Source: a virus (taxonomy: Duplodnaviria > Caudoviricetes). From it: a DNA stretch of 64,000 nucleotides. Every line of letters starts with the position of its first letter. Position 1 is the stretch's first letter. Positions 1 to 64,000 of the stretch are shown piece after piece. The stretch is from positions 222,846 through 286,845 of IMG/VR virus record IMGVR_UViG_3300042892_002922. The stretch is one strand, 5' to 3'. The notes beneath the pieces were generated by a model that was not told where the DNA came from, searched no databases, and saw only the letters and a program-made list of their open reading frames with translations. The position numbers and the translations under genes were made by a program.

Positions 1-1467
1 TTAAAAGTACAAAGAGTTATTAATAATTCAAAAAAAGTTTTCCTTAAGACACCAATATATTCTATTAAGAGTGTATATAATGTTTTAAAGAACAAAAAAG
101 ATGTTAAGAAGAATTTAGCAAAAATATCTGATAAAGTTTTCTACTCTAAACATCACGACTCACATACATACTATTCATTTTATACATCACCATTTAATGA
201 CGCTGTTGTTTTATCGGTTGATGGTGTTGGTGAAAGTGAAACAATACAAATTGCCACAATCTATAATAATAAGTTATATCAAATACCACACACAGAATAC
301 CCAAACTCATTAGGGTTATTTTATTCTGCTATGACATCTTTCTTAGGGTTTAAACCCAATGAAGGTGAATATAAAGTAATGGGTTTGGCATCTTATGGAA
401 ACCCTAAAAAATATAGACAAAAAATAGATTCATTAATTTCATACAAACAAGGGTTTTTAACTTGCAATATGGATTGTTTTGTTTGGGATAGAAGTGACAA
501 GGTTATGTTCAACCATAATCTATCAAAAAAATTAGGGATTGAAAATAGATTACCAGATGAAAAACTAACAGTACAACATCACGATTTAGCGGCCGCGGTT
601 CAAGAAACCTACGAGGTTATTTTAAGTAAAATACTAGAAGAGATATCAATATTAACTAACACTAGAAATTTATGTCTTAGCGGTGGCTGTGCTTACAACG
701 GATCAGCAAATGGAAAGTTAACAAATAACGGTTGGTTTAAAAATTTATGGATACCTCCAGCACCATCTGATGCAGGATCGGCTATTGGTGCGTGTTTAAA
801 TTATCTGGACACTAATAATAAACTAACAAAAAAGATTGACACAACACCGTTCTTAGGCCCAGAATACACTAATGAGGAATACTTGTCGGTTATCGATGAA
901 GAAATAGTGAGATACAGTGAAATAAGTAGAGAAAAACTATTAAAATTAATTTCTACCGAATTATATAATGGCAAAGTTGTTGGATGGTTCCAAGGTAAAA
1001 TTGAATTTGGTTCTAGAGCATTGGGTAACAGGTCGATACTAGCAAATCCAATGATAATTGGTATGCAAAAGAAGATTAATCGTGTTATAAAGAAGCGAGA
1101 ACTTTTTAGACCATTTGCACCTATGGTGACAAAAGAAAATCAAACAAAATATTTTCTATATGACAAGGATGTGCCATATATGAATCAAGTTGTTAAGGTT
1201 AAAAAGGAATACGTTGGTAAGTTAATAGCAACAACTCACGTTGACGATACAGCTAGAATTCAAACAGTTACAAGTGAAAATAACGTATATGACTTATTAA
1301 TTGAATTTGAAAAGATTAGTGGTGTATCAGTATTATTGAACACATCGTTTAACGTTAAAGATAAAACAATGGTATTAACGCCACAAGATGCTATGGATAC
1401 ATTTTTAGACACGGAAATGGATATCTTAGTATTAGGTAATAACGTAATTTATAAAAAAACAATATGA
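1..1467 (+). CDS. Carbamoyltransferase (NodU/CmcH family), 5'-truncated by window edge
   Basis: Frame 1 is open from base 1 (KHHDSH, VDGVGE motifs upstream of the listed ATG); YKVMGLASYG, LCLSGGCAYN, PAPSDAG, EFGSRALGNRSILA, FRPFAP, LLNTSFN. Confidence 0.92.
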   Translation, partial: LKVQRVINNSKKVFLKTPIYSIKSVYNVLKNKKDVKKNLAKISDKVFYSKHHDSHTYYSFYTSPFNDAVVLSVDGVGESETIQIATIYNNKLYQIPHTEYPNSLGLFYSAMTSFLGFKPNEGEYKVMGLASYGNPKKYRQKIDSLISYKQGFLTCNMDCFVWDRSDKVMFNHNLSKKLGIENRLPDEKLTVQHHDLAAAVQETYEVILSKILEEISILTNTRNLCLSGGCAYNGSANGKLTNNGWFKNLWIPPAPSDAGSAIGACLNYLDTNNKLTKKIDTTPFLGPEYTNEEYLSVIDEEIVRYSEISREKLLKLISTELYNGKVVGWFQGKIEFGSRALGNRSILANPMIIGMQKKINRVIKKRELFRPFAPMVTKENQTKYFLYDKDVPYMNQVVKVKKEYVGKLIATTHVDDTARIQTVTSENNVYDLLIEFEKISGVSVLLNTSFNVKDKTMVLTPQDAMDTFLDTEMDILVLGNNVIYKKTI

Positions 1468-1580
1468 AAAAATTAATTAAATGGTTCTTAGATAAGATTG
1501 AAAGAATCAAAAGAGATCGTAAACTTAAAAAGAAAATTGCTGAGTTAAAGAAGAGAGACCCATTCATTTATAAACACTAA
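1464..1580 (+). CDS. Small basic hypothetical protein (38 aa, MKKLIKWFLDK...KRDPFIYKH)
   Basis: ATGA overlap with the carbamoyltransferase stop; fills the gap; translated by hand. Confidence 0.55.
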   Translation: MKKLIKWFLDKIERIKRDRKLKKKIAELKKRDPFIYKH

Positions 1581-1591
1581 AAACATTACAA

Positions 1592-2713
1592 TTGGAAAAC
1601 AAGGAAATATTAAAAGATTACGTTTGCTTAATGCCATTCTTATCCACCGACGTTCAGCAAGCATCACAATTCGTTTGTTGCCCATCTTGGTGCTTTAAAA
1701 GTTTAAGAGTAGATGAGAATGGCGAAGAAGAAGATTGGGCATCTTACTTTGACACTAGCGCAGACGTAATGAGGAACTGGACATCAACGCCAGCACATGA
1801 CATTAGAAAATCAATGGTTGATGGTTCATACAGACATTGCAATCATGTAGTATGTCCAAGATTAAATCAATTAATCAATGGTAGTGAGACCACGCCATAT
1901 ATGTTTATGAAGAAGGAAGAATTTCAAAAAACCTTTAACATATATAATGAGGACGATTTAAAAAAGTTTGACACGCCACCAGAAGAAATATTGTTTGGGT
2001 TTGATAGAAGTTGCAATCTTAAATGTCCGAGCTGTAGGGTAAACTTAATACCAAATGACAATGTCGAATCTGAGGATTATAAAAATAAATTACATCTACT
2101 AAACTCAATCGAGAAGAATTTTGCTAGTAATTTAAAAAGAATAATGATAACCGGTAGTGGTGATCCGTTCTATTCTAAAATCTATCGCGATTACTTAATA
2201 AATTTTGACAGTAGTAAGTATCCCAAGTTAGAAGCGTTACAGATTATAACCAATGGTAACCTATTAAATGAAAAAATGTGGAACTCAATGAAAGCAACTC
2301 CACACATTAAAATCATTGAGATTAGTATTGACGCCGGAACTAAAGACACATATGAGAACAAAACAAGGTTAAATGGTAAATGGGATGTGTTAATGGAAAA
2401 TCTACGTTTTTTAAGTACCCAGAATCACATTATTGAGGAATTTGTGTTATCAATGGTGGTTAGTAAACACAATTATAAAGAAATGTATACGTTCTATGAA
2501 TTGATAACTGACATATTTAAAAATTCAAATTTTAAATGGGGACTATCAATCAACTACAGACAATTGGTTGACTGGGGCACATTTTCAAAAGAAACGTTAG
2601 AAGAATTACAGGTCTTTAACACAGAACACCCTGAATATCAAGATTTTATGTCTGAATTAAAAAAGATACACAACCAACCGTTTGTTAATCATAATTTCAA
2701 CCATCTTCTATAG
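1592..2713 (+). CDS. Radical SAM protein with N-terminal twitch/SPASM-like Cys domain
   Basis: CNLKCPSC (CxxxCxxC), ITGSGDPF, SIDAG; N-terminal CLMPF...CCPSWC...CNHVVCP; TTG start. Confidence 0.85.
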   Translation: MENKEILKDYVCLMPFLSTDVQQASQFVCCPSWCFKSLRVDENGEEEDWASYFDTSADVMRNWTSTPAHDIRKSMVDGSYRHCNHVVCPRLNQLINGSETTPYMFMKKEEFQKTFNIYNEDDLKKFDTPPEEILFGFDRSCNLKCPSCRVNLIPNDNVESEDYKNKLHLLNSIEKNFASNLKRIMITGSGDPFYSKIYRDYLINFDSSKYPKLEALQIITNGNLLNEKMWNSMKATPHIKIIEISIDAGTKDTYENKTRLNGKWDVLMENLRFLSTQNHIIEEFVLSMVVSKHNYKEMYTFYELITDIFKNSNFKWGLSINYRQLVDWGTFSKETLEELQVFNTEHPEYQDFMSELKKIHNQPFVNHNFNHLL

Positions 2714-2745
2714 GTTTTTTGACTTTTTTTAGTTATATTAGTAAT

Positions 2746-3180
2746 ATGATATACTGGTTAACAGGCCAACCCGGCGCAGGAAAAACAACCTTAGCAAAAT
2801 ACTTAGTGGAATACTTTCCGAAAGATGAGGTTACTCACATCGATGGGGATGACTTAAGGGACATCTTTAAAAACAAGGACTATTCCATAACAGGTAGAAG
2901 ATTAAACATCCAAAGAGCACAATACATTGCACAATTTATGCATAGTAAGGGACATAATGTTATTGTGTCCTTAGTTTCACCATATAGAGACCAAAGAGAA
3001 GAATTTAAATTTAGTACATCGGTTGTCGAGATTTATGTACATACCACAGAAGATAGAGGTAGAAACCAATTCCATGTTGAGGAATATGAACCACCATTAG
3101 AAAATTTTATAGACATAGATACAACAATAAAAAACGAAACAGATTCGTATTTTGAACTATTAAAAAAATTATCATTATGA
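2746..3180 (+). CDS. cysC: Adenylyl-sulfate (APS) kinase
   Basis: WLTGQPGAGKTT P-loop, IDGDDLR, VSLVSPY, YEPP; start moved to ATG 2746 (ORF track starts at 2719). Confidence 0.85.
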   Translation: MIYWLTGQPGAGKTTLAKYLVEYFPKDEVTHIDGDDLRDIFKNKDYSITGRRLNIQRAQYIAQFMHSKGHNVIVSLVSPYRDQREEFKFSTSVVEIYVHTTEDRGRNQFHVEEYEPPLENFIDIDTTIKNETDSYFELLKKLSL

Positions 3181-3692
3181 TGACAAATGGTATTATCATT
3201 GACAATTTTTTAGACAATGTTGATGAAATAAGAGAGGAAGCGTTGTTATTAGATTATACTAAATCATTACCTGAAAGTGAAGGTTGGAAAGGGTTTAGGT
3301 GTTTAAATGGAAACATGTTGACACTTGATTTACATGAAAAGATTAAAGAAAAGTTAGTTGAAACTAATATAAAATTTGATAATTGTGATATGAGGTGTTT
3401 TTTTCATTATACATTGGAAGAACATAATGTAGGTAAAAAAAACACACATCGTGATTATGGTTTTGATTATGCTGGGGTTTTATACCTAGCACCAAACCCA
3501 CAAAAAAATTCAGGTACGTCTTTTTATAATGATTTAGGTGAAGAAACCGGTTACTTGGAAAACGTTTATAATAGATTAGTAATTTATCCAGCGAATGAGT
3601 TACACTCTTTAAAAGAATCTTTTGGTAACGATATTAATAATGGTAGATTAACTTTCACGTTTTTTTGTAAATTAAAAAATAACAATATATGA
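3177..3692 (+). CDS. 2OG-Fe(II) oxygenase-like protein
   Basis: IIDNF start, HRD, AGVLYL, GTSFY, NRLVIYPANELHS, GRLT. Confidence 0.7.
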   Translation: MMTNGIIIDNFLDNVDEIREEALLLDYTKSLPESEGWKGFRCLNGNMLTLDLHEKIKEKLVETNIKFDNCDMRCFFHYTLEEHNVGKKNTHRDYGFDYAGVLYLAPNPQKNSGTSFYNDLGEETGYLENVYNRLVIYPANELHSLKESFGNDINNGRLTFTFFCKLKNNNI

Positions 3693-4069
3693 GTAAGAAA
3701 TATGCAATGTACATCGGTAGGTGGCAAAATTGGCATAAAGGTCACGAATGGTTGATCCGTCAACAAATGGACCAAGGTAAGAACATATGGGTAGCTATTA
3801 GGGATGTTGAAGTTGACGAGAACAACCCTAAAACAGCTCAAGAGGTTTTTCAAATGTTAATCCAGGAGCCCTTTTTTAACGAGAATTTTGATAAGATTTT
3901 ACTATCAATTATCCCAGATATCGAATCGGTTAATTACGGTAGAGGTGTTGGTTACGATGTAATTTATCATGAGCCACCGGCGGATGTTGCGGTAATAAGT
4001 GGAACTGCGATTAGAACTGGACATATGACCGCTGATGGTTCAATAAAATATGACCAAACAAAAGGATAA
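3689..4069 (+). CDS. Minimal HxGH nucleotidyltransferase (cytidylyltransferase-like fold)
   Basis: IGRWQNWHKGH and C-terminal ISGTAIR motifs. Confidence 0.75.
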   Translation: MSKKYAMYIGRWQNWHKGHEWLIRQQMDQGKNIWVAIRDVEVDENNPKTAQEVFQMLIQEPFFNENFDKILLSIIPDIESVNYGRGVGYDVIYHEPPADVAVISGTAIRTGHMTADGSIKYDQTKG

Positions 4070-4284
4070 TGATTGTAGAACGTAAACGACATATTGCGAA
4101 AACAATATCCTATCGCATTATAAGCACTATAATAGGTTTCCTTATAATGTGGTGGGTTAGTGGATCAATTAAGATTGGCGCGACCTTTGGTGTGGCTGAA
4201 TTGGTGTACAAACCTATTCAATATTACCTACACGAAAGGATTTGGTATAGATGGATAAAGTTCGGGGTAAAAGATAAAAAATAA
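4069..4284 (+). CDS. DUF2061-like small membrane protein
   Basis: RHIAKTISYRII...YYLHERIW pattern with two hydrophobic segments. Confidence 0.7.
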   Translation: MIVERKRHIAKTISYRIISTIIGFLIMWWVSGSIKIGATFGVAELVYKPIQYYLHERIWYRWIKFGVKDKK

Positions 4285-4285
4285 G

Positions 4286-4292
4286 TATTTAT
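4286..4292 (+). promoter_or_regulatory. TATTTAT motif, candidate phage late promoter
   Basis: Intergenic, 16 nt before ATG 4309; same heptamer before several other unit-leading genes. Confidence 0.4.
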
Positions 4293-4308
4293 ATATAAAT
4301 TAGAAAAT

Positions 4309-5796
4309 ATGAGAACAGTATTGATAGGATCAGATTTTATGTACGATAAGGATGGTAATTTAAGACCCATCGAAATAAACACTGCGGTTGGTTGGGATGG
4401 TCCCGAAAAAGTGGAAGACGATGCAGATTGTTTGGATTTAACAAGTTTATATCAATTTGTTGAGGATAATAATTTCCAAACGATACATTATGTTGGTGAT
4501 ATTGGTCCATTACACGTGACATTAATGACACATTATAGCGGAAGTTCTGTTACATATGAATTTCATGGGGTTGGAGCTACTTCCATTACAGTTCCATACA
4601 TAGAAGATACTGAAACGACTTTAATTATTAGGAGTGCATATGACACAACAGCACTAGTGGATGACACATATTGTAAGGATAAAATAGAGTTCATGAATCT
4701 AATTAAAGATTCTTCTTTTGGCTCCCAATTTGCGTACATTGACGAAAATAACACATTGGTGTCAAATATCACATCTATAAATGATAACGGCGAACACCCT
4801 AATTTTATTTTAAAATCTAGATTTCCAGGTTATGACAAGTTAATTTATCCAAAATTTTTTAAAGTTACAACTCAATCTGAATTAGACACTATAATAGCAA
4901 ATAATGTTACAAGTGAGTATTTTTTAATGGAGTACCTATGTAACGTCAATAAACTATGGGAAGGGCATTTAACGGTTATAAGAAGTTTAAACATTTTAGT
5001 CCCACCAAATTTAGAATCAATTCAAATTGGCCAATATACAAAATTGAATCAAAATATGTTACTAGATAATGTGACATATGATTCAATCACATTTGAAGTA
5101 TATTCAGATTTCAAAGAGAGTTATAGTACAAACCCACCTACCGGTTTTCAACCTAAATTATTGAATACTGATATGGTAGAAATGGCAGATGGGACATTAA
5201 AAACTGCATTGGATTTACAAATTGGGGACGTTATTAAAACAATTGAAATACCAAATGAAAAGGGAACTAGTATAGATAGTTACGTATCCTCCGAATTTGG
5301 GCTTACGTACGATACGTTGGTAAGTGATGCAATATATACAACTAATGTCGTAACCAAAAAACAAAAAGTAAACACCTTAACTTTTATAAATGAATTAACA
5401 TTTGAAGATGCTAGTACCTGGGAAGATACTATGGGCTCAAAGTATTTGATAGACAGAGAAGGTGTGGTTATGTTTAAATCATTATGGGGGATATTTCCAG
5501 GAGATGTGGTTATATTATTAGATACTACTGATGATAATATAAATTTTGTAAGAAAAACAGTTACATCAAATATTCAAGTTAAGAGAGTGTTCTCTGGTTG
5601 GTTTATTTCAGTTGATACCGCTATGTTATTTTTAACTAAAACAGCCGGGTCAACCAATAACGAATCATATGTTTCAATTGAACATAACCTTATATCTTGT
5701 CCCAATTGGACATGTACAAACGTTTGCTGGTCCGTCTGTCCATCATGTCCGAAGTATATGTCTTGTCAATCTAATTACTGTTTTCCAGTATGTTAA
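4309..5796 (+). CDS. Circularly permuted ATP-grasp-like domain + Hint domain + 35-aa Cys-rich tail
   Basis: N-terminal GSDFMYDKDGNLRPIEINT, FILKSRFPG, FLMEY; Hint block A-like LNTDMVEMADGTLKTALDLQIGDVI; terminal EHN followed by an 8-Cys peptide. Confidence 0.6.
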   Translation: MRTVLIGSDFMYDKDGNLRPIEINTAVGWDGPEKVEDDADCLDLTSLYQFVEDNNFQTIHYVGDIGPLHVTLMTHYSGSSVTYEFHGVGATSITVPYIEDTETTLIIRSAYDTTALVDDTYCKDKIEFMNLIKDSSFGSQFAYIDENNTLVSNITSINDNGEHPNFILKSRFPGYDKLIYPKFFKVTTQSELDTIIANNVTSEYFLMEYLCNVNKLWEGHLTVIRSLNILVPPNLESIQIGQYTKLNQNMLLDNVTYDSITFEVYSDFKESYSTNPPTGFQPKLLNTDMVEMADGTLKTALDLQIGDVIKTIEIPNEKGTSIDSYVSSEFGLTYDTLVSDAIYTTNVVTKKQKVNTLTFINELTFEDASTWEDTMGSKYLIDREGVVMFKSLWGIFPGDVVILLDTTDDNINFVRKTVTSNIQVKRVFSGWFISVDTAMLFLTKTAGSTNNESYVSIEHNLISCPNWTCTNVCWSVCPSCPKYMSCQSNYCFPVC

Positions 5797-5825
5797 TAAC
5801 CTTCTTAAATAAATTTAAATAAAAA

Positions 5826-5915
5826 ATGGCAACAATTATATCAAATACAGACATCAATACTTTAAACACCACAATTACAACAATAGGTAGTTTAATTGTA
5901 ACAGCAAACAGTTAG
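5826..5915 (+). CDS. 29-aa Thr/Ile/Asn-rich small ORF (MATIISNTDINTLNTTITTIGSLIVTANS)
   Basis: A-rich initiation context (taaataaaaaATG); fills the gap; translated by hand. Confidence 0.4.
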   Translation: MATIISNTDINTLNTTITTIGSLIVTANS

Positions 5916-5938
5916 TATAAAATCTAATAAGTTATTTT

Positions 5939-6472
5939 ATGATACATTTCATACCAAATATTCTTACTAAGGATGAGTGTGAATACTTAACGAATCAATT
6001 TGATTTCGAAAGAAAATATCAAATCTCGGTGGATAATGAATATACTGGCACCAATATATCATATGGGTTTGCCCCTTCATTTGCGTTTAATACCTATTTA
6101 AATAAATTAAAATCAAAAGTGTTAGAATATAACAATAATTTTGATGATTTATTCAATGTAAACACATTTGTTAGGGAATATATGAACACCTCAATGTTAA
6201 AAAAACATTTAGATAGAAAAGACATTAGTGTTACTATGTCTATATGTTTAGAATCCACAATAAATAAAGAATGGCCGTTATGTGCGGAAATCGGAAATAA
6301 GGAATATTGTTTCAACACAAATATTGGTGACGGTATTTTATTATTTGATGCGGATAAAATCACACATTGGAGGGAACCCTTAATATGTCTGGAGAAAGAA
6401 AGAGTTGTCCAATTTTTTTTACATTGGAAACCTTCTGATTACGTCGCAAAAAAAACAAAATCATTATTATAA
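5939..6472 (+). CDS. 2OG-Fe(II) oxygenase
   Basis: LKKHLDR (HxD), GDGILF, HWREP, QFFLHW. Confidence 0.75.
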   Translation: MIHFIPNILTKDECEYLTNQFDFERKYQISVDNEYTGTNISYGFAPSFAFNTYLNKLKSKVLEYNNNFDDLFNVNTFVREYMNTSMLKKHLDRKDISVTMSICLESTINKEWPLCAEIGNKEYCFNTNIGDGILLFDADKITHWREPLICLEKERVVQFFLHWKPSDYVAKKTKSLL

Positions 6473-6483
6473 AAAAATAAATT

Positions 6484-7068
6484 ATGCCATTTACATATAC
6501 AATAGAGTCAACCTTTTTAACAAAAGAAGAATGTGATTTAATATTAGATTTTTCATTAAAAGAATTAAAATTAGTACCATCGGAAATTCTTACCAATTAC
6601 ACCGATGGTGGCGACGTTAATACCGATATTAGAAAATCAAATCAAGTATTTTACCCCTATTATAAAAAATTTCCATTTTTATTAGAAAAAATGAGTAAAT
6701 TATTAAATCAACATATTTTTGTTAAAGGGTTCGATTTAGATTTTAAAGAAAGTCAATTTCAGTTTACTGAGTATCATCCAGGCGGACATTTTGGCTGGCA
6801 TAGAGATGCTCATGGAAAAAAAATAACGGATTATGACAGGTATTGTTCATTAGTGATACAACTAAATGATGAGTATGGAGAGGGTGATTTACAAATAAAA
6901 GATGATCAGAATGGGACCCTAACAGTTGAAAAGGGTACAGGAAATTTGATATTATTTTTATCAAATATTGAACATAGAGTAGTGCCAGTAAAAAGTGGGA
7001 TTAGATATACACTAGTTAATTGGGTGAAATTAAAACAAAAAAAAGATTATAAAAAAACACTTTTATAG
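6484..7068 (+). CDS. 2OG-Fe(II) oxygenase (P4H/PKHD-like)
   Basis: FGWHRD, SLVIQL, GDLQI, HRVVPVKSGIRYTLVNW. Confidence 0.85.
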   Translation: MPFTYTIESTFLTKEECDLILDFSLKELKLVPSEILTNYTDGGDVNTDIRKSNQVFYPYYKKFPFLLEKMSKLLNQHIFVKGFDLDFKESQFQFTEYHPGGHFGWHRDAHGKKITDYDRYCSLVIQLNDEYGEGDLQIKDDQNGTLTVEKGTGNLILFLSNIEHRVVPVKSGIRYTLVNWVKLKQKKDYKKTLL

Positions 7069-7069
7069 T

Positions 7070-7387
7070 ATGAAAATAAATTTTAAAGAAATATTAAATG
7101 CGTGGTATAATGTTATAAATCACACACCAGAACAAAAGGAATTAGCAGATAAAAGATTCGCAATATGTTTAGAATGCCCCTCTAAAATAGAAATTTTAAA
7201 ATACAAGAAATGGCTTTTTAAATGTAAAGAATGTGGTTGCCCTTTAGGCGCAAAAGTTTACACTGAAACAACATATCTTACTAAAGACAAATCTTGTCCA
7301 CTTGATAAATGGAAAGAAGTTGAAATGGAATTTATGAGTAAACATAGTGACACGATTAAATATAAAACTAAAAAAACATTTCTTTAG
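7070..7387 (+). CDS. Small Cys-rich, probably metal-binding protein
   Basis: CLECP...CKECGCPL...CPLDKW. Confidence 0.65.
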   Translation: MKINFKEILNAWYNVINHTPEQKELADKRFAICLECPSKIEILKYKKWLFKCKECGCPLGAKVYTETTYLTKDKSCPLDKWKEVEMEFMSKHSDTIKYKTKKTFL

Positions 7388-7389
7388 TT

Positions 7390-8079
7390 ATGGGTTATTT
7401 AATAAACGATGACCTTTTATGGGTGATCACCCCTAAATGTGCTAGCGACTCAATAGAAACTGCATTATTAAACTCAAGTTTAAATTTAAAAAAATATAGC
7501 GAACACTTCGAACAACATACCCATATGCATATACCACTAAACGAGTGCTTAACTAAGTTTGGTAAAAAAGAAACAATATGTATCACTAGAGATTGGTTTG
7601 AAAAATGGTTAAGTTCATTAAATTTTATTTGGGATTATATAGAATTATATAGTGAATATGAACCAGTATGTAAATGGGAGGACATCAATAATAATGTTAT
7701 TTATGAGATATTTGATAGCGAATTTGTAAATAAACTTTACTCATTAAATCATACCTCTAATGAAGAATGTTTTTTGAAATTATTAAAAAGGAACACCGAA
7801 GATATTATAAACGTACCCAAAGAAATTTATGGAATAATAATAACTCTAATATCTGAACGCTATTGGAAAAGTAATGTAAAATGCACATATGAATTTGATA
7901 TTAAAAAATTAGACGATTTTGTCAATTTCATTGAAAATAGGTTTGGTGAAAAATTAATAATAGAAAAGAAAAACGTATCTACAAAAAGACCAAATAAATT
8001 AATAGTAAATAATGAATTGAAATCTTTTGTTTGGGAAAAATTTGAAAAAATATTTGAAAAAAGAAATCAATTAATTTAA
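7390..8079 (+). CDS. Sulfotransferase-fold-like protein
   Basis: VITPKCASDSI resembles the 5'-PSB loop; downstream ITRDWFEKWLS resembles the 3'-PB R..S motif. Confidence 0.5.
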   Translation: MGYLINDDLLWVITPKCASDSIETALLNSSLNLKKYSEHFEQHTHMHIPLNECLTKFGKKETICITRDWFEKWLSSLNFIWDYIELYSEYEPVCKWEDINNNVIYEIFDSEFVNKLYSLNHTSNEECFLKLLKRNTEDIINVPKEIYGIIITLISERYWKSNVKCTYEFDIKKLDDFVNFIENRFGEKLIIEKKNVSTKRPNKLIVNNELKSFVWEKFEKIFEKRNQLI

Positions 8080-8080
8080 T

Positions 8081-8749
8081 ATGGCAACTATTTGGACATT
8101 TGGGGATTCATTTACTTCTGGAGACGGGTGTGTAGAAAACCTAAGAATTAGAGACGGTGATTTTAGATATTATAACGAATATAAAAAACTAGGCAGTGAT
8201 ATATGGCCTAATTTATTAGGTAAAACTTTAGGATATGACGTAAAAAATCTAGGAAAAAGCGGTGCAAGTAATGACTATATTTTAGATTCTATTATTGATA
8301 ATTTTAACATGATAGAACCAAATGATGTGGTGATAATTGAAAAAACATTTTACCAAAGATTTGATATACCTAAATCAACGGGTGATGGGTTTCAAACAAT
8401 TTATGCTGAAGGACTTTATCAACTTTCTATTGATTTAAAAATGGAAAGATATTTTTGTGAAGATAAATTAGAAATTGAAACGGTATTAAATTATGGTGTT
8501 TTATTTTCCGACAATAAATTATTTAAAGAAAGACAAGATAAACGATTTGAATTTATACAAGCACAATTAAATAATAAAACAGATAAAATATTAATATGGG
8601 ATGTTTTAGATTTTTTAGACGGTAAAATTGAAACAATAGGTCAACACACTGAGGGTAATATAAAAGATTATCATTTTAGTTTTAATGGTCATAAAAGATT
8701 TAGCGAATTTCTATATAAAAAATTATATATTAAACCCTCATTAGTTTAA
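8081..8749 (+). CDS. SGNH/GDSL-like hydrolase or acyltransferase
   Basis: FGDSFT, NLGKSGASND, DYHFSFNGH. Confidence 0.7.
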   Translation: MATIWTFGDSFTSGDGCVENLRIRDGDFRYYNEYKKLGSDIWPNLLGKTLGYDVKNLGKSGASNDYILDSIIDNFNMIEPNDVVIIEKTFYQRFDIPKSTGDGFQTIYAEGLYQLSIDLKMERYFCEDKLEIETVLNYGVLFSDNKLFKERQDKRFEFIQAQLNNKTDKILIWDVLDFLDGKIETIGQHTEGNIKDYHFSFNGHKRFSEFLYKKLYIKPSLV

Positions 8750-9481
8750 ATGTTAGTCGATAAAAAATTTATTTTTATAAGTTTACCAAGATGCGCATCA
8801 ACATCATTTATGATTAGGTGTGTTAAAAACAAAATACCAATAGAGCATTTCAACTCAAACCATGATAATCAGTTGATTAAAATCAATGAATGGGAAAAAA
8901 TGGGTAATGAAGAATTGGCGGATAGATTAGTACATGCGCACGAACCATTACATATGTTACAAGAAAAATTTGGGACGAACAACCAAATTATTTCAATAAA
9001 ACGAAATAAGTACGATAGATTTTTATCTTTATGGAAACACATCATAGACGAATTACACAGAATTAACAAACTTGATATTGCTGACATCTTTTCAAAATTA
9101 ACAACTAATGATCTGTTTGTTAATATTAAACCAAATGACATTTATAATTCGGAAAATAGAATTAAAGTTATTGATAATTTTTTATCTAGGTTAGAAATTT
9201 CAAAAGAAGAATCTTACACTAAAAATATGTTAGATATATTGTTTATGCCAGTAGTTGAACTTACAAATAACGACCCAAATATTATCTGGTTTGATATTAA
9301 CAGTTTGAGAGATTTAGAAAATTGGGTGTCAAAAAAACTAAATAGAGATTTTAAAATGGAAAAAATAAATTCAAGTAAACATTTTAATTCAGTAATGGAG
9401 AACGATGATAATTTTAAACAGAAATATGATAATCTTTATAAAGAATTTGACCAAAGAAAAACAACTAAAACATTATTGTAA
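8750..9481 (+). CDS. Sulfotransferase family 2-like protein
   Basis: FISLPRCASTS; RNKYDRFLSLW (R.P..R..S-like). Confidence 0.6.
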   Translation: MLVDKKFIFISLPRCASTSFMIRCVKNKIPIEHFNSNHDNQLIKINEWEKMGNEELADRLVHAHEPLHMLQEKFGTNNQIISIKRNKYDRFLSLWKHIIDELHRINKLDIADIFSKLTTNDLFVNIKPNDIYNSENRIKVIDNFLSRLEISKEESYTKNMLDILFMPVVELTNNDPNIIWFDINSLRDLENWVSKKLNRDFKMEKINSSKHFNSVMENDDNFKQKYDNLYKEFDQRKTTKTLL

Positions 9482-10650
9482 TGGAAATTCAATTTTGGTA
9501 TAGCGATATTTTACCAAATACAAATATTAGAAATTCAATCGAAAAAATAGATAGTGACATCTTATTTAAAAATATCCACACCGATAAGGTAGATGTTACA
9601 AAATTAAATTTTTTATTTTTTTTGTTAGAAACTGAATGGACTAATTCCGATATCCCAAACATAGCGTATACTCATTCTAGTGAATTTATTGAATTACTAA
9701 TTAAGTTACAATCTGAAAATTTCTATTTTATGTGTAATAATTCTGGGGAAGCCGAACTTTGGGTGGATAATTTATCCTTGAATTTTTTTAATTTGTTAAA
9801 AAAAAATAAAATTGATTTTAACAGATTAATAATTGTAAATAACGATTCATCTAAAATTGGTATAGGTAAAACAAAATATGGGGATTTTATATTAAACACC
9901 TGTTTTTTTCCTAATTTCTTTTTATCTACCTATGAGCATTTAAAGTCATATGTAACTGAATTAAACCCTAACACCATACCTGATAAAAAATTCTTATGTT
10001 TAAATAGAAGAATGGGTTATGAAAAATATAAATTAATCGAGAGGTTATATCATATGGGGTTGTTAAATGACACCAGATTTTCTTGGGTAAAAAATAGCAC
10101 GAATAAAAATCTGTTAAATAAAGAATTACTTAATGAATTAAACATAGATGTTGATAACTTTAACCCTATTCAGTTAGAAGATGATGTAATGTATGGTGCT
10201 GATTTAGTTATGGAAAAGTATCTTTACACCATAAACCCCAAATGGTATTATAAAAGTAAAGTTAATATTATATTGGAAACAATGCTATACCCAAATTCAA
10301 TTCATCTGACAGAAAAAACCTGGAAAGCAATTTATTTAGGTGTCCCGTTTGTTATATATTCACCATCTAAACACTATCTTAAAACCTTAAGGGATATGGG
10401 ATTCAAGACATTTAATTCTGTGATTAATGAGGATTATGATGAGATGCTAGGTAAAGATAAAATAACACAAGTTATAAAAAGCGCTGAAGAACTGGCTAGT
10501 ATCTATGACACCCCCAAAGTATTAGATATATGTAGATTTAACCAAGAATTATATTTTAATTTTCAACACAGAAAAAAAATATATAATGAGTTTTTTTTAA
10601 ATAAAATTTGTGATGTTAAAAACTTAACAATTCCTAAAACATTAATTTAA
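9481..10650 (+). CDS. Conserved phage hypothetical protein, possibly glycosyltransferase-like
   Basis: FLCLNRR, ET...HLTEKTWKAI, PF, LRDMGFKTF, EDYD pattern; function not established. Confidence 0.5.
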   Translation: MEIQFWYSDILPNTNIRNSIEKIDSDILFKNIHTDKVDVTKLNFLFFLLETEWTNSDIPNIAYTHSSEFIELLIKLQSENFYFMCNNSGEAELWVDNLSLNFFNLLKKNKIDFNRLIIVNNDSSKIGIGKTKYGDFILNTCFFPNFFLSTYEHLKSYVTELNPNTIPDKKFLCLNRRMGYEKYKLIERLYHMGLLNDTRFSWVKNSTNKNLLNKELLNELNIDVDNFNPIQLEDDVMYGADLVMEKYLYTINPKWYYKSKVNIILETMLYPNSIHLTEKTWKAIYLGVPFVIYSPSKHYLKTLRDMGFKTFNSVINEDYDEMLGKDKITQVIKSAEELASIYDTPKVLDICRFNQELYFNFQHRKKIYNEFFLNKICDVKNLTIPKTLI

Positions 10651-11700
10651 ATGGGTAATAAAATTGATTTAAAAAATTATACGTGTAGTGTGCCATTTAC
10701 ATCATTAGAAATACATAACAATGTTTGTTTTGTGTGCTGTCCATCCTGGTTACCAAACAAAGTAGAACTTAGTGAAATTCCATTAAAAGATGTTTATAAT
10801 AGCGAACCAATTATTGATATAAGAAACTCGATATTAGATGGTTCATTTAGATATTGTAGTCAAGAGCTTTGTCCTTATTTAAGTAAATTAGTGAAGTATG
10901 GTGCGGAATCTGGGCCAGTCACTTTAAAATCAAATTCAAATGTTAATAGCCCTATTGTAAAAAATAACGCACCAGATTATTTGATGATGAATTTTGATAG
11001 AACATGTAACTACAAATGTCCATCATGTAGAGTTGATTTAATAGTTGAAAATAGTGAGGGTATAAAACGTGTAGAAAAAACAATAGAGGAGATTGATAAT
11101 CACTACTCGAAATATGTTAAAACCCTATATATTACTGGATCAGGGGATCCGTTTGTTTCTGTCGGATTCAGAAATTATCTAAGAAATTTTAACCCTAAAA
11201 AATACCCAAACTTAAATTCCATACACCTACACACAAATGCGTCTATGTGGAATAAAGAAATGTGGGATAGTATGCCAAACATACACGGATATGTCCACTC
11301 TTGTGAAATTAGCATCGACGCTGGTACAAAAGACACCTATGAAAATAAAACCAGGTTGGGTGGTAAATGGGATAATTTAATTGATAATTTAAAATTCATA
11401 AGCACTCTACCAATTTCAGTTAAAACATCATTTGTGGTTCAAGATTCCAATTACATGGAAATGGGTATTTTTTACAACTTAATGTACTCAATATTTGGTA
11501 AAAGAGTAAATGTGTTTTTTGGTAAGATAACTAATTGGGGGACATTTTCAGAAGGTGAATTTAAATTAAAACAAGTATGGGATACGGAACATCCAGAACA
11601 TGAGTTATTTAAAAAAGAGTTTAATAAAGTATGGAAAAATGAAAACCTTTTTCATAATTTATATGAGTTTATTGACAACACAAATAAAACTTTAATATAG
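10651..11700 (+). CDS. Radical SAM protein, paralog of 1592-2713
   Basis: CNYKCPSC, ITGSGDPF, EISIDAGTKDTYENKTRL shared with 1592-2713. Confidence 0.85.
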   Translation: MGNKIDLKNYTCSVPFTSLEIHNNVCFVCCPSWLPNKVELSEIPLKDVYNSEPIIDIRNSILDGSFRYCSQELCPYLSKLVKYGAESGPVTLKSNSNVNSPIVKNNAPDYLMMNFDRTCNYKCPSCRVDLIVENSEGIKRVEKTIEEIDNHYSKYVKTLYITGSGDPFVSVGFRNYLRNFNPKKYPNLNSIHLHTNASMWNKEMWDSMPNIHGYVHSCEISIDAGTKDTYENKTRLGGKWDNLIDNLKFISTLPISVKTSFVVQDSNYMEMGIFYNLMYSIFGKRVNVFFGKITNWGTFSEGEFKLKQVWDTEHPEHELFKKEFNKVWKNENLFHNLYEFIDNTNKTLI

Positions 11701-12261
11701 ATGAGAATTTTAATACTATCACATACAAGATGTGGTTCTACCACATTATGTAAATGGATATCAAAAGAATTGAATTTTGAAGTAGATTATGATCATTACG
11801 ATGCTAACACATTTAATTCAATTTTCATTAAAAATAATATAATAAAAAAAATTGTTATCGAAGAATACAATCCACCAAATGAAGTTATTGAAAAATTTGA
11901 TAAAGTTATTTGTTTAAGTAGGGAAAATAATATTGACAGTGCCATAAGTTTTATTAATGCTGATAACAAAAGCAGGTGGCACGACATATATGAAATAACA
12001 AATGAGTGGATTGAAGATAATAAAAATAAAATAATAGAAACTGTTTACAAATATGAACAATTAAAAACCTTATTAAAAAATAAAGATTTATTTCAAATAA
12101 CGTATGAAAATATGTATATTAATAAAATAGACGTTAATAGAGTTATTAGTTATTTAAACATTGAAAACCCAAAACATTTGGATATGCTTGATTATGATAA
12201 AAAATATAGAAAAGACACATATACTTTAACACATGATTTTAAGAGAAAAAATATCATTTAG
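11701..12261 (+). CDS. Sulfotransferase-fold-like protein
   Basis: ILSHTRCGSTTL, LSREN, ITYE. Confidence 0.55.
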   Translation: MRILILSHTRCGSTTLCKWISKELNFEVDYDHYDANTFNSIFIKNNIIKKIVIEEYNPPNEVIEKFDKVICLSRENNIDSAISFINADNKSRWHDIYEITNEWIEDNKNKIIETVYKYEQLKTLLKNKDLFQITYENMYINKIDVNRVISYLNIENPKHLDMLDYDKKYRKDTYTLTHDFKRKNII

Positions 12262-12763
12262 TAAAGATGAGTGTGATTACATAATAAATTTATCCAAAGA
12301 GTTGGATGAACTTAAACCATTTGGTTATGATGACAATGTTAATAAAGAAAAAATAACAATTAGATATTTTGTTTGGGTTATCAATAGAAACAATAAAACC
12401 CAATGGATATTTGATAAAATTCAAACGTATTTTATAAATAAAACTAATATAAAGATAAAAAAAGAATTAGATAAAATATATATACACAAATATGACACCG
12501 GCCAACAATTTGAAAAACATGCTGACACATATTATAAAACACAAATACACAATGTAGGGGTATGTTTAAACAATGATTATGATGGAGGTGAATTTGTTTT
12601 ATATAATCCAGAAGAACAATTACCAAAAGAAACGGGTAACATATATACTTTCCCTAGTCAAAGAATACATGAAGTAAAAAAAATAATAAAGGGTGAAAGG
12701 TGGAGCATTATTGGATTTTTACATATTGATAATTTAGATTTCCCTAAAAAATCACTAATATGA
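12233..12763 (+). CDS. 2OG-Fe(II) oxygenase
   Basis: EKHAD, CLNNDYDGGEF, HEVKKIIKGERWS. Confidence 0.85.
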   Translation: MILREKISFSKDECDYIINLSKELDELKPFGYDDNVNKEKITIRYFVWVINRNNKTQWIFDKIQTYFINKTNIKIKKELDKIYIHKYDTGQQFEKHADTYYKTQIHNVGVCLNNDYDGGEFVLYNPEEQLPKETGNIYTFPSQRIHEVKKIIKGERWSIIGFLHIDNLDFPKKSLI

Positions 12764-13317
12764 AAATTGGAATAACAGGACATTCTAACGGAATTGGAAA
12801 TGACATTTATTCAAATTTAATAAAAGAATATGATGTTATAGGATTTAGTAGAAGTAATGGTTTTGATATTAAAAATACGGATAAAATTATAGAACAATTG
12901 GATGATTGTGATATTTTTATAAACAACGCTTACGAAGGAAACTATCAAACAATATTATTTGAATTAATTTTTGATAAATGGAAATTTTTACCAAAAACAA
13001 TTATTAATATGAATAGCAGTTGTGTGTATCATTCATCCGATTGGTCGCCAGAATATGCAAATAATAAAAAAGAGTTAAAAGAAGTATCTTTAAATGCGAT
13101 TAGAAATAATAAAAATAAAAAAGTTAGGGTCATAAATTTATATCCATCCACCTTATCAACTCATATGGGGTTTGAAAGTTTAAATAAATTAGATACTGAA
13201 AATCTTGCAAAAATTATAAATTGGTTAATAAAACAACCACAAGAAATAGAAATTAGAGAGATGAGTATATATTGTACAACATTGGAGAAAGAATTTAAAA
13301 CAAATAAATTAATATGA
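12760..13317 (+). CDS. Short-chain dehydrogenase/reductase-like protein
   Basis: ITGHSNGIG Rossmann motif, INNA, Y..NKK. Confidence 0.7.
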   Translation: MKIGITGHSNGIGNDIYSNLIKEYDVIGFSRSNGFDIKNTDKIIEQLDDCDIFINNAYEGNYQTILFELIFDKWKFLPKTIINMNSSCVYHSSDWSPEYANNKKELKEVSLNAIRNNKNKKVRVINLYPSTLSTHMGFESLNKLDTENLAKIINWLIKQPQEIEIREMSIYCTTLEKEFKTNKLI

Positions 13318-14084
13318 AATCAATAAAATTTTGGAATAAAAGCGGATTCGATGTTGCAACTTATAAATGGAATTTATCAGAAAGACGTAATAAAACATTT
13401 AATGGCTCTGGTTCGGATGATAGTGAAACCAATACCTACACATATAATGAACTAGGATTCAGAGGTGATTCAATATACAAGGATGGTTTTAGAATTCTGT
13501 CTGTCGGTTGTTCACATACGGAAGGTGTGGGGGTAAATGACTGGGAAACTTGGCCGCATATATTTTCTAGGTTAATACCTAATGGTATTGATTTAAATGC
13601 TGGGTTTGGTGGTAGAAGTAATGATTACATTGCTAGGTGTATTGTGTCCTTAATTGACACCTTTAGACCCAATCTGGTTAATCTAATGTACACATACCCC
13701 TCAAGAAAAGAATACTACAAGTTTAATGGGGATTTAGAGCCCTTTCATATGACCCCCTGGGGATATTTCAAAGAAGATTCGGAAGGTGTTGATGAATACA
13801 AGGCAATCGCAAAGATAACCCATGATGAAAATGATTTGATTAATTGGTATAAAAATCATTTATTAATAACCAATTTCCTATCACTAAGAAAAATCCCATA
13901 TACTTGGAATGGTTCTTTTCTAATGGATGAAGTTATATCAGATAAACATCGTTTTGATGGTGACTATGGTAACTTCAGAGAGTTTTCCGTTGACGGTAAA
14001 CATGCAACAGGAAAACACAATGAAGAATATGCCAAAAATTTATATGACTTCATTAAGAAAAACTTCCCAACATATATCCCTTAG
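13314..14084 (+). CDS. SGNH-like protein
   Basis: VGCSHTEG, NAGFGGRSND, DGKHATG. Confidence 0.6.
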   Translation: MKSIKFWNKSGFDVATYKWNLSERRNKTFNGSGSDDSETNTYTYNELGFRGDSIYKDGFRILSVGCSHTEGVGVNDWETWPHIFSRLIPNGIDLNAGFGGRSNDYIARCIVSLIDTFRPNLVNLMYTYPSRKEYYKFNGDLEPFHMTPWGYFKEDSEGVDEYKAIAKITHDENDLINWYKNHLLITNFLSLRKIPYTWNGSFLMDEVISDKHRFDGDYGNFREFSVDGKHATGKHNEEYAKNLYDFIKKNFPTYIP

Positions 14085-14125
14085 GGGCTTGGTTTTCTTA
14101 CAAATTTTCCTTATTTTAGGTACTA

Positions 14126-16846
14126 ATGAATATATTAGCACATACGTCGTTTATTGGTACCACTGGGTATGCCAATCATGCAAGGTCGTTTTTCTGCGCC
14201 TTAAACAAGTATCACAAAGTAAGGGTTAGAAACCTTACCATTGGTAATAGTTGGAATGATTATAATGAAAAGCCACACGAAGGCGAATCATATATCACTG
14301 ATGAGATGAAGGATATGTTAATCCTTCAAAGTTTGTTTAACGCTGATGGTTCAACTAGTGATTATCCAATTTATAACTTTAAAAAAGATTTTGTTCCAGA
14401 TGTCCACATTGTTTTGGTGGAAACCGACAACATTTATTTTTATCATGATTATGATGGCTATAAAATAGCGTACAATGTTTGGGAATCAACATTATATCCA
14501 GATAATTTCTTCAAGCGACTATTTTACTTTGATGAGGTTTGGGTGCCGACCAAGTGGCAGTTTGATTGTTTAGTTGCGCAAGGGTATCCTGCTGAAAAAA
14601 TATCTATAGTTCCAGAAGGTGTTGATGTTGACACATTTAAACCAATAGAAAAATACCCACAAAGAGATAAGATTAGATTTGTGTATTTTGGTCGTTGGGA
14701 TTATAGAAAAGGAACGACTGAAGTACTCAGAGCTTTTGGTGAGGTCTTTAAAGATGTTGATGATGTAGAATTAATTGCATCTGTTGAGAACCCGTACCCG
14801 AACGATGGTTTAAAGTCAACAGAGGAACGAATTAAAAAACACGAAATTGATACAGAGAAAATAACGTTTCTTAATTTTCCATCGAGAGAAGAATATGTAA
14901 AATACTTACAAGAAGCACATGTATTTGTTTCTTGTGCTAGAAGCGAAGGTTGGAATCTACCGCTTATTGAAGCGATGGCTTGCGGTACGCCGGCCATTTA
15001 TTCTAATTGGGGTGGTCAACTAGAATTTGCTGAAGGTAAAGGTGTTCCGGTTAGTATCAAGGAATTAAGACCTGCTAACATAGAAAGAAAAGAATTTCCA
15101 GGTGAATATTGTGAACCAGATTGGGATGACCTTAAATGGAAAATGAGACAAGCGTACGATTATCAAACAGCTATGTGGATTAAATCCAGATCTGATGCTA
15201 AAGATATTCACAAGAACTTTAATTGGGAAACAATAGCTGAAAACGCATCAAAAATAATCAACTCTAGATTCAAGTCATTTGCATTTGTTACAACTGGTAA
15301 CTTACAATATATGCCGGTTATTGAAAAGTTGGTACAATCATTAATGATGTTTTCAAGACACAAGATAATTGTTTATGGTGTTGATTGTGAAGTGCCGTTT
15401 GATTATCCTAATGTGATTAGAAAAACAATCAATCCACCCAAAATATCAGAACACGATAAATGGTATTGGAAACAATGGGCTTGTTTGGAATCATTAAACG
15501 AAGATTTTGATTATTATATTTGGGTTGACGGTGATGTTGTTGTTAATTACAATATCGATACCGTTACAAAATATTTCAAACATGTTGGTAGATATCCATT
15601 GTCGGATATACATGTTCAAGAAGAATTCTTTGGAACATATGATGACGGTAAAACGCAATTGTTTAATGAAGAGTTAGCTAAAAGATGGGGTGTTGAAAAA
15701 CAACAACCATACATGCATATTTGTTTCTACATTTACAATCAAGGTTCAAGAGCATTTTTTGATGGTATATTGGGATATTATGACACAATGATGAAAGGTA
15801 GCCCTGAAGATTATAAACGATATTTTTTATGGAATGATGAAGGTATTGATAATGCAATAAGATGGAACCACGGTTTTACTAATCATTTACCTATATCAAA
15901 TTTTGACACATCATCATATGATGGGGATGAAGGGTTTATTGATAAAACGTTACATCAGTTTTATAAGTTCTGGAATGAAGATGGTCCACAAAACTTCAAT
16001 AGAATATTTGGGTATCAATTTATACCAGAAGATAAATCAAATATATTATATTTCCACGGGAATAAGAATGCTGAGATATCGGACAAGATGATTGAGTTTA
16101 TTAAAATGAAAAGAGATGATTCATTTTATAAGTCATATTGTTTTTATACTGACGTATATAAATTGGAAAACTTTAATCAATATTTCAATATTGAAGGGGG
16201 TACAATTGAGATAGCAAACAAACATGGTTGGTTTGTTGCCATATTTCACGAGATATTTAATCTTTTGGATTATTATAAAAATAGAGAGAGAAGAATCTTT
16301 GATGGCGACGTTGTAGTTGAGTTGGGTGGGAATATCGGCATCTTTAATAGATGGGCGTACAGTCAAGGTGCTAGCAAAGTTATTTCGTTTGAGCCAGATA
16401 AAAGATACTTTAAACTTCTCTCATTAAATGCTGATCCGCGTTCTGTATTATTCAATGCTGCGGGAAGTGATTCTATTGGTGAATTAAGTTTATTTGAGAG
16501 CACACACATAGGTGGATCTAATTTATTTGGAACACAGGAAGGTGCTAAAGAATATAAGGTAAGAACATATACGCTAGATTATCTTTTTGAAACGGGGTTA
16601 GTTGATAAAATAGATTTTCTAAAGGTAGACATTGAGGGAGCAGAACATCACGCGTTCAAAGGTATCAGCGATGAAAACCTAATGAAAGTTAAAAACATTT
16701 CAATGGAATATCACCATAGCCACTTTGATTATGACGAAGAATTGAGACAAGATTTAATTAATCGTATGGTTAGATTAGGTTTTAACCCCTACACATTGTT
16801 TATGGGTGACAATAACGCACTACAAATGATATATTTTACAAGATGA
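14126..16846 (+). CDS. GT4 glycosyltransferase + second GT-like domain + FkbM methyltransferase fusion
   Basis: GRWDYRKG, SEGWNLPLIEAMACG; middle WVDGD; C-terminal ELGGNIG, LKVDIEGAE. Confidence 0.8.
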   Translation: MNILAHTSFIGTTGYANHARSFFCALNKYHKVRVRNLTIGNSWNDYNEKPHEGESYITDEMKDMLILQSLFNADGSTSDYPIYNFKKDFVPDVHIVLVETDNIYFYHDYDGYKIAYNVWESTLYPDNFFKRLFYFDEVWVPTKWQFDCLVAQGYPAEKISIVPEGVDVDTFKPIEKYPQRDKIRFVYFGRWDYRKGTTEVLRAFGEVFKDVDDVELIASVENPYPNDGLKSTEERIKKHEIDTEKITFLNFPSREEYVKYLQEAHVFVSCARSEGWNLPLIEAMACGTPAIYSNWGGQLEFAEGKGVPVSIKELRPANIERKEFPGEYCEPDWDDLKWKMRQAYDYQTAMWIKSRSDAKDIHKNFNWETIAENASKIINSRFKSFAFVTTGNLQYMPVIEKLVQSLMMFSRHKIIVYGVDCEVPFDYPNVIRKTINPPKISEHDKWYWKQWACLESLNEDFDYYIWVDGDVVVNYNIDTVTKYFKHVGRYPLSDIHVQEEFFGTYDDGKTQLFNEELAKRWGVEKQQPYMHICFYIYNQGSRAFFDGILGYYDTMMKGSPEDYKRYFLWNDEGIDNAIRWNHGFTNHLPISNFDTSSYDGDEGFIDKTLHQFYKFWNEDGPQNFNRIFGYQFIPEDKSNILYFHGNKNAEISDKMIEFIKMKRDDSFYKSYCFYTDVYKLENFNQYFNIEGGTIEIANKHGWFVAIFHEIFNLLDYYKNRERRIFDGDVVVELGGNIGIFNRWAYSQGASKVISFEPDKRYFKLLSLNADPRSVLFNAAGSDSIGELSLFESTHIGGSNLFGTQEGAKEYKVRTYTLDYLFETGLVDKIDFLKVDIEGAEHHAFKGISDENLMKVKNISMEYHHSHFDYDEELRQDLINRMVRLGFNPYTLFMGDNNALQMIYFTR

Positions 16847-17499
16847 GTACACTAGATAAATTAGCAAAAATGCACGGAACTGATAAGAGTTCTGATATAC
16901 ACAATTACTGTGTTAAGTATGAAAAGTATCTACCATTTAATCGTTATGATAAGTTAATGATGATGGAGATTGGTGTGTTAGATGGTAAATCCTTATTAAC
17001 TTGGAAGGATTATTTTTATCGTTCACACATTCTAGGTATTGATATAAATCCTGAATGTAAAAAATACGAAGAAGAAAGAATTACAATTGAGATTGGTTCT
17101 CAAGCTGATGGTGGTTTCTTATCTAGAACCAGCGAACATTATGGGCCATTTGACATCATTTTAGATGATGGTTCACATATGAATGACCATGTAACTTATT
17201 CTTTCCAGCATTTATTTGATTCAGTAAAACCAGGTGGCGTTTATATTGTTGAAGATTGTGCCACGGCTTACTGGGATGAATATGGTGGCGGTTATTTAAA
17301 ACCAAGTACAAGTATAGAATATTTTAAATCCTTATCAGATGATTTAAACTTCCGTGGACTAATGAATCACAACAAACCAAATGTACACGCAAGAAGGGAA
17401 GATTGGTTAATTGAAAATTCAAAAAGCATCCCAACATGTAGAACGGATATTGAATCCATAAATTTCCTAAATGGAATTATTATTGTAACTAAGAGATAA
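16843..17499 (+). CDS. Class I SAM-dependent (sugar O-)methyltransferase, MycE/TylE-like
   Basis: HGTDKS...HNY, EIGV, GIDI, ILDDGSH, GGVYIVED. Confidence 0.75.
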   Translation: MSTLDKLAKMHGTDKSSDIHNYCVKYEKYLPFNRYDKLMMMEIGVLDGKSLLTWKDYFYRSHILGIDINPECKKYEEERITIEIGSQADGGFLSRTSEHYGPFDIILDDGSHMNDHVTYSFQHLFDSVKPGGVYIVEDCATAYWDEYGGGYLKPSTSIEYFKSLSDDLNFRGLMNHNKPNVHARREDWLIENSKSIPTCRTDIESINFLNGIIIVTKR

Positions 17500-19622
17500 T
17501 GTACACACAATTCACTGAAGATATATTTGTAATTGATTGTTGGCTTGACACTAAAGAGAAAGAGCTAGCACTAACTAATTTAATTGAAAGGGTTAAAGTT
17601 TATAATATACCAATAATACTATGTGGTCACTACCCAATTAAACCTGAGTTCCAAGAAATGGTTGATTATTGTATCTATGACAAGAACAATGACATTTTAG
17701 AAGAAAAGGATTTTGAAGAGTATGGTGTTGTTAGTGATAGATGGACAGAGACAGACGATTTTAAAATAAGTAACAAGGTTACATTTCACCATGATTATGC
17801 TATATGGTTAACAATGAAGAATGCTTTTAACCTAGCAAATCAATTGGGTAAGAAATACATACACTTTCTTGAGTACGATAACCTACCAGATGAGATTCAA
17901 TATCGTCAAGCGTTTATTGAATACATCAGACATCACGATGCGGTTGTTTATGAATATAGTGAAGGATCAACTAATGAACCATCACCCTTTTCGGCTACGT
18001 ACATATTTTCAATTAAAACTGACATCGCATTAAGTTTGGTTAATAAGATTAATAGTAAGAAGGAGTTCTTTTTACGAAAACAACATGAATGGCAATTAGA
18101 AAAAACATTCTACCAAACATTACAAACTGTAACTAAAAGAATATTTGTTACAAAATACATAGCAAATGATGACGAGTTAAATCTTTTTGCTGCTTGGAAT
18201 AGGGATGGTATTAATAGAAACGGCGCTAGATTTCAAACATATCTATGTGTTGATGATAATGAAGATTTGTCAATCCATTTTATATCTGGTTTTAATGATA
18301 AACCGGCCACACAAGATTATGTGGTTGAAATCAACTATGGTGATGTTAAAGAGTTTTACAAAATTATCATAGGTAATTTTCATTTAAAAAAACTTGGTAA
18401 ATACATTAAAGGATTACCTGTTATAGTTTATTATCAAGGCGTACAAGTATTTTCTGATTTACTTATTGATGATGTTAAAGAATTTAAACGAAAGAATAAT
18501 ATAACAAGAAAAAACAAAGAGATATCAAAAAACATTAATGTTAATTTTGTTGATGGACCATTCATTGAGATACTAGAAAAAACCGCCAAAGAATATCGTA
18601 TTGAATTTATTGATAATAAAAGTGGAAGAGTTTTACATGAAACAAATATTAAAAGTAATCACTGGGCGAAAGCATCAATAAAATATTATGTTGATTGGTT
18701 AATTAAGGTGAGTGGTGTTGATAACGATTTTTATTTTGAGCATAAATTTAACCCTAATGAAAATAGATTCTTCATTAGTTTTGAGAGCAAATCATTAGGT
18801 GACAGTTTAGCATTTATACCATATGTGGATGAGTTTAGAAAGAAACATAATTGTTCAGTTGTTTGTTCAACATTCTTTAACGATTTATTTAAAAATGAAT
18901 ACCCAGAAATTGAGTTTGTTTCACCTGGTTCAACTGTTAATAACATCTACGGTCTTTATCGAATCGGTATGTTCTATAATGATTCTAAAATGATTGATTA
19001 TGATAAACATTTGACCGACCCCAAAAAGGAGCCATTATTAAAAATTGCATCAGATATTTTAGGTTTAGATTATAAAGAGGTTAGACCTAAGTTACCAAAA
19101 ATTGGTAACACTAAACAGAAATTAGTAACTATAGCAATTCATTCTACAGCACAAGCGAAATATTGGAATAACCCAACTGGTTGGCAAGATGTTGTTGATT
19201 ACTTAATTGGTAAAGGATACGAGGTTAGGTTGTTATCAAAAGAAGAAGACGGTTACATGGGTAACATTCATCCAAAAGGTATAACACAACAACCTGCTGG
19301 TGATTTAAACAGCGTAATTAAGACAATACAAGAATCAGAATTCTTTATTGGGATTAGTAGCGGGTTGAGTTGGTTGGCGTGGGGATGTGGAACACCAACA
19401 ATATTAATATCCGGATTTACAGATGTATTTGCAGAACCATTTCAAAACATTTACCGAGTAATAAATAAAGAAGTTTGTAATAGTTGTTGGTCCGATTATG
19501 ATTTTGACGCCGGTAACTGGAAGTGGTGCCCAGTACATTCAAATACTGATAAACAATTTGAATGTTCTAAACAAATAACATCAAAACAAGTTATAGGGGA
19601 AATTGATAAATTAATTAACTAA
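17499..19622 (+). CDS. TibC/AAH-like (strand-loop-strand O-heptosyltransferase family) glycosyltransferase with N-terminal extension
   Basis: SLGDSLAFIP, HSTAQAKYWNN, FFIGISSGLSWLAW, SGFT, and Cys set CNSCW...WCPVH...FECS. Confidence 0.75.
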   Translation: MYTQFTEDIFVIDCWLDTKEKELALTNLIERVKVYNIPIILCGHYPIKPEFQEMVDYCIYDKNNDILEEKDFEEYGVVSDRWTETDDFKISNKVTFHHDYAIWLTMKNAFNLANQLGKKYIHFLEYDNLPDEIQYRQAFIEYIRHHDAVVYEYSEGSTNEPSPFSATYIFSIKTDIALSLVNKINSKKEFFLRKQHEWQLEKTFYQTLQTVTKRIFVTKYIANDDELNLFAAWNRDGINRNGARFQTYLCVDDNEDLSIHFISGFNDKPATQDYVVEINYGDVKEFYKIIIGNFHLKKLGKYIKGLPVIVYYQGVQVFSDLLIDDVKEFKRKNNITRKNKEISKNINVNFVDGPFIEILEKTAKEYRIEFIDNKSGRVLHETNIKSNHWAKASIKYYVDWLIKVSGVDNDFYFEHKFNPNENRFFISFESKSLGDSLAFIPYVDEFRKKHNCSVVCSTFFNDLFKNEYPEIEFVSPGSTVNNIYGLYRIGMFYNDSKMIDYDKHLTDPKKEPLLKIASDILGLDYKEVRPKLPKIGNTKQKLVTIAIHSTAQAKYWNNPTGWQDVVDYLIGKGYEVRLLSKEEDGYMGNIHPKGITQQPAGDLNSVIKTIQESEFFIGISSGLSWLAWGCGTPTILISGFTDVFAEPFQNIYRVINKEVCNSCWSDYDFDAGNWKWCPVHSNTDKQFECSKQITSKQVIGEIDKLIN

Positions 19623-19638
19623 CATTCAAACGAACAAG

Positions 19639-19645
19639 TATTTAT
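19639..19645 (+). promoter_or_regulatory. TATTTAT motif, candidate late promoter of the tail-fibre unit
   Basis: Intergenic, 22 nt before ATG 19668. Confidence 0.4.
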
Positions 19646-19667
19646 CTAAGTATAATACCATATTTAG

Positions 19668-22600
19668 ATGAATATATTTGACGCACACATATCGGGATCA
19701 TTATCCGTATCAAGTTCAGCCGAAATTTCGGGTGATTTAAAAGTTTTAGGAACAATTAGTGGTTCCTTTAGTGGTGATGGCTCTAATATCACAAACATCC
19801 CAGCGGGTGGTGTTGTTGGACTTAATTTAACACGAATAGCTGACGGTGCATCAACAGCATCAATTTCAAATACAGATGGTTTAAGAATTAATACAAATTC
19901 AGAAATTACTGGTTCATTAATTATAACCGGTGATTTAATTATAAGTGGAACATCTTTTAATGCCGCGACCTCAGGTACATCTGGTACATCAGGAACCTCA
20001 GGTACATCTGGAACCTCAGGGTCTTCAGGTTCAAGTGGAACATCAGGTACTAGTGGAACTAGCGGAACCTCAGGAAGTTCAGGATCAAGTGGAACATCGG
20101 GATCAAGTGGAAGTTCTGGTTCTAGCGGAACGTCAGGTACGAGTGGTTCTTCAGGTACATCTGGCACATCAGGAACCTCAGGTTCATCGGGAAGTTCGGG
20201 TACGTCTGGAACCAGCGGAAGTTCTGGGTCATCAGGTACAAGTGGAACATCTGGTTCATCCGGAAGTTCTGGTTCTAGTGGAACATCGGGATCAAGCGGT
20301 ACCTCAGGCACTAGTGGAACCTCAGGATCAAATGGTAGTTCGGGCACGAGTGGTTCTTCGGGTTCATCTGGAAGTTCGGGTACGTCAGGTACTAGTGGAA
20401 GTAGCGGTTCTTCAGGAACATCTGGTTCTTCAGGAACATCAGGTTCAAGTGGTAGTTCTGGTACTAGTGGAAGTAGTGGTTCTTCAGGAACCGCTGGAAC
20501 TTCAGGAACCTCAGGTTCTAGTGGTAGTTCTGGAACATCAGGTTCTAGTGGATCTAGCGGAACCGCTGGTACAAGTGGTACATCGGGATCTTCTGGTTCT
20601 AACGGGTCGTCAGGTACTTCAGGAACAAGCGGAACATCTGGTTCATCAGGAACTTCAGGTTCATCAGGTTCTAGTGGAACGAGCGGTAGTTCTGGTTCAT
20701 CAGGAACATCAGGTTCTAACGGGTCGTCAGGTACTTCAGGAACAAGCGGAACATCTGGTTCATCAGGAACTTCAGGTTCATCAGGTTCTAGTGGAACATC
20801 TGGGTCTTCAGGGTCAAGCGGTACATCAGGTTCAAGCGGAAGTTCAGGAACATCCGGAAGTTCAGGGTCTAGTGGTACAGCGGGGACATCAGGAACCTCA
20901 GGTTCTAGTGGATCTAGTGGATCTAGCGGAACCGTAACAATGAGCGGAACACAAGACAATGGTGTTCTAACACTTAATGGTTCCTCACCAAACGTAACTG
21001 CGGAAAATAATTTAAGATTTGATGGTTCACTTTTAACCGTTGTTGGTAACGAAACAATATCTGGTTCCTTAATTGTGACAAACAATTTTACAGTATTAGG
21101 TTCATCCTCAATAACATACGTAACATCATCTCAATTAAGAGTTGAAGACAATATTATCACAGTAAACACTGCTAGCCCTGGATCTAGATTTGGTGGACTA
21201 GAAGTTCATGATTCAGGATCGGTTGGTATTGCTACTGGTTCAATTCTTTGGGATTCTGTTAACAATAGATGGATTTATCAAAACTCAAGTGAGGCGGGTT
21301 ATGGTGGCGGTGTATTATTGTCAGGTCCTAGAAGTTCTGGTTCACTAGGTAGTGAATTAACATTAACTAGTGGTAGAGTTGCAAAGTCAGCGGGCGGAGA
21401 CCACTTAAATGATTCAAATATAACAGACAACGGTACAACCGTTTCGATAAATTCAAATACAGAAATCACTGGTTCATTAATTGTTACTGGTGGTAATAAA
21501 TTAGTTGTAAATGCTACTGGTGGTGATGAAGGTGGTGAAATTTTATTAGGGAAAGCGTTAACTAATACAACACTTGTTGGTGAGGGAGTTACAGTAGATA
21601 TTTGGCAAAATAGATTAAGATTTTTTGAACAAGGTGGAACTGCGAGAGGTGCATATATTGATATCTCAAGTTTAGCGGCAGGTGTTGGTACCAACCTGGT
21701 TGGTGCTGGTTCATCAGGTACTTCTGGAACTAGTGGTACCTCTGGCACATCGGGTTCTAGTGGAACATCAGGATCTAATGGTTCGTCTGGTACGTCAGGT
21801 TCATCAGGAACAAGTGGTACAAGTGGTAGTTCAGGATCTAATGGTTCATCTGGCACGTCAGGGTCTTCAGGGTCTAGCGGAACATCGGGATCTAATGGTT
21901 CATCTGGCACGTCAGGAACATCGGGTTCTAATGGTTCTAGTGGAACATCAGGTTCTTCAGGTTCTAGTGGAACATCTGGTTCATCCGGAAGTTCTGGTTC
22001 AAGTGGGACCTCAGGTTCTTCAGGTAGTTCAGGTTCATCCGGAACAAGTGGAAGTTCGGGAACATCAGGTTCTAATGGTTCTAGTGGAACATCAGGTTCT
22101 TCAGGTAGTTCAGGGTCAAGCGGAACGTCTGGGTCTTCAGGTTCTAGTGGTACTTCGGGTACTTCAGGAAGCTCAGGAACAAGTGGGTCTTCAGGTTCTT
22201 CTGGATCTAGTGGAACATCGGGTTCTAACGGATCTAGTGGTACGTCGGGTTCATCAGGTTCTAGCGGTTCTAGTGGAACTTCAGGTTCTTCTGGTTCTAG
22301 CGGAAGTTCAGGAACAAGTGGATCTTCAGGGTCTAGTGGTTCAAGTGGAACCAGTGGTAGTTCGGGGAGTTCTGGTTCAAGTGGAACATCTGGGTCTTCA
22401 GGAAGTTCTGGTTCTAGCGGGTCTTCTGGTACGTCAGGTACTTCTTTTGCTAATAGTTTTAATATAAATCAAAATTTAGGAACAAGTAACTCACCAACAT
22501 TTGGTGGTTTAACAATTACAGGTGGTGGTTCAGTTAGCACAGTATTAACAGGTGCTAACGTTGGTGACTTATTGTATGCATCAATTGCTGATAACGATTA

Positions 22601-23534
22601 TTTCAGATTAAGAGTTGGTGGTACAGCAACAAATGCCGGTTATGTTGAAATAGCAACTTCCGATGATGGTACCGAACCAATATATGTTAGACAATACACG
22701 GGTGTGTTTAGTAGTATAACTAGGACTGCAACATTACTAGATGGTAGTGGTAACACATCATTTCCAGGTACAATTACAGCCCCAACATTCTCAGGAGCAC
22801 TATCCGGAAACGCAACCACTGCAACCACTGCGGGCGCTTTAACATCAATGAACATTTCACAGTTCACAAATAATAGTGCTTACATCACAGGTATATCTTT
22901 TGCAAACGTTTCATCAAAACCAACAACAATAAGTGGATATGGAATTACAGATGCAATTACAACAGCTAACATTGGCTCTCAGTCCGTATCATTTGCAACA
23001 AGTGCTACAAGCGCAACTACTGCGGGTAGTGCACCAAACGCTAGTAATTTAAACGCATCTTATGGTGTATCAACGGGTAATGGAAACGGATTAAAATTTT
23101 GGGGAGGTTCCGACACGTATAAAATTCATATGGGTAGTTCATCTGAATATTATTATGGCCCTGTTACAGATTACTCCATAAAGTGTAATATAGATAGTAA
23201 TAGTTCGACAAGAGGTTTCACTTGGGGACAAAGTGGAGTAACACCAATTGCCGCGTTAAACGTAGGAAATGGAAATATGCAAATCGCAGGTACATTCACA
23301 TCAGGTGGAAGTATATTACCATTAAGTAATGGTACGTTAAACTTAGGTTCATCTGGAGCAAGATGGAACACATTATTTACATCGGATTTATCGTTATCAA
23401 ACGGTATTGGTGATTACACAATTGTTGAGGGTGAGGATGATTTGTTCTTATATAATAATAAAAGAAATAAAGTATATAAATTTATGTTGCAAGAAGTAAA
23501 ACCAGAAGATGCAACACCAAAGCGACCAGAATAA
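19668..23534 (+). CDS. Tail-fibre-like virion protein with two long Ser-Gly-Thr/Ser triplet repeat blocks
   Basis: G-x-x repeats, beta-rich spacers, phage-fibre-like C terminus (LGSSGARWNTLFTSDL...YTIVEGEDDLFL); next to LamG and Gly-rich genes. Confidence 0.7.
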   Translation: MNIFDAHISGSLSVSSSAEISGDLKVLGTISGSFSGDGSNITNIPAGGVVGLNLTRIADGASTASISNTDGLRINTNSEITGSLIITGDLIISGTSFNAATSGTSGTSGTSGTSGTSGSSGSSGTSGTSGTSGTSGSSGSSGTSGSSGSSGSSGTSGTSGSSGTSGTSGTSGSSGSSGTSGTSGSSGSSGTSGTSGSSGSSGSSGTSGSSGTSGTSGTSGSNGSSGTSGSSGSSGSSGTSGTSGSSGSSGTSGSSGTSGSSGSSGTSGSSGSSGTAGTSGTSGSSGSSGTSGSSGSSGTAGTSGTSGSSGSNGSSGTSGTSGTSGSSGTSGSSGSSGTSGSSGSSGTSGSNGSSGTSGTSGTSGSSGTSGSSGSSGTSGSSGSSGTSGSSGSSGTSGSSGSSGTAGTSGTSGSSGSSGSSGTVTMSGTQDNGVLTLNGSSPNVTAENNLRFDGSLLTVVGNETISGSLIVTNNFTVLGSSSITYVTSSQLRVEDNIITVNTASPGSRFGGLEVHDSGSVGIATGSILWDSVNNRWIYQNSSEAGYGGGVLLSGPRSSGSLGSELTLTSGRVAKSAGGDHLNDSNITDNGTTVSINSNTEITGSLIVTGGNKLVVNATGGDEGGEILLGKALTNTTLVGEGVTVDIWQNRLRFFEQGGTARGAYIDISSLAAGVGTNLVGAGSSGTSGTSGTSGTSGSSGTSGSNGSSGTSGSSGTSGTSGSSGSNGSSGTSGSSGSSGTSGSNGSSGTSGTSGSNGSSGTSGSSGSSGTSGSSGSSGSSGTSGSSGSSGSSGTSGSSGTSGSNGSSGTSGSSGSSGSSGTSGSSGSSGTSGTSGSSGTSGSSGSSGSSGTSGSNGSSGTSGSSGSSGSSGTSGSSGSSGSSGTSGSSGSSGSSGTSGSSGSSGSSGTSGSSGSSGSSGSSGTSGTSFANSFNINQNLGTSNSPTFGGLTITGGGSVSTVLTGANVGDLLYASIADNDYFRLRVGGTATNAGYVEIATSDDGTEPIYVRQYTGVFSSITRTATLLDGSGNTSFPGTITAPTFSGALSGNATTATTAGALTSMNISQFTNNSAYITGISFANVSSKPTTISGYGITDAITTANIGSQSVSFATSATSATTAGSAPNASNLNASYGVSTGNGNGLKFWGGSDTYKIHMGSSSEYYYGPVTDYSIKCNIDSNSSTRGFTWGQSGVTPIAALNVGNGNMQIAGTFTSGGSILPLSNGTLNLGSSGARWNTLFTSDLSLSNGIGDYTIVEGEDDLFLYNNKRNKVYKFMLQEVKPEDATPKRPE
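19968..20933 (+). repeat. Coding tandem repeat block 1, (S-G-T/S)n, about 322 codons
   Basis: Directly visible 9-nt periodicity with degenerate synonymous codons. Confidence 0.95.
20595..20797 (+). repeat. 86-bp exact direct repeat (20595-20680 and 20712-20797)
   Basis: ggttctaacgggtcgtcagg...ttctagtggaac occurs twice, offset 117 nt. Confidence 0.85.
21708..22445 (+). repeat. Coding tandem repeat block 2, (S-G-T/S, N-G-S)n, about 246 codons
   Basis: Directly visible. Confidence 0.95.
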
Positions 23535-23583
23535 TATTGATTAAATAAAAAATAATCATTATATTTTAACAAACCATAAACCA

Positions 23584-24357
23584 ATGCCTTTAGATATTAA
23601 TAGTAATATAATCAGTTCATCAGATATAACAAGTACTGGTATTTTTAAAACTAAAGTGCAGAGAGATGGGATGGTTTTACATTTAGATGCCGGTGATCTT
23701 GATTCATATCCAGGTAGTGGAACTGCGTGGAATGATTTAAGTGGTAATGGTTATAATTTTATTATAAACGCATCGGCTTACAATTCCTCTGGACCAAAAT
23801 ATATGGACTTTAATGGTTCATATGGTTGCGCAAAGAAAACAAGTTCAGATGTCCCTTTGTCTGGTAATGCAACATGTATTTGCTGGACTAGAGTTAAAAA
23901 TAGTACTGCGGAATGGAGAACTTTATTACGAGGTTTAAGTTCAGGAGCAGACCACCAAGTGATTATTCAATCAGGTGCGTGGGCAATCGGTATGTACGAT
24001 AACACAAATGGTACAGGTTTTAATAGTAACGGATTTAGCCAACAAAGTTTACCAGCATATGGCACATCTTCTTGGGATATGTTAGTTTGGAGATGGTACG
24101 ATGCTGAAGTTCCTTATCATCTCTTTAGTTATAATGAAACTGCGGGGGTTATACGAGGATCAATTTCAAGCTCAAATGCAAGATTTAAACATGGTTTTTG
24201 TTCTGTTGGCGCATACAACAACGGAGACCAAAATAACCCAAATGCATCAAGTCAACCTTGGGGTGACATTGGAATGATATCACTATATGATAGAGTTTTA
24301 CATCCTTACGAAATAAACGAATATTATCAAGCAACAAGAGCTAGATTTGGTAGATAA
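23584..24357 (+). CDS. LamG/concanavalin-like virion protein
   Basis: LHLDAGDLDSYPGSGTAWNDLSGNG; YDRVL...EINEYYQATRARFG. Confidence 0.7.
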   Translation: MPLDINSNIISSSDITSTGIFKTKVQRDGMVLHLDAGDLDSYPGSGTAWNDLSGNGYNFIINASAYNSSGPKYMDFNGSYGCAKKTSSDVPLSGNATCICWTRVKNSTAEWRTLLRGLSSGADHQVIIQSGAWAIGMYDNTNGTGFNSNGFSQQSLPAYGTSSWDMLVWRWYDAEVPYHLFSYNETAGVIRGSISSSNARFKHGFCSVGAYNNGDQNNPNASSQPWGDIGMISLYDRVLHPYEINEYYQATRARFGR

Positions 24358-24366
24358 AATAATTTT

Positions 24367-25194
24367 ATGGGTATAGATATTGGCGGAAACGTATTTGATG
24401 CAACTGATTTTAACCCAAGCGGTGAGGCGGCAAGCCCTGCGGTTGTGACCAGAGGATTGGTGTTATGGTTAGATAGTGGAAACAATGCATCATATATTAA
24501 CACATCCAACTATTATGATTGTGGATATGGATGTCAATACTACTCATCAAATCCCGGCTGTACGAATTGTAACACTCAATGGAAAGATATGAGTGGTAAT
24601 GGGTACGATGGAACATTCAACGGTGCTACGGCCATCTCATATAATGTTGGAGGTGGGTCAATTTATTTTAGTGGGTCTCCTGATTTTGTGAGTGCTGGTA
24701 ATATAGGTTCATTCTCAACATTTACTGTTGAAATTTGGTTTAAATCAGATTCAGTTTCTAACTATAAAAATCCAATCGATTGTAATTTTTTAGTGTTTAA
24801 TGGAGGGGCTAGTGGATATAGTAATATTGGACCAAGATTGGAACAAGATTCAAATGGAACACTAGGTTGGGTTGTTGGAGATGCTGCGGGAAACTATACT
24901 GGAGTTAATGTTGTACCATCAGGATTGAGTTCCTCTGGAATACATTGTGCCGTTATTACTAAAACAGGTGCAAGTAGTTTTTTAAGTTATTACAATGGGA
25001 CTAATGCATCAAGTTTAACTTTTTCAAATTGGACGGGAACTATGGGTAACGTAAATATTGGCAGAGGATTTAGCACAAGTGCGGAAAGATGGTTTAATGG
25101 TGGTGTGTCAATCGTAAGAATATATAATAGAGCATTATCCGCATCCGAAATTTTACAAAATTATAATAATGGAAGAGCAAGGTTTGGAGTTTAA
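24367..25194 (+). CDS. LamG-like virion protein with 4-Cys insert
   Basis: LVLWLDSG...WKDMSGNG; RIYNRALSASEILQNYNNGRARFG. Confidence 0.75.
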   Translation: MGIDIGGNVFDATDFNPSGEAASPAVVTRGLVLWLDSGNNASYINTSNYYDCGYGCQYYSSNPGCTNCNTQWKDMSGNGYDGTFNGATAISYNVGGGSIYFSGSPDFVSAGNIGSFSTFTVEIWFKSDSVSNYKNPIDCNFLVFNGGASGYSNIGPRLEQDSNGTLGWVVGDAAGNYTGVNVVPSGLSSSGIHCAVITKTGASSFLSYYNGTNASSLTFSNWTGTMGNVNIGRGFSTSAERWFNGGVSIVRIYNRALSASEILQNYNNGRARFGV

Positions 25195-25208
25195 AATATT
25201 TAATTTAT

Positions 25209-26852
25209 ATGCCAGTACAGTTTAGAAGAACAAACATTTTAGATCCATACTCTTGGGCGGTAGGTTCAGGGGGTACTGGTGCTTTTGGTCAAAATGGTAG
25301 TACTGATGAAAACGAAAGAGTAATCGGCACAGACCCTTTTGGTAATAGTTCAGTTGTCTGGGAATCTAGACCAAACGGTTCCGCAGCTGATGATGGTGGT
25401 TGGGGCACAGGATTCTATGATGTGGATGAATATTCATTATATAGATGGTCAGTTTGGGTTAAAAGAACAACATCAAGTGCTGGAGGAACATCATATCTGG
25501 GACTTTACGGTAGTCCTAATGCTGTTATTAGAATAGATAACGGAGCACAAGAAGGTAACCCATATTTTGAATGTAGTGGTACTGGTGCGTATACTCAAAA
25601 CGTTTGGTATCTACTTGTTGGACATTGTTTTCCATCTAATTACACTGGTGGTGCAACAACACACCCTGATTCTGGTAGATACATAACAAGTGGTAGAAAT
25701 GGTAGTGTTAATTTTTGTAACATTGGCGGTGACGTAAAATGGTATCCGGGAACAACAGGTGGATATCATAGAGTATATCATTATTATTGTGGTGATAACA
25801 CAACCAGATTACAATGGTTTGACCCAAGATTAGATAAATGTGATGGTTCAGAACCAACAATATCCGATTTATTAAACAACAGACAAGCAAAGTTAGAATC
25901 TACAACCGTGACAGTTGAAGGTGCCGCACTTAAACAACAAAAAGTAGTTGCAACAGGTGGTGTTATAACAACTGTTGGTGAGTATCGAGTTCATAGATTT
26001 AATAGTAGTGGAACATTTACCCTATCATCACTTAGATCGGGTTCAATAGAGGTTGAATATCTTATTGCTGCTGGTGGAGGTGGAGGTGGAACAAATATGG
26101 GTGGTGGCGGAGGTGGAGGAGGCGTTCTATTAGGAACAACAATTCTAACCCCAACTTCATATGTAATAACTGTTGGTGGAGGTGGCGCAGGTGCGCCCGC
26201 GGGAACCACAGGTGGACACCCAACCGTAACAGGTGCTAATGGTGGTAATTCTTCATTTAATGGTTTAACTGCTATAGGTGGTGGCTGGGGTGGCGTTTCA
26301 TATAACACACAAGGATTAGGTATACATTTTGGTAATTCAGGTGGTTCAGGTGGTGGAGCTTCGGGTTATAATAATGATGGTGCAGCACCTGGAGCATATG
26401 GTTCAGGAGCGGGTACTTCAGGACAAGGATTTAGAGGTGGTTATCAAGGTAACTCATACTACTCAGGTGGTGGTGGAGGTGCAGGCGCCGCAGGTGCAGA
26501 TGGAAACAATAGACCCGATGGTGGTGCCGGTAAATTAACGGGAATTTTAGGTAAACCATTTTATTTCGGAGGCGGTGGTGGTGGCGGAAGTTACTCACTA
26601 TCTACAGGTGGTTATGGTGGTGTTGGCGGAGGTGGTGGTGGTGCGTTAGGTACCGCACTTGGTGGAAGAAATGGTTTAGCGTGGGGTTCTGATGGTGGTG
26701 GAGGCGCATGTTGTTCATGGGCTAACACACCTGGCGGAAATGGCGCAACAAACACTGGTGGTGGCGGCGGAGGTGGTGCTCACTATAATGCAACAAATAA
26801 GGGTGGAGATGGTGGAAGTGGAATAGTTATAATAAGATACAAATATAGATAA
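25209..26852 (+). CDS. Glycine-rich domain virion protein
   Basis: ATGG...HRFNSSGTF, EYLIAAGGGGGG, GGSGIVIIRY. Confidence 0.75.
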   Translation: MPVQFRRTNILDPYSWAVGSGGTGAFGQNGSTDENERVIGTDPFGNSSVVWESRPNGSAADDGGWGTGFYDVDEYSLYRWSVWVKRTTSSAGGTSYLGLYGSPNAVIRIDNGAQEGNPYFECSGTGAYTQNVWYLLVGHCFPSNYTGGATTHPDSGRYITSGRNGSVNFCNIGGDVKWYPGTTGGYHRVYHYYCGDNTTRLQWFDPRLDKCDGSEPTISDLLNNRQAKLESTTVTVEGAALKQQKVVATGGVITTVGEYRVHRFNSSGTFTLSSLRSGSIEVEYLIAAGGGGGGTNMGGGGGGGGVLLGTTILTPTSYVITVGGGGAGAPAGTTGGHPTVTGANGGNSSFNGLTAIGGGWGGVSYNTQGLGIHFGNSGGSGGGASGYNNDGAAPGAYGSGAGTSGQGFRGGYQGNSYYSGGGGGAGAAGADGNNRPDGGAGKLTGILGKPFYFGGGGGGGSYSLSTGGYGGVGGGGGGALGTALGGRNGLAWGSDGGGGACCSWANTPGGNGATNTGGGGGGGAHYNATNKGGDGGSGIVIIRYKYR

Positions 26853-26853
26853 T

Positions 26854-27243
26854 ATGGCACATTTTGCACAAATAGATTCTAACAACGTAGTTGTTGATAT
26901 TTTAGTTGTTCCCGATGAACAACAACATAGAGGAAATGATTATTTATCCAGTGATTTACAATTAGGTGGAACATGGATTCAAACATCATATAATGGTAAT
27001 ATAAGAAAAATGTATGCCGGAATTGGGTATTGGTATTTACCTGAATTAGACATTTTTTTACCACCCAAACCATTTGAATCGTGGTCTTTAGATACAGTTA
27101 ATCAAATTTGGAAAGCACCAATTGAATGCCCTGAACAAGAAGAAGGTAAAGTTCATATTTGGGACGAAGAACCCCAACAATGGAGAACCGAAATTTTACC
27201 AATTGCAGATGTTAATAATTTACCAGAACAAGCATTACCTTAA
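26854..27243 (+). CDS. Tail-fibre-associated small protein
   Basis: MAHFAQID...WIQTSYNGNIRKMYAGIGY...F.PPKPFESW, a type that typically follows Gly-rich fibre genes. Confidence 0.6.
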   Translation: MAHFAQIDSNNVVVDILVVPDEQQHRGNDYLSSDLQLGGTWIQTSYNGNIRKMYAGIGYWYLPELDIFLPPKPFESWSLDTVNQIWKAPIECPEQEEGKVHIWDEEPQQWRTEILPIADVNNLPEQALP

Positions 27244-27256
27244 TTAGAAATTTAAA

Positions 27257-27418
27257 ATGGGAGAAGTAACAAACATAGAAATTTATTTAGAAAACCAATG
27301 TTGGTACGTAAAATACTTACAAGATGGTGAAACAATTATAAGTAATCCATTTATGGAAGAACAACACGCAATTAATTATTGTGCTAGGTACTTACATCAA
27401 ACAAATATAGATACATAA
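27257..27418 (+). CDS. Hypothetical protein (53 aa)
   Basis: Translated by hand MGEVTNIEIY...; not in the ORF track. Confidence 0.45.
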   Translation: MGEVTNIEIYLENQCWYVKYLQDGETIISNPFMEEQHAINYCARYLHQTNIDT

Positions 27419-27495
27419 AATCTCGTACCACTTGTTAATTTAAAACTTTACATTTAATAGAAAAATATTTACATTTATTATCAAGTTTATATAAA

Positions 27496-27762
27496 ATGAA
27501 ACAAGAAACTAAAGGTAAATTTATTAAATCAGAAAAAACTTTGGTAGTTCTAGAAACTATCGGTGTAATAATGAGAATTATGGCATTCGGTATGTTATCC
27601 ATATTAAACAAGGATACACCGTTTTTATTGATGTGGATATGGAATACTATCGATGCGTTAATATTAACTTATTGTGCCTGGGAAAGAAGCAACACACCAT
27701 ATATCATACTTAACATATTCTGGTTAATAGTTGGTGCTGTTGGGATTTATAACAGTATTTAA
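27496..27762 (+). CDS. Small membrane protein
   Basis: Three hydrophobic segments. Confidence 0.55.
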   Translation: MKQETKGKFIKSEKTLVVLETIGVIMRIMAFGMLSILNKDTPFLLMWIWNTIDALILTYCAWERSNTPYIILNIFWLIVGAVGIYNSI

Positions 27763-28862
27763 ACTTTTCTCTTAATCTCAATTTTCATATTACCAGTACG
27801 ATATTCACCCGGATCATATTGTGGTATACTTAATCTTAAACGATAAAGTGTCATAATATCTTCTGGTGTAAATTCACCTTCTTCATATACCATAACATCA
27901 ACAGTTTCAGCGAACAAGAATTTACTTCTTAAATCATAATTAGTTGTCTTCTGTTGAACTTCAATATAATCTTCTGGTATCTCACCCAAATCAATTTTGT
28001 CGAAGAATGGCTCTATCTCAAATAAGCGATTTCTATTTCTAGTTGTTAACCCCATTGAGAATGTTTTAAATACAAAAACAGAATCTTCCCAATATCTAAT
28101 TTCATTAAACATCGAAATAGGTAATCCCCATTTCCTCACAAAATTTCTATTAGAATTCATTTCGATTTGAATTCTATTGTGTTTAAATTCTTCGCTGAAT
28201 CTAGATGTTTGACTAACAAAATGATAAACAACCGCTCTATTAGTCGTCTTTAAATCATAACCCTTTAGTTTGGTTCTGATAATAAAATCATCATCTTCAC
28301 AAAACGCTGGGAAAAAACTAAATCCATCGAAGTGTCCAACATCCTCGAATAATTTTTTATATCCACTCATAAAGAATGTACCACCGCTAACAATCTTGCT
28401 CTCACGGTTTCTTTGTTCCAGATATTGATTAAATAAATCGTACCTAAAATCAAGAAATGATGAGCCGAGGTCCATGATTTCTTTCCCCGGCCTAATATGA
28501 CCTTTAAATATCGGGGGCTCAACAGTCGTGTAACATAATAATGTCTTTTCATCTAAATCTTCTTCTAATGCTTCTAAAAAACCATTACCAATAACCATAT
28601 CATTATGGATTAGAACCAATTTCTCGGTGTCTACCAGCTTGATTCCGGCGTTATATGTATCGGAGAATGGTAACTTATCATCGTCGTGAATAAATGACAA
28701 ATTTTCATCCATTAACGACTCTAACCATTCTTTGGTACCATCATTAGAACCACCACTACTAATCACTAATGGTGTTGTTGGATACAACTCCCTTAAGTAT
28801 TTATAACATTCTTTAGTTATAGATAGGTTATTGTAAACAGCTAATACGAAACTTATATTCAT
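27759..28862 (-). CDS. GT2 family glycosyltransferase
   Basis: ISFVLAVYN, LIHNDM, EDDDF, VYHF. Confidence 0.8.
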   Translation of the reverse strand: MNISFVLAVYNNLSITKECYKYLRELYPTTPLVISSGGSNDGTKEWLESLMDENLSFIHDDDKLPFSDTYNAGIKLVDTEKLVLIHNDMVIGNGFLEALEEDLDEKTLLCYTTVEPPIFKGHIRPGKEIMDLGSSFLDFRYDLFNQYLEQRNRESKIVSGGTFFMSGYKKLFEDVGHFDGFSFFPAFCEDDDFIIRTKLKGYDLKTTNRAVVYHFVSQTSRFSEEFKHNRIQIEMNSNRNFVRKWGLPISMFNEIRYWEDSVFVFKTFSMGLTTRNRNRLFEIEPFFDKIDLGEIPEDYIEVQQKTTNYDLRSKFLFAETVDVMVYEEGEFTPEDIMTLYRLRLSIPQYDPGEYRTGNMKIEIKRKV

Positions 28863-29691
28863 TTATGTAATCTTCAATATTTTTTTGTGGTTTCCACCCC
28901 AATAATTTTTTAGCTAACGAACTATCGCACAGTGTGTTTTGTGCTTCACCAGGTTTATCGTCCATGTATACTCTCTCACCGCCAAACATATCTGCAATTT
29001 GGTTAATGGAGTAATTTTTACCTCGACCAAGTTCAAAGGTATTCCCCCAAGATTCATTTTCTTTAATTTTAATTAAACCATCAACAATATCGTCAACGTG
29101 TGTAAAATCTCTTTTCTTTTTACCATTACCATAAATTGTTAATGGTTCATTCTTTTCTGTTAAGTTTTCCCATCTACCGATTAATGTTGTGTAACCACCA
29201 GTTTTAAGGTGATGTGGTCCGTATACATTATAAAACCTAGCTATGGATGATTTAAGATTATAATGTTCCTGATTCAATGCAATAATTTCTTCACCAATAC
29301 TTTTACTAAAGGTATAAGGGTTTTTAAATTTACCACTATGGTGTGAACTACTACCTGCATAAATTAATGGTATATTATACTCACCACAAAAATGCGCTAA
29401 TAGAAATGTAGCGGTAGCGTTATTGTTAAAATAAGTTACAGGTCTTTCAAATGATGGTTGAATTCTAGCGATAGCGGCTAAATGGTAAACAACATCTATT
29501 GTGTCACCAAAATACGCCTTACCGATGCTTTCTTTAATGTCATGTTCAATGTACTCAGCACCTTCAACATGATTTGATTTAACACCTGTTGTATAATTGT
29601 CGAATGATGTCACTGTGTGACCTTCAGCAATTAATCTTTTAATTAGATTAGTGCCAACAAAGCCGGCACCACCAGTTACAACTACATTCAT
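28828..29691 (-). CDS. NAD-dependent epimerase/dehydratase
   Basis: VTGGAGFVG, YHLAA, PYTFSK, RFYNVYGP, RDFTHVDD. Confidence 0.9.
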   Translation of the reverse strand: MNVVVTGGAGFVGTNLIKRLIAEGHTVTSFDNYTTGVKSNHVEGAEYIEHDIKESIGKAYFGDTIDVVYHLAAIARIQPSFERPVTYFNNNATATFLLAHFCGEYNIPLIYAGSSSHHSGKFKNPYTFSKSIGEEIIALNQEHYNLKSSIARFYNVYGPHHLKTGGYTTLIGRWENLTEKNEPLTIYGNGKKKRDFTHVDDIVDGLIKIKENESWGNTFELGRGKNYSINQIADMFGGERVYMDDKPGEAQNTLCDSSLAKKLLGWKPQKNIEDYINEYKFRISCLQ

Positions 29692-29697
29692 TATTTT

Positions 29698-30465
29698 TTA
29701 GATTAAGTTAAAATTTTTTAAACCACTATTTTCGCTATCAATGTTTGAGTTTTGAGTGCCAGATATATAACCTCTTTCACCTTCAACACAAAATTCTGAA
29801 ACTCTATAATATGGTGAACCCTGTAAAACTTTAATACGGTTTTTATTTATAAAATTCATTAATGGGTAAACAGTATTATTCCAGTCACTAACTTGATGTA
29901 CATCCCTATTACCAAATTTCTCACCAACCCTTGTTAATTTTACCATAGATAAATCAAATTTACCACCAATTTTCTCTATCATAGATTTTTTAAAAAATTC
30001 ACAAGAACCTCTTAACATACCAATTGGCGCACCCACACTGTTTGTCCATATTTCCCATTTGTCAAATAGTTCGTGTTCAATAACTTTTTTAAACCAATCA
30101 TCTTTAAGGATCAAATTATCGTCATGTGTAAATAACATGAACTCATAATTTTGATAATCATATTCTTCTAACCATTGATTGGAACATCCCCAATCACCAA
30201 CAGTGTTTGGATATTCTTTATAAGTCCAACCTAGATTTTCAATTTCTTCAATTGTTGCAATTTTAGAATATAGTTTTTCATCTAAATGTTTTCTATCACC
30301 TTTTAAAACCACATCTTTCTTTTCTATTTCAGAATATTGTGGATCTCTATGTGAAACACAAAACATATCCATTGACCAATCATCTGGAAGTATTTGTTTA
30401 GATATACTTTCATAAAAATGTAATGGGTAGTGCCACCCAGAACACACTACTGCAATTTTTTTCAT
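29698..30465 (-). CDS. Putative glycosyltransferase (GT-A-like)
   Basis: LFTHDDN DxD-like motif; inside the GT operon. Confidence 0.45.
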   Translation of the reverse strand: MKKIAVVCSGWHYPLHFYESISKQILPDDWSMDMFCVSHRDPQYSEIEKKDVVLKGDRKHLDEKLYSKIATIEEIENLGWTYKEYPNTVGDWGCSNQWLEEYDYQNYEFMLFTHDDNLILKDDWFKKVIEHELFDKWEIWTNSVGAPIGMLRGSCEFFKKSMIEKIGGKFDLSMVKLTRVGEKFGNRDVHQVSDWNNTVYPLMNFINKNRIKVLQGSPYYRVSEFCVEGERGYISGTQNSNIDSENSGLKNFNLI

Positions 30466-31019
30466 AATAATATTTTTGAAACTGATGGAAAATTTTGATT
30501 CAAAACCTCGTAGTTTATTTTATTCTTGATTGAATTTATTGGTATTTTATTATACTTTTTCATCCATTCAATATTATCTCTTTCTATAGAACCACCTTCA
30601 AATATCATTGTTGCACCATTCTCAAGATTATTTTTAACCTTATTAAAAACATCTGTTATTGTGTTACCATCATTTGATATGTCTAAATGAAGTAAATCAA
30701 AATCTTCAACATCCCAGTCACTTATATTCATTTGTTTTAATTCAATAAAATCAAGTAATGAATACTTTTTAAGCGATTCCTTTGTTTTATCAATTGTTGA
30801 ATGTTTATATGGATAGGCATCCCACAAATCATAACAGATTATTTTACCACCGTTATTAATTTCTTGTAACGCCATTCCCATACTAATTGCAGAATAACCA
30901 TTTAACGTACCGAATTCAATTATTTTCTTTGGTTTTAATTCTAAAACTAAATTATATAATGTTTGTCCGATATCATGTTCACTATACGAACTTTCAACCT
31001 CAGGATTTTTATAAATCAT
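30462..31019 (-). CDS. Class I SAM-dependent methyltransferase
   Basis: IIEFGTLNGYS, LLHLDI. Confidence 0.7.
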   Translation of the reverse strand: MIYKNPEVESSYSEHDIGQTLYNLVLELKPKKIIEFGTLNGYSAISMGMALQEINNGGKIICYDLWDAYPYKHSTIDKTKESLKKYSLLDFIELKQMNISDWDVEDFDLLHLDISNDGNTITDVFNKVKNNLENGATMIFEGGSIERDNIEWMKKYNKIPINSIKNKINYEVLNQNFPSVSKILL

Positions 31020-31020
31020 A

Positions 31021-32205
31021 CTACCAACCTTTTTTTATACAATCAACAATATATTCTCTTTCTTCTTTAGAAACCCACCAACCAACTGGTATTGATGACA
31101 CTTTTTTAATTGTGTTATCTAAATTAGGTAATATATTTTTATATTCTCTAACACAAGAATGAACATCATTTCTTTCATGAACCTGAGATGTTGCGATACC
31201 CTTTTCAGACATATATCTTTGAAAATCATCTCTGTTGTCAACAAGAACACTATAAATCCAAAAAGAAGATTCTCTGTCTTTATGTCTTTCTAATAACTCA
31301 ACACCACTAACATTTTTAAGTTCCTTATCGTAAAATTTAGCATTCTCCTTATGTTTAGATGTAATTTCGTCAACGTGTTTAAAATTCTCATTACCTATGG
31401 ATGCATTTATGTCATTCATATGGAATTTAAAACCCCATTCAGATATGTCAGATTCACATCTAAAATCTTTTCTGTTCCCATCTCTATCAATACCATACCA
31501 TCTTAATAACTTTGCTCTTTTGTAAAGATCATCATGTGGTAAAAATAATAAACCACCATCACCAGAAGTAATGTGCTTTATTGCTTGTAAACTAAAGGTA
31601 CATATATTTCCGTGAGTACCTATAAATTTATTTTTATATTTACTACCCATAGCATGTGCACAGTCCTCAATAATTGCTGGCTTAAATCCATATAACCTAT
31701 ATGATTGTTCTTGTATGTCTTTTAATTTATCTAAATCAATAGGATAACCACCCCAATGCACAACAAAAATCGCTTTAGTTTTTGGTGTGATTTTTCTTGC
31801 TAAGTCATCTAAATCCATATTTAATGTCTTTGGATCGATGTCTACCCATTTAATATTGAAGCCATTTGCAATTATAGGCCAATTAGTTGCGGTGCACGTT
31901 AATGGTGTTGTCAATATTTCATCACCAGGTTCAATCCCAGGCCAACTTGATTCGTATTGTGCGTATCCATCAATGCCTTTTAAAAATTTATTGGGTTTTT
32001 TTAATAAGTGTAACGCTAAATGTTCAGCAGATGTTGCTGAATTTAGAGTTAATATTTTATCATGTCTAAAATATTGTTTTACATTTTCTTCAAAAGCATC
32101 AACAACTGGACCCTGACCGATAAAACCACTTTTTAGCACCTCGGCTACTTTATCAGTTACGGTATCTGACATAAAAACCTTAAATAACGGTATACTTTTT
32201 TTCAT
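31021..32205 (-). CDS. DegT/DnrJ/EryC1/StrS sugar aminotransferase
   Basis: VHWGG, IEDCAHA, FSLQAIKHITSGDGG (PLP lysine). Confidence 0.92.
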   Translation of the reverse strand: MKKSIPLFKVFMSDTVTDKVAEVLKSGFIGQGPVVDAFEENVKQYFRHDKILTLNSATSAEHLALHLLKKPNKFLKGIDGYAQYESSWPGIEPGDEILTTPLTCTATNWPIIANGFNIKWVDIDPKTLNMDLDDLARKITPKTKAIFVVHWGGYPIDLDKLKDIQEQSYRLYGFKPAIIEDCAHAMGSKYKNKFIGTHGNICTFSLQAIKHITSGDGGLLFLPHDDLYKRAKLLRWYGIDRDGNRKDFRCESDISEWGFKFHMNDINASIGNENFKHVDEITSKHKENAKFYDKELKNVSGVELLERHKDRESSFWIYSVLVDNRDDFQRYMSEKGIATSQVHERNDVHSCVREYKNILPNLDNTIKKVSSIPVGWWVSKEEREYIVDCIKKGW

Positions 32206-32274
32206 TTACTATTTTATTTATTACAATTTAATTATTTTTTTTTATATTATAAAGGGGTTTAAATGCACCCCCAT

Positions 32275-32973
32275 TTAATACTTTAAATGTCTTCCTTGGT
32301 CGTCAAAGTAATCATTACCACTTTTCTGTCCTTCCATTGTGAAAAGATTGGCATATCCCTTTAATCGTTTTCTTTTTAGTTTATTACCCATCTTCCATAA
32401 GCAAAATGGTAAACTGATTTGATCCCTAGACGAGAATTTAGAAATCTGTTCCCACCACATTAGTTGAAATTCTTTTGTTGCGTTAGTTGTTTTAACTATA
32501 AATGTCGACATCTCGTACAACCCCAACTTCTCAGGTACCCCTAACGACTTATAATATCTAAATTGCAACTCAACTAACTCACGATAATCTAATTGCCACT
32601 GAGCAACAGCTTGCATTTCTTCATAGGTACACTTCCTATCTGGATGTTTAAATAAAAGAATATCATTGTCATCTCCGTACTCGTCAATTATAAGTTGTGG
32701 GTTCATCTTTAATTGATGATTACCATCTTCCCATATTATGTATTCATACTGTGGGAACATTATTGCTGATAATATTTTATACGTTTTAGCATTTCTTCTA
32801 TTAATGTATTTGTCTAAGGATGAGAATTTTAAAACCGGTCTTTGTTCCCAAACTTTAACATCGTATTCTTTATCAACAAATGCTATGTAATCACAGTTAT
32901 CAAAAACTTGAGGTGGATCTATTAGTTTATCCTTACCGTCTGTGATAGATGTTAAAACTAAAAATTTTTTCAT
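32275..32973 (-). CDS. DUF616/TOD1-MUCI70-like glycosyltransferase
   Basis: YIIWEDG, KHPDRKC.YEE, RDQISLPF. Confidence 0.7.
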   Translation of the reverse strand: MKKFLVLTSITDGKDKLIDPPQVFDNCDYIAFVDKEYDVKVWEQRPVLKFSSLDKYINRRNAKTYKILSAIMFPQYEYIIWEDGNHQLKMNPQLIIDEYGDDNDILLFKHPDRKCTYEEMQAVAQWQLDYRELVELQFRYYKSLGVPEKLGLYEMSTFIVKTTNATKEFQLMWWEQISKFSSRDQISLPFCLWKMGNKLKRKRLKGYANLFTMEGQKSGNDYFDDQGRHLKY

Positions 32974-33590
32974 ATTGAATTATAGTACTTATTTTGTTTT
33001 TCTTGCTTTGAAATTGTTTTGTGATGTTGGATGCAATATACAGAATTTGTTGGTAATGTTGAAAAATTCTGTCCACCAATAATCTTCTCATGAACTCTGC
33101 CATACCAAGACATATGTTTTCTATAAACTCTGCCTTGCCAATCAGGAAAGTTAACATAGTTGTTTTCATCTAAGCGCCACCCCCATTGTTTAATATGTTC
33201 TTCAGTTAAACCTTGAACTGTATTAATTCTTGGTACAAATATAAGGTCAACCTTGGGATTCATTTCTAATATGGTACTAATATTTTTAACCATATATTCA
33301 TCAATCATCTCATCTGCATCTAATTGAAACACATAGTCCCCAGTACAGTAATCATTTAATTTATTTTTCCAATCGGCAAAGTCATTATTCCAATCAATAC
33401 TTCTCCAGGTTTGAACATTTGGTTTAATGTTAAATGGTAATAAGAAATCTAAAACTTCTTTGGAACCATTCTTCTCATCAAATAAAATCACAATCTCATC
33501 TTCAATTCTTTTATTCTCTAAAAGAAAAGGTACTAATCTTTTAATTTCATCTAACTCATTACAAACTGTTATGGCAAAACTTATTTTCAA
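32970..33590 (-). CDS. GT2 family glycosyltransferase
   Basis: ISFAITVCNE, FQLDADE, PRIN, VHE. Confidence 0.8.
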   Translation of the reverse strand: MKISFAITVCNELDEIKRLVPFLLENKRIEDEIVILFDEKNGSKEVLDFLLPFNIKPNVQTWRSIDWNNDFADWKNKLNDYCTGDYVFQLDADEMIDEYMVKNISTILEMNPKVDLIFVPRINTVQGLTEEHIKQWGWRLDENNYVNFPDWQGRVYRKHMSWYGRVHEKIIGGQNFSTLPTNSVYCIQHHKTISKQEKQNKYYNSI

Positions 33591-34852
33591 TTGATTTTTT
33601 CTAATTTAGGTAGAACTAATTTAGTCATTTTTGGTTGACTTACCAAATTTTCAACCATATTTTTTAACTTATTCTTCATCGCCTCAAAACTAAAATTGGT
33701 ATGGTTTTGTTCTCTTAATTTTTCAGAACGTTCTGTGAAAGTGTCATAATCTTTGTGTACTATTTTAATCACTTGAGAAAACTCGTCATAATTTGCTGTG
33801 AACCACTTTGAATCCGCAAGGACGTAACTATCAACTGCACTTTGATGTACGGGTGTTAGTGAACCCCCGATTAAGATCGCTTTATCAATCGGTAGGAAAT
33901 CTCTATGACCAGACCAATTAGATGCTATGATTGGCTTTCCCGTCATTGAGAACTCTAACAACGGTCTACCAAACCCTTCCCCTTTCGTTAACGATACCAT
34001 TGATTTAACTTTTGGATGGTTATAAAGATTATTCATTTCATCGTCCGTAAGTTCGCCAAAAATTAAATAAACCGATGGTGGATTCTCAATACCAGCAACA
34101 ACTCCCTCGATTTTCTTACGCATCTCTTCTCTAGCTTTAACTGAGAAATTTGTTGATGATGTTTTAAGAATTAGTGCTGGTTTATTTTCGTGTTCACCTT
34201 TAAATGTTTCACAAAAAACTTTTATCAACATCCCCACATCCTTTCTATCTTGACCTGTAGAACCTTTTAACCAATGCCCAACAAACAAGTAACAGAAATC
34301 TTCTTTTACATTGATTTTCAATGGTTTATTTAATTTTGTTAATGTGTTTTTATAAATCGAAGTATCAACACCCTCAAATAGCACCTCAATGTTTTTTGTG
34401 ATTCTATGTTGTTTAACTAACTTACCAGTATTATTTTCGTTCTCGTTATAAACGGTTGAAACTAAAACCTCTTTAGAAAAATTAGAGGTTACAATAATTG
34501 AATCCATCCTATTGCAACCATCAATCCAATCTTTTGGTGCTATGGTTGTTTCAATACCCGCCGTAATTCCTATGTTGTATTTGCCGACTGGGTTGAATTC
34601 ATTCGGAACTGTTACCTGAACATAAACATCTGGTGTTGCATTGGTTGAATTAATTATGTTATTCTCAATCCAAATATGGAATGGTTTGTTTTTGTTTAAT
34701 GCGGTCATTGGCGTTACACCCCAAGCACAACTATCGATTTTAATATCAAATAAATCTAATTCGTACAATGCTTGTAAAATATCTCTTGAATGAGCACCAT
34801 AACCACTCATGGTTTTTACCGGCCCTCTAAATAATAAAAATGGTTTACTCAT
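33587..34852 (-). CDS. GT4 family glycosyltransferase
   Basis: SGYG, GEGFGRPLLEF. Confidence 0.8.
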   Translation of the reverse strand: MSKPFLLFRGPVKTMSGYGAHSRDILQALYELDLFDIKIDSCAWGVTPMTALNKNKPFHIWIENNIINSTNATPDVYVQVTVPNEFNPVGKYNIGITAGIETTIAPKDWIDGCNRMDSIIVTSNFSKEVLVSTVYNENENNTGKLVKQHRITKNIEVLFEGVDTSIYKNTLTKLNKPLKINVKEDFCYLFVGHWLKGSTGQDRKDVGMLIKVFCETFKGEHENKPALILKTSSTNFSVKAREEMRKKIEGVVAGIENPPSVYLIFGELTDDEMNNLYNHPKVKSMVSLTKGEGFGRPLLEFSMTGKPIIASNWSGHRDFLPIDKAILIGGSLTPVHQSAVDSYVLADSKWFTANYDEFSQVIKIVHKDYDTFTERSEKLREQNHTNFSFEAMKNKLKNMVENLVSQPKMTKLVLPKLEKIN

Positions 34853-36198
34853 ATTACTTTATATAATTCAAATCTTTTTCTTGGTTTATATTTTTTTAAT
34901 GTTGTTTCAATACCATCTATAATACCATCACACATTATTTTTGATGATAGGTTTTGTATCGCGAACTCACGACCCTCTAACCCAACTTCTTTTCTTTTTT
35001 CTTTACCCTGTTTGTATACCGTATAAATTGCTTCAGCAACATCATCATCATTCACTCTGTCGTCAAAAATATATGGCGTGAGCGGTGATCCGTTAAGGTT
35101 AATAGCCGCCGGCCAAACAGGAACAACCCAGCTACCTGGAACAGCATCCTTTGTTTTATGTAAGGTTTTTATATTGATGTAATCATCAGCGGTATAGTCA
35201 AAACCACATTGGTCTTGTAAACCACCGGTAACACTAACAATAATAGGTGTTCCAGCCATAATACTTTCTGCTGTTGCCAAACCAAAACCTTCATTATTTG
35301 CTATATTAATTGTACAATCAGATAAATTATATATTTGATTTAATGTGTCCTGTTCTATTTTTGTGTTAGTGAACCTAACATCATAGTTTGGACACAACGC
35401 ATCAACCACTGCTAATAAATCGGTTCCATTGTTATCTACTGGTGTTGTATGCATTAATAGTAAACATTTATTAGCTTCCTCTTTCGTTAATTTATCACAA
35501 AAAGTATTAAATGAATATATGACATCAGATGGTTGCTTTCTTCTAATATTTCTATTATTAAAGAATAATATAAAATCATATTCCTTACCACCTAAAATTG
35601 TTTTAGTTAGTTGTTCATCAATTACATCCAACGGCTTAAATACGTTTGGGTTAATACCGTGTGGAACATATGATACTTGCCAATCTTCGAATTGTGATTG
35701 TGTTGCTTTAGTGTTGATAGCCCCAACTCGCTTAACAATACCGTATGTTTGTTTAGAAATGCAACCAATCCAGTCACAGCTTTCATACGAATCTTTATTA
35801 TATTTAGGATCTGGTAAATCATCCCAAACATGGTAATATAAAATAGGGACCTGTTGTCTAATTTCATGCTCATTATCATATAACCATTGCCAGTAATGTG
35901 GATCGGTAAAATGTAGTATTGCATCTGGTTTTTCAAGTTCAATAATTCTTCTCAACATCGCAATATCACCGTAACCATTATATGTGTAAATTTTTGCACA
36001 CGCATCTTCAATACCAGTTCTTTTCCTAATGTCATCATTTAAATCTATAATCTTACCATTTTCTGGATGTGATATAGCGGCTCCTAATTGTACCCAATCA
36101 AATTTATGAATGGTTCCTAATACAATCTCTTTTGACATTGTTGAAATCCCAGAGGTCATTCTAATGTCATCAGATAATAATAATATCTTCTTCTTCAT
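34849..36198 (-). CDS. GT4 family glycosyltransferase
   Basis: NRNIRRKQP, NEGFGLATAESIMAGTPII. Confidence 0.85.
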   Translation of the reverse strand: MKKKILLLSDDIRMTSGISTMSKEIVLGTIHKFDWVQLGAAISHPENGKIIDLNDDIRKRTGIEDACAKIYTYNGYGDIAMLRRIIELEKPDAILHFTDPHYWQWLYDNEHEIRQQVPILYYHVWDDLPDPKYNKDSYESCDWIGCISKQTYGIVKRVGAINTKATQSQFEDWQVSYVPHGINPNVFKPLDVIDEQLTKTILGGKEYDFILFFNNRNIRRKQPSDVIYSFNTFCDKLTKEEANKCLLLMHTTPVDNNGTDLLAVVDALCPNYDVRFTNTKIEQDTLNQIYNLSDCTINIANNEGFGLATAESIMAGTPIIVSVTGGLQDQCGFDYTADDYINIKTLHKTKDAVPGSWVVPVWPAAINLNGSPLTPYIFDDRVNDDDVAEAIYTVYKQGKEKRKEVGLEGREFAIQNLSSKIMCDGIIDGIETTLKKYKPRKRFELYKVI

Positions 36199-36201
36199 TA
36201 A

Positions 36202-36399
36202 TTAAAACTTTTTCTCTGACCCATGATTTATTTTATGTGAGTTTACTTTAACCCTAAAACTCTCATCACAATTGTATAAATCCATTGCTCTATTTACTAA
36301 TTTCTGTAAGTTTATTGAACCGTCAATTACTTCAATCTTAAATTTTTTGTATAAGTCGTCAATGACGTGTACCGTAGTTAGTTTTGTTTTTGTTTTCAT
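36202..36399 (-). CDS. Small ribbon-helix-helix-like DNA-binding protein
   Basis: KLTTVHV strand followed by two helices (DLYKKFK...LQKLVNRAMDLY). Confidence 0.45.
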   Translation of the reverse strand: MKTKTKLTTVHVIDDLYKKFKIEVIDGSINLQKLVNRAMDLYNCDESFRVKVNSHKINHGSEKKF

Positions 36400-36430
36400 A
36401 ATATATGTATATCAATATATATCCTTATGG

Positions 36431-36455
36431 CAAAAAAAAGGGGAGTTAACCCCTC
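36431..36455 (-). terminator. Intrinsic terminator
   Basis: Minus strand AGGGG-TTAACT-CCCCT followed by a T7-8 tract, right after the 36456-36608 stop. Confidence 0.6.
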
Positions 36456-36608
36456 TTAATTTCCTGATTTAGTTGCCATTTCTTTTAGCACAGCGCTAAT
36501 TTTAATTACTTGATCTGAAGTTGTGTTTTCAGGTAGTGGCACCGAAGTTACTTGTGGTGTTTGTTGTGTTGTAACCGGGTTGTTCTTTTTTTTGCATCCG
36601 CAGGCCAT
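36456..36608 (-). CDS. 50-aa protein starting MACGCKKK
   Basis: Translated by hand; A-rich initiation context and a downstream terminator. Confidence 0.6.
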   Translation of the reverse strand: MACGCKKKNNPVTTQQTPQVTSVPLPENTTSDQVIKISAVLKEMATKSGN

Positions 36609-36674
36609 ATTTTTTGTGTTTTAAATAATTTTATTTATGTTCTATAATAACGATTTTTATTTTTATTTTAAATA

Positions 36675-37022
36675 TTAAACTGGATTTTTTTTCGTACCTA
36701 GATATAGGTTTGCGTAGTCCCCAGGTTTCCACCCATCACAGGTACCGGCCGGAAATTCAAAAACCATATTACCTGACGCTGTGTAGTGCTGACAATCTTC
36801 ATCAGAACATGGTTGACAATCATTAAACACCTTTGTTACCCTATCATTAGTAACAAAAACGATATCTAATGGTATCAAACAATCCTTCATCCAAAATGAA
36901 TGAAAACCTTTTTTGAGTTTAAAACCCATACACCCATCCAAGGACTCCCTACCCATCATACCCTGTTGGATATCTTGAGAAAATTCAACCTGAAAGGTTT
37001 TACCGTTAACAGTTAATTCCAT
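36675..37022 (-). CDS. DUF192 family protein
   Basis: GMMGR, SFWMKDCLIPLDIVF, VFEFPAG; start moved to ATG 37022. Confidence 0.8.
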   Translation of the reverse strand: MELTVNGKTFQVEFSQDIQQGMMGRESLDGCMGFKLKKGFHSFWMKDCLIPLDIVFVTNDRVTKVFNDCQPCSDEDCQHYTASGNMVFEFPAGTCDGWKPGDYANLYLGTKKNPV

Positions 37023-37045
37023 AACAATAAATATTAGGTATTTTT

Positions 37046-37076
37046 TTTGTTTTTTAAATAATTTCCCATATATTAG
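37046..37076 (+). promoter_or_regulatory. Bacteroidota-type sigma-A promoter (TTTG-N19-TATATTAG)
   Basis: Spacing matches the -33/-7 consensus, with one mismatch in the -7 box. Confidence 0.5.
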
Positions 37077-37080
37077 CCCC

Positions 37081-37317
37081 ATGGTATCAATATTTGGAGG
37101 TTTATTAGAGTTAAAAGACGAAAACCAATTAACTGGTTTAGCTGATAATTTAGACACAAAAATGGCTGTTAAGCTGTTAGAATTTGCGTTGGAAAATTGT
37201 ACAGATAAATTCACATTATTTGAGAACCATTTGATTTACAAGTGTTTAGAAACAATTAAATATGAAAATAAGACAAGTAACTTACGTAATGATGATCCTA
37301 ACGGGGATTCTAATTGA
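37081..37317 (+). CDS. Hypothetical protein
   Basis: ORF track. Confidence 0.55.
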   Translation: MVSIFGGLLELKDENQLTGLADNLDTKMAVKLLEFALENCTDKFTLFENHLIYKCLETIKYENKTSNLRNDDPNGDSN

Positions 37318-37435
37318 GCGGTACGGAATTAAGGGCGCTGACCCAGATATAGTTAAATACTTTGGATATGGTGCCATATCTTTGGGTTCGTTTAACATTA
37401 TATTAGATTATATTCGAAAACCTAAAAATAAATAA
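37262..37435 (+). CDS. Small membrane protein (57 aa)
   Basis: Translated by hand MKIRQVTYVM...; two hydrophobic segments. Confidence 0.45.
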   Translation: MKIRQVTYVMMILTGILIERYGIKGADPDIVKYFGYGAISLGSFNIILDYIRKPKNK

Positions 37436-37436
37436 C

Positions 37437-37727
37437 ATGGACTTAACAGCGGAAATGGAGAATTACAACAAGGTTAAAGACATAGTACTGAACAAATTAG
37501 TAAGCGAAGGTTTACTAGACCAATCAGATTCGGAAGAATTTTCTGAAAGATGTCAGGTTTTAGCTTACAAAGGTAAATGGTTTAGTAAATGGTTTGATAA
37601 GAACGTAAAGTCAGAAAACTCGGATGCAAATCCTAATGGCTATTATATTCGTATAATCGAAATGAAAGAAAAAGAAGATGAAGTTGATAGGTTATTAAGA
37701 AGAACAACTGGCAATTATGACGAATAA
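37437..37727 (+). CDS. Hypothetical protein
   Basis: ORF track, coupled to neighbours. Confidence 0.6.
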   Translation: MDLTAEMENYNKVKDIVLNKLVSEGLLDQSDSEEFSERCQVLAYKGKWFSKWFDKNVKSENSDANPNGYYIRIIEMKEKEDEVDRLLRRTTGNYDE

Positions 37728-37923
37728 AAAAGTATATCAAAAGGATTTTTTTATTTATAAAAAAAAGCATCACTGGTTTATTATACCAACAATTGTTTTT
37801 TTTTACAATAAAACAGAATTTCTTGAAACCGGAGTTACATCACCATCTTGGGGTTTAACTATAAGGTGGTTAACTTATATGATGGGGATTCAAATACAAG
37901 AAACATATGGACATGGAAAATAG
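37717..37923 (+). CDS. Hypothetical protein
   Basis: ORF track. Confidence 0.5.
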   Translation: MTNKKVYQKDFFIYKKKHHWFIIPTIVFFYNKTEFLETGVTSPSWGLTIRWLTYMMGIQIQETYGHGK

Positions 37924-38281
37924 AGATACAAGTGTATTAACATTTGGGGCAATTGTTTCCCTATTTGGTGTGTTAGTTTCGTTAATGTATTTTAACGATA
38001 AACCCACATCCGTTGTAACAACAAACATATGTAAGGAAGATTCGTTAATAAATTTAGTCAACGAATTACGAATGGATTTGAAAATGCAATCAGATGGGTT
38101 TGATTATAAAGAAAAAAGATATTCTGAAATTTTATTTGAATATGAATATGGGGTTGACCATTTAAAAAATTATCAACCACAGGCATATAGAGAGTTTCAT
38201 AGAATTTTATCCCATAAAGAAAATTTCAGCAGACAAGACGAACAAGATAATATAAAAAGGTTAGAAACACCAAAATGGTAA
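37907..38281 (+). CDS. Hypothetical protein with N-terminal TM helix
   Basis: VLTFGAIVSLFGVLVSLMYF. Confidence 0.55.
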   Translation: MDMENRDTSVLTFGAIVSLFGVLVSLMYFNDKPTSVVTTNICKEDSLINLVNELRMDLKMQSDGFDYKEKRYSEILFEYEYGVDHLKNYQPQAYREFHRILSHKENFSRQDEQDNIKRLETPKW

Positions 38282-39468
38282 ACATGAATACATTGGATTC
38301 CAAATATCAAGACCTATTGCAGGACATTTTAGATAACGGAGTTGTTAAAACAGATAGAACTGGAACTGGTACGATATCGGTATTCGGTAGACAAATTAAA
38401 CATAAAATGTCACAAGGGTTTCCATTACTTACAACCAAGAAAATAGCGTGGAAGACAATGGTAACGGAGTTGTTATGGTTCCTTAAAGGAGAAACCAACA
38501 TTAAGTATCTTGTTGATAATGGGTGTTATATTTGGAATGGTGATGCTTATAAGAACTACACTAAAGAAGTAAATGTTCTTATTGATGGTTATATGTGCGG
38601 TGATATAATGGGGATGCAATCACATATTGAAGATATGTTTAGCAACCCTGATGATTTAACACCATTAACTCAAGAAGAATTTATTGAGTTAATAAAAACA
38701 AATGATGAGTTCGCAAAAACATGGGGTGATTTAGGACCAATCTACGGTAAACAATGGAGAAGGTGGAGAGAAGGTGAGTACACTACTCCCTTAGGGTTAG
38801 ATGGCCCTTCAATATGGAAAGAAGGTATAGACCAAATTCAAAACTTAATCAATGAACTAAAAACAAATCCTGATAATAGAAGATTAATAGTATCTGCTTG
38901 GAATGTAGGTGAATTAGACCAAATGGTTTTACCACCTTGTCATTATGGATTTCAAGTATACACTAGAAAATTAACAGGTGAAGAGATGTGGGATTTATTA
39001 AAAAAGAAAGTTGGGGAAGATAAATTTAAATCTATGGTTGATGATGTTGTACCATTTGGTGGTGGGTTAAGTGAGGAATTAGAATCCCATAAGATACCTA
39101 AACGAGCAATATCATTAATGTGGAACCAACGTTCAGTCGATACATTCTTAGGTTTACCATTCAATATTGCATCATATGGTTTGTTATTAGAGATTCTTGC
39201 AAATGAAGTTAATATGACACCAGAAGACCTAATAGGTAACTTAGGAGATGTTCATTTGTATTCTAATCACATTGAACAAGCTAAAGAACAAATTGGTAGA
39301 GAACCATATAAGAATTTACCAACATTAAAGTTTAGTCCAATACAATTGGCACATTTTGAGCATCATATGGACACATTTGATACCTATATAAAAGAATCTC
39401 AGCCATATCAATTCATAATTGAGGGTTACGAATCACACCCGTCAATAAAAGCGCCATTAAGTAATTAA
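38275..39468 (+). CDS. thyA: Thymidylate synthase (with two insertions)
   Basis: DRTGTGT, FPLLTTKK, ELLWFL, LPPCHYGFQ, QRSVDTFLGLPFNIASY, HLYSNH. Confidence 0.95.
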   Translation: MVNMNTLDSKYQDLLQDILDNGVVKTDRTGTGTISVFGRQIKHKMSQGFPLLTTKKIAWKTMVTELLWFLKGETNIKYLVDNGCYIWNGDAYKNYTKEVNVLIDGYMCGDIMGMQSHIEDMFSNPDDLTPLTQEEFIELIKTNDEFAKTWGDLGPIYGKQWRRWREGEYTTPLGLDGPSIWKEGIDQIQNLINELKTNPDNRRLIVSAWNVGELDQMVLPPCHYGFQVYTRKLTGEEMWDLLKKKVGEDKFKSMVDDVVPFGGGLSEELESHKIPKRAISLMWNQRSVDTFLGLPFNIASYGLLLEILANEVNMTPEDLIGNLGDVHLYSNHIEQAKEQIGREPYKNLPTLKFSPIQLAHFEHHMDTFDTYIKESQPYQFIIEGYESHPSIKAPLSN

Positions 39469-39469
39469 C

Positions 39470-39709
39470 ATGTTTATCCACATTACACCAGATGAACTAG
39501 AACCTGAATTTAGAGAATCCTGGAAATTAGGATTTATAAGTCAGCCATCAATTGATTATGCTGATAACGCAATATACGCAAACTTTGAGGGTAAACTAGT
39601 TACAATATTCAGGTTTAAACAATATGGTTGGATAAACGATAATAGGTCTAATACATATAAAGTGAGTGCAGGATCTGCCGGAATCACTATTAACATAGTA
39701 AAATCATGA
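39470..39709 (+). CDS. Hypothetical protein
   Basis: ORF track. Confidence 0.55.
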   Translation: MFIHITPDELEPEFRESWKLGFISQPSIDYADNAIYANFEGKLVTIFRFKQYGWINDNRSNTYKVSAGSAGITINIVKS

Positions 39710-40197
39710 AAGAAAAAATAAAAGAAATTATTATATTAATAATAGTACTGTTATTGTTAACAGTGTCAGCATTTAGTCAAAATCAGTTTGACGATTACGT
39801 TAACAATTTAAAAGAGAAACCAATTAAATTGACACCACTATCTTCATTTGTTATGAGTTGGTATGGTGTTAAATATAAGTTAGGTGGCAGCACTAAAAGT
39901 GGTATTGATTGTTCACAATTTACCAAGAAATTGTATTGGGAAGTATACGGTAGAAAACTAGGTAACAACTGTGCGGAACAATGGAAACAAACAAAGAGAA
40001 TTGAAAAAGACAGTTTACTTGTCGGTGATATTATATTCTTTAGAAGTACCCAAAGTCCAAGTGGTTGGCATTGTGGATTGTATTTAGGTAACAGTACATT
40101 TGCTCACGCGGCAAATAGAAATGAAGGGGTCAAAATAAGTAGTTTATTCGAACCCCGTTACTTTAAATCATATAAAGGCGCTGGACGCCTTAATTAA
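39706..40197 (+). CDS. NlpC/P60 cell-wall endopeptidase with signal peptide
   Basis: YKLGG...GIDCS, GDIIFF, WHCGLY, FAHA; hydrophobic N terminus. Confidence 0.9.
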   Translation: MKEKIKEIIILIIVLLLLTVSAFSQNQFDDYVNNLKEKPIKLTPLSSFVMSWYGVKYKLGGSTKSGIDCSQFTKKLYWEVYGRKLGNNCAEQWKQTKRIEKDSLLVGDIIFFRSTQSPSGWHCGLYLGNSTFAHAANRNEGVKISSLFEPRYFKSYKGAGRLN

Positions 40198-40325
40198 CGA
40201 CCTTGTCCTTGATATCTTTTTGGTTTTTGAGCTTTTGGACCGTAACCTTTTTTAGCTTTACCTCTACGCTTTTTACCAAAACTAATCTTTATTGAATTGC
40301 TAGAAGAACCTTTTGCCTTTGCCAT
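40194..40325 (-). CDS. 43-aa Lys/Arg/Gly-rich peptide ending KRYQGQGR
   Basis: Translated by hand; TATTTAT upstream on the same strand. Confidence 0.6.
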   Translation of the reverse strand: MAKAKGSSSNSIKISFGKKRRGKAKKGYGPKAQKPKRYQGQGR

Positions 40326-40340
40326 AATACATTTTTAAAA

Positions 40341-40347
40341 ATAAATA
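40341..40347 (-). promoter_or_regulatory. TATTTAT motif, candidate late promoter
   Basis: 15 nt before ATG 40325 on the minus strand. Confidence 0.4.
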
Positions 40348-40400
40348 GTTTTTTTTTCTTTTTTTTCATTAATTTTGTTTTAACATCATAAAACACAAAT

Positions 40401-42311
40401 ATGGAGGACGTATTAACACAAAGAATAAATTATGCGGAAATCATACCATATCGCAATTACTGTCGATTAGATGATAAAAAATTAGATAATTTGGGTGTTT
40501 TTAACAATTCGTTAGATTCCCTAGACGATGATGTTTTTGAATCAGCAATTAGTAAAGCAACTAAAATTATTAATGGGGGTGGTGATGATAGATGGAGTCA
40601 TATTTTACCCAGTAAAACGGTTGGTCGAATTGTTGATTTACCTGAAAAAAGAGGTAAAAGAAAAGTCAATTTTTTCACTAGTAGTTTAGTTGGTTTAGAA
40701 GAAAGAATAGAAATAAACTACGCCGGGAAACTAGGGAATACATCTTTTTTTACAACAAAAAATAGGCACATTGTTGACCATTTTGCAAATTCTTTTTCAG
40801 AAATTGTAATCCATACGTTTGAACGTTCTATTAGATTACACGGCGAAAAAATTACTATAAAAATATATCATCAAATTAAAAGTCGGAGGTTTAACAACAT
40901 CTACTTTAAGAAAAGTTTTTATGTTTACTCTATAACTTTTAATATTAGAACCGGAAATTTTACAACTTTGATAATGCAAAAAAGTGCAAAGATTAGTAGT
41001 AAACAATTTAGAACTAATTGTTTTTTTTCTTTACATTCAATTTTATCAAAAGATAATGGACTCATATCTAATCATAATAGCTATGACAAAATGATTGAAC
41101 ATAAAACAAAAACCGAAATTCTTCAAAAACTTGACAACAAAATATTTTGCCAAAAGATTAATGAGGTTCTTGACTTAGGTTCACCGAACCCCGAATCCTG
41201 GATAAAAAATAATGATGATTTAATTAAAAGGGTCATTGAAAAATTTGTGTTAGTTAAAAAAATAAAAGTACCAAACGATTATCAAAAACTTTTAATTTCT
41301 TCGTACCCGACCGAAAAGTATTTAAAAAAGAATGATAGAAAATTAGTGGCATCAGTCCTTGATTTATTTAAAATAAAATCAAAAATAACAATTAAAATTC
41401 TACATTTAAATCCCAATATTCGCGTTGATTTGTTAGCTAATTTATGTTTTCTATTTGGTAAAGATTTTTCAAAATACGTTGCAAACATAGTTGATGAATT
41501 TTTTATGGATTCAAATCTTCACAGGGTTAGAAATTTACACACACCCATTTCAAAAGTAAAACCTAGTACTCAATTTGATTATGGAGTGTTTAATCTTTTT
41601 GACATTGAAAAGGAAAACTTAGTTAAACTTTTAAACACTAAACCAGAAGATGATATATCTGATACTATCGATTTAATTAATGACCATTTTAATATGATTA
41701 AAAAGGTTAGAGATTATGTACCAGAGACATCTCTTAAAGCAAAAAATTGGAATGACTTTAGGGCTGAACACAGTGAGTTGACTAAAATAATTAGCACCAT
41801 TAAAAAGGGTTGGGTTATAGAATATCTGTTCAACCCTAAAATGGTTAAAAAAGTTGAAGAAACAATAGTTTCAAGAATGTCTGAGGATAATTTTTATTTA
41901 ATCGAACATTACCCACACATATTAAAACGTGAGGAAGAATATATCGAAGAGGGTAGTCATATGCATCATTGTGTTGCAACTTATGCTGATAAAAACAGAT
42001 CAATAATAATTTCGTTAAGAAATAAAAATGGTACGGATAGGGTAACGTCTGAGTACGATACACAAACTGGCACTTGTTTACAATCAAGATATTATTGCAA
42101 CGCAAAACCGCCTGAAGAATATCTAAATGCGTTAGAAATTCTATCAGAACGTGTTGAGACATTTGCTAGATTAGGGATGCTTCATTCAACCGATATAAAG
42201 AAAGTTCCAGTAATGATAAATGGTGTTGAGGTTACTAGTTTACCAATTCATACTGCTGGTGGTGGTGTTTTCCATATTAACGCGGATATGAGAATTCCTT
42301 TACCATTCTAA
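40401..42311 (+). CDS. PcfJ-like domain protein
   Basis: C-terminal EEGSHMHHCVATY...IISLR...RVTSEY...QSRYYCN. Confidence 0.7.
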   Translation: MEDVLTQRINYAEIIPYRNYCRLDDKKLDNLGVFNNSLDSLDDDVFESAISKATKIINGGGDDRWSHILPSKTVGRIVDLPEKRGKRKVNFFTSSLVGLEERIEINYAGKLGNTSFFTTKNRHIVDHFANSFSEIVIHTFERSIRLHGEKITIKIYHQIKSRRFNNIYFKKSFYVYSITFNIRTGNFTTLIMQKSAKISSKQFRTNCFFSLHSILSKDNGLISNHNSYDKMIEHKTKTEILQKLDNKIFCQKINEVLDLGSPNPESWIKNNDDLIKRVIEKFVLVKKIKVPNDYQKLLISSYPTEKYLKKNDRKLVASVLDLFKIKSKITIKILHLNPNIRVDLLANLCFLFGKDFSKYVANIVDEFFMDSNLHRVRNLHTPISKVKPSTQFDYGVFNLFDIEKENLVKLLNTKPEDDISDTIDLINDHFNMIKKVRDYVPETSLKAKNWNDFRAEHSELTKIISTIKKGWVIEYLFNPKMVKKVEETIVSRMSEDNFYLIEHYPHILKREEEYIEEGSHMHHCVATYADKNRSIIISLRNKNGTDRVTSEYDTQTGTCLQSRYYCNAKPPEEYLNALEILSERVETFARLGMLHSTDIKKVPVMINGVEVTSLPIHTAGGGVFHINADMRIPLPF

Positions 42312-42357
42312 ACCATTTATTTAATTAAATAAATTCCATATACTACACAAAAGACAA

Positions 42358-43773
42358 GTGTTGTATATGGAATTATTGCATCATTATTATCAAGAAAAAA
42401 GAGAAAAGGATCGAGGTCTGTTATCTAGTTGTGAATTAAAAGTAGCAGAAGATTTTGAATATCTGGTTTACGCATCAGAATATCATTGTGAATATGTAAG
42501 GGTAGGGAAAACCAATGCAATAAAATTTATTCACCATTTAACATTGAATAAACTGACGGGTGAGTTTACTGTTACATATCGTATTGATAATGAACACCGT
42601 AACACTAGCGTTTTAAAACGTGCTGGTAATTGGGTTAAGAAAAACAATTTTGAATATCTTAATGAATTAACTGAAAGAGGGTTTTATTTTGGTGAGAAGC
42701 GAATAAACTATTGGGGTGTCAAATATAAGAAAGCTACTTCAGAGATTTTAGATTTATTTTTAAAATCATTAAAAGCTAATATGTCAACATCATATAACCA
42801 GGATAAGGATTACGTTTCGAAACCCTATGTCAACGCACTATATGATTTGATAGTTGATTTCCATTTAAATAAGAAGGGAATAAAACAACATGATGACATT
42901 TATAATGACATTATTTACGACTATCCAAAACCTAAATGGTTGAAAAATAATGAATTTAAGTTTATCCCGGCTGTCTTGGATTCATATGGTATTAAATGTA
43001 AGTACCTTGTTGGTGAATTATCGTTTAGGGTAACTGAACAACCAATCATTATACGTTCATTAAACTTTCTTTGTAAACTGTTTGGCGAAAACTATCTAGA
43101 GTATATTAAACGTTTGAACTGGATGAAAATATGCTCAGAGAAGATAACAGTAAAGAAGGTTTACCCATGTAAAAACGATGCTGAGAAAGAAAGTTTATTA
43201 AACACATTAAATAACTGGGATGAATCGGAGATAATGTTAGATGGTAGATTAAAATCTATAAATGATTTGTTTACTATGAGGTCATTTATAGAAGAAAGGG
43301 GTTATGTTTTAAAGTACAAATCAAAATCAAGCAGAGACACCTCTAATCTTTTAGAAAAATGGGGATTACTAAAGAAACACTTAAAACTTGGATATAAGAT
43401 TAGATATAATGTTCCGGATGATGTTATAATGGATCTTGAACAACCAATAAATTACAATGGTAATGTTTATAAACCAATGTTAATTTTGAGTGAGGATCAA
43501 TTTAAAATTGAAGCGATGACGATGAAAAATTGTATGGCTGGTCAGTTTAATTTAGGGTTTCATTATCTATACATAGCAATGTCATGTGGAAGTAAAAGAG
43601 TTAATGTTCAATACCGAAAAGGTAAATTAGTCCAGGCAAGAGGTAAAACCAACATTGATTTACCATCCGAATTTGAAAGGCCGGTGGAGATTTTAAGTAA
43701 TAGAGTGGTAAAATACGCTGATTTAAGTTGGAAAAGGGAAAAATACGATATCATCAATGGTATAAAAATTTAA
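42358..43773 (+). CDS. PcfJ-like domain protein (paralog of 40401-42311)
   Basis: EAMTMKNCM...QARGKTN; shared PKWLKNN.FKFIPAVLD / PEKYLKKNDRKLVASVLD segment. Confidence 0.65.
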   Translation: MLYMELLHHYYQEKREKDRGLLSSCELKVAEDFEYLVYASEYHCEYVRVGKTNAIKFIHHLTLNKLTGEFTVTYRIDNEHRNTSVLKRAGNWVKKNNFEYLNELTERGFYFGEKRINYWGVKYKKATSEILDLFLKSLKANMSTSYNQDKDYVSKPYVNALYDLIVDFHLNKKGIKQHDDIYNDIIYDYPKPKWLKNNEFKFIPAVLDSYGIKCKYLVGELSFRVTEQPIIIRSLNFLCKLFGENYLEYIKRLNWMKICSEKITVKKVYPCKNDAEKESLLNTLNNWDESEIMLDGRLKSINDLFTMRSFIEERGYVLKYKSKSSRDTSNLLEKWGLLKKHLKLGYKIRYNVPDDVIMDLEQPINYNGNVYKPMLILSEDQFKIEAMTMKNCMAGQFNLGFHYLYIAMSCGSKRVNVQYRKGKLVQARGKTNIDLPSEFERPVEILSNRVVKYADLSWKREKYDIINGIKI

Positions 43774-43799
43774 TATGTTAATAATTTTTTCTTAATATT

Positions 43800-43829
43800 T
43801 TTGTTTTTAATCATTGTTTCGTATATTAG
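43800..43829 (+). promoter_or_regulatory. Bacteroidota-type promoter (TTTG-N18-TATATTAG)
   Basis: Intergenic; near-consensus spacing. Confidence 0.45.
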
Positions 43830-43851
43830 TACCCAGAAACCAATCAAACAT

Positions 43852-43980
43852 ATGGACGCACGAACAAAATTAGAAGAAAAGTACAAAAATTATGAAAGAG
43901 TTAACACTTTTCGAGGGTGGATTAAACACTTTTACTTAGTTTTGCTATCATTATTCATTACAAAAAAATATTATAAATAA
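43852..43980 (+). CDS. Hypothetical protein (42 aa)
   Basis: Translated by hand MDARTKLEEK... Confidence 0.4.
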   Translation: MDARTKLEEKYKNYERVNTFRGWIKHFYLVLLSLFITKKYYK

Positions 43981-44144
43981 TGCAACAGAAAGAATCAAAA
44001 ACAAACACACATTTTTGGATAAGTTTATTCAAAAGTGGATTAAGATTTGGAGCATGTTATTTCTTATTTAACGAACAGTTTGGTAATGCCGCAATATTTT
44101 TCGGATTAGCCGAAGTGTTGGGCATTGCTGAAGAAATCTTTTAA
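43980..44144 (+). CDS. Small membrane protein (54 aa)
   Basis: Translated by hand: HFWISLFKSGLRFGA...AEVLGIAEEIF. Confidence 0.6.
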   Translation: MQQKESKTNTHFWISLFKSGLRFGACYFLFNEQFGNAAIFFGLAEVLGIAEEIF

Positions 44145-44189
44145 TTATGAATTACTTTTTAACACGAGCATTCGTACAAAAACTTAAAT

Positions 44190-44489
44190 ATGAACACAAC
44201 TACAAGACCAACAAACAACCTAAACGCGACAACGTTTCAAGAGTTGAACTTCCAAGCACACCCAGCGGGAATCGGAAAACAATGTATAGTACAATTCTCA
44301 AATGGTTATGGGGCTAGTATTGTACAAGGGCCACACACATATGGTGGATCATCTGGGCTTTACGAGTTAGCTGTATTTGGTAAAAATGGTGAGATTAGTT
44401 ATGAAACACCAATTACCAATGATGTGCTCGGTTACCTTTCAGAACAAGAAGTTGAAAAAACATTATCTGATATAAAAAATCTAGATTAA
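44190..44489 (+). CDS. Conserved phage hypothetical protein
   Basis: FSNGYGASIV...YG...LYELAV. Confidence 0.65.
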   Translation: MNTTTRPTNNLNATTFQELNFQAHPAGIGKQCIVQFSNGYGASIVQGPHTYGGSSGLYELAVFGKNGEISYETPITNDVLGYLSEQEVEKTLSDIKNLD

Positions 44490-44490
44490 A

Positions 44491-44742
44491 ATGACAACTG
44501 AAACTAAATTAAGAGGTGGCATCGCTTTATCCTTATTATGTTTAATCATGATGACATTTGAATATTTTGAGAAAGATAGGGTTTATCAAGAACTTAAAGT
44601 ATCGTCGTCAACACAAATTGATAGTTTACGAGATGAATTAAATGTTCAACACATGATTAATGGAGAACTTTCATATAATTGGGAAATATTACGCGAAATA
44701 AATCCGATTCTTGCGGATAGTATTGATAATCAAACAGAATAA
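44491..44742 (+). CDS. Hypothetical protein with N-terminal TM helix
   Basis: ORF track. Confidence 0.5.
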   Translation: MTTETKLRGGIALSLLCLIMMTFEYFEKDRVYQELKVSSSTQIDSLRDELNVQHMINGELSYNWEILREINPILADSIDNQTE

Positions 44743-44743
44743 T

Positions 44744-45040
44744 ATGGATACAGATTTTCACATTGGTAATGGAAATTACATAAACCTACAAACAAGTAGT
44801 TTAGTTAAATTACAGGAGCAGTTTATAATATACACTGAAGATGGTCCAGTAAAATTAAATGTTGATGTTGTTGCAGATTTTGCAAGCATAGACAAAAAAT
44901 ACCATGAAATATTTTTTAATGTCCTATCTTCTAAATATCTAAATAAGGTTGCCTTTGGGGATAATCCATTCTCTGAATGTAAACCAATTGTTAAAAGAAA
45001 ATGGTGGGAGTTTTGGAAATCAAAATACATTCAATTATGA
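44744..45040 (+). CDS. Hypothetical protein
   Basis: Start moved to ATG 44744; ends KRKWWEFWK. Confidence 0.55.
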   Translation: MDTDFHIGNGNYINLQTSSLVKLQEQFIIYTEDGPVKLNVDVVADFASIDKKYHEIFFNVLSSKYLNKVAFGDNPFSECKPIVKRKWWEFWKSKYIQL

Positions 45041-45186
45041 CAACCGAACAAATTATTGGAACACTTCTTATTATTTTTGGATTTTGGTTTGCCTATGAAA
45101 TTTATCGGGCACCAATGGTTGACGAAAATAACAGAATAACTAAACCAGGTAAAAAACTCAGTGACTTATGGCGAAAGCGACGTTAG
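45037..45186 (+). CDS. Small membrane protein
   Basis: Start moved to ATG 45037; one TM helix. Confidence 0.5.
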   Translation: MTTEQIIGTLLIIFGFWFAYEIYRAPMVDENNRITKPGKKLSDLWRKRR

Positions 45187-45413
45187 AATATGATTTAAAT
45201 GAACCAGATGATGTGTTAGCACATCTAAGAGCGGTCAAATCTTTAGATTTGGCATTGGCTTTATGGGATATTGTACATAACACAAAAAAAGGGTTAGAAT
45301 GGTCAATGGAAGGTAAAGAAATTGACAAATATGACGCCCTAGAATTGGTTTATGAGAAGATACACGAAATATTAGATAACCATAACATCAATACGGACGA
45401 ACTAATTAACTGA
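45168..45413 (+). CDS. Conserved phage hypothetical protein
   Basis: MAKATLEYDL.EPDD pattern. Confidence 0.6.
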   Translation: MAKATLEYDLNEPDDVLAHLRAVKSLDLALALWDIVHNTKKGLEWSMEGKEIDKYDALELVYEKIHEILDNHNINTDELIN

Positions 45414-45420
45414 TATTTAT
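45414..45420 (+). promoter_or_regulatory. TATTTAT motif upstream of iscU
   Basis: Intergenic, 16 nt before ATG 45437. Confidence 0.35.
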
Positions 45421-45436
45421 CATATAAACAAATACT

Positions 45437-45907
45437 ATGGCATACGGAGATAAGGTAATAGACCATTTCAATAACCCACGAAATGTAGGAACTTTGGATA
45501 AAAGTAAATCCAATGTAGGTACGGGATTGGTTGGTGCACCTGAATGTGGTGATGTCATGAGATTACAAATAGAAGTGATTGACAACATCATTGTTGATGC
45601 AAAATTTAAAACCTTCGGATGTGGTTCAGCAATCGCCTCTTCTTCAGTAGCCACTGAATGGTTGAAAGGAAAGAGTATCGATGATGCGTTGACGATTGAT
45701 AACATGGATTTAGTGGAGGAACTATCGTTACCTCCAGTTAAGATACATTGTTCGGTATTAGCTGAAGATGCTATTAAATCCGCAATAAATGACTATAGAA
45801 AGAAGCAAGGATTACAAGAAATTAAATTCGAGGATATCTTTAATGACGAAAAAAGAGAAAGTGTTAAACAGTTTATTTTAGAAAACAAACAAAAAAATAA
45901 GTTATGA
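45437..45907 (+). CDS. iscU: Fe-S cluster scaffold IscU
   Basis: DHFNNPRNVG, GAPECGDVMRLQI, FKTFGCGSAIASSS, LPPVKIHCSVLAEDA. Confidence 0.95.
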   Translation: MAYGDKVIDHFNNPRNVGTLDKSKSNVGTGLVGAPECGDVMRLQIEVIDNIIVDAKFKTFGCGSAIASSSVATEWLKGKSIDDALTIDNMDLVEELSLPPVKIHCSVLAEDAIKSAINDYRKKQGLQEIKFEDIFNDEKRESVKQFILENKQKNKL

Positions 45908-46212
45908 GTTTTATCATTGGTAGGGCTTGTGTTGATTGTATGGATACTGCATGTGCAAATGTGTGTCCTGTTGATTGTATTCACGGACCAATTGATATAG
46001 AGGGTTCAGGTTCGGAAGTTGGGAAACAAGGTAAAGATGCGTTCCCTGGTGGACAACTTTACATAAATCCAGATATATGTATCAATTGTGGTGCATGTGT
46101 ACCTGAATGTCCCGTTAGTGCTATTTATGAGGACGAAGATTTAGCAATAAAAGCAGGTGATGAAGAGTATGTTCATAAGAACTACGAATTCTTTGGTTTA
46201 AAATATAATTAA
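45904..46212 (+). CDS. Dicluster ferredoxin (FdxA-like)
   Basis: CVDCMDTACANVCPVDCI and CINCGACVPECPV. Confidence 0.9.
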   Translation: MSFIIGRACVDCMDTACANVCPVDCIHGPIDIEGSGSEVGKQGKDAFPGGQLYINPDICINCGACVPECPVSAIYEDEDLAIKAGDEEYVHKNYEFFGLKYN

Positions 46213-46213
46213 G

Positions 46214-46543
46214 ATGGTTACAGTATCGGATAAAGCACTTGAACACGTTGTTGAATTAATGATGCAACAGGGAATGACACCAGACACCCATTTTCTTCGT
46301 GTTGGCGTTAAAGGAGGTGGTTGTAGTGGATTATCATATGCGATGGATTTTGATGACACAATCACAGACATGGATGAAGTCGTTGATTTAAACGCGTTGA
46401 AGGTGATTATAGATAAAAAATCGGTTTTATATCTCTACGGTACTGAATTAGATTATTCCGATGGATTAAACGGAAAAGGTTTTAATTGGATTAACCCACA
46501 GGCAAGTCGAACTTGTGGATGTGGAGAAAGTTTCGCTCTTTAA
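46214..46543 (+). CDS. iscA: A-type Fe-S carrier (IscA/HesB)
   Basis: GVKGGGCSGLSY, SDGLNGKGF, NPQASRTCGCGESF. Confidence 0.92.
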   Translation: MVTVSDKALEHVVELMMQQGMTPDTHFLRVGVKGGGCSGLSYAMDFDDTITDMDEVVDLNALKVIIDKKSVLYLYGTELDYSDGLNGKGFNWINPQASRTCGCGESFAL

Positions 46544-46570
46544 TTTTTTTTAACAATAAAACATATCACT

Positions 46571-46759
46571 ATGCTGGATCTTACACCAGATGACATCGAA
46601 ATCAACCCTAAAGAAAGTAATGACACTAAAAAACCCAAACCTCAAGACGTAACATTTTGGGAAAGTTTAGATTATCTAAAAAAGTGTAGAGATATGTTAT
46701 CTATACACGAGGAGAATTACATTAACAACATGGCTTACAAATATAAACACTTAAGATAA
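46571..46759 (+). CDS. Hypothetical protein
   Basis: ORF track. Confidence 0.5.
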   Translation: MLDLTPDDIEINPKESNDTKKPKPQDVTFWESLDYLKKCRDMLSIHEENYINNMAYKYKHLR

Positions 46760-47391
46760 TGAAGGTATTAGAATTATTTGCTGGTAGTAGATCAATAGGT
46801 AAAGCTGCCGAAGAAATTGGTATGGAAGTATTTTCATGTGATCTAATTGATTTTGGTGGTATAAACTATGTCGCAGATATCAGAGAGTTTGATTACTCTA
46901 AAATACCATTTGTGCCAGATGTTATCTGGGCGTCACCACCTTGTACTGGATTTAGTGTTGCAGCTATTGGTCGTAATTGGAATCACGATAAGACACCCAA
47001 GACGGACACCGCTAGATTAGGTATTGAATTGGTAAAAAAAACCATTGAGATTATAAATCATTATAACCCCAAACATTTCTTTATTGAAAACCCAAGAGGT
47101 ATGTTAAGAAAGATGCCGATTATGGAGCAATTCAAAAGACATACTGTCACTTATTGTCAGTATGGTGATGACAGAATGAAACCAACAGACATCTGGACTA
47201 ATAGCGATATATGGGCACCAAAACCAGCGTGTAAAAATGGTGACCCTTGTCACGTTGCAGCACCTAGGGGATCTGTCACAGGAACCCAGGGTTTAAAGGG
47301 TGCATATGAAAGAAGTAAAATTCCTCACGAACTTTGTTCAGAAGTTTTAAAAAGTTGTCTCGTATATGAAAATCAAACATCCGTTAGTTAA
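46759..47391 (+). CDS. Short C5-cytosine DNA methyltransferase
   Basis: LELFAGS (motif I), WASPPC (IV), IENP (VI). Confidence 0.85.
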   Translation: MKVLELFAGSRSIGKAAEEIGMEVFSCDLIDFGGINYVADIREFDYSKIPFVPDVIWASPPCTGFSVAAIGRNWNHDKTPKTDTARLGIELVKKTIEIINHYNPKHFFIENPRGMLRKMPIMEQFKRHTVTYCQYGDDRMKPTDIWTNSDIWAPKPACKNGDPCHVAAPRGSVTGTQGLKGAYERSKIPHELCSEVLKSCLVYENQTSVS

Positions 47392-48049
47392 AGGTAGGGT
47401 TGTTGAAATAAAACCAAGAATATATTGTGTTGAAGTAGATGACAATTATGATAGAGCAATGTTGTTCTGTCGTTATCAAGAGTTCTACGAATCACCATAT
47501 AAAGAATTCAGAGGTAAACCATTCACGTGGATGGAGTATATGCGTTTTTATAAAAATGCGTGGAAGAAAAATGTGTTTACATATCCACATGATTGGGTAG
47601 GTTACAACATACCCAGTAATATTGTTGAAAAAGCTAACAACGTTTTTTACAAAGAAACTGAATACGATGGAATAATGAACGACATTTATTTTCATTGTAC
47701 TATAGATTCACAGAATAAAAACGATGGAACTATGTGTGATTGGTATTTGATTGGTGCAAGTAGTAAGGATGTAAGAACCCTAGACCACGAAATTGCTCAT
47801 GGTTTATACTTCACAAATAAAGAATATAAGAAGTCGGTTGATAAACTTATTAAAACAATTAAATCCAAAAATTACGATTCATTAAGAAAGAAATTAATGA
47901 AAATGGGTTATGCTGATGATAAGAAAATCATCGATGATGAAATTCAAGCATTCATGTCCACTGGATTGTATAATACACTAGATAAAAAATGCTTTCAACA
48001 GTACGAAAAGGTGTTTATGAAGAATTTTAAATTATTTAATAAATCTTAA
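47366..48049 (+). CDS. Hypothetical protein with HExxH motif
   Basis: LDHEIAHG. Confidence 0.55.
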   Translation: MKIKHPLVKGRVVEIKPRIYCVEVDDNYDRAMLFCRYQEFYESPYKEFRGKPFTWMEYMRFYKNAWKKNVFTYPHDWVGYNIPSNIVEKANNVFYKETEYDGIMNDIYFHCTIDSQNKNDGTMCDWYLIGASSKDVRTLDHEIAHGLYFTNKEYKKSVDKLIKTIKSKNYDSLRKKLMKMGYADDKKIIDDEIQAFMSTGLYNTLDKKCFQQYEKVFMKNFKLFNKS

Positions 48050-48095
48050 AAAAATACTATTTTCTTGATATATATGTATTAGAAAAAACATATCA

Positions 48096-48509
48096 ATGCA
48101 AGAAGAGTTCGTTCCTTATCATCAGCACCTGTTACTTAAATGCTGGATAACAAACCCACCAAAAGAGGTTGAGGTTCTTAATAAATGGTTTATCGATTTA
48201 GTACACAAAGTCGGTATGGTTGTTGTCGGTGGACCAACTAGTGTTTATGTGGATTATCCTGGAAATGAAGGTTTGACTGGAACAGTTACATTAGCAACAT
48301 CACATTCATCTATTCACATATGGGACCACTATGAATTACCAATGGCTCAGTTCGACATTTACAGTTGCAAGTGTTTCACGTTAGAAGATGTTTTAAACCA
48401 ATTTAAACCATGGGGTATTGTTAAAGCTGAATGGGTTATGATTGATAGAAACACAAAGCCAACAATAACCCACGAAGGTGTTTGGGTGTGCGGGCCATCC
48501 GATTTATAG
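48096..48509 (+). CDS. speD: Pyruvoyl-dependent S-adenosylmethionine decarboxylase-like proenzyme
   Basis: GLTGTVTLATSHSSIHIW, FDIYSCK. Confidence 0.75.
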   Translation: MQEEFVPYHQHLLLKCWITNPPKEVEVLNKWFIDLVHKVGMVVVGGPTSVYVDYPGNEGLTGTVTLATSHSSIHIWDHYELPMAQFDIYSCKCFTLEDVLNQFKPWGIVKAEWVMIDRNTKPTITHEGVWVCGPSDL

Positions 48510-48561
48510 ATTTATATTGTCTGGTATTTTACGTATCTTTGACATATTAACAAATAAAAAT

Positions 48562-49146
48562 ATGAAAGTTATATTTCTGGATCACGATGGTGTGATTTGT
48601 TTATCGACCGAATGGGGTGGTAGACACAAGAAACAAAAAAAGGTTGGTAGGAAACTAACCCAATCGGTGGAGTCGTTACCTGTCGATGCACGCTTTGATA
48701 ACTTTAATAAAAAAGCTATTGATGTATTAAATGAAATATTGGAAGAAACTAGCGCTGAAATTGTTATCTCATCTGATTGGAAAAGATGGGCCACTGTTGA
48801 GGAGATGGGTGAATATTATGAGTCACAGGGAATCAAAAAGAAACCTATAGCGTTCACTAAGAATTTAGCTGAATGCGATGTTCCTCAAAACTTCATATGG
48901 TCCCGTCAATGGGACCTAGAACAGTCAAGATCCTTAGAGATTAACCAGTACCTACAAGACCATAAAGAAATCACACATTGGGTTGCTGTGGATGACCTGA
49001 ATATGGGTATCCCACAAACACACGATACTTGGGGAGATATGGTTATGGACTGGGGATTAACTAACTTCGTGTTAACACCAAAAAGTATTGAAGGAATTAA
49101 ACAAACAGGAATTAAAGATAAAATTTTAAACTTTTTAAACAATTAA
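48562..49146 (+). CDS. HAD-family protein (Swiss-army-knife RNA-repair-like)
   Basis: KVIFLDHDGVI, VISSDW, VAVDD; start moved to ATG 48562. Confidence 0.75.
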   Translation: MKVIFLDHDGVICLSTEWGGRHKKQKKVGRKLTQSVESLPVDARFDNFNKKAIDVLNEILEETSAEIVISSDWKRWATVEEMGEYYESQGIKKKPIAFTKNLAECDVPQNFIWSRQWDLEQSRSLEINQYLQDHKEITHWVAVDDLNMGIPQTHDTWGDMVMDWGLTNFVLTPKSIEGIKQTGIKDKILNFLNN

Positions 49147-49151
49147 ATTAT

Positions 49152-49316
49152 ATGGAATATATTCTACCATTTGCTATTATGTTTATCATCGTCGGGTTCA
49201 TCTCTTGGAGATGGGTTGTCGGTATTGACTATATGAAAGAAAACCATCCCGATTATAAGGGAGAAGATTTTTTAAATTGGGGTGATGACGATAATGACAA
49301 GAATCAAATCATGTAA
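49152..49316 (+). CDS. Small membrane protein (54 aa)
   Basis: Translated by hand MEYILPFAIM...HPDYKGEDF. Confidence 0.55.
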   Translation: MEYILPFAIMFIIVGFISWRWVVGIDYMKENHPDYKGEDFLNWGDDDNDKNQIM

Positions 49317-49998
49317 TTAAATCAATTTCTTTTTCTAGATATTCTTTTAGAACACTATTACCATATGGCGATAAGTGTTGATCGTTTATATCGGAGCCAT
49401 CACAAATCCTTAATTTCTTTTCTTCAGCAATTCTACCAAATAAAAATTGTCTAGGTTCAAATTCGATAAAATTAAGTTCTTTTAATTTATCATATAGAAT
49501 ATTATCTTTTCTTTTTATCAGTGTTTCCTCAACACATAATGAATCCCAAAGATAGTTTATATATTTATATCCTTTCTTCTCAATATAAGCGTTAAAAATT
49601 TCAACATCCTTCATAAATTTTTTAAGATACACTTCTTCATCATATATGTTCATTATGTAATATTGATAAAACCCTCCCAATGTTTTATCTGTAAATTCCA
49701 ATCCAAATTCACAGTATTCATTAGGTGGTGAATGGAAGTTACCATCAAATCTCAATTTATTTTCACCAATTGGTAAATATAAACGTGAAATATAAGAATA
49801 TTGGATAACCAATACTGTATCTTTTACTTCTGTATGGAATGGTTTATCCGAATCACATATAAAATCATAAACATCTTCCATAATTTTATATGGTCCAGCA
49901 CCACTATGTCCGGCTAAATGGTTTTTTGTTTTTGTAAATGAACTAAAGAAACCACTCCTAGCTGTGTGGGAATCTCCAAAAAAAACTAGATTTTTCAT
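49309..49998 (-). CDS. SGNH-like protein
   Basis: FFGDSHT, DQHLSPYGN; start moved to ATG 49998. Confidence 0.6.
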   Translation of the reverse strand: MKNLVFFGDSHTARSGFFSSFTKTKNHLAGHSGAGPYKIMEDVYDFICDSDKPFHTEVKDTVLVIQYSYISRLYLPIGENKLRFDGNFHSPPNEYCEFGLEFTDKTLGGFYQYYIMNIYDEEVYLKKFMKDVEIFNAYIEKKGYKYINYLWDSLCVEETLIKRKDNILYDKLKELNFIEFEPRQFLFGRIAEEKKLRICDGSDINDQHLSPYGNSVLKEYLEKEIDLIT

Positions 49999-50020
49999 AT
50001 AACATATATATCTTTGGTCA

Positions 50021-50027
50021 TATTTAT
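50021..50027 (+). promoter_or_regulatory. TATTTAT motif, candidate late promoter
   Basis: 5 nt before ATG 50033. Confidence 0.45.
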
Positions 50028-50032
50028 ATACT

Positions 50033-51523
50033 ATGAGAGTAATAATATCAGAAAACCAATTAAAAAAGGTCCTTAAATCATCTTTAAACGAGAATGATGG
50101 TAAGGAAATTTTGGATAAAATACTATCTTGGACCAAAGATAAGATAAATCAAGTAGAAAAACTATTTGATGACCCTAAAAAAGCGGATAAATTAGATGTT
50201 GATGTTGATAGTTATTACAACAAATTGGAAGCAATTAGTGGACCAATCGACCAGCAACAACGCGGTGGTTTTAAGTTTCAAGAAAGTGTTGAAGCGGTTC
50301 AAATAGGTTTAATTTTATTAGATTATAAATTACCTAGATTTGGTGTGGATGGTTTATTTGGACCAGAAACAGCAGAAGCGGTAAATAAATTCAAAGAAGA
50401 TAATAATATAGCGGACATTTCATTGAACGAAGGGTTCATTAACGCTGGGTCAACAAACTATTCAAACTTAAAATTCTCATCAAAATCTAGTGGCGACAAT
50501 CTTAGTCAAGCATTATTAGATGATATTCAAACTGCAGCATCAAGTGTTAATGTGGTTGCAAAGGTAACAACAGCAAATACTGGTCACAGTTATTTAACAA
50601 CAACCGGAAATGTGAGTAGACACACCAAAAACATTGCGGTAGATATTGGTTATTTAAATGGTAAAGTTTGTAGTGCTAAGGGACCAGAATATGATTGTGG
50701 TTCATTTAAAACCGACGGTGACAAATTAAAAGACGCTTTGGTTTCTATGGGCTACGTTTGGAACAAAGAAAAAGGTAATCAAAAAGCCGTATTGTGGCAG
50801 ACATATATTGGTGGTAATCACTATAACCATTTACACGTTTCTAACAACGGCGAAGCTAGCGATGGACCTGTAGATGTTGCATCTGCTGCTGTTGGAGGTG
50901 CCGCTGTTGCAATAATTACTGTTGATATGGTTAAGACCATGATTAGTAAATTACAAGCCGGGAATTTGGTTACAAGAGAAACATTAAAAACACATGTTGA
51001 CCCTGCAAAAGTAACTGGTGGCAATGAAGTTTTCACCGACTTAGATTTAACAACACCAGAAGGTTATAGTGCTTATAGAAAAATATGCGATAACTATATT
51101 GCAACAAGAAACCCATCAGGACCAATCACTGGAACAATGATGGCTGACGGTGCAAAAATGGCTATGGAGAAATATAGAAAGTATGTTCCACCAGAATTAG
51201 CGTTAGCTCAAATTACTGTTGAAGGTGGGTTAGCTACCGATTATACTAACAAACCACATAGAACCAAGAATCCGTTTAACGTTGGTCAAAACAAAACAAT
51301 CAGTAATCCACAACCAACTTACCAAGCAGGTATTGATATCTACTATTCATTAATTGCTAGAAGATACATGACGAATGGTAAAACTGCTAGTAATTTGATT
51401 ATGGACTTTAAAAACGATGAAGGATCTGCATATGCGGACGCCGGCTACGAAAGAGCACTTACAAGTTTAATCGCTAGCATAAGAAAGAAAAATGAATCAA
51501 TTTACAAAGAATTAGCCGTATAA
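50033..51523 (+). CDS. Modular peptidoglycan hydrolase (PG-binding + M15-like Zn peptidase + lysozyme/glucosaminidase-like)
   Basis: GVDGLFGPETAEAVNKFK; SRHTKNIAVDI...HYNHLHVS; PELALAQITVEGG...NPFNV. Confidence 0.65.
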   Translation: MRVIISENQLKKVLKSSLNENDGKEILDKILSWTKDKINQVEKLFDDPKKADKLDVDVDSYYNKLEAISGPIDQQQRGGFKFQESVEAVQIGLILLDYKLPRFGVDGLFGPETAEAVNKFKEDNNIADISLNEGFINAGSTNYSNLKFSSKSSGDNLSQALLDDIQTAASSVNVVAKVTTANTGHSYLTTTGNVSRHTKNIAVDIGYLNGKVCSAKGPEYDCGSFKTDGDKLKDALVSMGYVWNKEKGNQKAVLWQTYIGGNHYNHLHVSNNGEASDGPVDVASAAVGGAAVAIITVDMVKTMISKLQAGNLVTRETLKTHVDPAKVTGGNEVFTDLDLTTPEGYSAYRKICDNYIATRNPSGPITGTMMADGAKMAMEKYRKYVPPELALAQITVEGGLATDYTNKPHRTKNPFNVGQNKTISNPQPTYQAGIDIYYSLIARRYMTNGKTASNLIMDFKNDEGSAYADAGYERALTSLIASIRKKNESIYKELAV

Positions 51524-53079
51524 TGAGATTAATACTATCAGAACAACAATATCAAAGGTTAATCCTTGAAGCCGACAAAAGAAGTGTCATAATGAGTTCA
51601 CTTGGTTTTAACCAGGCATGGGCAGATGCATTTCACCGTATAAGTGACAAGGTATCTGTTTGGATTGCTGACGCATATCTAAAAGAAATGTTACAACAAG
51701 TTCCAAAACTATCTGAGATGGATGATGCTGAACATAGAACAATGGTTATTGGAAGGATAAACGAACATTCACCACAAAACGAGAGATTTTGGTCAGAGAT
51801 GATGCCAAATTTCAGATATATAATGGACTGGTTAAGAGGTACTAATGGCACTGTTAATTTAAGAAACTACAACTACCGTAATGCTTTAGAAGGTGCAACT
51901 GATTGGCACAATAGTTTAAGCGTGGAAGTTCAAATTAATTTCAACGAAACCAATGAAATATTTATTGACTATAGAGATAGTAGAGGTATTGGTTTTTATT
52001 GGGCTAACTTAGGAACTAGAGAATGTTCAGATGAAAAAGCTAGAATGGCTCATTGTGGTAGAGCTTCTCACGGTGTTTTATTATCATTGAGAGAGATTAC
52101 GTCAAATGGTAATGGTGAATCACATGTGACCATAGATTATGATCAAGGTATTTTATATGATTTTCATGGGAGAGCTAATAGTAAACCATCATCAAGATAC
52201 CATAGATACATTGTTGATTTCTTAAAGAACACAATATATCCAGTTAACAAATTAAGTTCTAGTGGTGTTCATAGATACCAAGATAACTTCCATTTAGCAG
52301 ATTTAACTGACGAACAAAGAAGAGATGTTTATGCTAGTAACCCATCATTGAAATATGATATTGAAAATGAAAACACTTGGCCGGAGATTATTGCAGCCAT
52401 TCGTTCTGGTGAATTAAATATAAACAACTACACATTCCTTATCGCGTTAGCTTTAATGCGTTTATCTGAATATGACCCAGAATTTATTGCAAAATATGAT
52501 GTAGAAATGCAAACATTATTTAATGCATTTGATACTAGTGAAAACGTGTTACCAACTGAGGAGGCAAAGAAAATATTTATGAAGATATATGGTGAGCGTC
52601 TTATTAATTATATGAACACCGATGAAGGTTTTGAAGAATTAATACCTACCACTAGTAAGTTTAAAGGTATTCTTAGAAGAATTAGTATGGAGTTCATTAA
52701 CGTTTACCAACAGTTCTGCCCATTAATTGATAAAGGTTTTAGAAAGTGGGAAAGCGAGTTAGCTGATTTATTATCCACACCTAGATTAAGAAAGAAAATA
52801 TTAAGATGTACCAATGTTGTTGATTTTTTAAATCAATACTCTGACTTCTCAACATTTGATAGTGAAGGTAATGCTTTAGTTAGAATTGACGATGAAAGTG
52901 GTGAATGGGGAATGGTTAACAGCCAAAACGAATTCATTGTTGAACCAGATTACATTGCATTAAACTATAGTCCAATGGATAGAGATAAATTAATATTAAT
53001 TGGTAAAAAACGTGACGGGTCTTTCTGGAAGATTAACTTAAGAACAAATGAAATAAAGCAATTAGCTGCTCGTTCTTAA
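51523..53079 (+). CDS. PcfJ-like domain protein with C-terminal WG repeat
   Basis: EKARMAHCG...LLSLR...HVTI...FHGRANSKP; WGMVNSQNEFIVEPDY. Confidence 0.55.
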   Translation: MRLILSEQQYQRLILEADKRSVIMSSLGFNQAWADAFHRISDKVSVWIADAYLKEMLQQVPKLSEMDDAEHRTMVIGRINEHSPQNERFWSEMMPNFRYIMDWLRGTNGTVNLRNYNYRNALEGATDWHNSLSVEVQINFNETNEIFIDYRDSRGIGFYWANLGTRECSDEKARMAHCGRASHGVLLSLREITSNGNGESHVTIDYDQGILYDFHGRANSKPSSRYHRYIVDFLKNTIYPVNKLSSSGVHRYQDNFHLADLTDEQRRDVYASNPSLKYDIENENTWPEIIAAIRSGELNINNYTFLIALALMRLSEYDPEFIAKYDVEMQTLFNAFDTSENVLPTEEAKKIFMKIYGERLINYMNTDEGFEELIPTTSKFKGILRRISMEFINVYQQFCPLIDKGFRKWESELADLLSTPRLRKKILRCTNVVDFLNQYSDFSTFDSEGNALVRIDDESGEWGMVNSQNEFIVEPDYIALNYSPMDRDKLILIGKKRDGSFWKINLRTNEIKQLAARS

Positions 53080-53519
53080 TAACTTAATCGTCCCTTAACT
53101 GGGGCTGAAACGTGCCCATCAGAAAGTACTAACATACCATCTTGATATGGTAATGTTTCGTTAGTGCCGGCAATAAACCAATCACCTTTTTTCTGGAAGA
53201 TGTAAACATTACGACAACCTAAAAATTGATTTAATCTGTCTTTAGTTGTCCTTGTTTCCCAACCACCAGTGCTAACAGTTAAAACACCAGTTGGGTCCAT
53301 CTTAACAATATATGTTCTGTGGTATTTTATACCGATTGTAAACTCATCAATTTGTTCAACAAAAGTATTGTGTCCAATTTTCTTGGACGATTTTCCGCCT
53401 AGATATTCAACTAAATCGTTGAAATCGGTATAATGACATGCTAATTTAGCTTCATTTAAATGAATTTTACCCACCAAATTCATTACTTGCTCTTCTGTTA
53501 AAATGATTTTTTTGCCCAT
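53076..53519 (-). CDS. Conserved phage hypothetical protein with IILTEEQ leader
   Basis: YHRT.IV, TGGWETRTTKDRLN. Confidence 0.6.
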   Translation of the reverse strand: MGKKIILTEEQVMNLVGKIHLNEAKLACHYTDFNDLVEYLGGKSSKKIGHNTFVEQIDEFTIGIKYHRTYIVKMDPTGVLTVSTGGWETRTTKDRLNQFLGCRNVYIFQKKGDWFIAGTNETLPYQDGMLVLSDGHVSAPVKGRLSY

Positions 53520-53525
53520 AATAAT

Positions 53526-53532
53526 ATAAATA
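53526..53532 (-). promoter_or_regulatory. TATTTAT motif, candidate late promoter
   Basis: 6 nt before ATG 53519 on the minus strand. Confidence 0.45.
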
Positions 53533-53542
53533 TCACAACATT

Positions 53543-53574
53543 TTTGTTTTTTAAAGTATTTTCCTATATATTAG
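53543..53574 (+). promoter_or_regulatory. Bacteroidota-type promoter (TTTG-N20-TATATTAG)
   Basis: Consensus spacing; ATG 4 nt downstream. Confidence 0.5.
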
Positions 53575-53578
53575 TCAA

Positions 53579-54070
53579 ATGATAGAAAAAATAGACAAAA
53601 TATATGTTTATTTGGATGATATTCGAACACCTACATCCAATAATTGGATTGTTGTAAGAAATTACAAGGAATTTGTTGATATCATTAATGAACATGGATT
53701 GGATAACATTGAAGTTATCTCATTGGATCATGATCTTGGTGAGACGGCTATGATTGAATATTACAACAATGTAAAAAAGAATTATGTTTTAGAGTATAGT
53801 AATATTGAGGAGAAAACCGGATATGATGCTTGCAAATACCTTGTGAGTAAAAGTATGGAAACGGGAATACCACTTCCTCAAATATATGTTCACTCCGCAA
53901 ATCCAATCGGTAGCGCTAATATGATGGGGTATATTAACAATTACTTTAAGAATTGCAGAACCCCTCAAACATGTATACAAGCAAGTACGCCACACACAGT
54001 TGATGAATCCTTATACTTATCCCCTGAAGCTAGAAAAGCAAAATGGGATAGAACCAAAACAGAAGAATAA
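53579..54070 (+). CDS. Cyclic-phosphate-processing receiver-like domain protein
   Basis: YLDDIRTP, ISLDHDLG, TGYD, HSANPIG. Confidence 0.7.
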   Translation: MIEKIDKIYVYLDDIRTPTSNNWIVVRNYKEFVDIINEHGLDNIEVISLDHDLGETAMIEYYNNVKKNYVLEYSNIEEKTGYDACKYLVSKSMETGIPLPQIYVHSANPIGSANMMGYINNYFKNCRTPQTCIQASTPHTVDESLYLSPEARKAKWDRTKTEE

Positions 54071-55098
54071 TGACACATGGATCGTTTTTTAGTGGTATAG
54101 GTGGCTTTGATTTAGCCGCTGAATGGGTTGGGTGGGAAAATAAATTTCATTGCGAAATTGAGCCCTTCTGTCAAAAAGTTTTAAATCATTATTGGCCGGA
54201 TGCGGAATTATTTGAAAACATAAAAACAGCAAATTTTGAAAAATATAGAAATAAAGTCCGAGTTATTAGTGGAGGATTCCCATGTCAACCATATTCAATC
54301 GCGGGTAAGCGACTTGGTAAGGAAGACGATCGTCACCTCTGGCCTTTCATGCTTGAAGGTATTAGACAAATCAACCCAGATTACGTCGTGGGCGAAAATG
54401 TTTTTGGCCTCACTAGTTGGAATGAAGGATTGGTCCTCGAAGAGGTGTGTCTTGACCTGGAAAACGAAGGTTACCAAGTACAACCGATTATTGTTCCAGC
54501 TGCAGGTGTCGGTGCTCCGCACAAAAGAGATAGAATCTGGATCGTGGCTTCTAAAAACACCAACAAAAATGGATGGGGAAGTTTCAAGCGGAAAATCCAA
54601 TCCAGTTTCGGGGAACAGTGGGACCTTAGCACAGGAGATTATGAGTGGTTATCAACCGACGATGAAGAAGTTGGGGCTACTACCGACGCCAACAACACAG
54701 GAGATAGAACATCCGAACGCAATATTATCACCAACGGGTCGCAGAGTAGCGCGCAATGGGGAAACTCACAGCTTGAATCTGGCGGACATGGCGATAAGAG
54801 GAATGTTACCGACAGTAATGGCGAGAGATTTCAGGGGAGCGAGATCATTGGAAGCGTTGGAGAAATCGGGCAGAGGGAAAAACAATTCCCTCCCAGATTA
54901 TTACGCACAAACTGGGAAGAGTTCCCAACTCAATCCCCGATTTGTACTGGAGATGATGGGCTTCCCAGCGAATTGGACGGAATTGCCGTTTCAAAATGGA
55001 AAAAACAAACAATAATGGCATCTGGTAATGCTATTGTTCCTAACATCGCATACAATATATTTCAAGTAATTCAACAAATGGATAAATTAACAGTATGA
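54070..55098 (+). CDS. C5-cytosine DNA methyltransferase, alpha polypeptide
   Basis: FFSGIGG (I), GGFPCQ (IV), ENV (VI), APHKRDRIWI (VIII), GNAIVP (X). Confidence 0.9.
   Translation: MTHGSFFSGIGGFDLAAEWVGWENKFHCEIEPFCQKVLNHYWPDAELFENIKTANFEKYRNKVRVISGGFPCQPYSIAGKRLGKEDDRHLWPFMLEGIRQINPDYVVGENVFGLTSWNEGLVLEEVCLDLENEGYQVQPIIVPAAGVGAPHKRDRIWIVASKNTNKNGWGSFKRKIQSSFGEQWDLSTGDYEWLSTDDEEVGATTDANNTGDRTSERNIITNGSQSSAQWGNSQLESGGHGDKRNVTDSNGERFQGSEIIGSVGEIGQREKQFPPRLLRTNWEEFPTQSPICTGDDGLPSELDGIAVSKWKKQTIMASGNAIVPNIAYNIFQVIQQMDKLTV
54398..55015 (+). CDS. Overlapping alternative-frame beta polypeptide of the C5-MTase (start uncertain; frame open from 54236)
   Basis: LLKTP/LLPTP/MLPT repeats and motif IX-like QLNPRFVLEMMGFPANWT, which the alpha frame lacks. 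Confidence 0.65.
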   Translation: MFLASLVGMKDWSSKRCVLTWKTKVTKYNRLLFQLQVSVLRTKEIESGSWLLKTPTKMDGEVSSGKSNPVSGNSGTLAQEIMSGYQPTMKKLGLLPTPTTQEIEHPNAILSPTGRRVARNGETHSLNLADMAIRGMLPTVMARDFRGARSLEALEKSGRGKNNSLPDYYAQTGKSSQLNPRFVLEMMGFPANWTELPFQNGKNKQ

Positions 55099-55289
55099 AA
55101 AAAATCATTGGCTTGTTTCTCATAACACTATTCTTTTCTTCTTGTAATCCCCGTTTGTATATTATTGGTAGTGGTATGAGATATCACAATCTTTCACAAA
55201 ACAAATATCAACCCAGTAAACATAGAAAGAAAGTAAATGTTGGCTCAAGTCGATATTCACCAGTATGGTTTATACTAAGAAAATTTTAA
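55095..55289 (+). CDS. Small lipoprotein-like protein
   Basis: MKK + hydrophobic stretch + FSSC lipobox. Confidence 0.5.
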   Translation: MKKIIGLFLITLFFSSCNPRLYIIGSGMRYHNLSQNKYQPSKHRKKVNVGSSRYSPVWFILRKF

Positions 55290-55300
55290 AATAAAAAAAT

Positions 55301-55972
55301 ATGATTTACGTATCAATAGACATCGAGACATCAGGTCTTGACCACGAGAAACACAAAGTACTATCTATCGGTGCAATCATCGAAGATACTGAAAAGAAAT
55401 TACCATTCGATGAGTGTCCCAAGTTCAACGCCATTGTTCTTCAAAATGATATTGTTGGTTCACCTAGAGCGTTGGATATGAACGCTGAAATCATTCACTA
55501 TATGAGTGAGTATATGGAAGCAAACAAACACACTGAACTGCAAGCTGAATACAGAAGATTATCTGGGTATGAATTTTATAAGGAAGATGAAGTGGTTGCG
55601 GAATTTTATCGTTTCCTTTTTGGAAATGGATTTGGGTATGAATTAGGACCTGGTGATTTTGTTAACACCATTTATGGTGTTGATTATCCTGCGATAGGTG
55701 GTAAAACAAAACCAATTACATTAAATGTTGCGGGTAAGAACTTTGGAACCTTTGATAAATTATTCTTACAAGAACTTCCTTGGTGGCAGAAGTTAATTCG
55801 TACTCGTCAAAGAGTATTAGACCCAGCAATTTTAATGGTTGATTGGAAGAATGATACGTCATTACCAAACTTAATGACTTGTAAAGAACGTGCTGATATT
55901 CAAGGCATTGTGACACATAATGCATTGGAAGATGCTTGGGATGTTATTGAGGTTCTAAGAAAATTTTATTAA
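55301..55972 (+). CDS. DEDD-family 3'-5' exonuclease
   Basis: IDIETSG, GKNFGTFD, HNALEDA. Confidence 0.85.
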   Translation: MIYVSIDIETSGLDHEKHKVLSIGAIIEDTEKKLPFDECPKFNAIVLQNDIVGSPRALDMNAEIIHYMSEYMEANKHTELQAEYRRLSGYEFYKEDEVVAEFYRFLFGNGFGYELGPGDFVNTIYGVDYPAIGGKTKPITLNVAGKNFGTFDKLFLQELPWWQKLIRTRQRVLDPAILMVDWKNDTSLPNLMTCKERADIQGIVTHNALEDAWDVIEVLRKFY

Positions 55973-56035
55973 TAATAATATTTTTTTTGTTTTTAATAAA
56001 AAAATAATAATTTTACACCATAAACAAATTTAATT

Positions 56036-56707
56036 ATGCAACAAGTAACATTAAACAAAAACAGTTGGCACTACAAGTATTATTCTACAGTCGTAGGTGA
56101 TTACGCACCAAAATCTTTATGTCCATATTTCTGGACTATGGTTATTTTAATCATATTATCTCCACTTTTTCTTATTGTAATAGGGTCAATAAAATTTATG
56201 GATAAACTCATTAATTTTTTTGATAAAATAACAATCATTAAAAGTAAAAAAGAAGTAAGAGAGGTTAAAATAAAAACCGAACAAGAGTGGGATGTGTGGT
56301 TTGATGAACAAGAAAAAATAGCATTAGCAAAGAGAAAAAGATGGGATAATATATCACATAAATTTTCGTTAGTATTTGGATGGGTTATAGTTCCATTAAT
56401 ATTTGCCTGTGCGATTTGGCAGGGTTACAATTTAATTGTAAAGCACGGTATAGTACCAATTATAGTTGTTCTTTTAATTATATTAGTATTTGTTGGCGTT
56501 ATATGGGGGTTCATCTGGGTTGCAAATACATATGCGAACAAAACTGGTAAACATTTAATGACATTTTTTAAGTTTATAAATCCACTCAGATTTAAATTCG
56601 TACAAATCATTGGTGAAATGATTAAAGCGTGGTATACTAAAGCGTGCCCATTAATTACTTGGGAAGGTAAAAGTCAGGACGAATTAAATTTTATTGGCAA
56701 TGACTAA
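56036..56707 (+). CDS. Membrane protein, hypothetical
   Basis: Three hydrophobic segments; SLCPYFW motif. Confidence 0.6.
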   Translation: MQQVTLNKNSWHYKYYSTVVGDYAPKSLCPYFWTMVILIILSPLFLIVIGSIKFMDKLINFFDKITIIKSKKEVREVKIKTEQEWDVWFDEQEKIALAKRKRWDNISHKFSLVFGWVIVPLIFACAIWQGYNLIVKHGIVPIIVVLLIILVFVGVIWGFIWVANTYANKTGKHLMTFFKFINPLRFKFVQIIGEMIKAWYTKACPLITWEGKSQDELNFIGND

Positions 56708-56906
56708 ATTTTTTGAATACAAAGAAGTTAAGCACGTTGATTATATCAAGATTGACGAGATGAATTTATTGGGTCGAGAAGGATGGGAACTTATTTTATG
56801 TGATGCTGGTTCGTATATCTTTAAAAGAGAAATCACAGACACACTAAAAAATGATCCATGGGGTGATATTGGTATAGAAAAAAATAAACCATTTCAATAT
56901 GAATAA
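56694..56906 (+). CDS. Hypothetical protein
   Basis: FEYK...LNxLGREGWEL...YIFKR pattern. Confidence 0.55.
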   Translation: MAMTKFFEYKEVKHVDYIKIDEMNLLGREGWELILCDAGSYIFKREITDTLKNDPWGDIGIEKNKPFQYE

Positions 56907-57135
56907 GCGAAACTACGATGGTGTTGATTGTGCCTGTGGATTTTTTACAATGTCCGCAATTATTTTAACAATCATAAAAATGAATTTCTATGATGAGTTA
57001 TCTTGGTGGACTGTTACACTACCAATCTGGGGACCAACTGTTTTAGTTAGTTCAGTTGTTCTTTATTTTTATTGTTTAACAAAACTAAGTGATTTAGCTA
57101 AAAGGGAATATAAGATAAAAAACAATGGGAATTAA
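56899..57135 (+). CDS. Small membrane protein
   Basis: SWWTVTLPIWGP; TM segments. Confidence 0.55.
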   Translation: MNKRNYDGVDCACGFFTMSAIILTIIKMNFYDELSWWTVTLPIWGPTVLVSSVVLYFYCLTKLSDLAKREYKIKNNGN

Positions 57136-57628
57136 TTACTATCGCATACCAACACACGAGGAGATGGAAGCTCGTAAACAAACCTTAATTGGTTTTATAA
57201 CTAATCTTGAACTATCTCCCGAGAATATTGAAGGTGGGTTTAAATTAATCAGTCCAAGAAAAGAATGGGAATGGTTTTCACCCTGGGATATGTTTTTAGA
57301 AGATACCAATATACATCTAGGTAAGAGAAGTGCTGGTTGGAAATTCTGTTGGAATTTTCATAAAGATAAACACTATCATGATAAAGAAAGTTTATTGGAG
57401 TTCATTCGTTCTGGTAGAGTTGTTGATGAATATGGTGAAGAACAAAATGTTGAGGAGTTCATTACGATGGCACTTGAATGGGGTCAACCAGATGGTTGGG
57501 TTGTAAATGAAATTTATCGTTTAAAAGAAAGGGCTAAAGGTCATGGTTCTTATTGGACCGATAATGAGAAATATGATGATTTAATGATTGATGGGTTAAG
57601 AGTTTCATCAGCAACAGATTTTTGTTAA
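57125..57628 (+). CDS. Conserved phage hypothetical protein
   Basis: MGINYY, HLGKRSAGWKF, VVDEYG. Confidence 0.6.
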   Translation: MGINYYRIPTHEEMEARKQTLIGFITNLELSPENIEGGFKLISPRKEWEWFSPWDMFLEDTNIHLGKRSAGWKFCWNFHKDKHYHDKESLLEFIRSGRVVDEYGEEQNVEEFITMALEWGQPDGWVVNEIYRLKERAKGHGSYWTDNEKYDDLMIDGLRVSSATDFC

Positions 57629-57646
57629 AAATATTTTTTTTGATTA

Positions 57647-58303
57647 ATGATAAAGATAGATAAAGATATAAAAGTTTGGATAACATCCGACACGCATTAT
57701 TCACACAAGAATATTTGTAGAGGAACAACTAACTGGAGATTACCTGATGGTTCAAAACCAGAAGAACAAACACGCCCATTTGAGACCATTGATAAAATGA
57801 ATGCAGCAATCGTCAACAACATTAATAGTGTTGTTGGTCAAGACGATGTGCTAATACATTTAGGTGATTGGTCCTTTGGTGGGTTTGAAAACATCGAGGA
57901 ATTCTATCATAGATTAATCTGTAAGAATATTCATTTAATATTGGGTAACCACGACCATCACATCGATAGAAATAGGTCCGATATAAAGAAATTATTTACT
58001 AGTGTTAGTTGGTTCGAGCAATTCGAATACCAAGGTGAAACACTTGAGTGTATGCATTATCCAATTAGTTCTTGGAACGCGCTTAGAAAGGGTAGAATAC
58101 ACCTTCACGGTCATTGTCATCTACCTAACCATCTAAAGATAAGTAATGGTAGGAGAATGGACGTTGGTTTAGATGGTCATCTAGAGTTCCGACCATATGA
58201 TTTGCATCGTGAGGTAATCAATCCATTAAAGAGATTACAGATAGGATCTGAGTTAGGTGCATTAGACCACCATATCGATTTATTAGGACACGAGAAACAA
58301 TGA
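57647..58303 (+). CDS. Calcineurin-like metallophosphoesterase
   Basis: SDTHYSH, HLGD, GNHD, HYP, HLHGHCH. Confidence 0.9.
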   Translation: MIKIDKDIKVWITSDTHYSHKNICRGTTNWRLPDGSKPEEQTRPFETIDKMNAAIVNNINSVVGQDDVLIHLGDWSFGGFENIEEFYHRLICKNIHLILGNHDHHIDRNRSDIKKLFTSVSWFEQFEYQGETLECMHYPISSWNALRKGRIHLHGHCHLPNHLKISNGRRMDVGLDGHLEFRPYDLHREVINPLKRLQIGSELGALDHHIDLLGHEKQ

Positions 58304-58473
58304 GAGAGTTCCCCAAACCATTAGCCAATATTATGGCTATTTTGGCTGCGTTTACATTAGGTGGATATGTTACCCAAGAGTATATGTTCAACCAACCAGT
58401 TGAGGTGTCCCGCTACGTATTAACATTTGTATTCGGGTTTATATTTTATTTGTACGCAAACAAAGAGTCCTGA
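58300..58473 (+). CDS. Small membrane protein (57 aa)
   Basis: Translated by hand; two TM segments; ATGA overlap. Confidence 0.5.
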   Translation: MREFPKPLANIMAILAAFTLGGYVTQEYMFNQPVEVSRYVLTFVFGFIFYLYANKES

Positions 58474-58480
58474 TATTTAT
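58474..58480 (+). promoter_or_regulatory. TATTTAT motif, candidate late promoter
   Basis: 4 nt before ATG 58485. Confidence 0.45.
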
Positions 58481-58484
58481 TGGT

Positions 58485-58745
58485 ATGAAATTAATTATCA
58501 CAGAATCCCAACTATCATTAATCCAAGAATCATCCTACAATGGTTTGTTCGAGGGTGATAGTATCCGTGTAGCATCATTTCATAGAAGAAAGATGCCAAA
58601 AGCGGTTGAAAAGAACGTATTAGCATCTATTTCAAAGCAGGTCCCAGGTAACGCAACCTCATTTAAATTAAGGGCCGGTGAATACAATGATCTCGAAATT
58701 AATTTATTCGGACAATTATTAGTATTTTTAAGGGGAGATTATTAA
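58485..58745 (+). CDS. Hypothetical protein with IITESQ leader
   Basis: ORF track; shared N-terminal motif. Confidence 0.55.
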   Translation: MKLIITESQLSLIQESSYNGLFEGDSIRVASFHRRKMPKAVEKNVLASISKQVPGNATSFKLRAGEYNDLEINLFGQLLVFLRGDY

Positions 58746-58749
58746 TCCA

Positions 58750-58781
58750 TTTGTTTTTCTGGGCTTTTTTATGTATATTTG
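58750..58781 (+). promoter_or_regulatory. Perfect Bacteroidota sigma-A promoter (TTTG-N20-TATATTTG)
   Basis: Exact -33 TTTG and -7 TAnnTTTG consensus, intergenic. Confidence 0.65.
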
Positions 58782-58799
58782 AGTATCTAAACTTAAAAT

Positions 58800-59198
58800 A
58801 TGCAAAACACACAAGTGCTTATCAGTCCCTACGTATTTCCAGGTTTAAAACTTAACGGATTATCCAAAAAACAGTTTGCATTTCTTAAAAAAGCCGTCGT
58901 AACAATTACGAGGGAAGAAATTGTTAACATCGTATTAGAAGGATGTGAAGTTACATTAGAACAATTGGTTTCCAGATGTCGTGAACGCGATATTGTTGAC
59001 GCAAGAAAAATAACCTGCAAAGTTTTAAAAACAAAGTTTAACTATTCATTAAAATCTATCGGTGATTTTATTGGTGGTAGAGATCACACAACTGTGATTC
59101 ATTCTATCACTGAGTTTGATTCATTGTATAGTAACAATGATGCGTTTAAAGCAAAGGCGGATAGAATTCTTGACAAGGTTGGTATTGAGATTAGATAA
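58800..59198 (+). CDS. Stand-alone DnaA C-terminal (domain IV) HTH protein
   Basis: RERDIVDAR...SLKSIGDFIGGRDHTTVIHSI; no AAA+ domain. Confidence 0.85.
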   Translation: MQNTQVLISPYVFPGLKLNGLSKKQFAFLKKAVVTITREEIVNIVLEGCEVTLEQLVSRCRERDIVDARKITCKVLKTKFNYSLKSIGDFIGGRDHTTVIHSITEFDSLYSNNDAFKAKADRILDKVGIEIR

Positions 59199-59229
59199 AA
59201 ATAAAAGTTAGTATAATGTAAAATTACGC

Positions 59230-59748
59230 ATGCAAACAAAAATGATTAAAGTACATCTTAAAGATGGTAAAATTTGTACAGATTTATTTGAAACCCCATC
59301 ACAAGCAATAAAAAAATACGGCATAACAAACATCGCGAAACTAGAAGAAGTTAATGATAAAAAACTTATCATCACTAAACCTAGAGATTCGCAAATCATT
59401 TTAGAAGTTAGCAAGCGAACCGAAGAAGATTTAAAGTTATCTAAAGAATGTGGTTACACATTAGCATATACCAAACCATCAATGGATAAAATCTATAGCG
59501 GTATGGTGTTTGTTGAATCATCTGATAAAAATGTGTTGGTATCAGAATTCCAACGCTTAGAGAAGTTCGATAAACTAGTACATTATCACTGGAAGAACAT
59601 TGGTTACAAGCCGGCTAAAACTTGGAAGGTTGCTTTGTATCATAAGAATGCGAAGTTAATCACTAAAGAAGAAGCGGAGAAACAATATGGTAAATTAACT
59701 AACACCATCGGTGGTATTGGTTACATCAATAGAACAAAGGCAAAGTAA
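59230..59748 (+). CDS. Hypothetical protein
   Basis: ORF track. Confidence 0.55.
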   Translation: MQTKMIKVHLKDGKICTDLFETPSQAIKKYGITNIAKLEEVNDKKLIITKPRDSQIILEVSKRTEEDLKLSKECGYTLAYTKPSMDKIYSGMVFVESSDKNVLVSEFQRLEKFDKLVHYHWKNIGYKPAKTWKVALYHKNAKLITKEEAEKQYGKLTNTIGGIGYINRTKAK

Positions 59749-59749
59749 T

Positions 59750-60367
59750 ATGAAAATATTAAACCTATATGCTGGCATCGGCGGAAACAGAAAACTCTGG
59801 GGTGATGAACATCAAGTAACTGCGGTTGAATTAAACCCTTTGATGGCAAACATTTACAAGGATTTGTTTCCGAATGATGAATTGGTTATTGGAGATGCTC
59901 ACGAATATTTGCGTTTACATTATAAAGAATTTGATTTTATCTGGACATCTCCGCCATGTCAAAGTCACTCATCATTTCGCCATAACATATGTGTTCGCTT
60001 TAGAGGAACCGAAGCTCATTACCCTGACATGAAATTGTACGAGGAGATTATATTCCTTAAACATCATGCACAGGGATTATGGGTTGTTGAGAATGTTAAA
60101 CCATACTATGAACCGCTTATCAAAGGTAATCTTATTCAGCGACATTTGTTCTGGAGTAATTTTGATATCCCAAATATTGAAATGAAGAAGGATGTAATTA
60201 GAAAAGCACAGATACCCGACCTAGAGAAGCATCATGGTTATGATTTATCAATGTACAAGTTACCGAATAAACGTCAAGTGTTAAGGAACTGTGTATACCC
60301 AGAACTAGGTAAGCACGTATTTGATTCAGCACTTGTTAAAACCGTGGAAAATGTTACCCAAGCGTAA
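59750..60367 (+). CDS. Short C5-cytosine DNA methyltransferase
   Basis: LNLYAGIGG, WTSPPCQ, VENV, RNCV; start moved to ATG 59750. Confidence 0.85.
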   Translation: MKILNLYAGIGGNRKLWGDEHQVTAVELNPLMANIYKDLFPNDELVIGDAHEYLRLHYKEFDFIWTSPPCQSHSSFRHNICVRFRGTEAHYPDMKLYEEIIFLKHHAQGLWVVENVKPYYEPLIKGNLIQRHLFWSNFDIPNIEMKKDVIRKAQIPDLEKHHGYDLSMYKLPNKRQVLRNCVYPELGKHVFDSALVKTVENVTQA

Positions 60368-60572
60368 AAGATTTTTCTTTCACTATTTTAAACAACGTAA
60401 TTGTATGAGTATTCACTTTGATAAAAAATGCACACAGGTAGATGACGTTATATGTTTTGTTCCGACCGAAACAAAATGGAATAAAACACAACCTCATTTA
60501 GTTTTGCGTGGGTTTGCACATTCAGTTGAGATTATTCAAGAAGATAACCATACAGTTGCTCACATCCGTTAA
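60351..60572 (+). CDS. Conserved phage hypothetical protein
   Basis: FFFHY...MSIHF...C...VPTETK.NK.QP; start moved to ATG 60351. Confidence 0.55.
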   Translation: MLPKRKRFFFHYFKQRNCMSIHFDKKCTQVDDVICFVPTETKWNKTQPHLVLRGFAHSVEIIQEDNHTVAHIR

Positions 60573-60706
60573 TACTTTTATATGAAAAGCAAAACAAAAA
60601 AACAAAAACCGAAGGTAGAACCAATTAATCCAATTAATTATTCTCATAGAATAAAACTTATGGATCAGTTGCTGATGGATATCGCAATGATGAAAAAACA
60701 AAAAAG

Positions 60707-60991
60707 ATGAAAAAGTTAATTATATTTTTAATGTTATTGGGAGTGGTAACATTAGAGGCAAAACCAAAGTATCGAATAGAAACTTGGTATTTGAATGGAC
60801 AAAAACAATACTTAGCACAAAGAAAAGTTTGGGCTAGTACAAATTATTTCCCATTACCCTATAAAATATGGGTATCTGGGGCTTACCCTTTTAATTATCA
60901 ATCACAAGCTGAAGATGTTATTAGAAATTGGGAAGAAAACGAACAAAATAGAAAAAAAAATAAAAAATCTGAATTTATTTATATGAATTAA
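60707..60991 (+). CDS. Hypothetical secreted protein
   Basis: MKK + hydrophobic stretch + LEA signal peptide. Confidence 0.55.
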   Translation: MKKLIIFLMLLGVVTLEAKPKYRIETWYLNGQKQYLAQRKVWASTNYFPLPYKIWVSGAYPFNYQSQAEDVIRNWEENEQNRKKNKKSEFIYMN

Positions 60992-61061
60992 AAATTCAGT
61001 ACTTATACTGAATTTATTTCAAAATATTTTGTATATTTTTGTGATATAAAAAGTAAATATT

Positions 61062-61712
61062 ATGACTAACACACAATCACACGCGGAAAAAGAATTAGAA
61101 ATTCTAGCTGATAACACACCAGACGCTGTTATATTGGAATTTAAGGATGAACTATTGGCGTTGTGTGAAAAGTTTGGTAACAGTGGGCAAAGCGGTGGAT
61201 CTGCGCCGTATGTTGCTGGAGCATTATCTTCTGCGGTAAAGAAGTTATGCTTACAACAAACCATCGCGCCATTAACTGGTGAAGATAGTGAATGGTGTGA
61301 TGTTACTGAGCAAAGTAATGGTGAAATGTTATATCAGAACAAAAGAAACTCCGCAGTATTCAAAGATGAACAAGGTGTATGGTATCTAGATGCAATTGTA
61401 TGGTGTGCTGATACACCTGGTGATAGCGGAAACAATTGGGACAACTTCAGTGGTACTGTTGAAGGCATTAAAAGTAGAGGTTACATTAAAGAGTTTCCAT
61501 TTGAACCTAAAACGTTTCGTATCAACGTAACAAGAGAGATGCTTCCATCTGATTGGGACCAAGAACCATTTTATCAAGATAGTGATTATTATATCACATC
61601 TGAGTTTGAGGAAACTGGTATAAGGAGATGGATTCCAGGTGACAAATATCGTTATATCATTAAAGATATGAAGCAATTGGATGAAGTATTTGAATACTAT
61701 CAAAAGAAATAA
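61062..61712 (+). CDS. Conserved phage hypothetical protein
   Basis: GQSGGSA, PLTGED.EW, QNKR.S.VFKD. Confidence 0.6.
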   Translation: MTNTQSHAEKELEILADNTPDAVILEFKDELLALCEKFGNSGQSGGSAPYVAGALSSAVKKLCLQQTIAPLTGEDSEWCDVTEQSNGEMLYQNKRNSAVFKDEQGVWYLDAIVWCADTPGDSGNNWDNFSGTVEGIKSRGYIKEFPFEPKTFRINVTREMLPSDWDQEPFYQDSDYYITSEFEETGIRRWIPGDKYRYIIKDMKQLDEVFEYYQKK

Positions 61713-61714
61713 CT

Positions 61715-62137
61715 ATGGAAATTAATAATAAGATATTTTACTTTAGTATTAAGAAAGCCAAGGACTGTTTGTTTTCTAGAAGAAACGGCTATCAAGGTAT
61801 ATTATTGTTTGGGTATTCAATCTTTCTTAGTATCAAATATATCGAACAAAGAAAAACTGATAAGCGTTTTAATGCTGCGGTGATAGAACCATTATCAAAA
61901 AAGATACAAGAAGAAATAGACAGACAGGTAGTTGAAGAAGTAACTAACTTAGCTATTCAATATAAAAGATATGTGGAGCATTGGGGTGATCCTATTGACC
62001 CTATTAATTATAAGTTATATAGTATGGAAACGGACATGCCATGCTTTCATACTGAGAATAGATTATTCACTATAAAGGAGTTTGAATGCCAGCGCTTCAG
62101 TAATAAAGCATTTAGAGAGATGTGGGAATTAAAATGA
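61715..62137 (+). CDS. Hypothetical protein
   Basis: ORF track. Confidence 0.5.
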   Translation: MEINNKIFYFSIKKAKDCLFSRRNGYQGILLFGYSIFLSIKYIEQRKTDKRFNAAVIEPLSKKIQEEIDRQVVEEVTNLAIQYKRYVEHWGDPIDPINYKLYSMETDMPCFHTENRLFTIKEFECQRFSNKAFREMWELK

Positions 62138-62143
62138 TAACCA

Positions 62144-62341
62144 ATGAAAACAGCAGTACAGTGGTTAAAAGAACAATATATTGACCGTGGTGAAACAATA
62201 CCATCAGGTGTATTCCAAGAAGCACTTGAAAAAGAAAAAGAGCAGATAATAGATGCGGCAAAGTCCTGTAATTATATTGGTGGTGCAACAAATATAGAAG
62301 CCGAAGAATACTACAACCAAACCTATAACCAAAACAAATAA
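62144..62341 (+). CDS. Conserved phage hypothetical protein
   Basis: KTAVQWL...A.EKEKEQIIDA...AEEYYNQTY. Confidence 0.6.
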   Translation: MKTAVQWLKEQYIDRGETIPSGVFQEALEKEKEQIIDAAKSCNYIGGATNIEAEEYYNQTYNQNK

Positions 62342-62344
62342 CCT

Positions 62345-62590
62345 ATGACACCTAAAGAAGAAGCGAGAAAGGTAACTCTTAAAAACTTAAAAGGGATCAG
62401 AGATAGTACTTCGCTAGAAACCAGTATAAGAATCGGCATATCAATGGCTGATTATGATAACTGGGACAATGGTGATTACAATGGTGATAGAGATTTAATT
62501 AATAGACAGGTTGATATTGTTTTATCTAATATTGAAGAATGGGTAAAAAACAATTATATTAATCCAATAAGAAAAAAAGATGAACTATGA
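62345..62590 (+). CDS. Hypothetical protein
   Basis: ORF track. Confidence 0.5.
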   Translation: MTPKEEARKVTLKNLKGIRDSTSLETSIRIGISMADYDNWDNGDYNGDRDLINRQVDIVLSNIEEWVKNNYINPIRKKDEL

Positions 62591-62669
62591 TAAAACAATT
62601 TTTCAAGGATTTTCTGCTTGGCTTAAAAATTGCAGAGGAAAACCGTCACAAATGTCAAATAGGTAAAAT

Positions 62670-62879
62670 ATGATCTTCATTAAGAATAGGTTCAAGGATA
62701 GATGTCGATTAGGGATTGGCTCGAGCTTTATTTTTTCTGGGGATTATTGCACGGTGGTTAAAATGGGATATAATGGATTTAAGTACACCAATCAATCCAA
62801 ACCCAATGCCGATTGCTATATGGAGTATCAATTTTATTTAAAAACCCCGTCTGCTGCCGGCAGACAATTAAATCGATAA
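62670..62879 (+). CDS. Hypothetical protein
   Basis: ORF track. Confidence 0.45.
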   Translation: MIFIKNRFKDRCRLGIGSSFIFSGDYCTVVKMGYNGFKYTNQSKPNADCYMEYQFYLKTPSAAGRQLNR

Positions 62880-62883
62880 TAAC

Positions 62884-62991
62884 ATGAAAATTATTTCAAC
62901 AATTGCATTAGTAGCGGTCGCAGGTTGTGTATTAACAGCAATCTATTGGGTTGTTAAAGAGTTACCAATACACAGAGACCTCGAAGAATAA
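62884..62991 (+). CDS. Small membrane peptide (35 aa)
   Basis: Translated by hand MKIISTIALVAVAGCVLTAIYWVV... Confidence 0.45.
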   Translation: MKIISTIALVAVAGCVLTAIYWVVKELPIHRDLEE

Positions 62992-62992
62992 T

Positions 62993-63808
62993 ATGAGAAT
63001 TTTAATAACAGGGACAAATGGTTTTATTGGTAAAAATCTATTAAACGAACTTATAAATAACCATATAATTTTAGAAATAAATGAAGATTATTTTAATTTA
63101 CCTAAATGGCATGATGAAATATTTCATTTATTAAAAGATTTTATTCCCGATGTTATATTTCACGTAGGTGCTTGTTCCAATACGTTGGAAACAGATGTTA
63201 ATTACATGATGACCAGAAACTATGAATTTACTCGTTGTTTATCTGAATGGGCAAATGATATGGATAGTAAACTTATTTATTCATCATCCGCAGCTAATTA
63301 CGGAACCAATGGTGTACATCCTTCTAACCTATATGGTTGGAGTAAGTATGTTGCGGAACAATTAGTAATTAAAAATGGTGGAATTGCTTTACGCTATTTT
63401 AATGTGTATGGTCCACTAGAACATAATAAAGGAAAGATGGCGTCAGTTGCATATCAAATGTTACAAAAACAAAAAGAAGGTTTGGATATTAAATTATTTC
63501 CACTTAAACCTAAACGAGATTTTGTTTACATAAAAGATATTATAAATGCCAACATATTTGCTATGGAAAATTATGAAGAAAATTCTGGTGATTGGTATGA
63601 AGTTGGTAGCGGTATTTCAAGAACTTTTGAAGATGTGCTAGATAATTTAAACATACAATACACATATCATGATGAAAAAGATATTCCTAATGGATATCAG
63701 TTCCATACTGAAAGTAAATCACATAAATGGATGTTTGGTTGGGAATCTAAATGGAATTTAGAAGACGGTCTTAAAGATTATATTTTTAACCTAAAAAATA
63801 AAAGATAA
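62993..63808 (+). CDS. hldD: ADP-L-glycero-D-manno-heptose 6-epimerase-like extended SDR
   Basis: ITGTNGFIG, FHVGACSNT, MMTRNYEFT, YSSSAANYG, NLYGWSK, LRYFNVYGP.EHNKGKMASV, RDFVYIKD; start moved to ATG 62993. Confidence 0.8.
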   Translation: MRILITGTNGFIGKNLLNELINNHIILEINEDYFNLPKWHDEIFHLLKDFIPDVIFHVGACSNTLETDVNYMMTRNYEFTRCLSEWANDMDSKLIYSSSAANYGTNGVHPSNLYGWSKYVAEQLVIKNGGIALRYFNVYGPLEHNKGKMASVAYQMLQKQKEGLDIKLFPLKPKRDFVYIKDIINANIFAMENYEENSGDWYEVGSGISRTFEDVLDNLNIQYTYHDEKDIPNGYQFHTESKSHKWMFGWESKWNLEDGLKDYIFNLKNKR

Positions 63809-63809
63809 T

Positions 63810-64000
63810 ATGAAAACGCTATTTTTAATCTATTGGTTGCTAACAACCATCGCCGGTGTTTATTTGATTATTAAAACCCCACCAGATAGAAAATATCAGG
63901 ATGATGAGTTTTCATTGCTGGATGTTATGGCGTGTATTTTTCCATGTGCATGTATCGCCTGGGCTGTGGTTCCAATGGTATTATTACACAAAGTTAAATT
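63810..64000 (+). CDS. Membrane protein, 3'-truncated
   Basis: ATG 63810, frame open to the window end, hydrophobic. Confidence 0.45.
   Translation, partial: MKTLFLIYWLLTTIAGVYLIIKTPPDRKYQDDEFSLLDVMACIFPCACIAWAVVPMVLLHKVK

What the first reader, a model, noticed from the sequence alone, without database searches (positions are those of the whole stretch)
17499..23534. TibC/AAH-like protein heptosyltransferase placed directly before a Ser-packed tail-fibre repeat
Seen: the C-terminal ~280 aa of 17499-19622 have SLGD, HSTAQAKYW, SSGLSWLAW and four Cys (C660, C663, C677, C689; CNSCW...WCPVH...FEC). Established: this matches the iron-binding TibC/AAH family, which O-heptosylates Ser residues on repetitive autotransporter adhesins. 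The very next gene has about 570 residues of S-G-T/S triplets. Inference: the phage glycosylates its own tail fibre densely on Ser, giving a mucin-like virion coat for receptor binding, protease resistance or shielding.
Basis: partly seen in the sequence, partly recalled or inferred. Interest (0 to 1): 0.8.

Follow-up and report, generated by a model that had tools for sequence, protein, structure and literature searches.

The report
Phage enzyme that sugar-coats collagen-like fibres
A large freshwater phage encodes a true relative of the bacterial TibC/Aah protein-glycosylating enzymes directly in front of a fibre gene made of 189 proline-free Gly-Ser/Thr-Ser triplets, and comparison with hundreds of phages and bacteria indicates that this enzyme branch is specialised for such collagen-like repeats, so the phage most likely sugar-coats its own fibre, though no glycan has been measured.

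Summary
Residues 342-704 of ORF 17499-19622 match TIGR04414 (Aah/TibC) at 296 bits (cut-off 200). They match TibC in sequence (E 1.7e-54) and fold (TM 0.86). The catalytic Asp, the phosphate- and sugar-binding Thr/Lys/Trp and all four iron-binding Cys are kept. The N-terminal half is a second, GT-A-fold transferase.

The next gene encodes 567 residues of uninterrupted Gly-X-Y (X = Ser/Thr, Y = Ser), without Pro or charged residues.

The pairing is not chance:
- 30 of 42 dereplicated phage homologues have a Ser/Thr collagen-like gene within 10 kb, and 16 have one adjacent.
- The enzyme occurs in 12 of 44 viral records with Ser/Thr triplet runs, against 0 of 42 with other triplet runs.
- In Methylococcales and Burkholderiales, stand-alone homologues sit beside small secreted (Gly-Thr-Ser)n proteins.

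All collagen-linked enzymes form one clade (support 100), separate from the autotransporter-linked TibC/Aah enzymes. That clade has replaced the adenine-contacting Arg286 with Val/Ile/Thr/Leu, and no heptose pathway is encoded nearby. The sugar is therefore uncertain.

Best reading (about 0.7): the fibre's Ser/Thr are O-glycosylated in the cytoplasm, and fused or neighbouring transferases and methylases then extend the glycan.

I found no published description. This scan has reached the same reading on at least 15 other genomes.

The parts
14126..16846 (+). GT4 glycosyltransferase fused to an FkbM-type methyltransferase (906 aa). Its stop overlaps the start of the next gene.
   Evidence: Pfam Glycos_transf_1 1.1e-16 and Methyltransf_21 1.6e-16; phrog_2170 and phrog_8156. 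In related phages the same two domains are fused to the TibC-like domain in one polypeptide (L007, L035, L056).
16843..17499 (+). Methyltransf_24-class methyltransferase (218 aa). It abuts the next gene.
   Evidence: Pfam PF13578 8.6e-06; phrog_21658 2.1e-28. The same domain is fused to the TibC-like enzyme in L004 and L039.
17499..18521 (+). N-terminal half of the 707-aa enzyme: a GT-A-fold nucleotide-sugar transferase domain (about aa 1-240, invariant Glu125 and Asp127 in HFLEYDNLPD) followed by a beta-sandwich (aa 245-337).
   Evidence: No Pfam or PHROG family. AlphaFold model pLDDT 86. All top Foldseek PDB matches are GT-A transferases (3cgx, GT6, GlcAT-P, the LH3 transferase domain), E about 1e-5 and TM up to 0.56 by target. 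904 representative relatives, stand-alone or fused.
18522..19622 (+). C-terminal TibC/Aah-like (BAHT) protein O-glycosyltransferase domain, aa 342-707: beta-barrel, GT-B catalytic domain and four-Cys iron finger.
   Evidence: TIGR04414 296 bits, cut-off 200. TibC 4rap/4rb4 E 1.7e-54. Model pLDDT 88.6, Foldseek to TibC E 8e-35 and TM 0.86, against WaaC/WaaF at E 1e-8 and TM about 0.5. The functional residues are conserved except the Arg286 equivalent, which is Val606.
19668..23534 (+). Collagen-like fibre protein (1288 aa), the proposed acceptor.
   Evidence: Pfam Collagen 8.5e-78. PHROG tail-fibre families. The N-terminal and middle parts are shared with the fibres that follow the enzyme in L003-L005, L007-L009 and other loci, while the C-terminal 362 aa found no match among the fetched loci. 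Database homologues of the C-terminal part are 700-2200 aa proteins on large phage contigs, many with the Peptidase_S74 chaperone domain.
19974..20936 (+). Gly-X-Y run 1: 107 uninterrupted triplets (aa 103-423).
   Evidence: X = Ser 54 / Thr 53; Y = Ser 100, Asn 3, Ala 3, Val 1.
21708..22445 (+). Gly-X-Y run 2: 82 uninterrupted triplets (aa 681-926).
   Evidence: X = Ser 52 / Thr 30; Y = Ser 76, Asn 6.
23584..27243 (+). Four further co-directional genes of the fibre cluster (257, 275, 547 and 129 aa).
   Evidence: The first two genes match PHROG families that include one labelled virion structural protein (phrog_8510); all four match PHROG families of unknown function. Also Pfam Laminin_G_3 and Gly_rich_2.
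27759..36198 (-). Convergent sugar operon: 2 GT2, 2 GT4, a TOD1/MUCI70-like transferase, an NAD epimerase/dehydratase, a DegT aminotransferase and an O-methyltransferase.
   Evidence: Pfam and PHROG hits. It may supply or extend the glycan. The link to the fibre rests on position only.

Best explanation
The 707-aa protein is a bifunctional protein glycosyltransferase made in the infected cell. Its C-terminal BAHT-type domain transfers a first sugar from a nucleotide-sugar onto Ser/Thr hydroxyls of the Gly-Ser/Thr-Ser triplets of the fibre encoded by the next gene. Up to about 365 acceptor hydroxyls per chain are available. Transfer probably happens before or while the chains trimerise. The fused GT-A domain, the upstream GT4-FkbM protein and the Methyltransf_24 enzyme then extend and O-methylate the glycan. 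The result is a densely glycosylated collagen-like shaft on the virion.

Shown here: family membership, fold and catalytic residues of the enzyme; the repeat architecture of the fibre; and the conserved, clade-specific gene pairing.

Inferred: that the fibre is the acceptor, the order of the steps, and that the protein is a tail fibre.

Unknown: the sugar. Heptose is possible, but the ADP-specific contact is lost. The benefit to the phage is also unknown.
For: (1) Enzyme identity. TIGR04414 scores 296 bits against a cut-off of 200, whereas LPS heptosyltransferase models score at most 29 bits against cut-offs of 170-467. TibC matches at E 1.7e-54 over TibC residues 22-386. Foldseek gives TM 0.86 to TibC and about 0.5 to WaaC/WaaF. 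Asp110, Thr226, Lys230, Trp305 and the four Cys are invariant in 42 phage homologues (residue roles from PMC4358343).

(2) Forward synteny. Of 42 clusters (90% identity) of phage homologues, 30 have a Gly-X-Y ORF with 66-100% Ser+Thr at X/Y within the fetched locus. 16 have one within 700 bp. In the closest relatives it is the next gene on the same strand, 51-67 nt away. One 273-kb, 93%-complete record has a single collagen gene, and it is adjacent to the enzyme.

(3) Reverse test with control. TIGR04414 is present in 12 of 44 viral records with Ser/Thr triplet runs (6 of 10 records at least 60% complete). It is present in 0 of 42 records with non-Ser/Thr triplet runs. Fisher p = 2e-4.

(4) Bacteria. 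Stand-alone 370-430 aa homologues in Methylobacter, Methylomicrobium, Polaromonas and Burkholderiaceae lie 35-225 nt from small signal-peptide or lipoprotein ORFs with 12-39 Gly-Ser/Thr-Ser/Thr/Ala triplets. In M. luteus this is a two-gene cassette among housekeeping genes.

(5) Phylogeny. One clade of 75 rows (SH-aLRT 100, stem 0.64) holds all 53 rows with a collagen-like neighbour. None of the 47 rows outside it has one, and those include Aah next to AIDA-I.

(6) Rosetta-stone fusions. In other phages the BAHT domain is fused to GT4, FkbM, Methyltransf_24, CmcI-like and GT25-like domains. These are the same kinds that are separate upstream genes here.

(7) Precedent. Bacillus BclA and Riftia cuticle collagen are O-glycosylated collagen-like proteins (PMC8968730, PMC11766948).
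Against: No glycan has been observed, and everything rests on comparative genomics.

TibC's known acceptors are Ser in beta-helical strand-loop-strand repeats, a structure very different from Gly-X-Y.

Twelve of the 42 phage clusters show no collagen ORF within the fetched locus. Several of these have truncated flanks. One complete genome has its nearest collagen gene 17 kb away.

Four of 10 nearly complete records with Ser/Thr collagen lack the enzyme.

The published view of glycosyltransferases in the tail-fibre hypervariable region of aquatic myophages is host LPS modification (PMC7029224).

The complex prediction gave no answer.

Rows in the tree are related, so the counts overstate the number of independent events.
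Confidence: 0.7

Rival explanations
1. The enzyme and the flanking sugar genes remodel the host surface (LPS, capsule or host surface proteins) during infection, for example to block superinfection. They sit beside fibre genes only because accessory genes accumulate in the hypervariable host-recognition region.
For: This is the published interpretation for glycosyltransferases clustered with tail-fibre genes in pelagimyophages and cyanomyophages (PMC7029224). The window holds at least 8 transferase genes and many sugar-tailoring enzymes. Some of these may well act on non-protein acceptors.
Against: LPS heptosyltransferase models score far below their cut-offs, and the fold matches TibC, not WaaC. 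The association is with one repeat type, Ser/Thr Gly-X-Y (12/44 against 0/42), not with fibre genes in general. The same pairing exists as an isolated two-gene cassette in bacterial chromosomes, where no phage hypervariable region is involved.
Confidence: 0.1
2. The enzyme is a protein glycosyltransferase, but its main acceptor is another protein. This could be another virion protein (capsid, tail tube, the other Ser/Thr-rich proteins at 23584-27243) or a collagen-like fibre encoded elsewhere. The adjacent fibre would be at most one of several acceptors.
For: Related genomes carry up to six collagen-like genes spread over the genome, and in some the enzyme is not next to any. Only about 20% of this genome is in hand. 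Mycobacteriophages glycosylate capsid and tail-tube proteins (my own knowledge; the title is cited in 24 library papers).
Against: In the closest relatives the Ser/Thr collagen-like gene is the very next gene at 51-67 nt. It is the only collagen-like gene in the 80.6-kb record. The bacterial cassettes offer no other candidate acceptor.
Confidence: 0.12
3. The TibC-like domain no longer transfers sugar. It serves as a folding or assembly factor for the fibre, or the gene pair reflects shared regulation only.
For: The adenine-contacting Arg286, whose Ala mutant abolished or largely diminished TibC activity (PMC4358343), is missing. No donor pathway for heptose is encoded.
Against: The catalytic Asp, the beta-phosphate-binding Thr and Lys, the sugar-contacting Trp and the iron finger are invariant across 42 phage and 33 bacterial members of the clade. 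That argues for purifying selection on catalysis. Fusion to further transferases and sugar methylases makes sense only if a glycan is built.
Confidence: 0.05

Closest known systems
TibC and Aah, bacterial autotransporter heptosyltransferases (BAHT family; TIGR04414; PDB 4RAP/4RB4; PMC4358343)
   Same: Same family by HMM above the curated cut-off. 32% structure-based identity and TM 0.86. Same beta-barrel + GT-B + four-Cys iron-finger architecture. Same catalytic Asp, phosphate-binding Thr/Lys and sugar-contacting Trp. Enzyme gene placed immediately before the gene of a highly repetitive Ser-rich surface protein.
   Different: Carried by a phage. Fused to a GT-A transferase. The neighbour is a Gly-X-Y collagen-like fibre, not an autotransporter beta-helix with 19-residue repeats. 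It belongs to a separate, long-stemmed clade. The adenine-contacting Arg286 is replaced by Val (Val/Ile/Thr/Leu across the clade), so ADP-heptose use is not assured.
BclA-type exosporium collagen-like glycoproteins of Bacillus and Clostridioides (PMC8968730)
   Same: A prokaryotic Gly-X-Y protein with hydroxy amino acids in the triplets that is O-glycosylated and forms surface filaments.
   Different: BclA triplets are Pro-rich (Gly-Pro-Thr; my own knowledge). Its glycosyltransferases are unrelated to BAHT enzymes. The repeats here have no Pro at all.
Riftia pachyptila cuticle collagen (Mann et al. 1996, cited in PMC11766948)
   Same: Glycosylated Thr, rather than hydroxyproline, occupies the stabilising positions of a collagen triple helix. 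This is a precedent for sugar-stabilised collagen.
   Different: An animal protein with galactosylated Thr in the Y position next to Pro (my own knowledge). No relation to the enzymes here.
Mycobacteriophage virion glycosylation (Freeman et al. 2023, recalled from my own knowledge; the title is cited in 24 papers of the library)
   Same: Phage-encoded transferases glycosylate the phage's own structural proteins in the host cytoplasm.
   Different: The acceptors are capsid and tail-tube proteins, not collagen-like fibres. The transferase families and the host phylum are different.
'LPS' glycosyltransferase islands in the tail-fibre hypervariable region of pelagimyophages and cyanomyophages (PMC7029224)
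   Same: The same layout: fibre genes with collagen repeats embedded among many transferases and sugar-tailoring genes in large aquatic phages.
   Different: Those genes were interpreted as host O-antigen modifiers. Here one of them is a protein O-glycosyltransferase whose clade tracks the fibre repeat.

Membership tests
BAHT (TibC/Aah; TIGR04414) | Score above the curated whole-protein cut-off of the equivalog model, over its full length | tested here: met
   296 bits against 200, model positions 8-373 of 374. 298 bits in the six-frame search of the record.
BAHT (TibC/Aah; TIGR04414) | Fold: N-terminal beta-barrel, GT-B catalytic domain and iron-finger insertion, closest to TibC rather than to LPS GT9 enzymes | tested here: met
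   Model pLDDT 88.6. Foldseek to 4rap_A gives E 7.7e-35 and TM 0.86/0.83. WaaC, WaaF and 3tov give E about 1e-8 and TM 0.41-0.59.
BAHT (TibC/Aah; TIGR04414) | Catalytic base Asp110, beta-phosphate contacts Thr226 and Lys230, and sugar contact Trp305 | tested here: met
   Asp435, Thr550, Lys554 and the first Trp of GLSWLAW. All are invariant in 42 phage sequences. Residue roles are from PMC4358343.
BAHT (TibC/Aah; TIGR04414) | Four Cys coordinating iron (TibC Cys339/342/358/370) | tested here: met
   Cys660/663/677/689 align to them and are invariant in all 122 sequences compared. Metal binding itself was not testable.
BAHT (TibC/Aah; TIGR04414) | Arg286 contacting adenine N1, the stated basis of ADP-sugar specificity | tested here: not met
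   Val606 in the window. Val/Ile/Thr/Leu in 41 of the 42 phage sequences tallied. In the 33 bacterial sequences nearest the phage enzymes (L203-L236), Ile/Val/Leu in 27 of the 30 tallied and Arg in 3. Arg in all 45 of the more distant bacterial relatives (L237-L281, none with a collagen-like neighbour) and in 2/2 Aah.
BAHT (TibC/Aah; TIGR04414) | Acceptor is an autotransporter passenger with strand-loop-strand repeats, encoded next to the enzyme | tested here: not met
   The neighbour is a Gly-X-Y fibre. Aah on plasmids sits before AIDA-I. No collagen-like neighbour was found in the 47 rows outside the collagen-linked clade.
BAHT (TibC/Aah; TIGR04414) | Transfers heptose from ADP-heptose; dodecameric ring | not testable with these tools
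   No gmhA or rfaE domain I/II in the 80.6-kb record. A gmhA-like hit in 1 of 12 related records lies in a NeuB/CMP-sugar cluster. None in the complete Microcystis phage Mel-JY01.
LPS heptosyltransferases (GT9: WaaC/RfaC, WaaF, WaaQ/RfaQ) | Score above the family cut-offs; fold closest to WaaC/WaaF | tested here: not met
   RfaQ 28.8 bits against 467. Heptosyltransferase I 22.1 against 185. RfaC 18.6 against 437. Heptosyltransferase III 14.2 against 170. TM about 0.5.
Collagen-like proteins (Pfam PF01391) | Long uninterrupted Gly-X-Y register | tested here: met
   107 and 82 consecutive triplets; 256 bits.
Collagen-like proteins (Pfam PF01391) | Forms a triple helix | not testable with these tools
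   There is no Pro and no charged residue in 567 residues, so the usual stabilising features are absent.
GT-A fold glycosyltransferases (N-terminal domain) | GT-A Rossmann-like fold with an acidic metal/nucleotide-binding motif after the central strand | tested here: inconclusive
   All top Foldseek matches are GT-A enzymes, but at E about 1e-5 and TM 0.3-0.56. Glu125 and Asp127 are invariant and Asp131 nearly so, after strand 120-125. No sequence family matched.
Phage tail fibre | Virion protein attached to the tail, with a conserved N-terminus and a variable distal tip | tested here: inconclusive
   The PHROG tail-fibre hits rest on the collagen repeats. The N-terminal and middle parts are shared with neighbours' fibres, while the C-terminal 362 aa matched nothing among the fetched loci. 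Its database homologues are mosaic fibre-like proteins, many with the Peptidase_S74 chaperone. No tail or baseplate genes are in the window.

The most novel reading that the evidence does not exclude
The collagen-linked BAHT clade defines a new kind of glycoprotein, a 'glyco-collagen'. In it, dense O-glycans on Ser/Thr at nearly every X and Y position replace proline, hydroxyproline and charge pairs as the force that stabilises, or rigidifies and shields, a proline-free triple helix. The clade would have switched to a nucleotide-sugar other than ADP-heptose. The module would be used both by large aquatic phages for their fibres and by methanotrophs and Burkholderiales for secreted (Gly-Thr-Ser)n proteins.
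Probability: 0.25. Interest if true: 0.9.

Novelty: new variant of a known kind. Interest (0 to 1): 0.75.

Why it matters
It would give the BAHT family, known only from autotransporter adhesins of pathogens, a second and probably much larger substrate class. The database search returned more than 5000 sequence clusters of homologues, and the closest 120 are all phage-type multi-domain proteins.

It would add collagen-like fibres to the very short list of phage virion proteins known to be glycosylated.

It would also change how the many 'LPS-like' transferase islands next to fibre genes in abundant freshwater and marine phages are read: as virion-decorating machinery rather than host-surface modifiers. 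This bears on host range, adsorption, grazing and decay of phage particles in lakes.

A proline-free, sugar-stabilised collagen would also interest protein designers.

The gene is near-identical in at least 24 lake or freshwater metagenome runs from 21 studies, so the phage is common.

Tried and rejected
- Complex prediction of the BAHT domain with fibre residues 95-160 gave no answer: score 0.11, mark 0.34, controls not run. It is not evidence either way.
- The promoter/terminator scan found as many promoter-like sites as shuffles do and no terminator between the two genes. A possible late-promoter-like word before the fibre gene (CTAAGTATAATA) is not enriched.
- Heptose pathway searches found no gmhA and no rfaE domain I or II in the 80.6-kb record. 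One sub-threshold gmhA-like hit in 12 related records proved to be a SIS isomerase inside a NeuB/cytidylyltransferase cluster. Phage Mel-JY01 has none.
- Expression: no RNA run holds this DNA. Lake metatranscriptome contigs of relatives give only short scraps over the enzyme gene and many short matches over the repeats, which cannot show transcription.
- PHROGs has no family for the enzyme.
- The Atlas search of the fibre tip gave only weak leads.
- The megablast search found no close phage genome.
- LPS/GT9 lipid transferase reading: rejected on scores and fold.
- 'Mucin-like' reading of the repeat: replaced by Gly-X-Y collagen-like, because Gly is at every third position for 107 and 82 triplets without interruption.
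- Literature searches for a phage TibC-like enzyme, a phage O-heptosyltransferase, or glycosylated collagen-like phage fibres found nothing relevant. There is no paper on Mel-JY01 in the library.
Full report
**What is there.** The window is 64 kb of an 80.6-kb IMG/VR virus record that CheckV rates about 20% complete. GC is about 31%. Close homologues of the enzyme lie on contigs of up to 339 kb. The enzyme gene and the start of the fibre gene (window 17499-19700) occur almost letter for letter in at least 24 lake or freshwater metagenome runs from 21 studies. This is therefore a common, large freshwater phage.

ORF 17499-19622 (707 aa) and ORF 19668-23534 (1288 aa) lie on the + strand, 45 nt apart, with no terminator-like site between them. 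Upstream genes overlap or abut: 14126-16846 is a GT4 + FkbM methyltransferase fusion and 16843-17499 is a Methyltransf_24 enzyme. Further upstream lie a carbamoyltransferase, radical SAM enzymes and 2OG-Fe(II) oxygenases. Downstream are four more fibre-cluster genes (23584-27243). After them, on the minus strand, is a convergent operon with four GT2/GT4 transferases, a TOD1/MUCI70-like transferase, an epimerase/dehydratase, a DegT aminotransferase and an O-methyltransferase. The fibre genes thus sit inside a sugar-enzyme island of about 36 kb.

**The enzyme.** Residues 342-704 match the NCBIfam equivalog TIGR04414 (hepto_Aah_TibC) at 296 bits, against a cut-off of 200, over positions 8-373 of 374. 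LPS heptosyltransferase models reach at most 29 bits against cut-offs of 170-467. TibC (4rap/4rb4) aligns at E 1.7e-54 over its residues 22-386. An AlphaFold model built on 42 phage homologues (pLDDT 88.6) has TibC as its best PDB match (E 8e-35, TM 0.86, 32% identity). WaaC and WaaF follow at E 1e-8 and TM about 0.5.

I mapped the residues defined in the TibC structure paper (PMC4358343):
- the catalytic Asp110 is Asp435;
- Thr226 and Lys230 (beta-phosphate contacts) are Thr550 and Lys554;
- Trp305 (heptose O4 contact) is the first Trp of GLSWLAW;
- the iron ligands Cys339/342/358/370 are Cys660/663/677/689.

All of these are invariant in the phage set.

There is one exception. Arg286 contacts adenine N1 and was given as the basis of ADP-sugar specificity. 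Its Ala mutant abolished or largely diminished activity. In the window this position is Val606.

**The N-terminal half.** Residues 1-341 have no Pfam or PHROG family. A model (pLDDT 86) shows a Rossmann-like domain followed by a beta-sandwich. Every top Foldseek match is a GT-A glycosyltransferase (3cgx, GT6 enzymes, GlcAT-P, the transferase domain of lysyl hydroxylase LH3), at E about 1e-5. Glu125 and Asp127 (HFLEYDNLPD) are invariant. A profile search found 904 representative relatives, either stand-alone at about 330 aa or fused. The protein is therefore most likely a two-transferase fusion.

**The fibre.** The product of 19668-23534 has two uninterrupted Gly-X-Y runs, of 107 and 82 triplets, 567 residues in all. 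X is Ser or Thr. Y is Ser in 176 of 189 triplets. No Pro, Lys, Arg, Asp, Glu or Gln occurs. Pfam Collagen scores 256 bits. Ser is encoded by a mixture of TCA, TCT, AGT, AGC and TCG, and the DNA repeats are degenerate. The repeat is therefore maintained at the protein level.

The N-terminal and middle non-repeat parts are shared with the fibres that follow the enzyme in related loci. The C-terminal 362 aa matched nothing among the fetched loci. Database homologues of that part are 700-2200 aa mosaic proteins on large phage contigs, many with the Peptidase_S74 chaperone domain typical of phage fibres and spikes. 'Fibre' is well supported. 'Tail' is an inference.

**Is the pairing more than chance?**

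*Forward.* A scan of IMG/VR found 235 stretches encoding relatives, and 80 loci were fetched. Dereplicated at 90% identity these give 42 clusters. Thirty have a Gly-X-Y ORF of at least 10 triplets within the locus, always with 66-100% Ser+Thr at X/Y and the rest mostly Asn. Sixteen have it within 700 bp. In the nearest relatives it is the next gene on the same strand, 51-67 nt away. Whole-record checks show 1 to 6 collagen-like genes per 180-270 kb. In one 93%-complete record the only such gene is adjacent to the enzyme. With a few such genes among roughly 250, chance adjacency would be a few percent. The observed figure is 38%.

*Reverse.* I scanned for eight consecutive triplets encoding Gly followed by two Ser/Thr-type codons. 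Of 44 records that could be searched whole, 12 carry TIGR04414, including 6 of the 10 that are at least 60% complete.

*Control.* The same scan for triplets whose X/Y codons start with C or G gave 0 of 42 records. Fisher p is 2e-4. Allowing for the smaller total length of the control set gives 1e-3. The control records are smaller and probably come from other phage groups, so the control is imperfect.

**Bacteria and phylogeny.** A scan of one genome per species found 317 relatives, and 79 loci were kept. Those at 40-45% identity come from Methylobacter, Methylomicrobium, other Methylococcales, Polaromonas, Burkholderiaceae and some gammaproteobacterial MAGs. They are stand-alone genes of 370-430 aa. 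Each lies 35-225 nt from a small ORF (100-330 aa) that starts with a signal peptide or lipobox and carries 12-39 Gly-Ser/Thr-Ser/Thr/Ala triplets. In the Methylobacter luteus chromosome this is a two-gene cassette between mfd and housekeeping genes, with no phage genes and no other transferase.

Relatives at 34-38% identity (Lentisphaerota, Selenomonadales and others) have no collagen-like neighbour, and many sit near ORFs of 900-2600 aa. Aah on Escherichia and Salmonella plasmids sits before AIDA-I.

In a maximum-likelihood tree of 122 domains rooted on Aah, one clade of 75 rows (SH-aLRT 100, stem length 0.64) contains all 53 rows with a collagen-like ORF within 5 kb. None of the 47 rows outside it has one.

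The Arg286 column follows almost the same split. It is Arg in all 45 of the more distant bacterial relatives (L237-L281, none with a collagen-like neighbour) and in both Aah sequences. It is Val, Ile, Thr or Leu in 41 of the 42 phage sequences tallied. In the 33 bacterial sequences nearest the phage enzymes (L203-L236) it is Ile, Val or Leu in 27 of the 30 tallied and Arg in 3.

The association with Ser/Thr Gly-X-Y repeats is thus a property of a distinct branch of the family. It holds across very different protein contexts, which points to the repeat itself as the acceptor.

**Fusions.** In other phages the BAHT domain is fused to GT4, FkbM, Methyltransf_24, CmcI-like (rhamnosyl O-methyltransferase type) and GT25-like domains in many combinations. 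In phage Mel-JY01 it is part of a 1226-aa protein annotated as an FkbM methyltransferase that also carries the GT-A-like domain. The window has the same domain types as separate, translationally coupled upstream genes. This suggests that one product is made: a short, O-methylated glycan whose first sugar is attached by the BAHT domain.

**Which sugar?** This is open. The pocket keeps the Trp that contacts heptose O4 in TibC but has lost the adenine contact. No gmhA or rfaE genes occur in the 80.6-kb record or in Mel-JY01. In 12 related records the only gmhA-like hit is below the cut-off and lies in a NeuB/cytidylyltransferase cluster. I did not see that pattern here. I put heptose at roughly one in three.

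**Mechanism proposed.** In the infected cell the BAHT domain glycosylates Ser/Thr of the nascent or not yet trimerised repeat. Collagen modifications generally cannot occur once the trimer has formed (PMC8968730). The GT-A domain and the upstream GT4-FkbM and methyltransferase proteins extend and methylate the glycan. The fibre then assembles into the virion.

The benefit is inferred only. Possible benefits are stiffening or stabilisation of a proline-free helix, protection from proteases or grazers, or a role in adsorption. For the first there is a precedent: glycosylated Thr stabilises Riftia cuticle collagen (Mann 1996, cited in PMC11766948), and BclA is a glycosylated collagen-like protein (PMC8968730).

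**Comparison with what is known, and novelty.** The enzyme passes the sequence, fold and catalytic-residue tests of the BAHT family. It fails two defining features: the ADP contact and the autotransporter acceptor. I therefore file it as a distinct, collagen-linked variant of that family.

Searches of the paper library for phage TibC-like enzymes, phage O-heptosyltransferases or glycosylated collagen-like phage fibres found nothing. The nearest published discussion reads transferases in the fibre region of pelagimyophages as host LPS modifiers (PMC7029224). JGI's automatic annotation already names these proteins 'autotransporter strand-loop-strand O-heptosyltransferase', so family recognition is not new. 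The acceptor class is.

Within this scan the same pairing has been noted in at least 15 other genomes, and several follow-up reports reached the same reading. Those are not independent experimental evidence.

**Limits.** No glycan, protein or transcript has been observed. The metatranscriptome matches are scraps. Only a fifth of the genome is available. Tree rows and loci are related, so the counts overstate independent events. The quick tree has some long branches. The complex prediction gave no answer.

Noticed in passing
L212:6920-9122 (Methylobacter luteus IMV-B-3098); also L206, L211, L218, L230, L234: Bacterial chromosomes carry a two-gene cassette: a secreted or lipoprotein (Gly-Thr-Ser/Ala)n protein next to a stand-alone enzyme of the same clade. 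In M. luteus it sits among housekeeping genes (mfd, DUF2845, glcE/F-like, miaB, phoH). This gives a cultivable bacterial model for the same chemistry.
   Followed up: partly
L002:1-3049 (Microcystis phage Mel-JY01, PP395634): A 1016-codon open frame on the + strand holds 176 Gly-X-Y triplets (84% Ser/Thr). It overlaps two annotated minus-strand 'hypothetical protein' CDSs (1-651, 739-2298). The deposited annotation may have called shadow frames of a collagen-like fibre gene that is cut by the record's start.
   Followed up: no
window 6484-7068 and 12233-12763: Two 2OG-Fe(II) oxygenases of Pfam family PF13640 (2OG-FeII_Oxy_3) lie upstream. By my recollection this Pfam family includes prolyl 4-hydroxylase-type enzymes, yet the collagen-like repeats contain no proline or lysine. 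Their substrate is unexplained.
   Followed up: no
L403:4699-9330 (record behind L056, G001:C1:87698-92329): A related phage that carries the enzyme encodes a nonulosonic-acid-type cluster: NeuB, a SIS isomerase, a short-chain dehydrogenase, two aminotransferases and a CMP-sugar cytidylyltransferase. Some of these phages may therefore make sialic-acid-like sugars.
   Followed up: partly
L203, L204, L208, L209, L215, L229 (MAG contigs labelled Bacteroidetes, Rickettsiaceae, Paceibacteria, Muiribacterium, Bacteroides, Ignavibacteriaceae): Most of these low-GC MAG contigs carry phage-type multi-domain versions of the enzyme (620-960 aa), some with large Ser/Thr collagen ORFs. They fall inside the collagen-linked clade, several of them among the phage sequences, in the tree. 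They are probably phage contigs binned with bacterial genomes.
   Followed up: no
L011:11155-13353: In a close relative (59% identity) the gene after the enzyme is a Ser/Thr-rich fibre-like ORF (733 aa, 28% Ser+Thr) without long Gly-X-Y runs. The repeat can apparently be lost or gained while the gene order stays.
   Followed up: no
window 19948-20979 and 21668-22355: Contigs from four lake metatranscriptomes pile up on the Ser/Thr triplet runs at 80-95% identity, from many different sequences. Such repeat genes are therefore abundant in lake RNA libraries, although DNA carry-over cannot be excluded.
   Followed up: partly
window 38275-39468, 46759-47391, 54070-55098: A thymidylate synthase with a long insertion relative to its PHROG profile, and two DNA methyltransferases. 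These are consistent with a large phage that modifies its DNA.
   Followed up: no

Follow-up and report, generated by a model that had tools for sequence, protein, structure and literature searches.

A stretch of 64,000 nucleotides (hereafter the window) from an 80.6-kb IMG/VR virus record, estimated at about 20% complete, contains on its plus strand a 342-codon open reading frame at 54070-55098, which we designate alpha. Alpha matches the DNA (cytosine-5) methyltransferase family PF00145 at an E-value of 9e-41 and PHROG family phrog_363 at 1.7e-65. It carries motif I (FSGIGG, residues 7-12, 54088-54105), motif IV (GGFPCQP, residues 68-74, 54271-54291, including the catalytic Cys72), motif VI (ENV, residues 109-111, 54394-54402), motif VIII (QP..VPA..VGAPHKRDR, residues 138-155, 54481-54534) and motif X (GNAIVP, residues 319-324, 55024-55041). 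Where the TRD and motif IX should be, alpha instead has about 110-145 non-conserved residues, predicted to be disordered; residues about 167-275 of this stretch (54568-54894) are rich in Gly, Ser, Asn, Glu, Thr and Asp. The ATG of alpha overlaps the stop of an upstream cREC_REC-domain gene (TAATG), its stop overlaps the ATG of the next ORF, and a DEDDh-type exonuclease gene follows. No restriction enzyme was recognized nearby, and we therefore read the gene as an orphan phage methyltransferase.

The +1 frame of the same DNA is open from 54236 to 55015 (plus strand; 259 codons plus a stop, with a TTG start and the first ATG at 54398, residue 55). We designate this frame beta; the third frame is full of stops. 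Beta matches PHROG 1008 (phrog_1008), also named 'DNA methyltransferase', at 3.5e-21. A recognition region is proposed at residues 105-195 (54548-54820), built of LLPTPT-type units: LLKTPT (residues 105-110, 54548-54565), LLPTPT (148-153, 54677-54694) and MLPTVM (190-195, 54803-54820). Toward its end lies a motif-IX-like segment, QLNPRFVLEMMGFPANWT (residues 231-248, 54926-54979). The initial annotation, which described a C5 methyltransferase lacking a TRD and motif IX in its main frame together with a nested frame bearing repeated units and a motif IX equivalent, is correct in every element of its observation. Its statement that the beta chain of M.EcoHK31I, with motif IX, is encoded in an alternative frame within the alpha gene is likewise borne out (PMC2836561, PMC3404938).

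The TRD and motif IX identity of beta rests on pattern, position and modelling. Pfam returned no hit even at an E-value of 10 for beta, whole or in parts, and a profile of beta searched against PDB sequences gave only chance hits at E>0.4. The segment LNPRFVLEMMGFP fits the motif IX pattern and is modelled against motif X, but in the absence of any Pfam score these observations leave undecided whether beta carries motif IX in the manner of M.EcoHK31I. Within the proposed recognition region, T108, P109, L148, T151, P152, P192 and T193 are invariant in a 5-sequence alignment; in a 36-sequence alignment T108 is invariant, and L106, P109, T151, L191, P192 and T193 are at least 90% conserved. In the motif-IX-like segment, L232, P234, F236, V237 and E239-P244 are invariant. 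Relatives possess from 3 to more than 10 LLPTPT-type units.

The initial annotation had specified that its reading would fail if the second frame were not open in homologs; we examined this, and the frame is conserved as open in about 95% of 160 homologous loci. A search of phage records at the DNA level, near and distant, found only short patches. A tblastn search with the C-terminal part of beta, however, found methyltransferase genes of Bacteroides phages BS-TP4 and BKO1-TP3, a gut metagenomic phage and about 48 Paenibacillus larvae phages. In the Bacteroides phages, the annotated CDS is the alpha frame with the same low-complexity middle, while a +1 frame of 329-379 codons holds the LLPTP repeats and LNPLFV.EMMGFP..WT. 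In Paenibacillus phage Shelly (gp55 and gp56), GenBank annotates both genes, the second as 'g55 internal gene'; these pairs show the same two-frame architecture and the same beta family at about 36-38% identity, and the genome paper lists two cytosine methyltransferases without comment (PMC6070908). A scan of IMG/VR found at least 547 related loci, and of the best 80 (beta 35-52% identical), 77 have the alpha N- and C-parts in one uninterrupted ORF with beta in the +1 frame, open for 210-379 codons. Among 229 matches in bacterial genomes, 75 of the best 80 show the same layout, for a total of 152 of 160 loci; most are Bacteroidota, with some contigs labelled Proteobacteria, Chlamydiia, Cyanobacteria, Planctomycetota or Saccharibacteria. 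Beta-like ORFs have been called as proteins in 4510 clusters at 50% identity (E<=1e-3; 1928 at E<=1e-10), are typically 250-350 aa in length, and start about 8 residues upstream of the TTG in the window. A few database proteins (P0075, P0113 and P0115) fuse alpha-frame and beta-frame parts at other points; these were not traced to their contigs and could be assembly frameshifts or real variants. Literature searches found no description of the family or of the Paenibacillus internal gene, although GenBank annotators of these phages noticed the latter.

Both frames show evidence of selection. To assess openness, one protein was held fixed and its synonymous codons were redrawn from the codon usage of each locus. 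For the window, 8.9 stops are expected in the beta frame over the motif IV-VIII stretch and 10.5 in the alpha frame over the linker; none is present, and 0 of 1000 trials were open in either case. Across 73 loci the corresponding expectations are 5.4 and 7.0 stops, again with none observed, and the median probability of openness is 0.001 and 0, respectively. Synonymous-site constraint, which had been put forward in advance as a way to check the dual coding, was measured as third-position entropy at conserved fourfold alpha codons in 36 sequences with less than 65% alpha identity. These sites are free in the alpha-only N-terminus (residues 1-55, 1.60 bits) and after the beta stop (residues 316-342, mean 1.65 bits), but fall to 0.79 bits at residues 95-148 (p 2.5e-6) and to 0.28 bits at residues 276-315 (p 7e-5). 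These two stretches are where beta has its conserved N-terminal domain (residues 35-95, 54338-54520, encoded over alpha motifs VI-VIII) and its motif-IX-like end. Alpha residues 276-315 (54895-55014; W..FPTQSPIC.GDDG...LDG...KW) are encoded on the same bases as the latter segment, with both frames conserved. In the 36-sequence alignment of alpha, F7, G9, I10, G11, G12, P71, C72, Q73, E109, N110, V111, R153, R155, G319, N320 and A321 are all invariant, whereas the linker has no conserved residues at all, its only constraint being the absence of stops.

In all 81 loci examined for this purpose, the beta frame opens before alpha residue 63, just upstream of the motif IV codons. Most have an ATG 71, 68 or 38 nt before the Cys codon, followed by a recognizable N-terminus (M.TS.KQISLFTEE or MQT.L.FSQEDSPANH). 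The window has ATA where its closest relative has that ATG, so that its beta depends on a non-ATG start. TTG 54236, three codons upstream, is the probable start, being the only one that keeps the conserved N-terminal domain, with GTG 54269 as the next candidate; the choice remains uncertain, but the first ATG (54398) would remove half of that domain. The upstream bases are A-rich with no Shine-Dalgarno sequence, which is usual for Bacteroidota. In the Firmicutes phage, a GGGAGG lies 12 nt upstream of the beta ATG.

An AF2 model of alpha alone gives a confident Rossmann-type large domain (residues 1-166, 54070-54567, pLDDT about 90), for which the best Foldseek match is M.HhaI (2uz4_A; E-value 1.6e-14, 165 columns, rmsd 2.6 A, 31% identity). 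Residues 167-311 have no secondary structure (pLDDT 32-40), and residues 316-342 (55015-55095), comprising motif X and the C-terminal helix downstream of the beta stop, are again confident (pLDDT 81-91). TRD and motif IX are not found between motifs VIII and X of this chain. Beta alone folds with low confidence (pLDDT 53.6), too poor for a fold search, apart from two helices (residues 36-44 and 51-61) and a hairpin (71-92, pLDDT 71-79). Modelling of the alpha-beta complex, also suggested beforehand as a test, scored 0.87 against 0.00 for the best of 3 controls, a mark reached by 58 of 80 solved complexes and 2 of 110 mismatched pairs, although these counts hold only roughly because our own alignments were used. 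The runs agree in at least 75% of contacts, and the pLDDT of the partner is at least 56. Beta 49-91 contacts alpha 136-152 and 333-334 with the lowest expected error; the lowest-error contacts join beta 87-89 to alpha 140-143 (the motif VIII strand), beta 56-60 to alpha 333-334, and beta 234-248 to alpha 314-324 (motif X), the last segment also contacting alpha residues 10 and 37. Alpha residues 276-315 likewise contact beta. The motif IX-X part of this model may reflect memory of solved single-chain C5-methyltransferases. The N-domain contact, by contrast, has no solved counterpart of which we are aware, and coincides with the stretch where the synonymous sites of alpha are frozen.

A natural variant is informative. 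In a metagenomic phage contig (L168), the alpha frame stops about 25 codons after motif VIII, and the +1 ORF (P0106, 660 aa) carries the N-domain, more than 10 LLPTP units, LNPQFVAEMMGFP, and then FPTQSP...GNAICPQV (motif X), all in one frame. As with beta, Pfam returned no hit for P0106. In this contig no active enzyme can be made without translating the beta frame, and the tether is dispensable. It also shows the two peptides that overlap in the window (SQLNP... and FPTQSP...) side by side in one chain, so both are real peptides.

Taken together, these results strongly favor a two-subunit, orphan phage DNA (cytosine-5) methyltransferase encoded by two fully overlapping same-strand genes. In this view, alpha would be the catalytic chain, with motifs I-VIII joined to motif X by a disordered tether whose sequence is only a by-product of the other frame. 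Beta would start on its own inside the alpha message and supply what alpha lacks: an N-terminal domain that docks on the motif VIII strand and C-terminal helix of alpha, a DNA-recognition region built of LLPTPT-type units, and a motif-IX-like segment that packs against motif X. The heterodimer would methylate phage DNA, presumably to protect it from host restriction. The openness of both frames, the conservation of the layout, the selection on both frames and the C5-methyltransferase large-domain fold predicted for alpha are demonstrated by the present analysis, whereas independent initiation of beta, heterodimer formation (from a model only), the assignment of sequence specificity to beta and the anti-restriction role are inferences; we have no direct evidence of expression of either chain, of binding or of methylation, the target sequence was not determined, and whether both chains are needed for methylation was not assayed. 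The initial annotation offered either a heterodimeric or a frameshift-switched enzyme; the heterodimeric interpretation is supported and the frameshift alternative is not. It also requires amendment in that beta is not just a motif-IX chain as in M.EcoHK31I, since the N-terminal docking domain and the whole repeat-built recognition region are assigned to it as well.

Of the alternatives, the one that survives best, though unlikely, is that alpha is self-sufficient, its linker acting as a loose DNA-binding region, and that beta is a real but separate protein, either a modulator of specificity or activity or a protein with an unrelated role. Alpha does have every catalytic and AdoMet-binding motif, and neither Pfam nor PDB sequence searches see beta as methyltransferase sequence. 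However, the linker is unconserved and predicted to be disordered, and in known structures all specific DNA contacts come from the small domain (PMC3404938), which alpha lacks. Furthermore, the end of beta is a close pattern match to motif IX and is modelled against motif X, and in L168 motif X itself sits on the beta chain. Less likely still is a single canonical chain made by two programmed frameshifts, +1 just after motif VIII (near 54545-54570) into the TRD/IX frame and then -1 near 55000-55006 back into the motif X frame. The order of conserved segments along the DNA (I-VIII, TRD, IX, X) is that of a normal C5-methyltransferase, A-rich runs lie at both switch points, and an A_AAA_AAC heptamer (55000-55006) three codons before the beta stop would land exactly in the alpha frame. 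This heptamer is probably due to chance, as only 3 of 36 relatives have any such heptamer in the last 20 beta codons and none has it at this place, and no recognizable +1 site is present. Moreover, this model needs neither the alpha linker nor the roughly 100 beta codons upstream of motif VIII to be open, yet both are kept open in about 95% of 160 loci; beta residues 35-95, which such a chain would never contain, are under protein-level selection, and beta has a conserved start region of its own. An artefact, whether two compensating sequencing errors (both switch points lie near A-runs, which are error-prone on some platforms) or a decaying pseudogene of an ordinary single-frame methyltransferase, is excluded by the recurrence of the identical frame structure in about 150 independent, diverged loci from isolates, MAGs and viromes, by openness far beyond chance in both frames, and by the lack of any single-frame relative among the 150 best of the 4510 protein clusters, apart from occasional odd fusions.

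A broader reading is possible, although we hold it only tentatively: that the nested layout is an ancient, obligate architecture of a very large phage and prophage family, with 4510 protein clusters matching beta across several bacterial phyla. In such a family, a 260-380-codon same-strand overlap would be maintained with protein-level selection on both frames, the 110-200-residue tether of alpha would have no sequence requirement of its own except the absence of stops, and beta would act as a modular specificity subunit whose number of LLPTPT units (3 to more than 10) sets the target. If so, this would be the largest and longest well-supported family of overlapping genes in prokaryotic viruses, and a C5-methyltransferase counterpart of a separate specificity subunit.

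Long same-strand overlapping genes in bacteria and phages are rare and often disputed. Here, both frames show selection that can be measured, and the function of each product is readable. Gene callers keep only one of the two ORFs, or label the other 'hypothetical', and as a result phage methylomes and anti-restriction capacity are mis-annotated in many genomes. The family generalizes a single experimental precedent, M.EcoHK31I, and offers natural split C5-methyltransferases with catalysis and recognition on separate chains, which could help to engineer targeted methylation. It is also a clean system for studying how two proteins evolve on the same nucleotides and how internal initiation inside a translated ORF is achieved.

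M.EcoHK31I (E. coli HK31, YGGCCR; Lee, Kam & Shaw 1995, as described in PMC2836561 and PMC3404938) is an alpha/beta C5-methyltransferase in which both chains are required, the beta gene lies entirely inside the alpha gene in another reading frame, and beta starts by internal initiation. Sequence homology between the two systems was not examined, and a search of plasmids found 4 records, none of them M.EcoHK31I. In that enzyme, alpha is reported to contain the predicted TRD and beta only motif IX, and the enzyme belongs to an R-M system; here, alpha has no conserved or folded region between motifs VIII and X, the 259-residue beta is assigned the docking domain, the whole recognition region and the motif-IX-like segment, the overlap is 780 nt, and the gene is an orphan in a phage. 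M.AquI (CYCGRG) is a naturally split enzyme whose larger chain holds motifs I-VIII and whose other chain holds part of the variable region plus motifs IX-X (PMC3404938). L168 has exactly that division of motifs, whereas in the window motif X stays on alpha, reached through the tether, and the two genes overlap completely rather than lying one after the other. In comparison with monomeric bacterial C5-methyltransferases such as M.HhaI and M.HaeIII (PDB 2uz4, 1dct), the modelled alpha residues 1-166 superpose on the large domain and the PCQ, ENV, RxR and GNA motifs are all present, but the small domain (TRD plus motif IX) is missing from the chain and, in our reading, is encoded in the +1 frame of the same DNA.

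In four diverged relatives, one or two in-frame stops plus a codon are inserted in the alpha frame exactly between the FP and CQ of motif IV, namely at loci L029 (1485-1511), L037 (1488-1514), L117 (338-364) and L136 (1488-1514). The resulting translations read GGFP-stop-PCQP, GGFP-stop-LCQP and GGFP-stop-stop-PCQP, the stops being TGA, TAA, or TAA TGA. The insertions lie just before the catalytic Cys, and the beta frame stays open; in two of the four loci, Pro codons flank the stop(s). A recurrent insertion at one site suggests recoding, a hop, or a deliberate split of alpha rather than random decay. Single stops in alpha also occur in loci L091, L166 and L022: a Tyr codon changed to TAG in the motif VIII region, a Trp codon changed to TGA after motif I, and a TAA in the linker. 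About 5% of loci look like decaying copies. In locus L003 (MT835926), the alpha frame has TGA (2345-2347) at the position of the conserved Trp of FSKW, just before motif X, and the upstream part of the same ORF carries a large insertion before motif IV. This could mean either that TGA is recoded as Trp in that gut phage or that the gene is a pseudogene. Three database proteins, P0075, P0113 and P0115, join alpha-frame and beta-frame sequence at three different points, that is, after motif I, after motif VI, and inside the linker, and are either assembly frameshifts or real fused variants.

Within the window, the gene immediately upstream of alpha (53579-54070, + strand), which is translationally coupled to it through a TAATG overlap, has a cyclic-phosphate processing receiver domain (PF20274, E-value of 4.6e-24). 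Two further short PF00145-like ORFs occur on the same strand, at 46759-47391 (+) and 59711-60367 (+), encoding 210 and 218 aa with E-values of 6e-11 and 1.2e-7. Both have motif I and an SPPC(T/Q) motif IV but no room for a TRD, and neither contains a nested same-strand ORF of 70 aa or more. This phage fragment therefore carries three C5-MTase-like genes.
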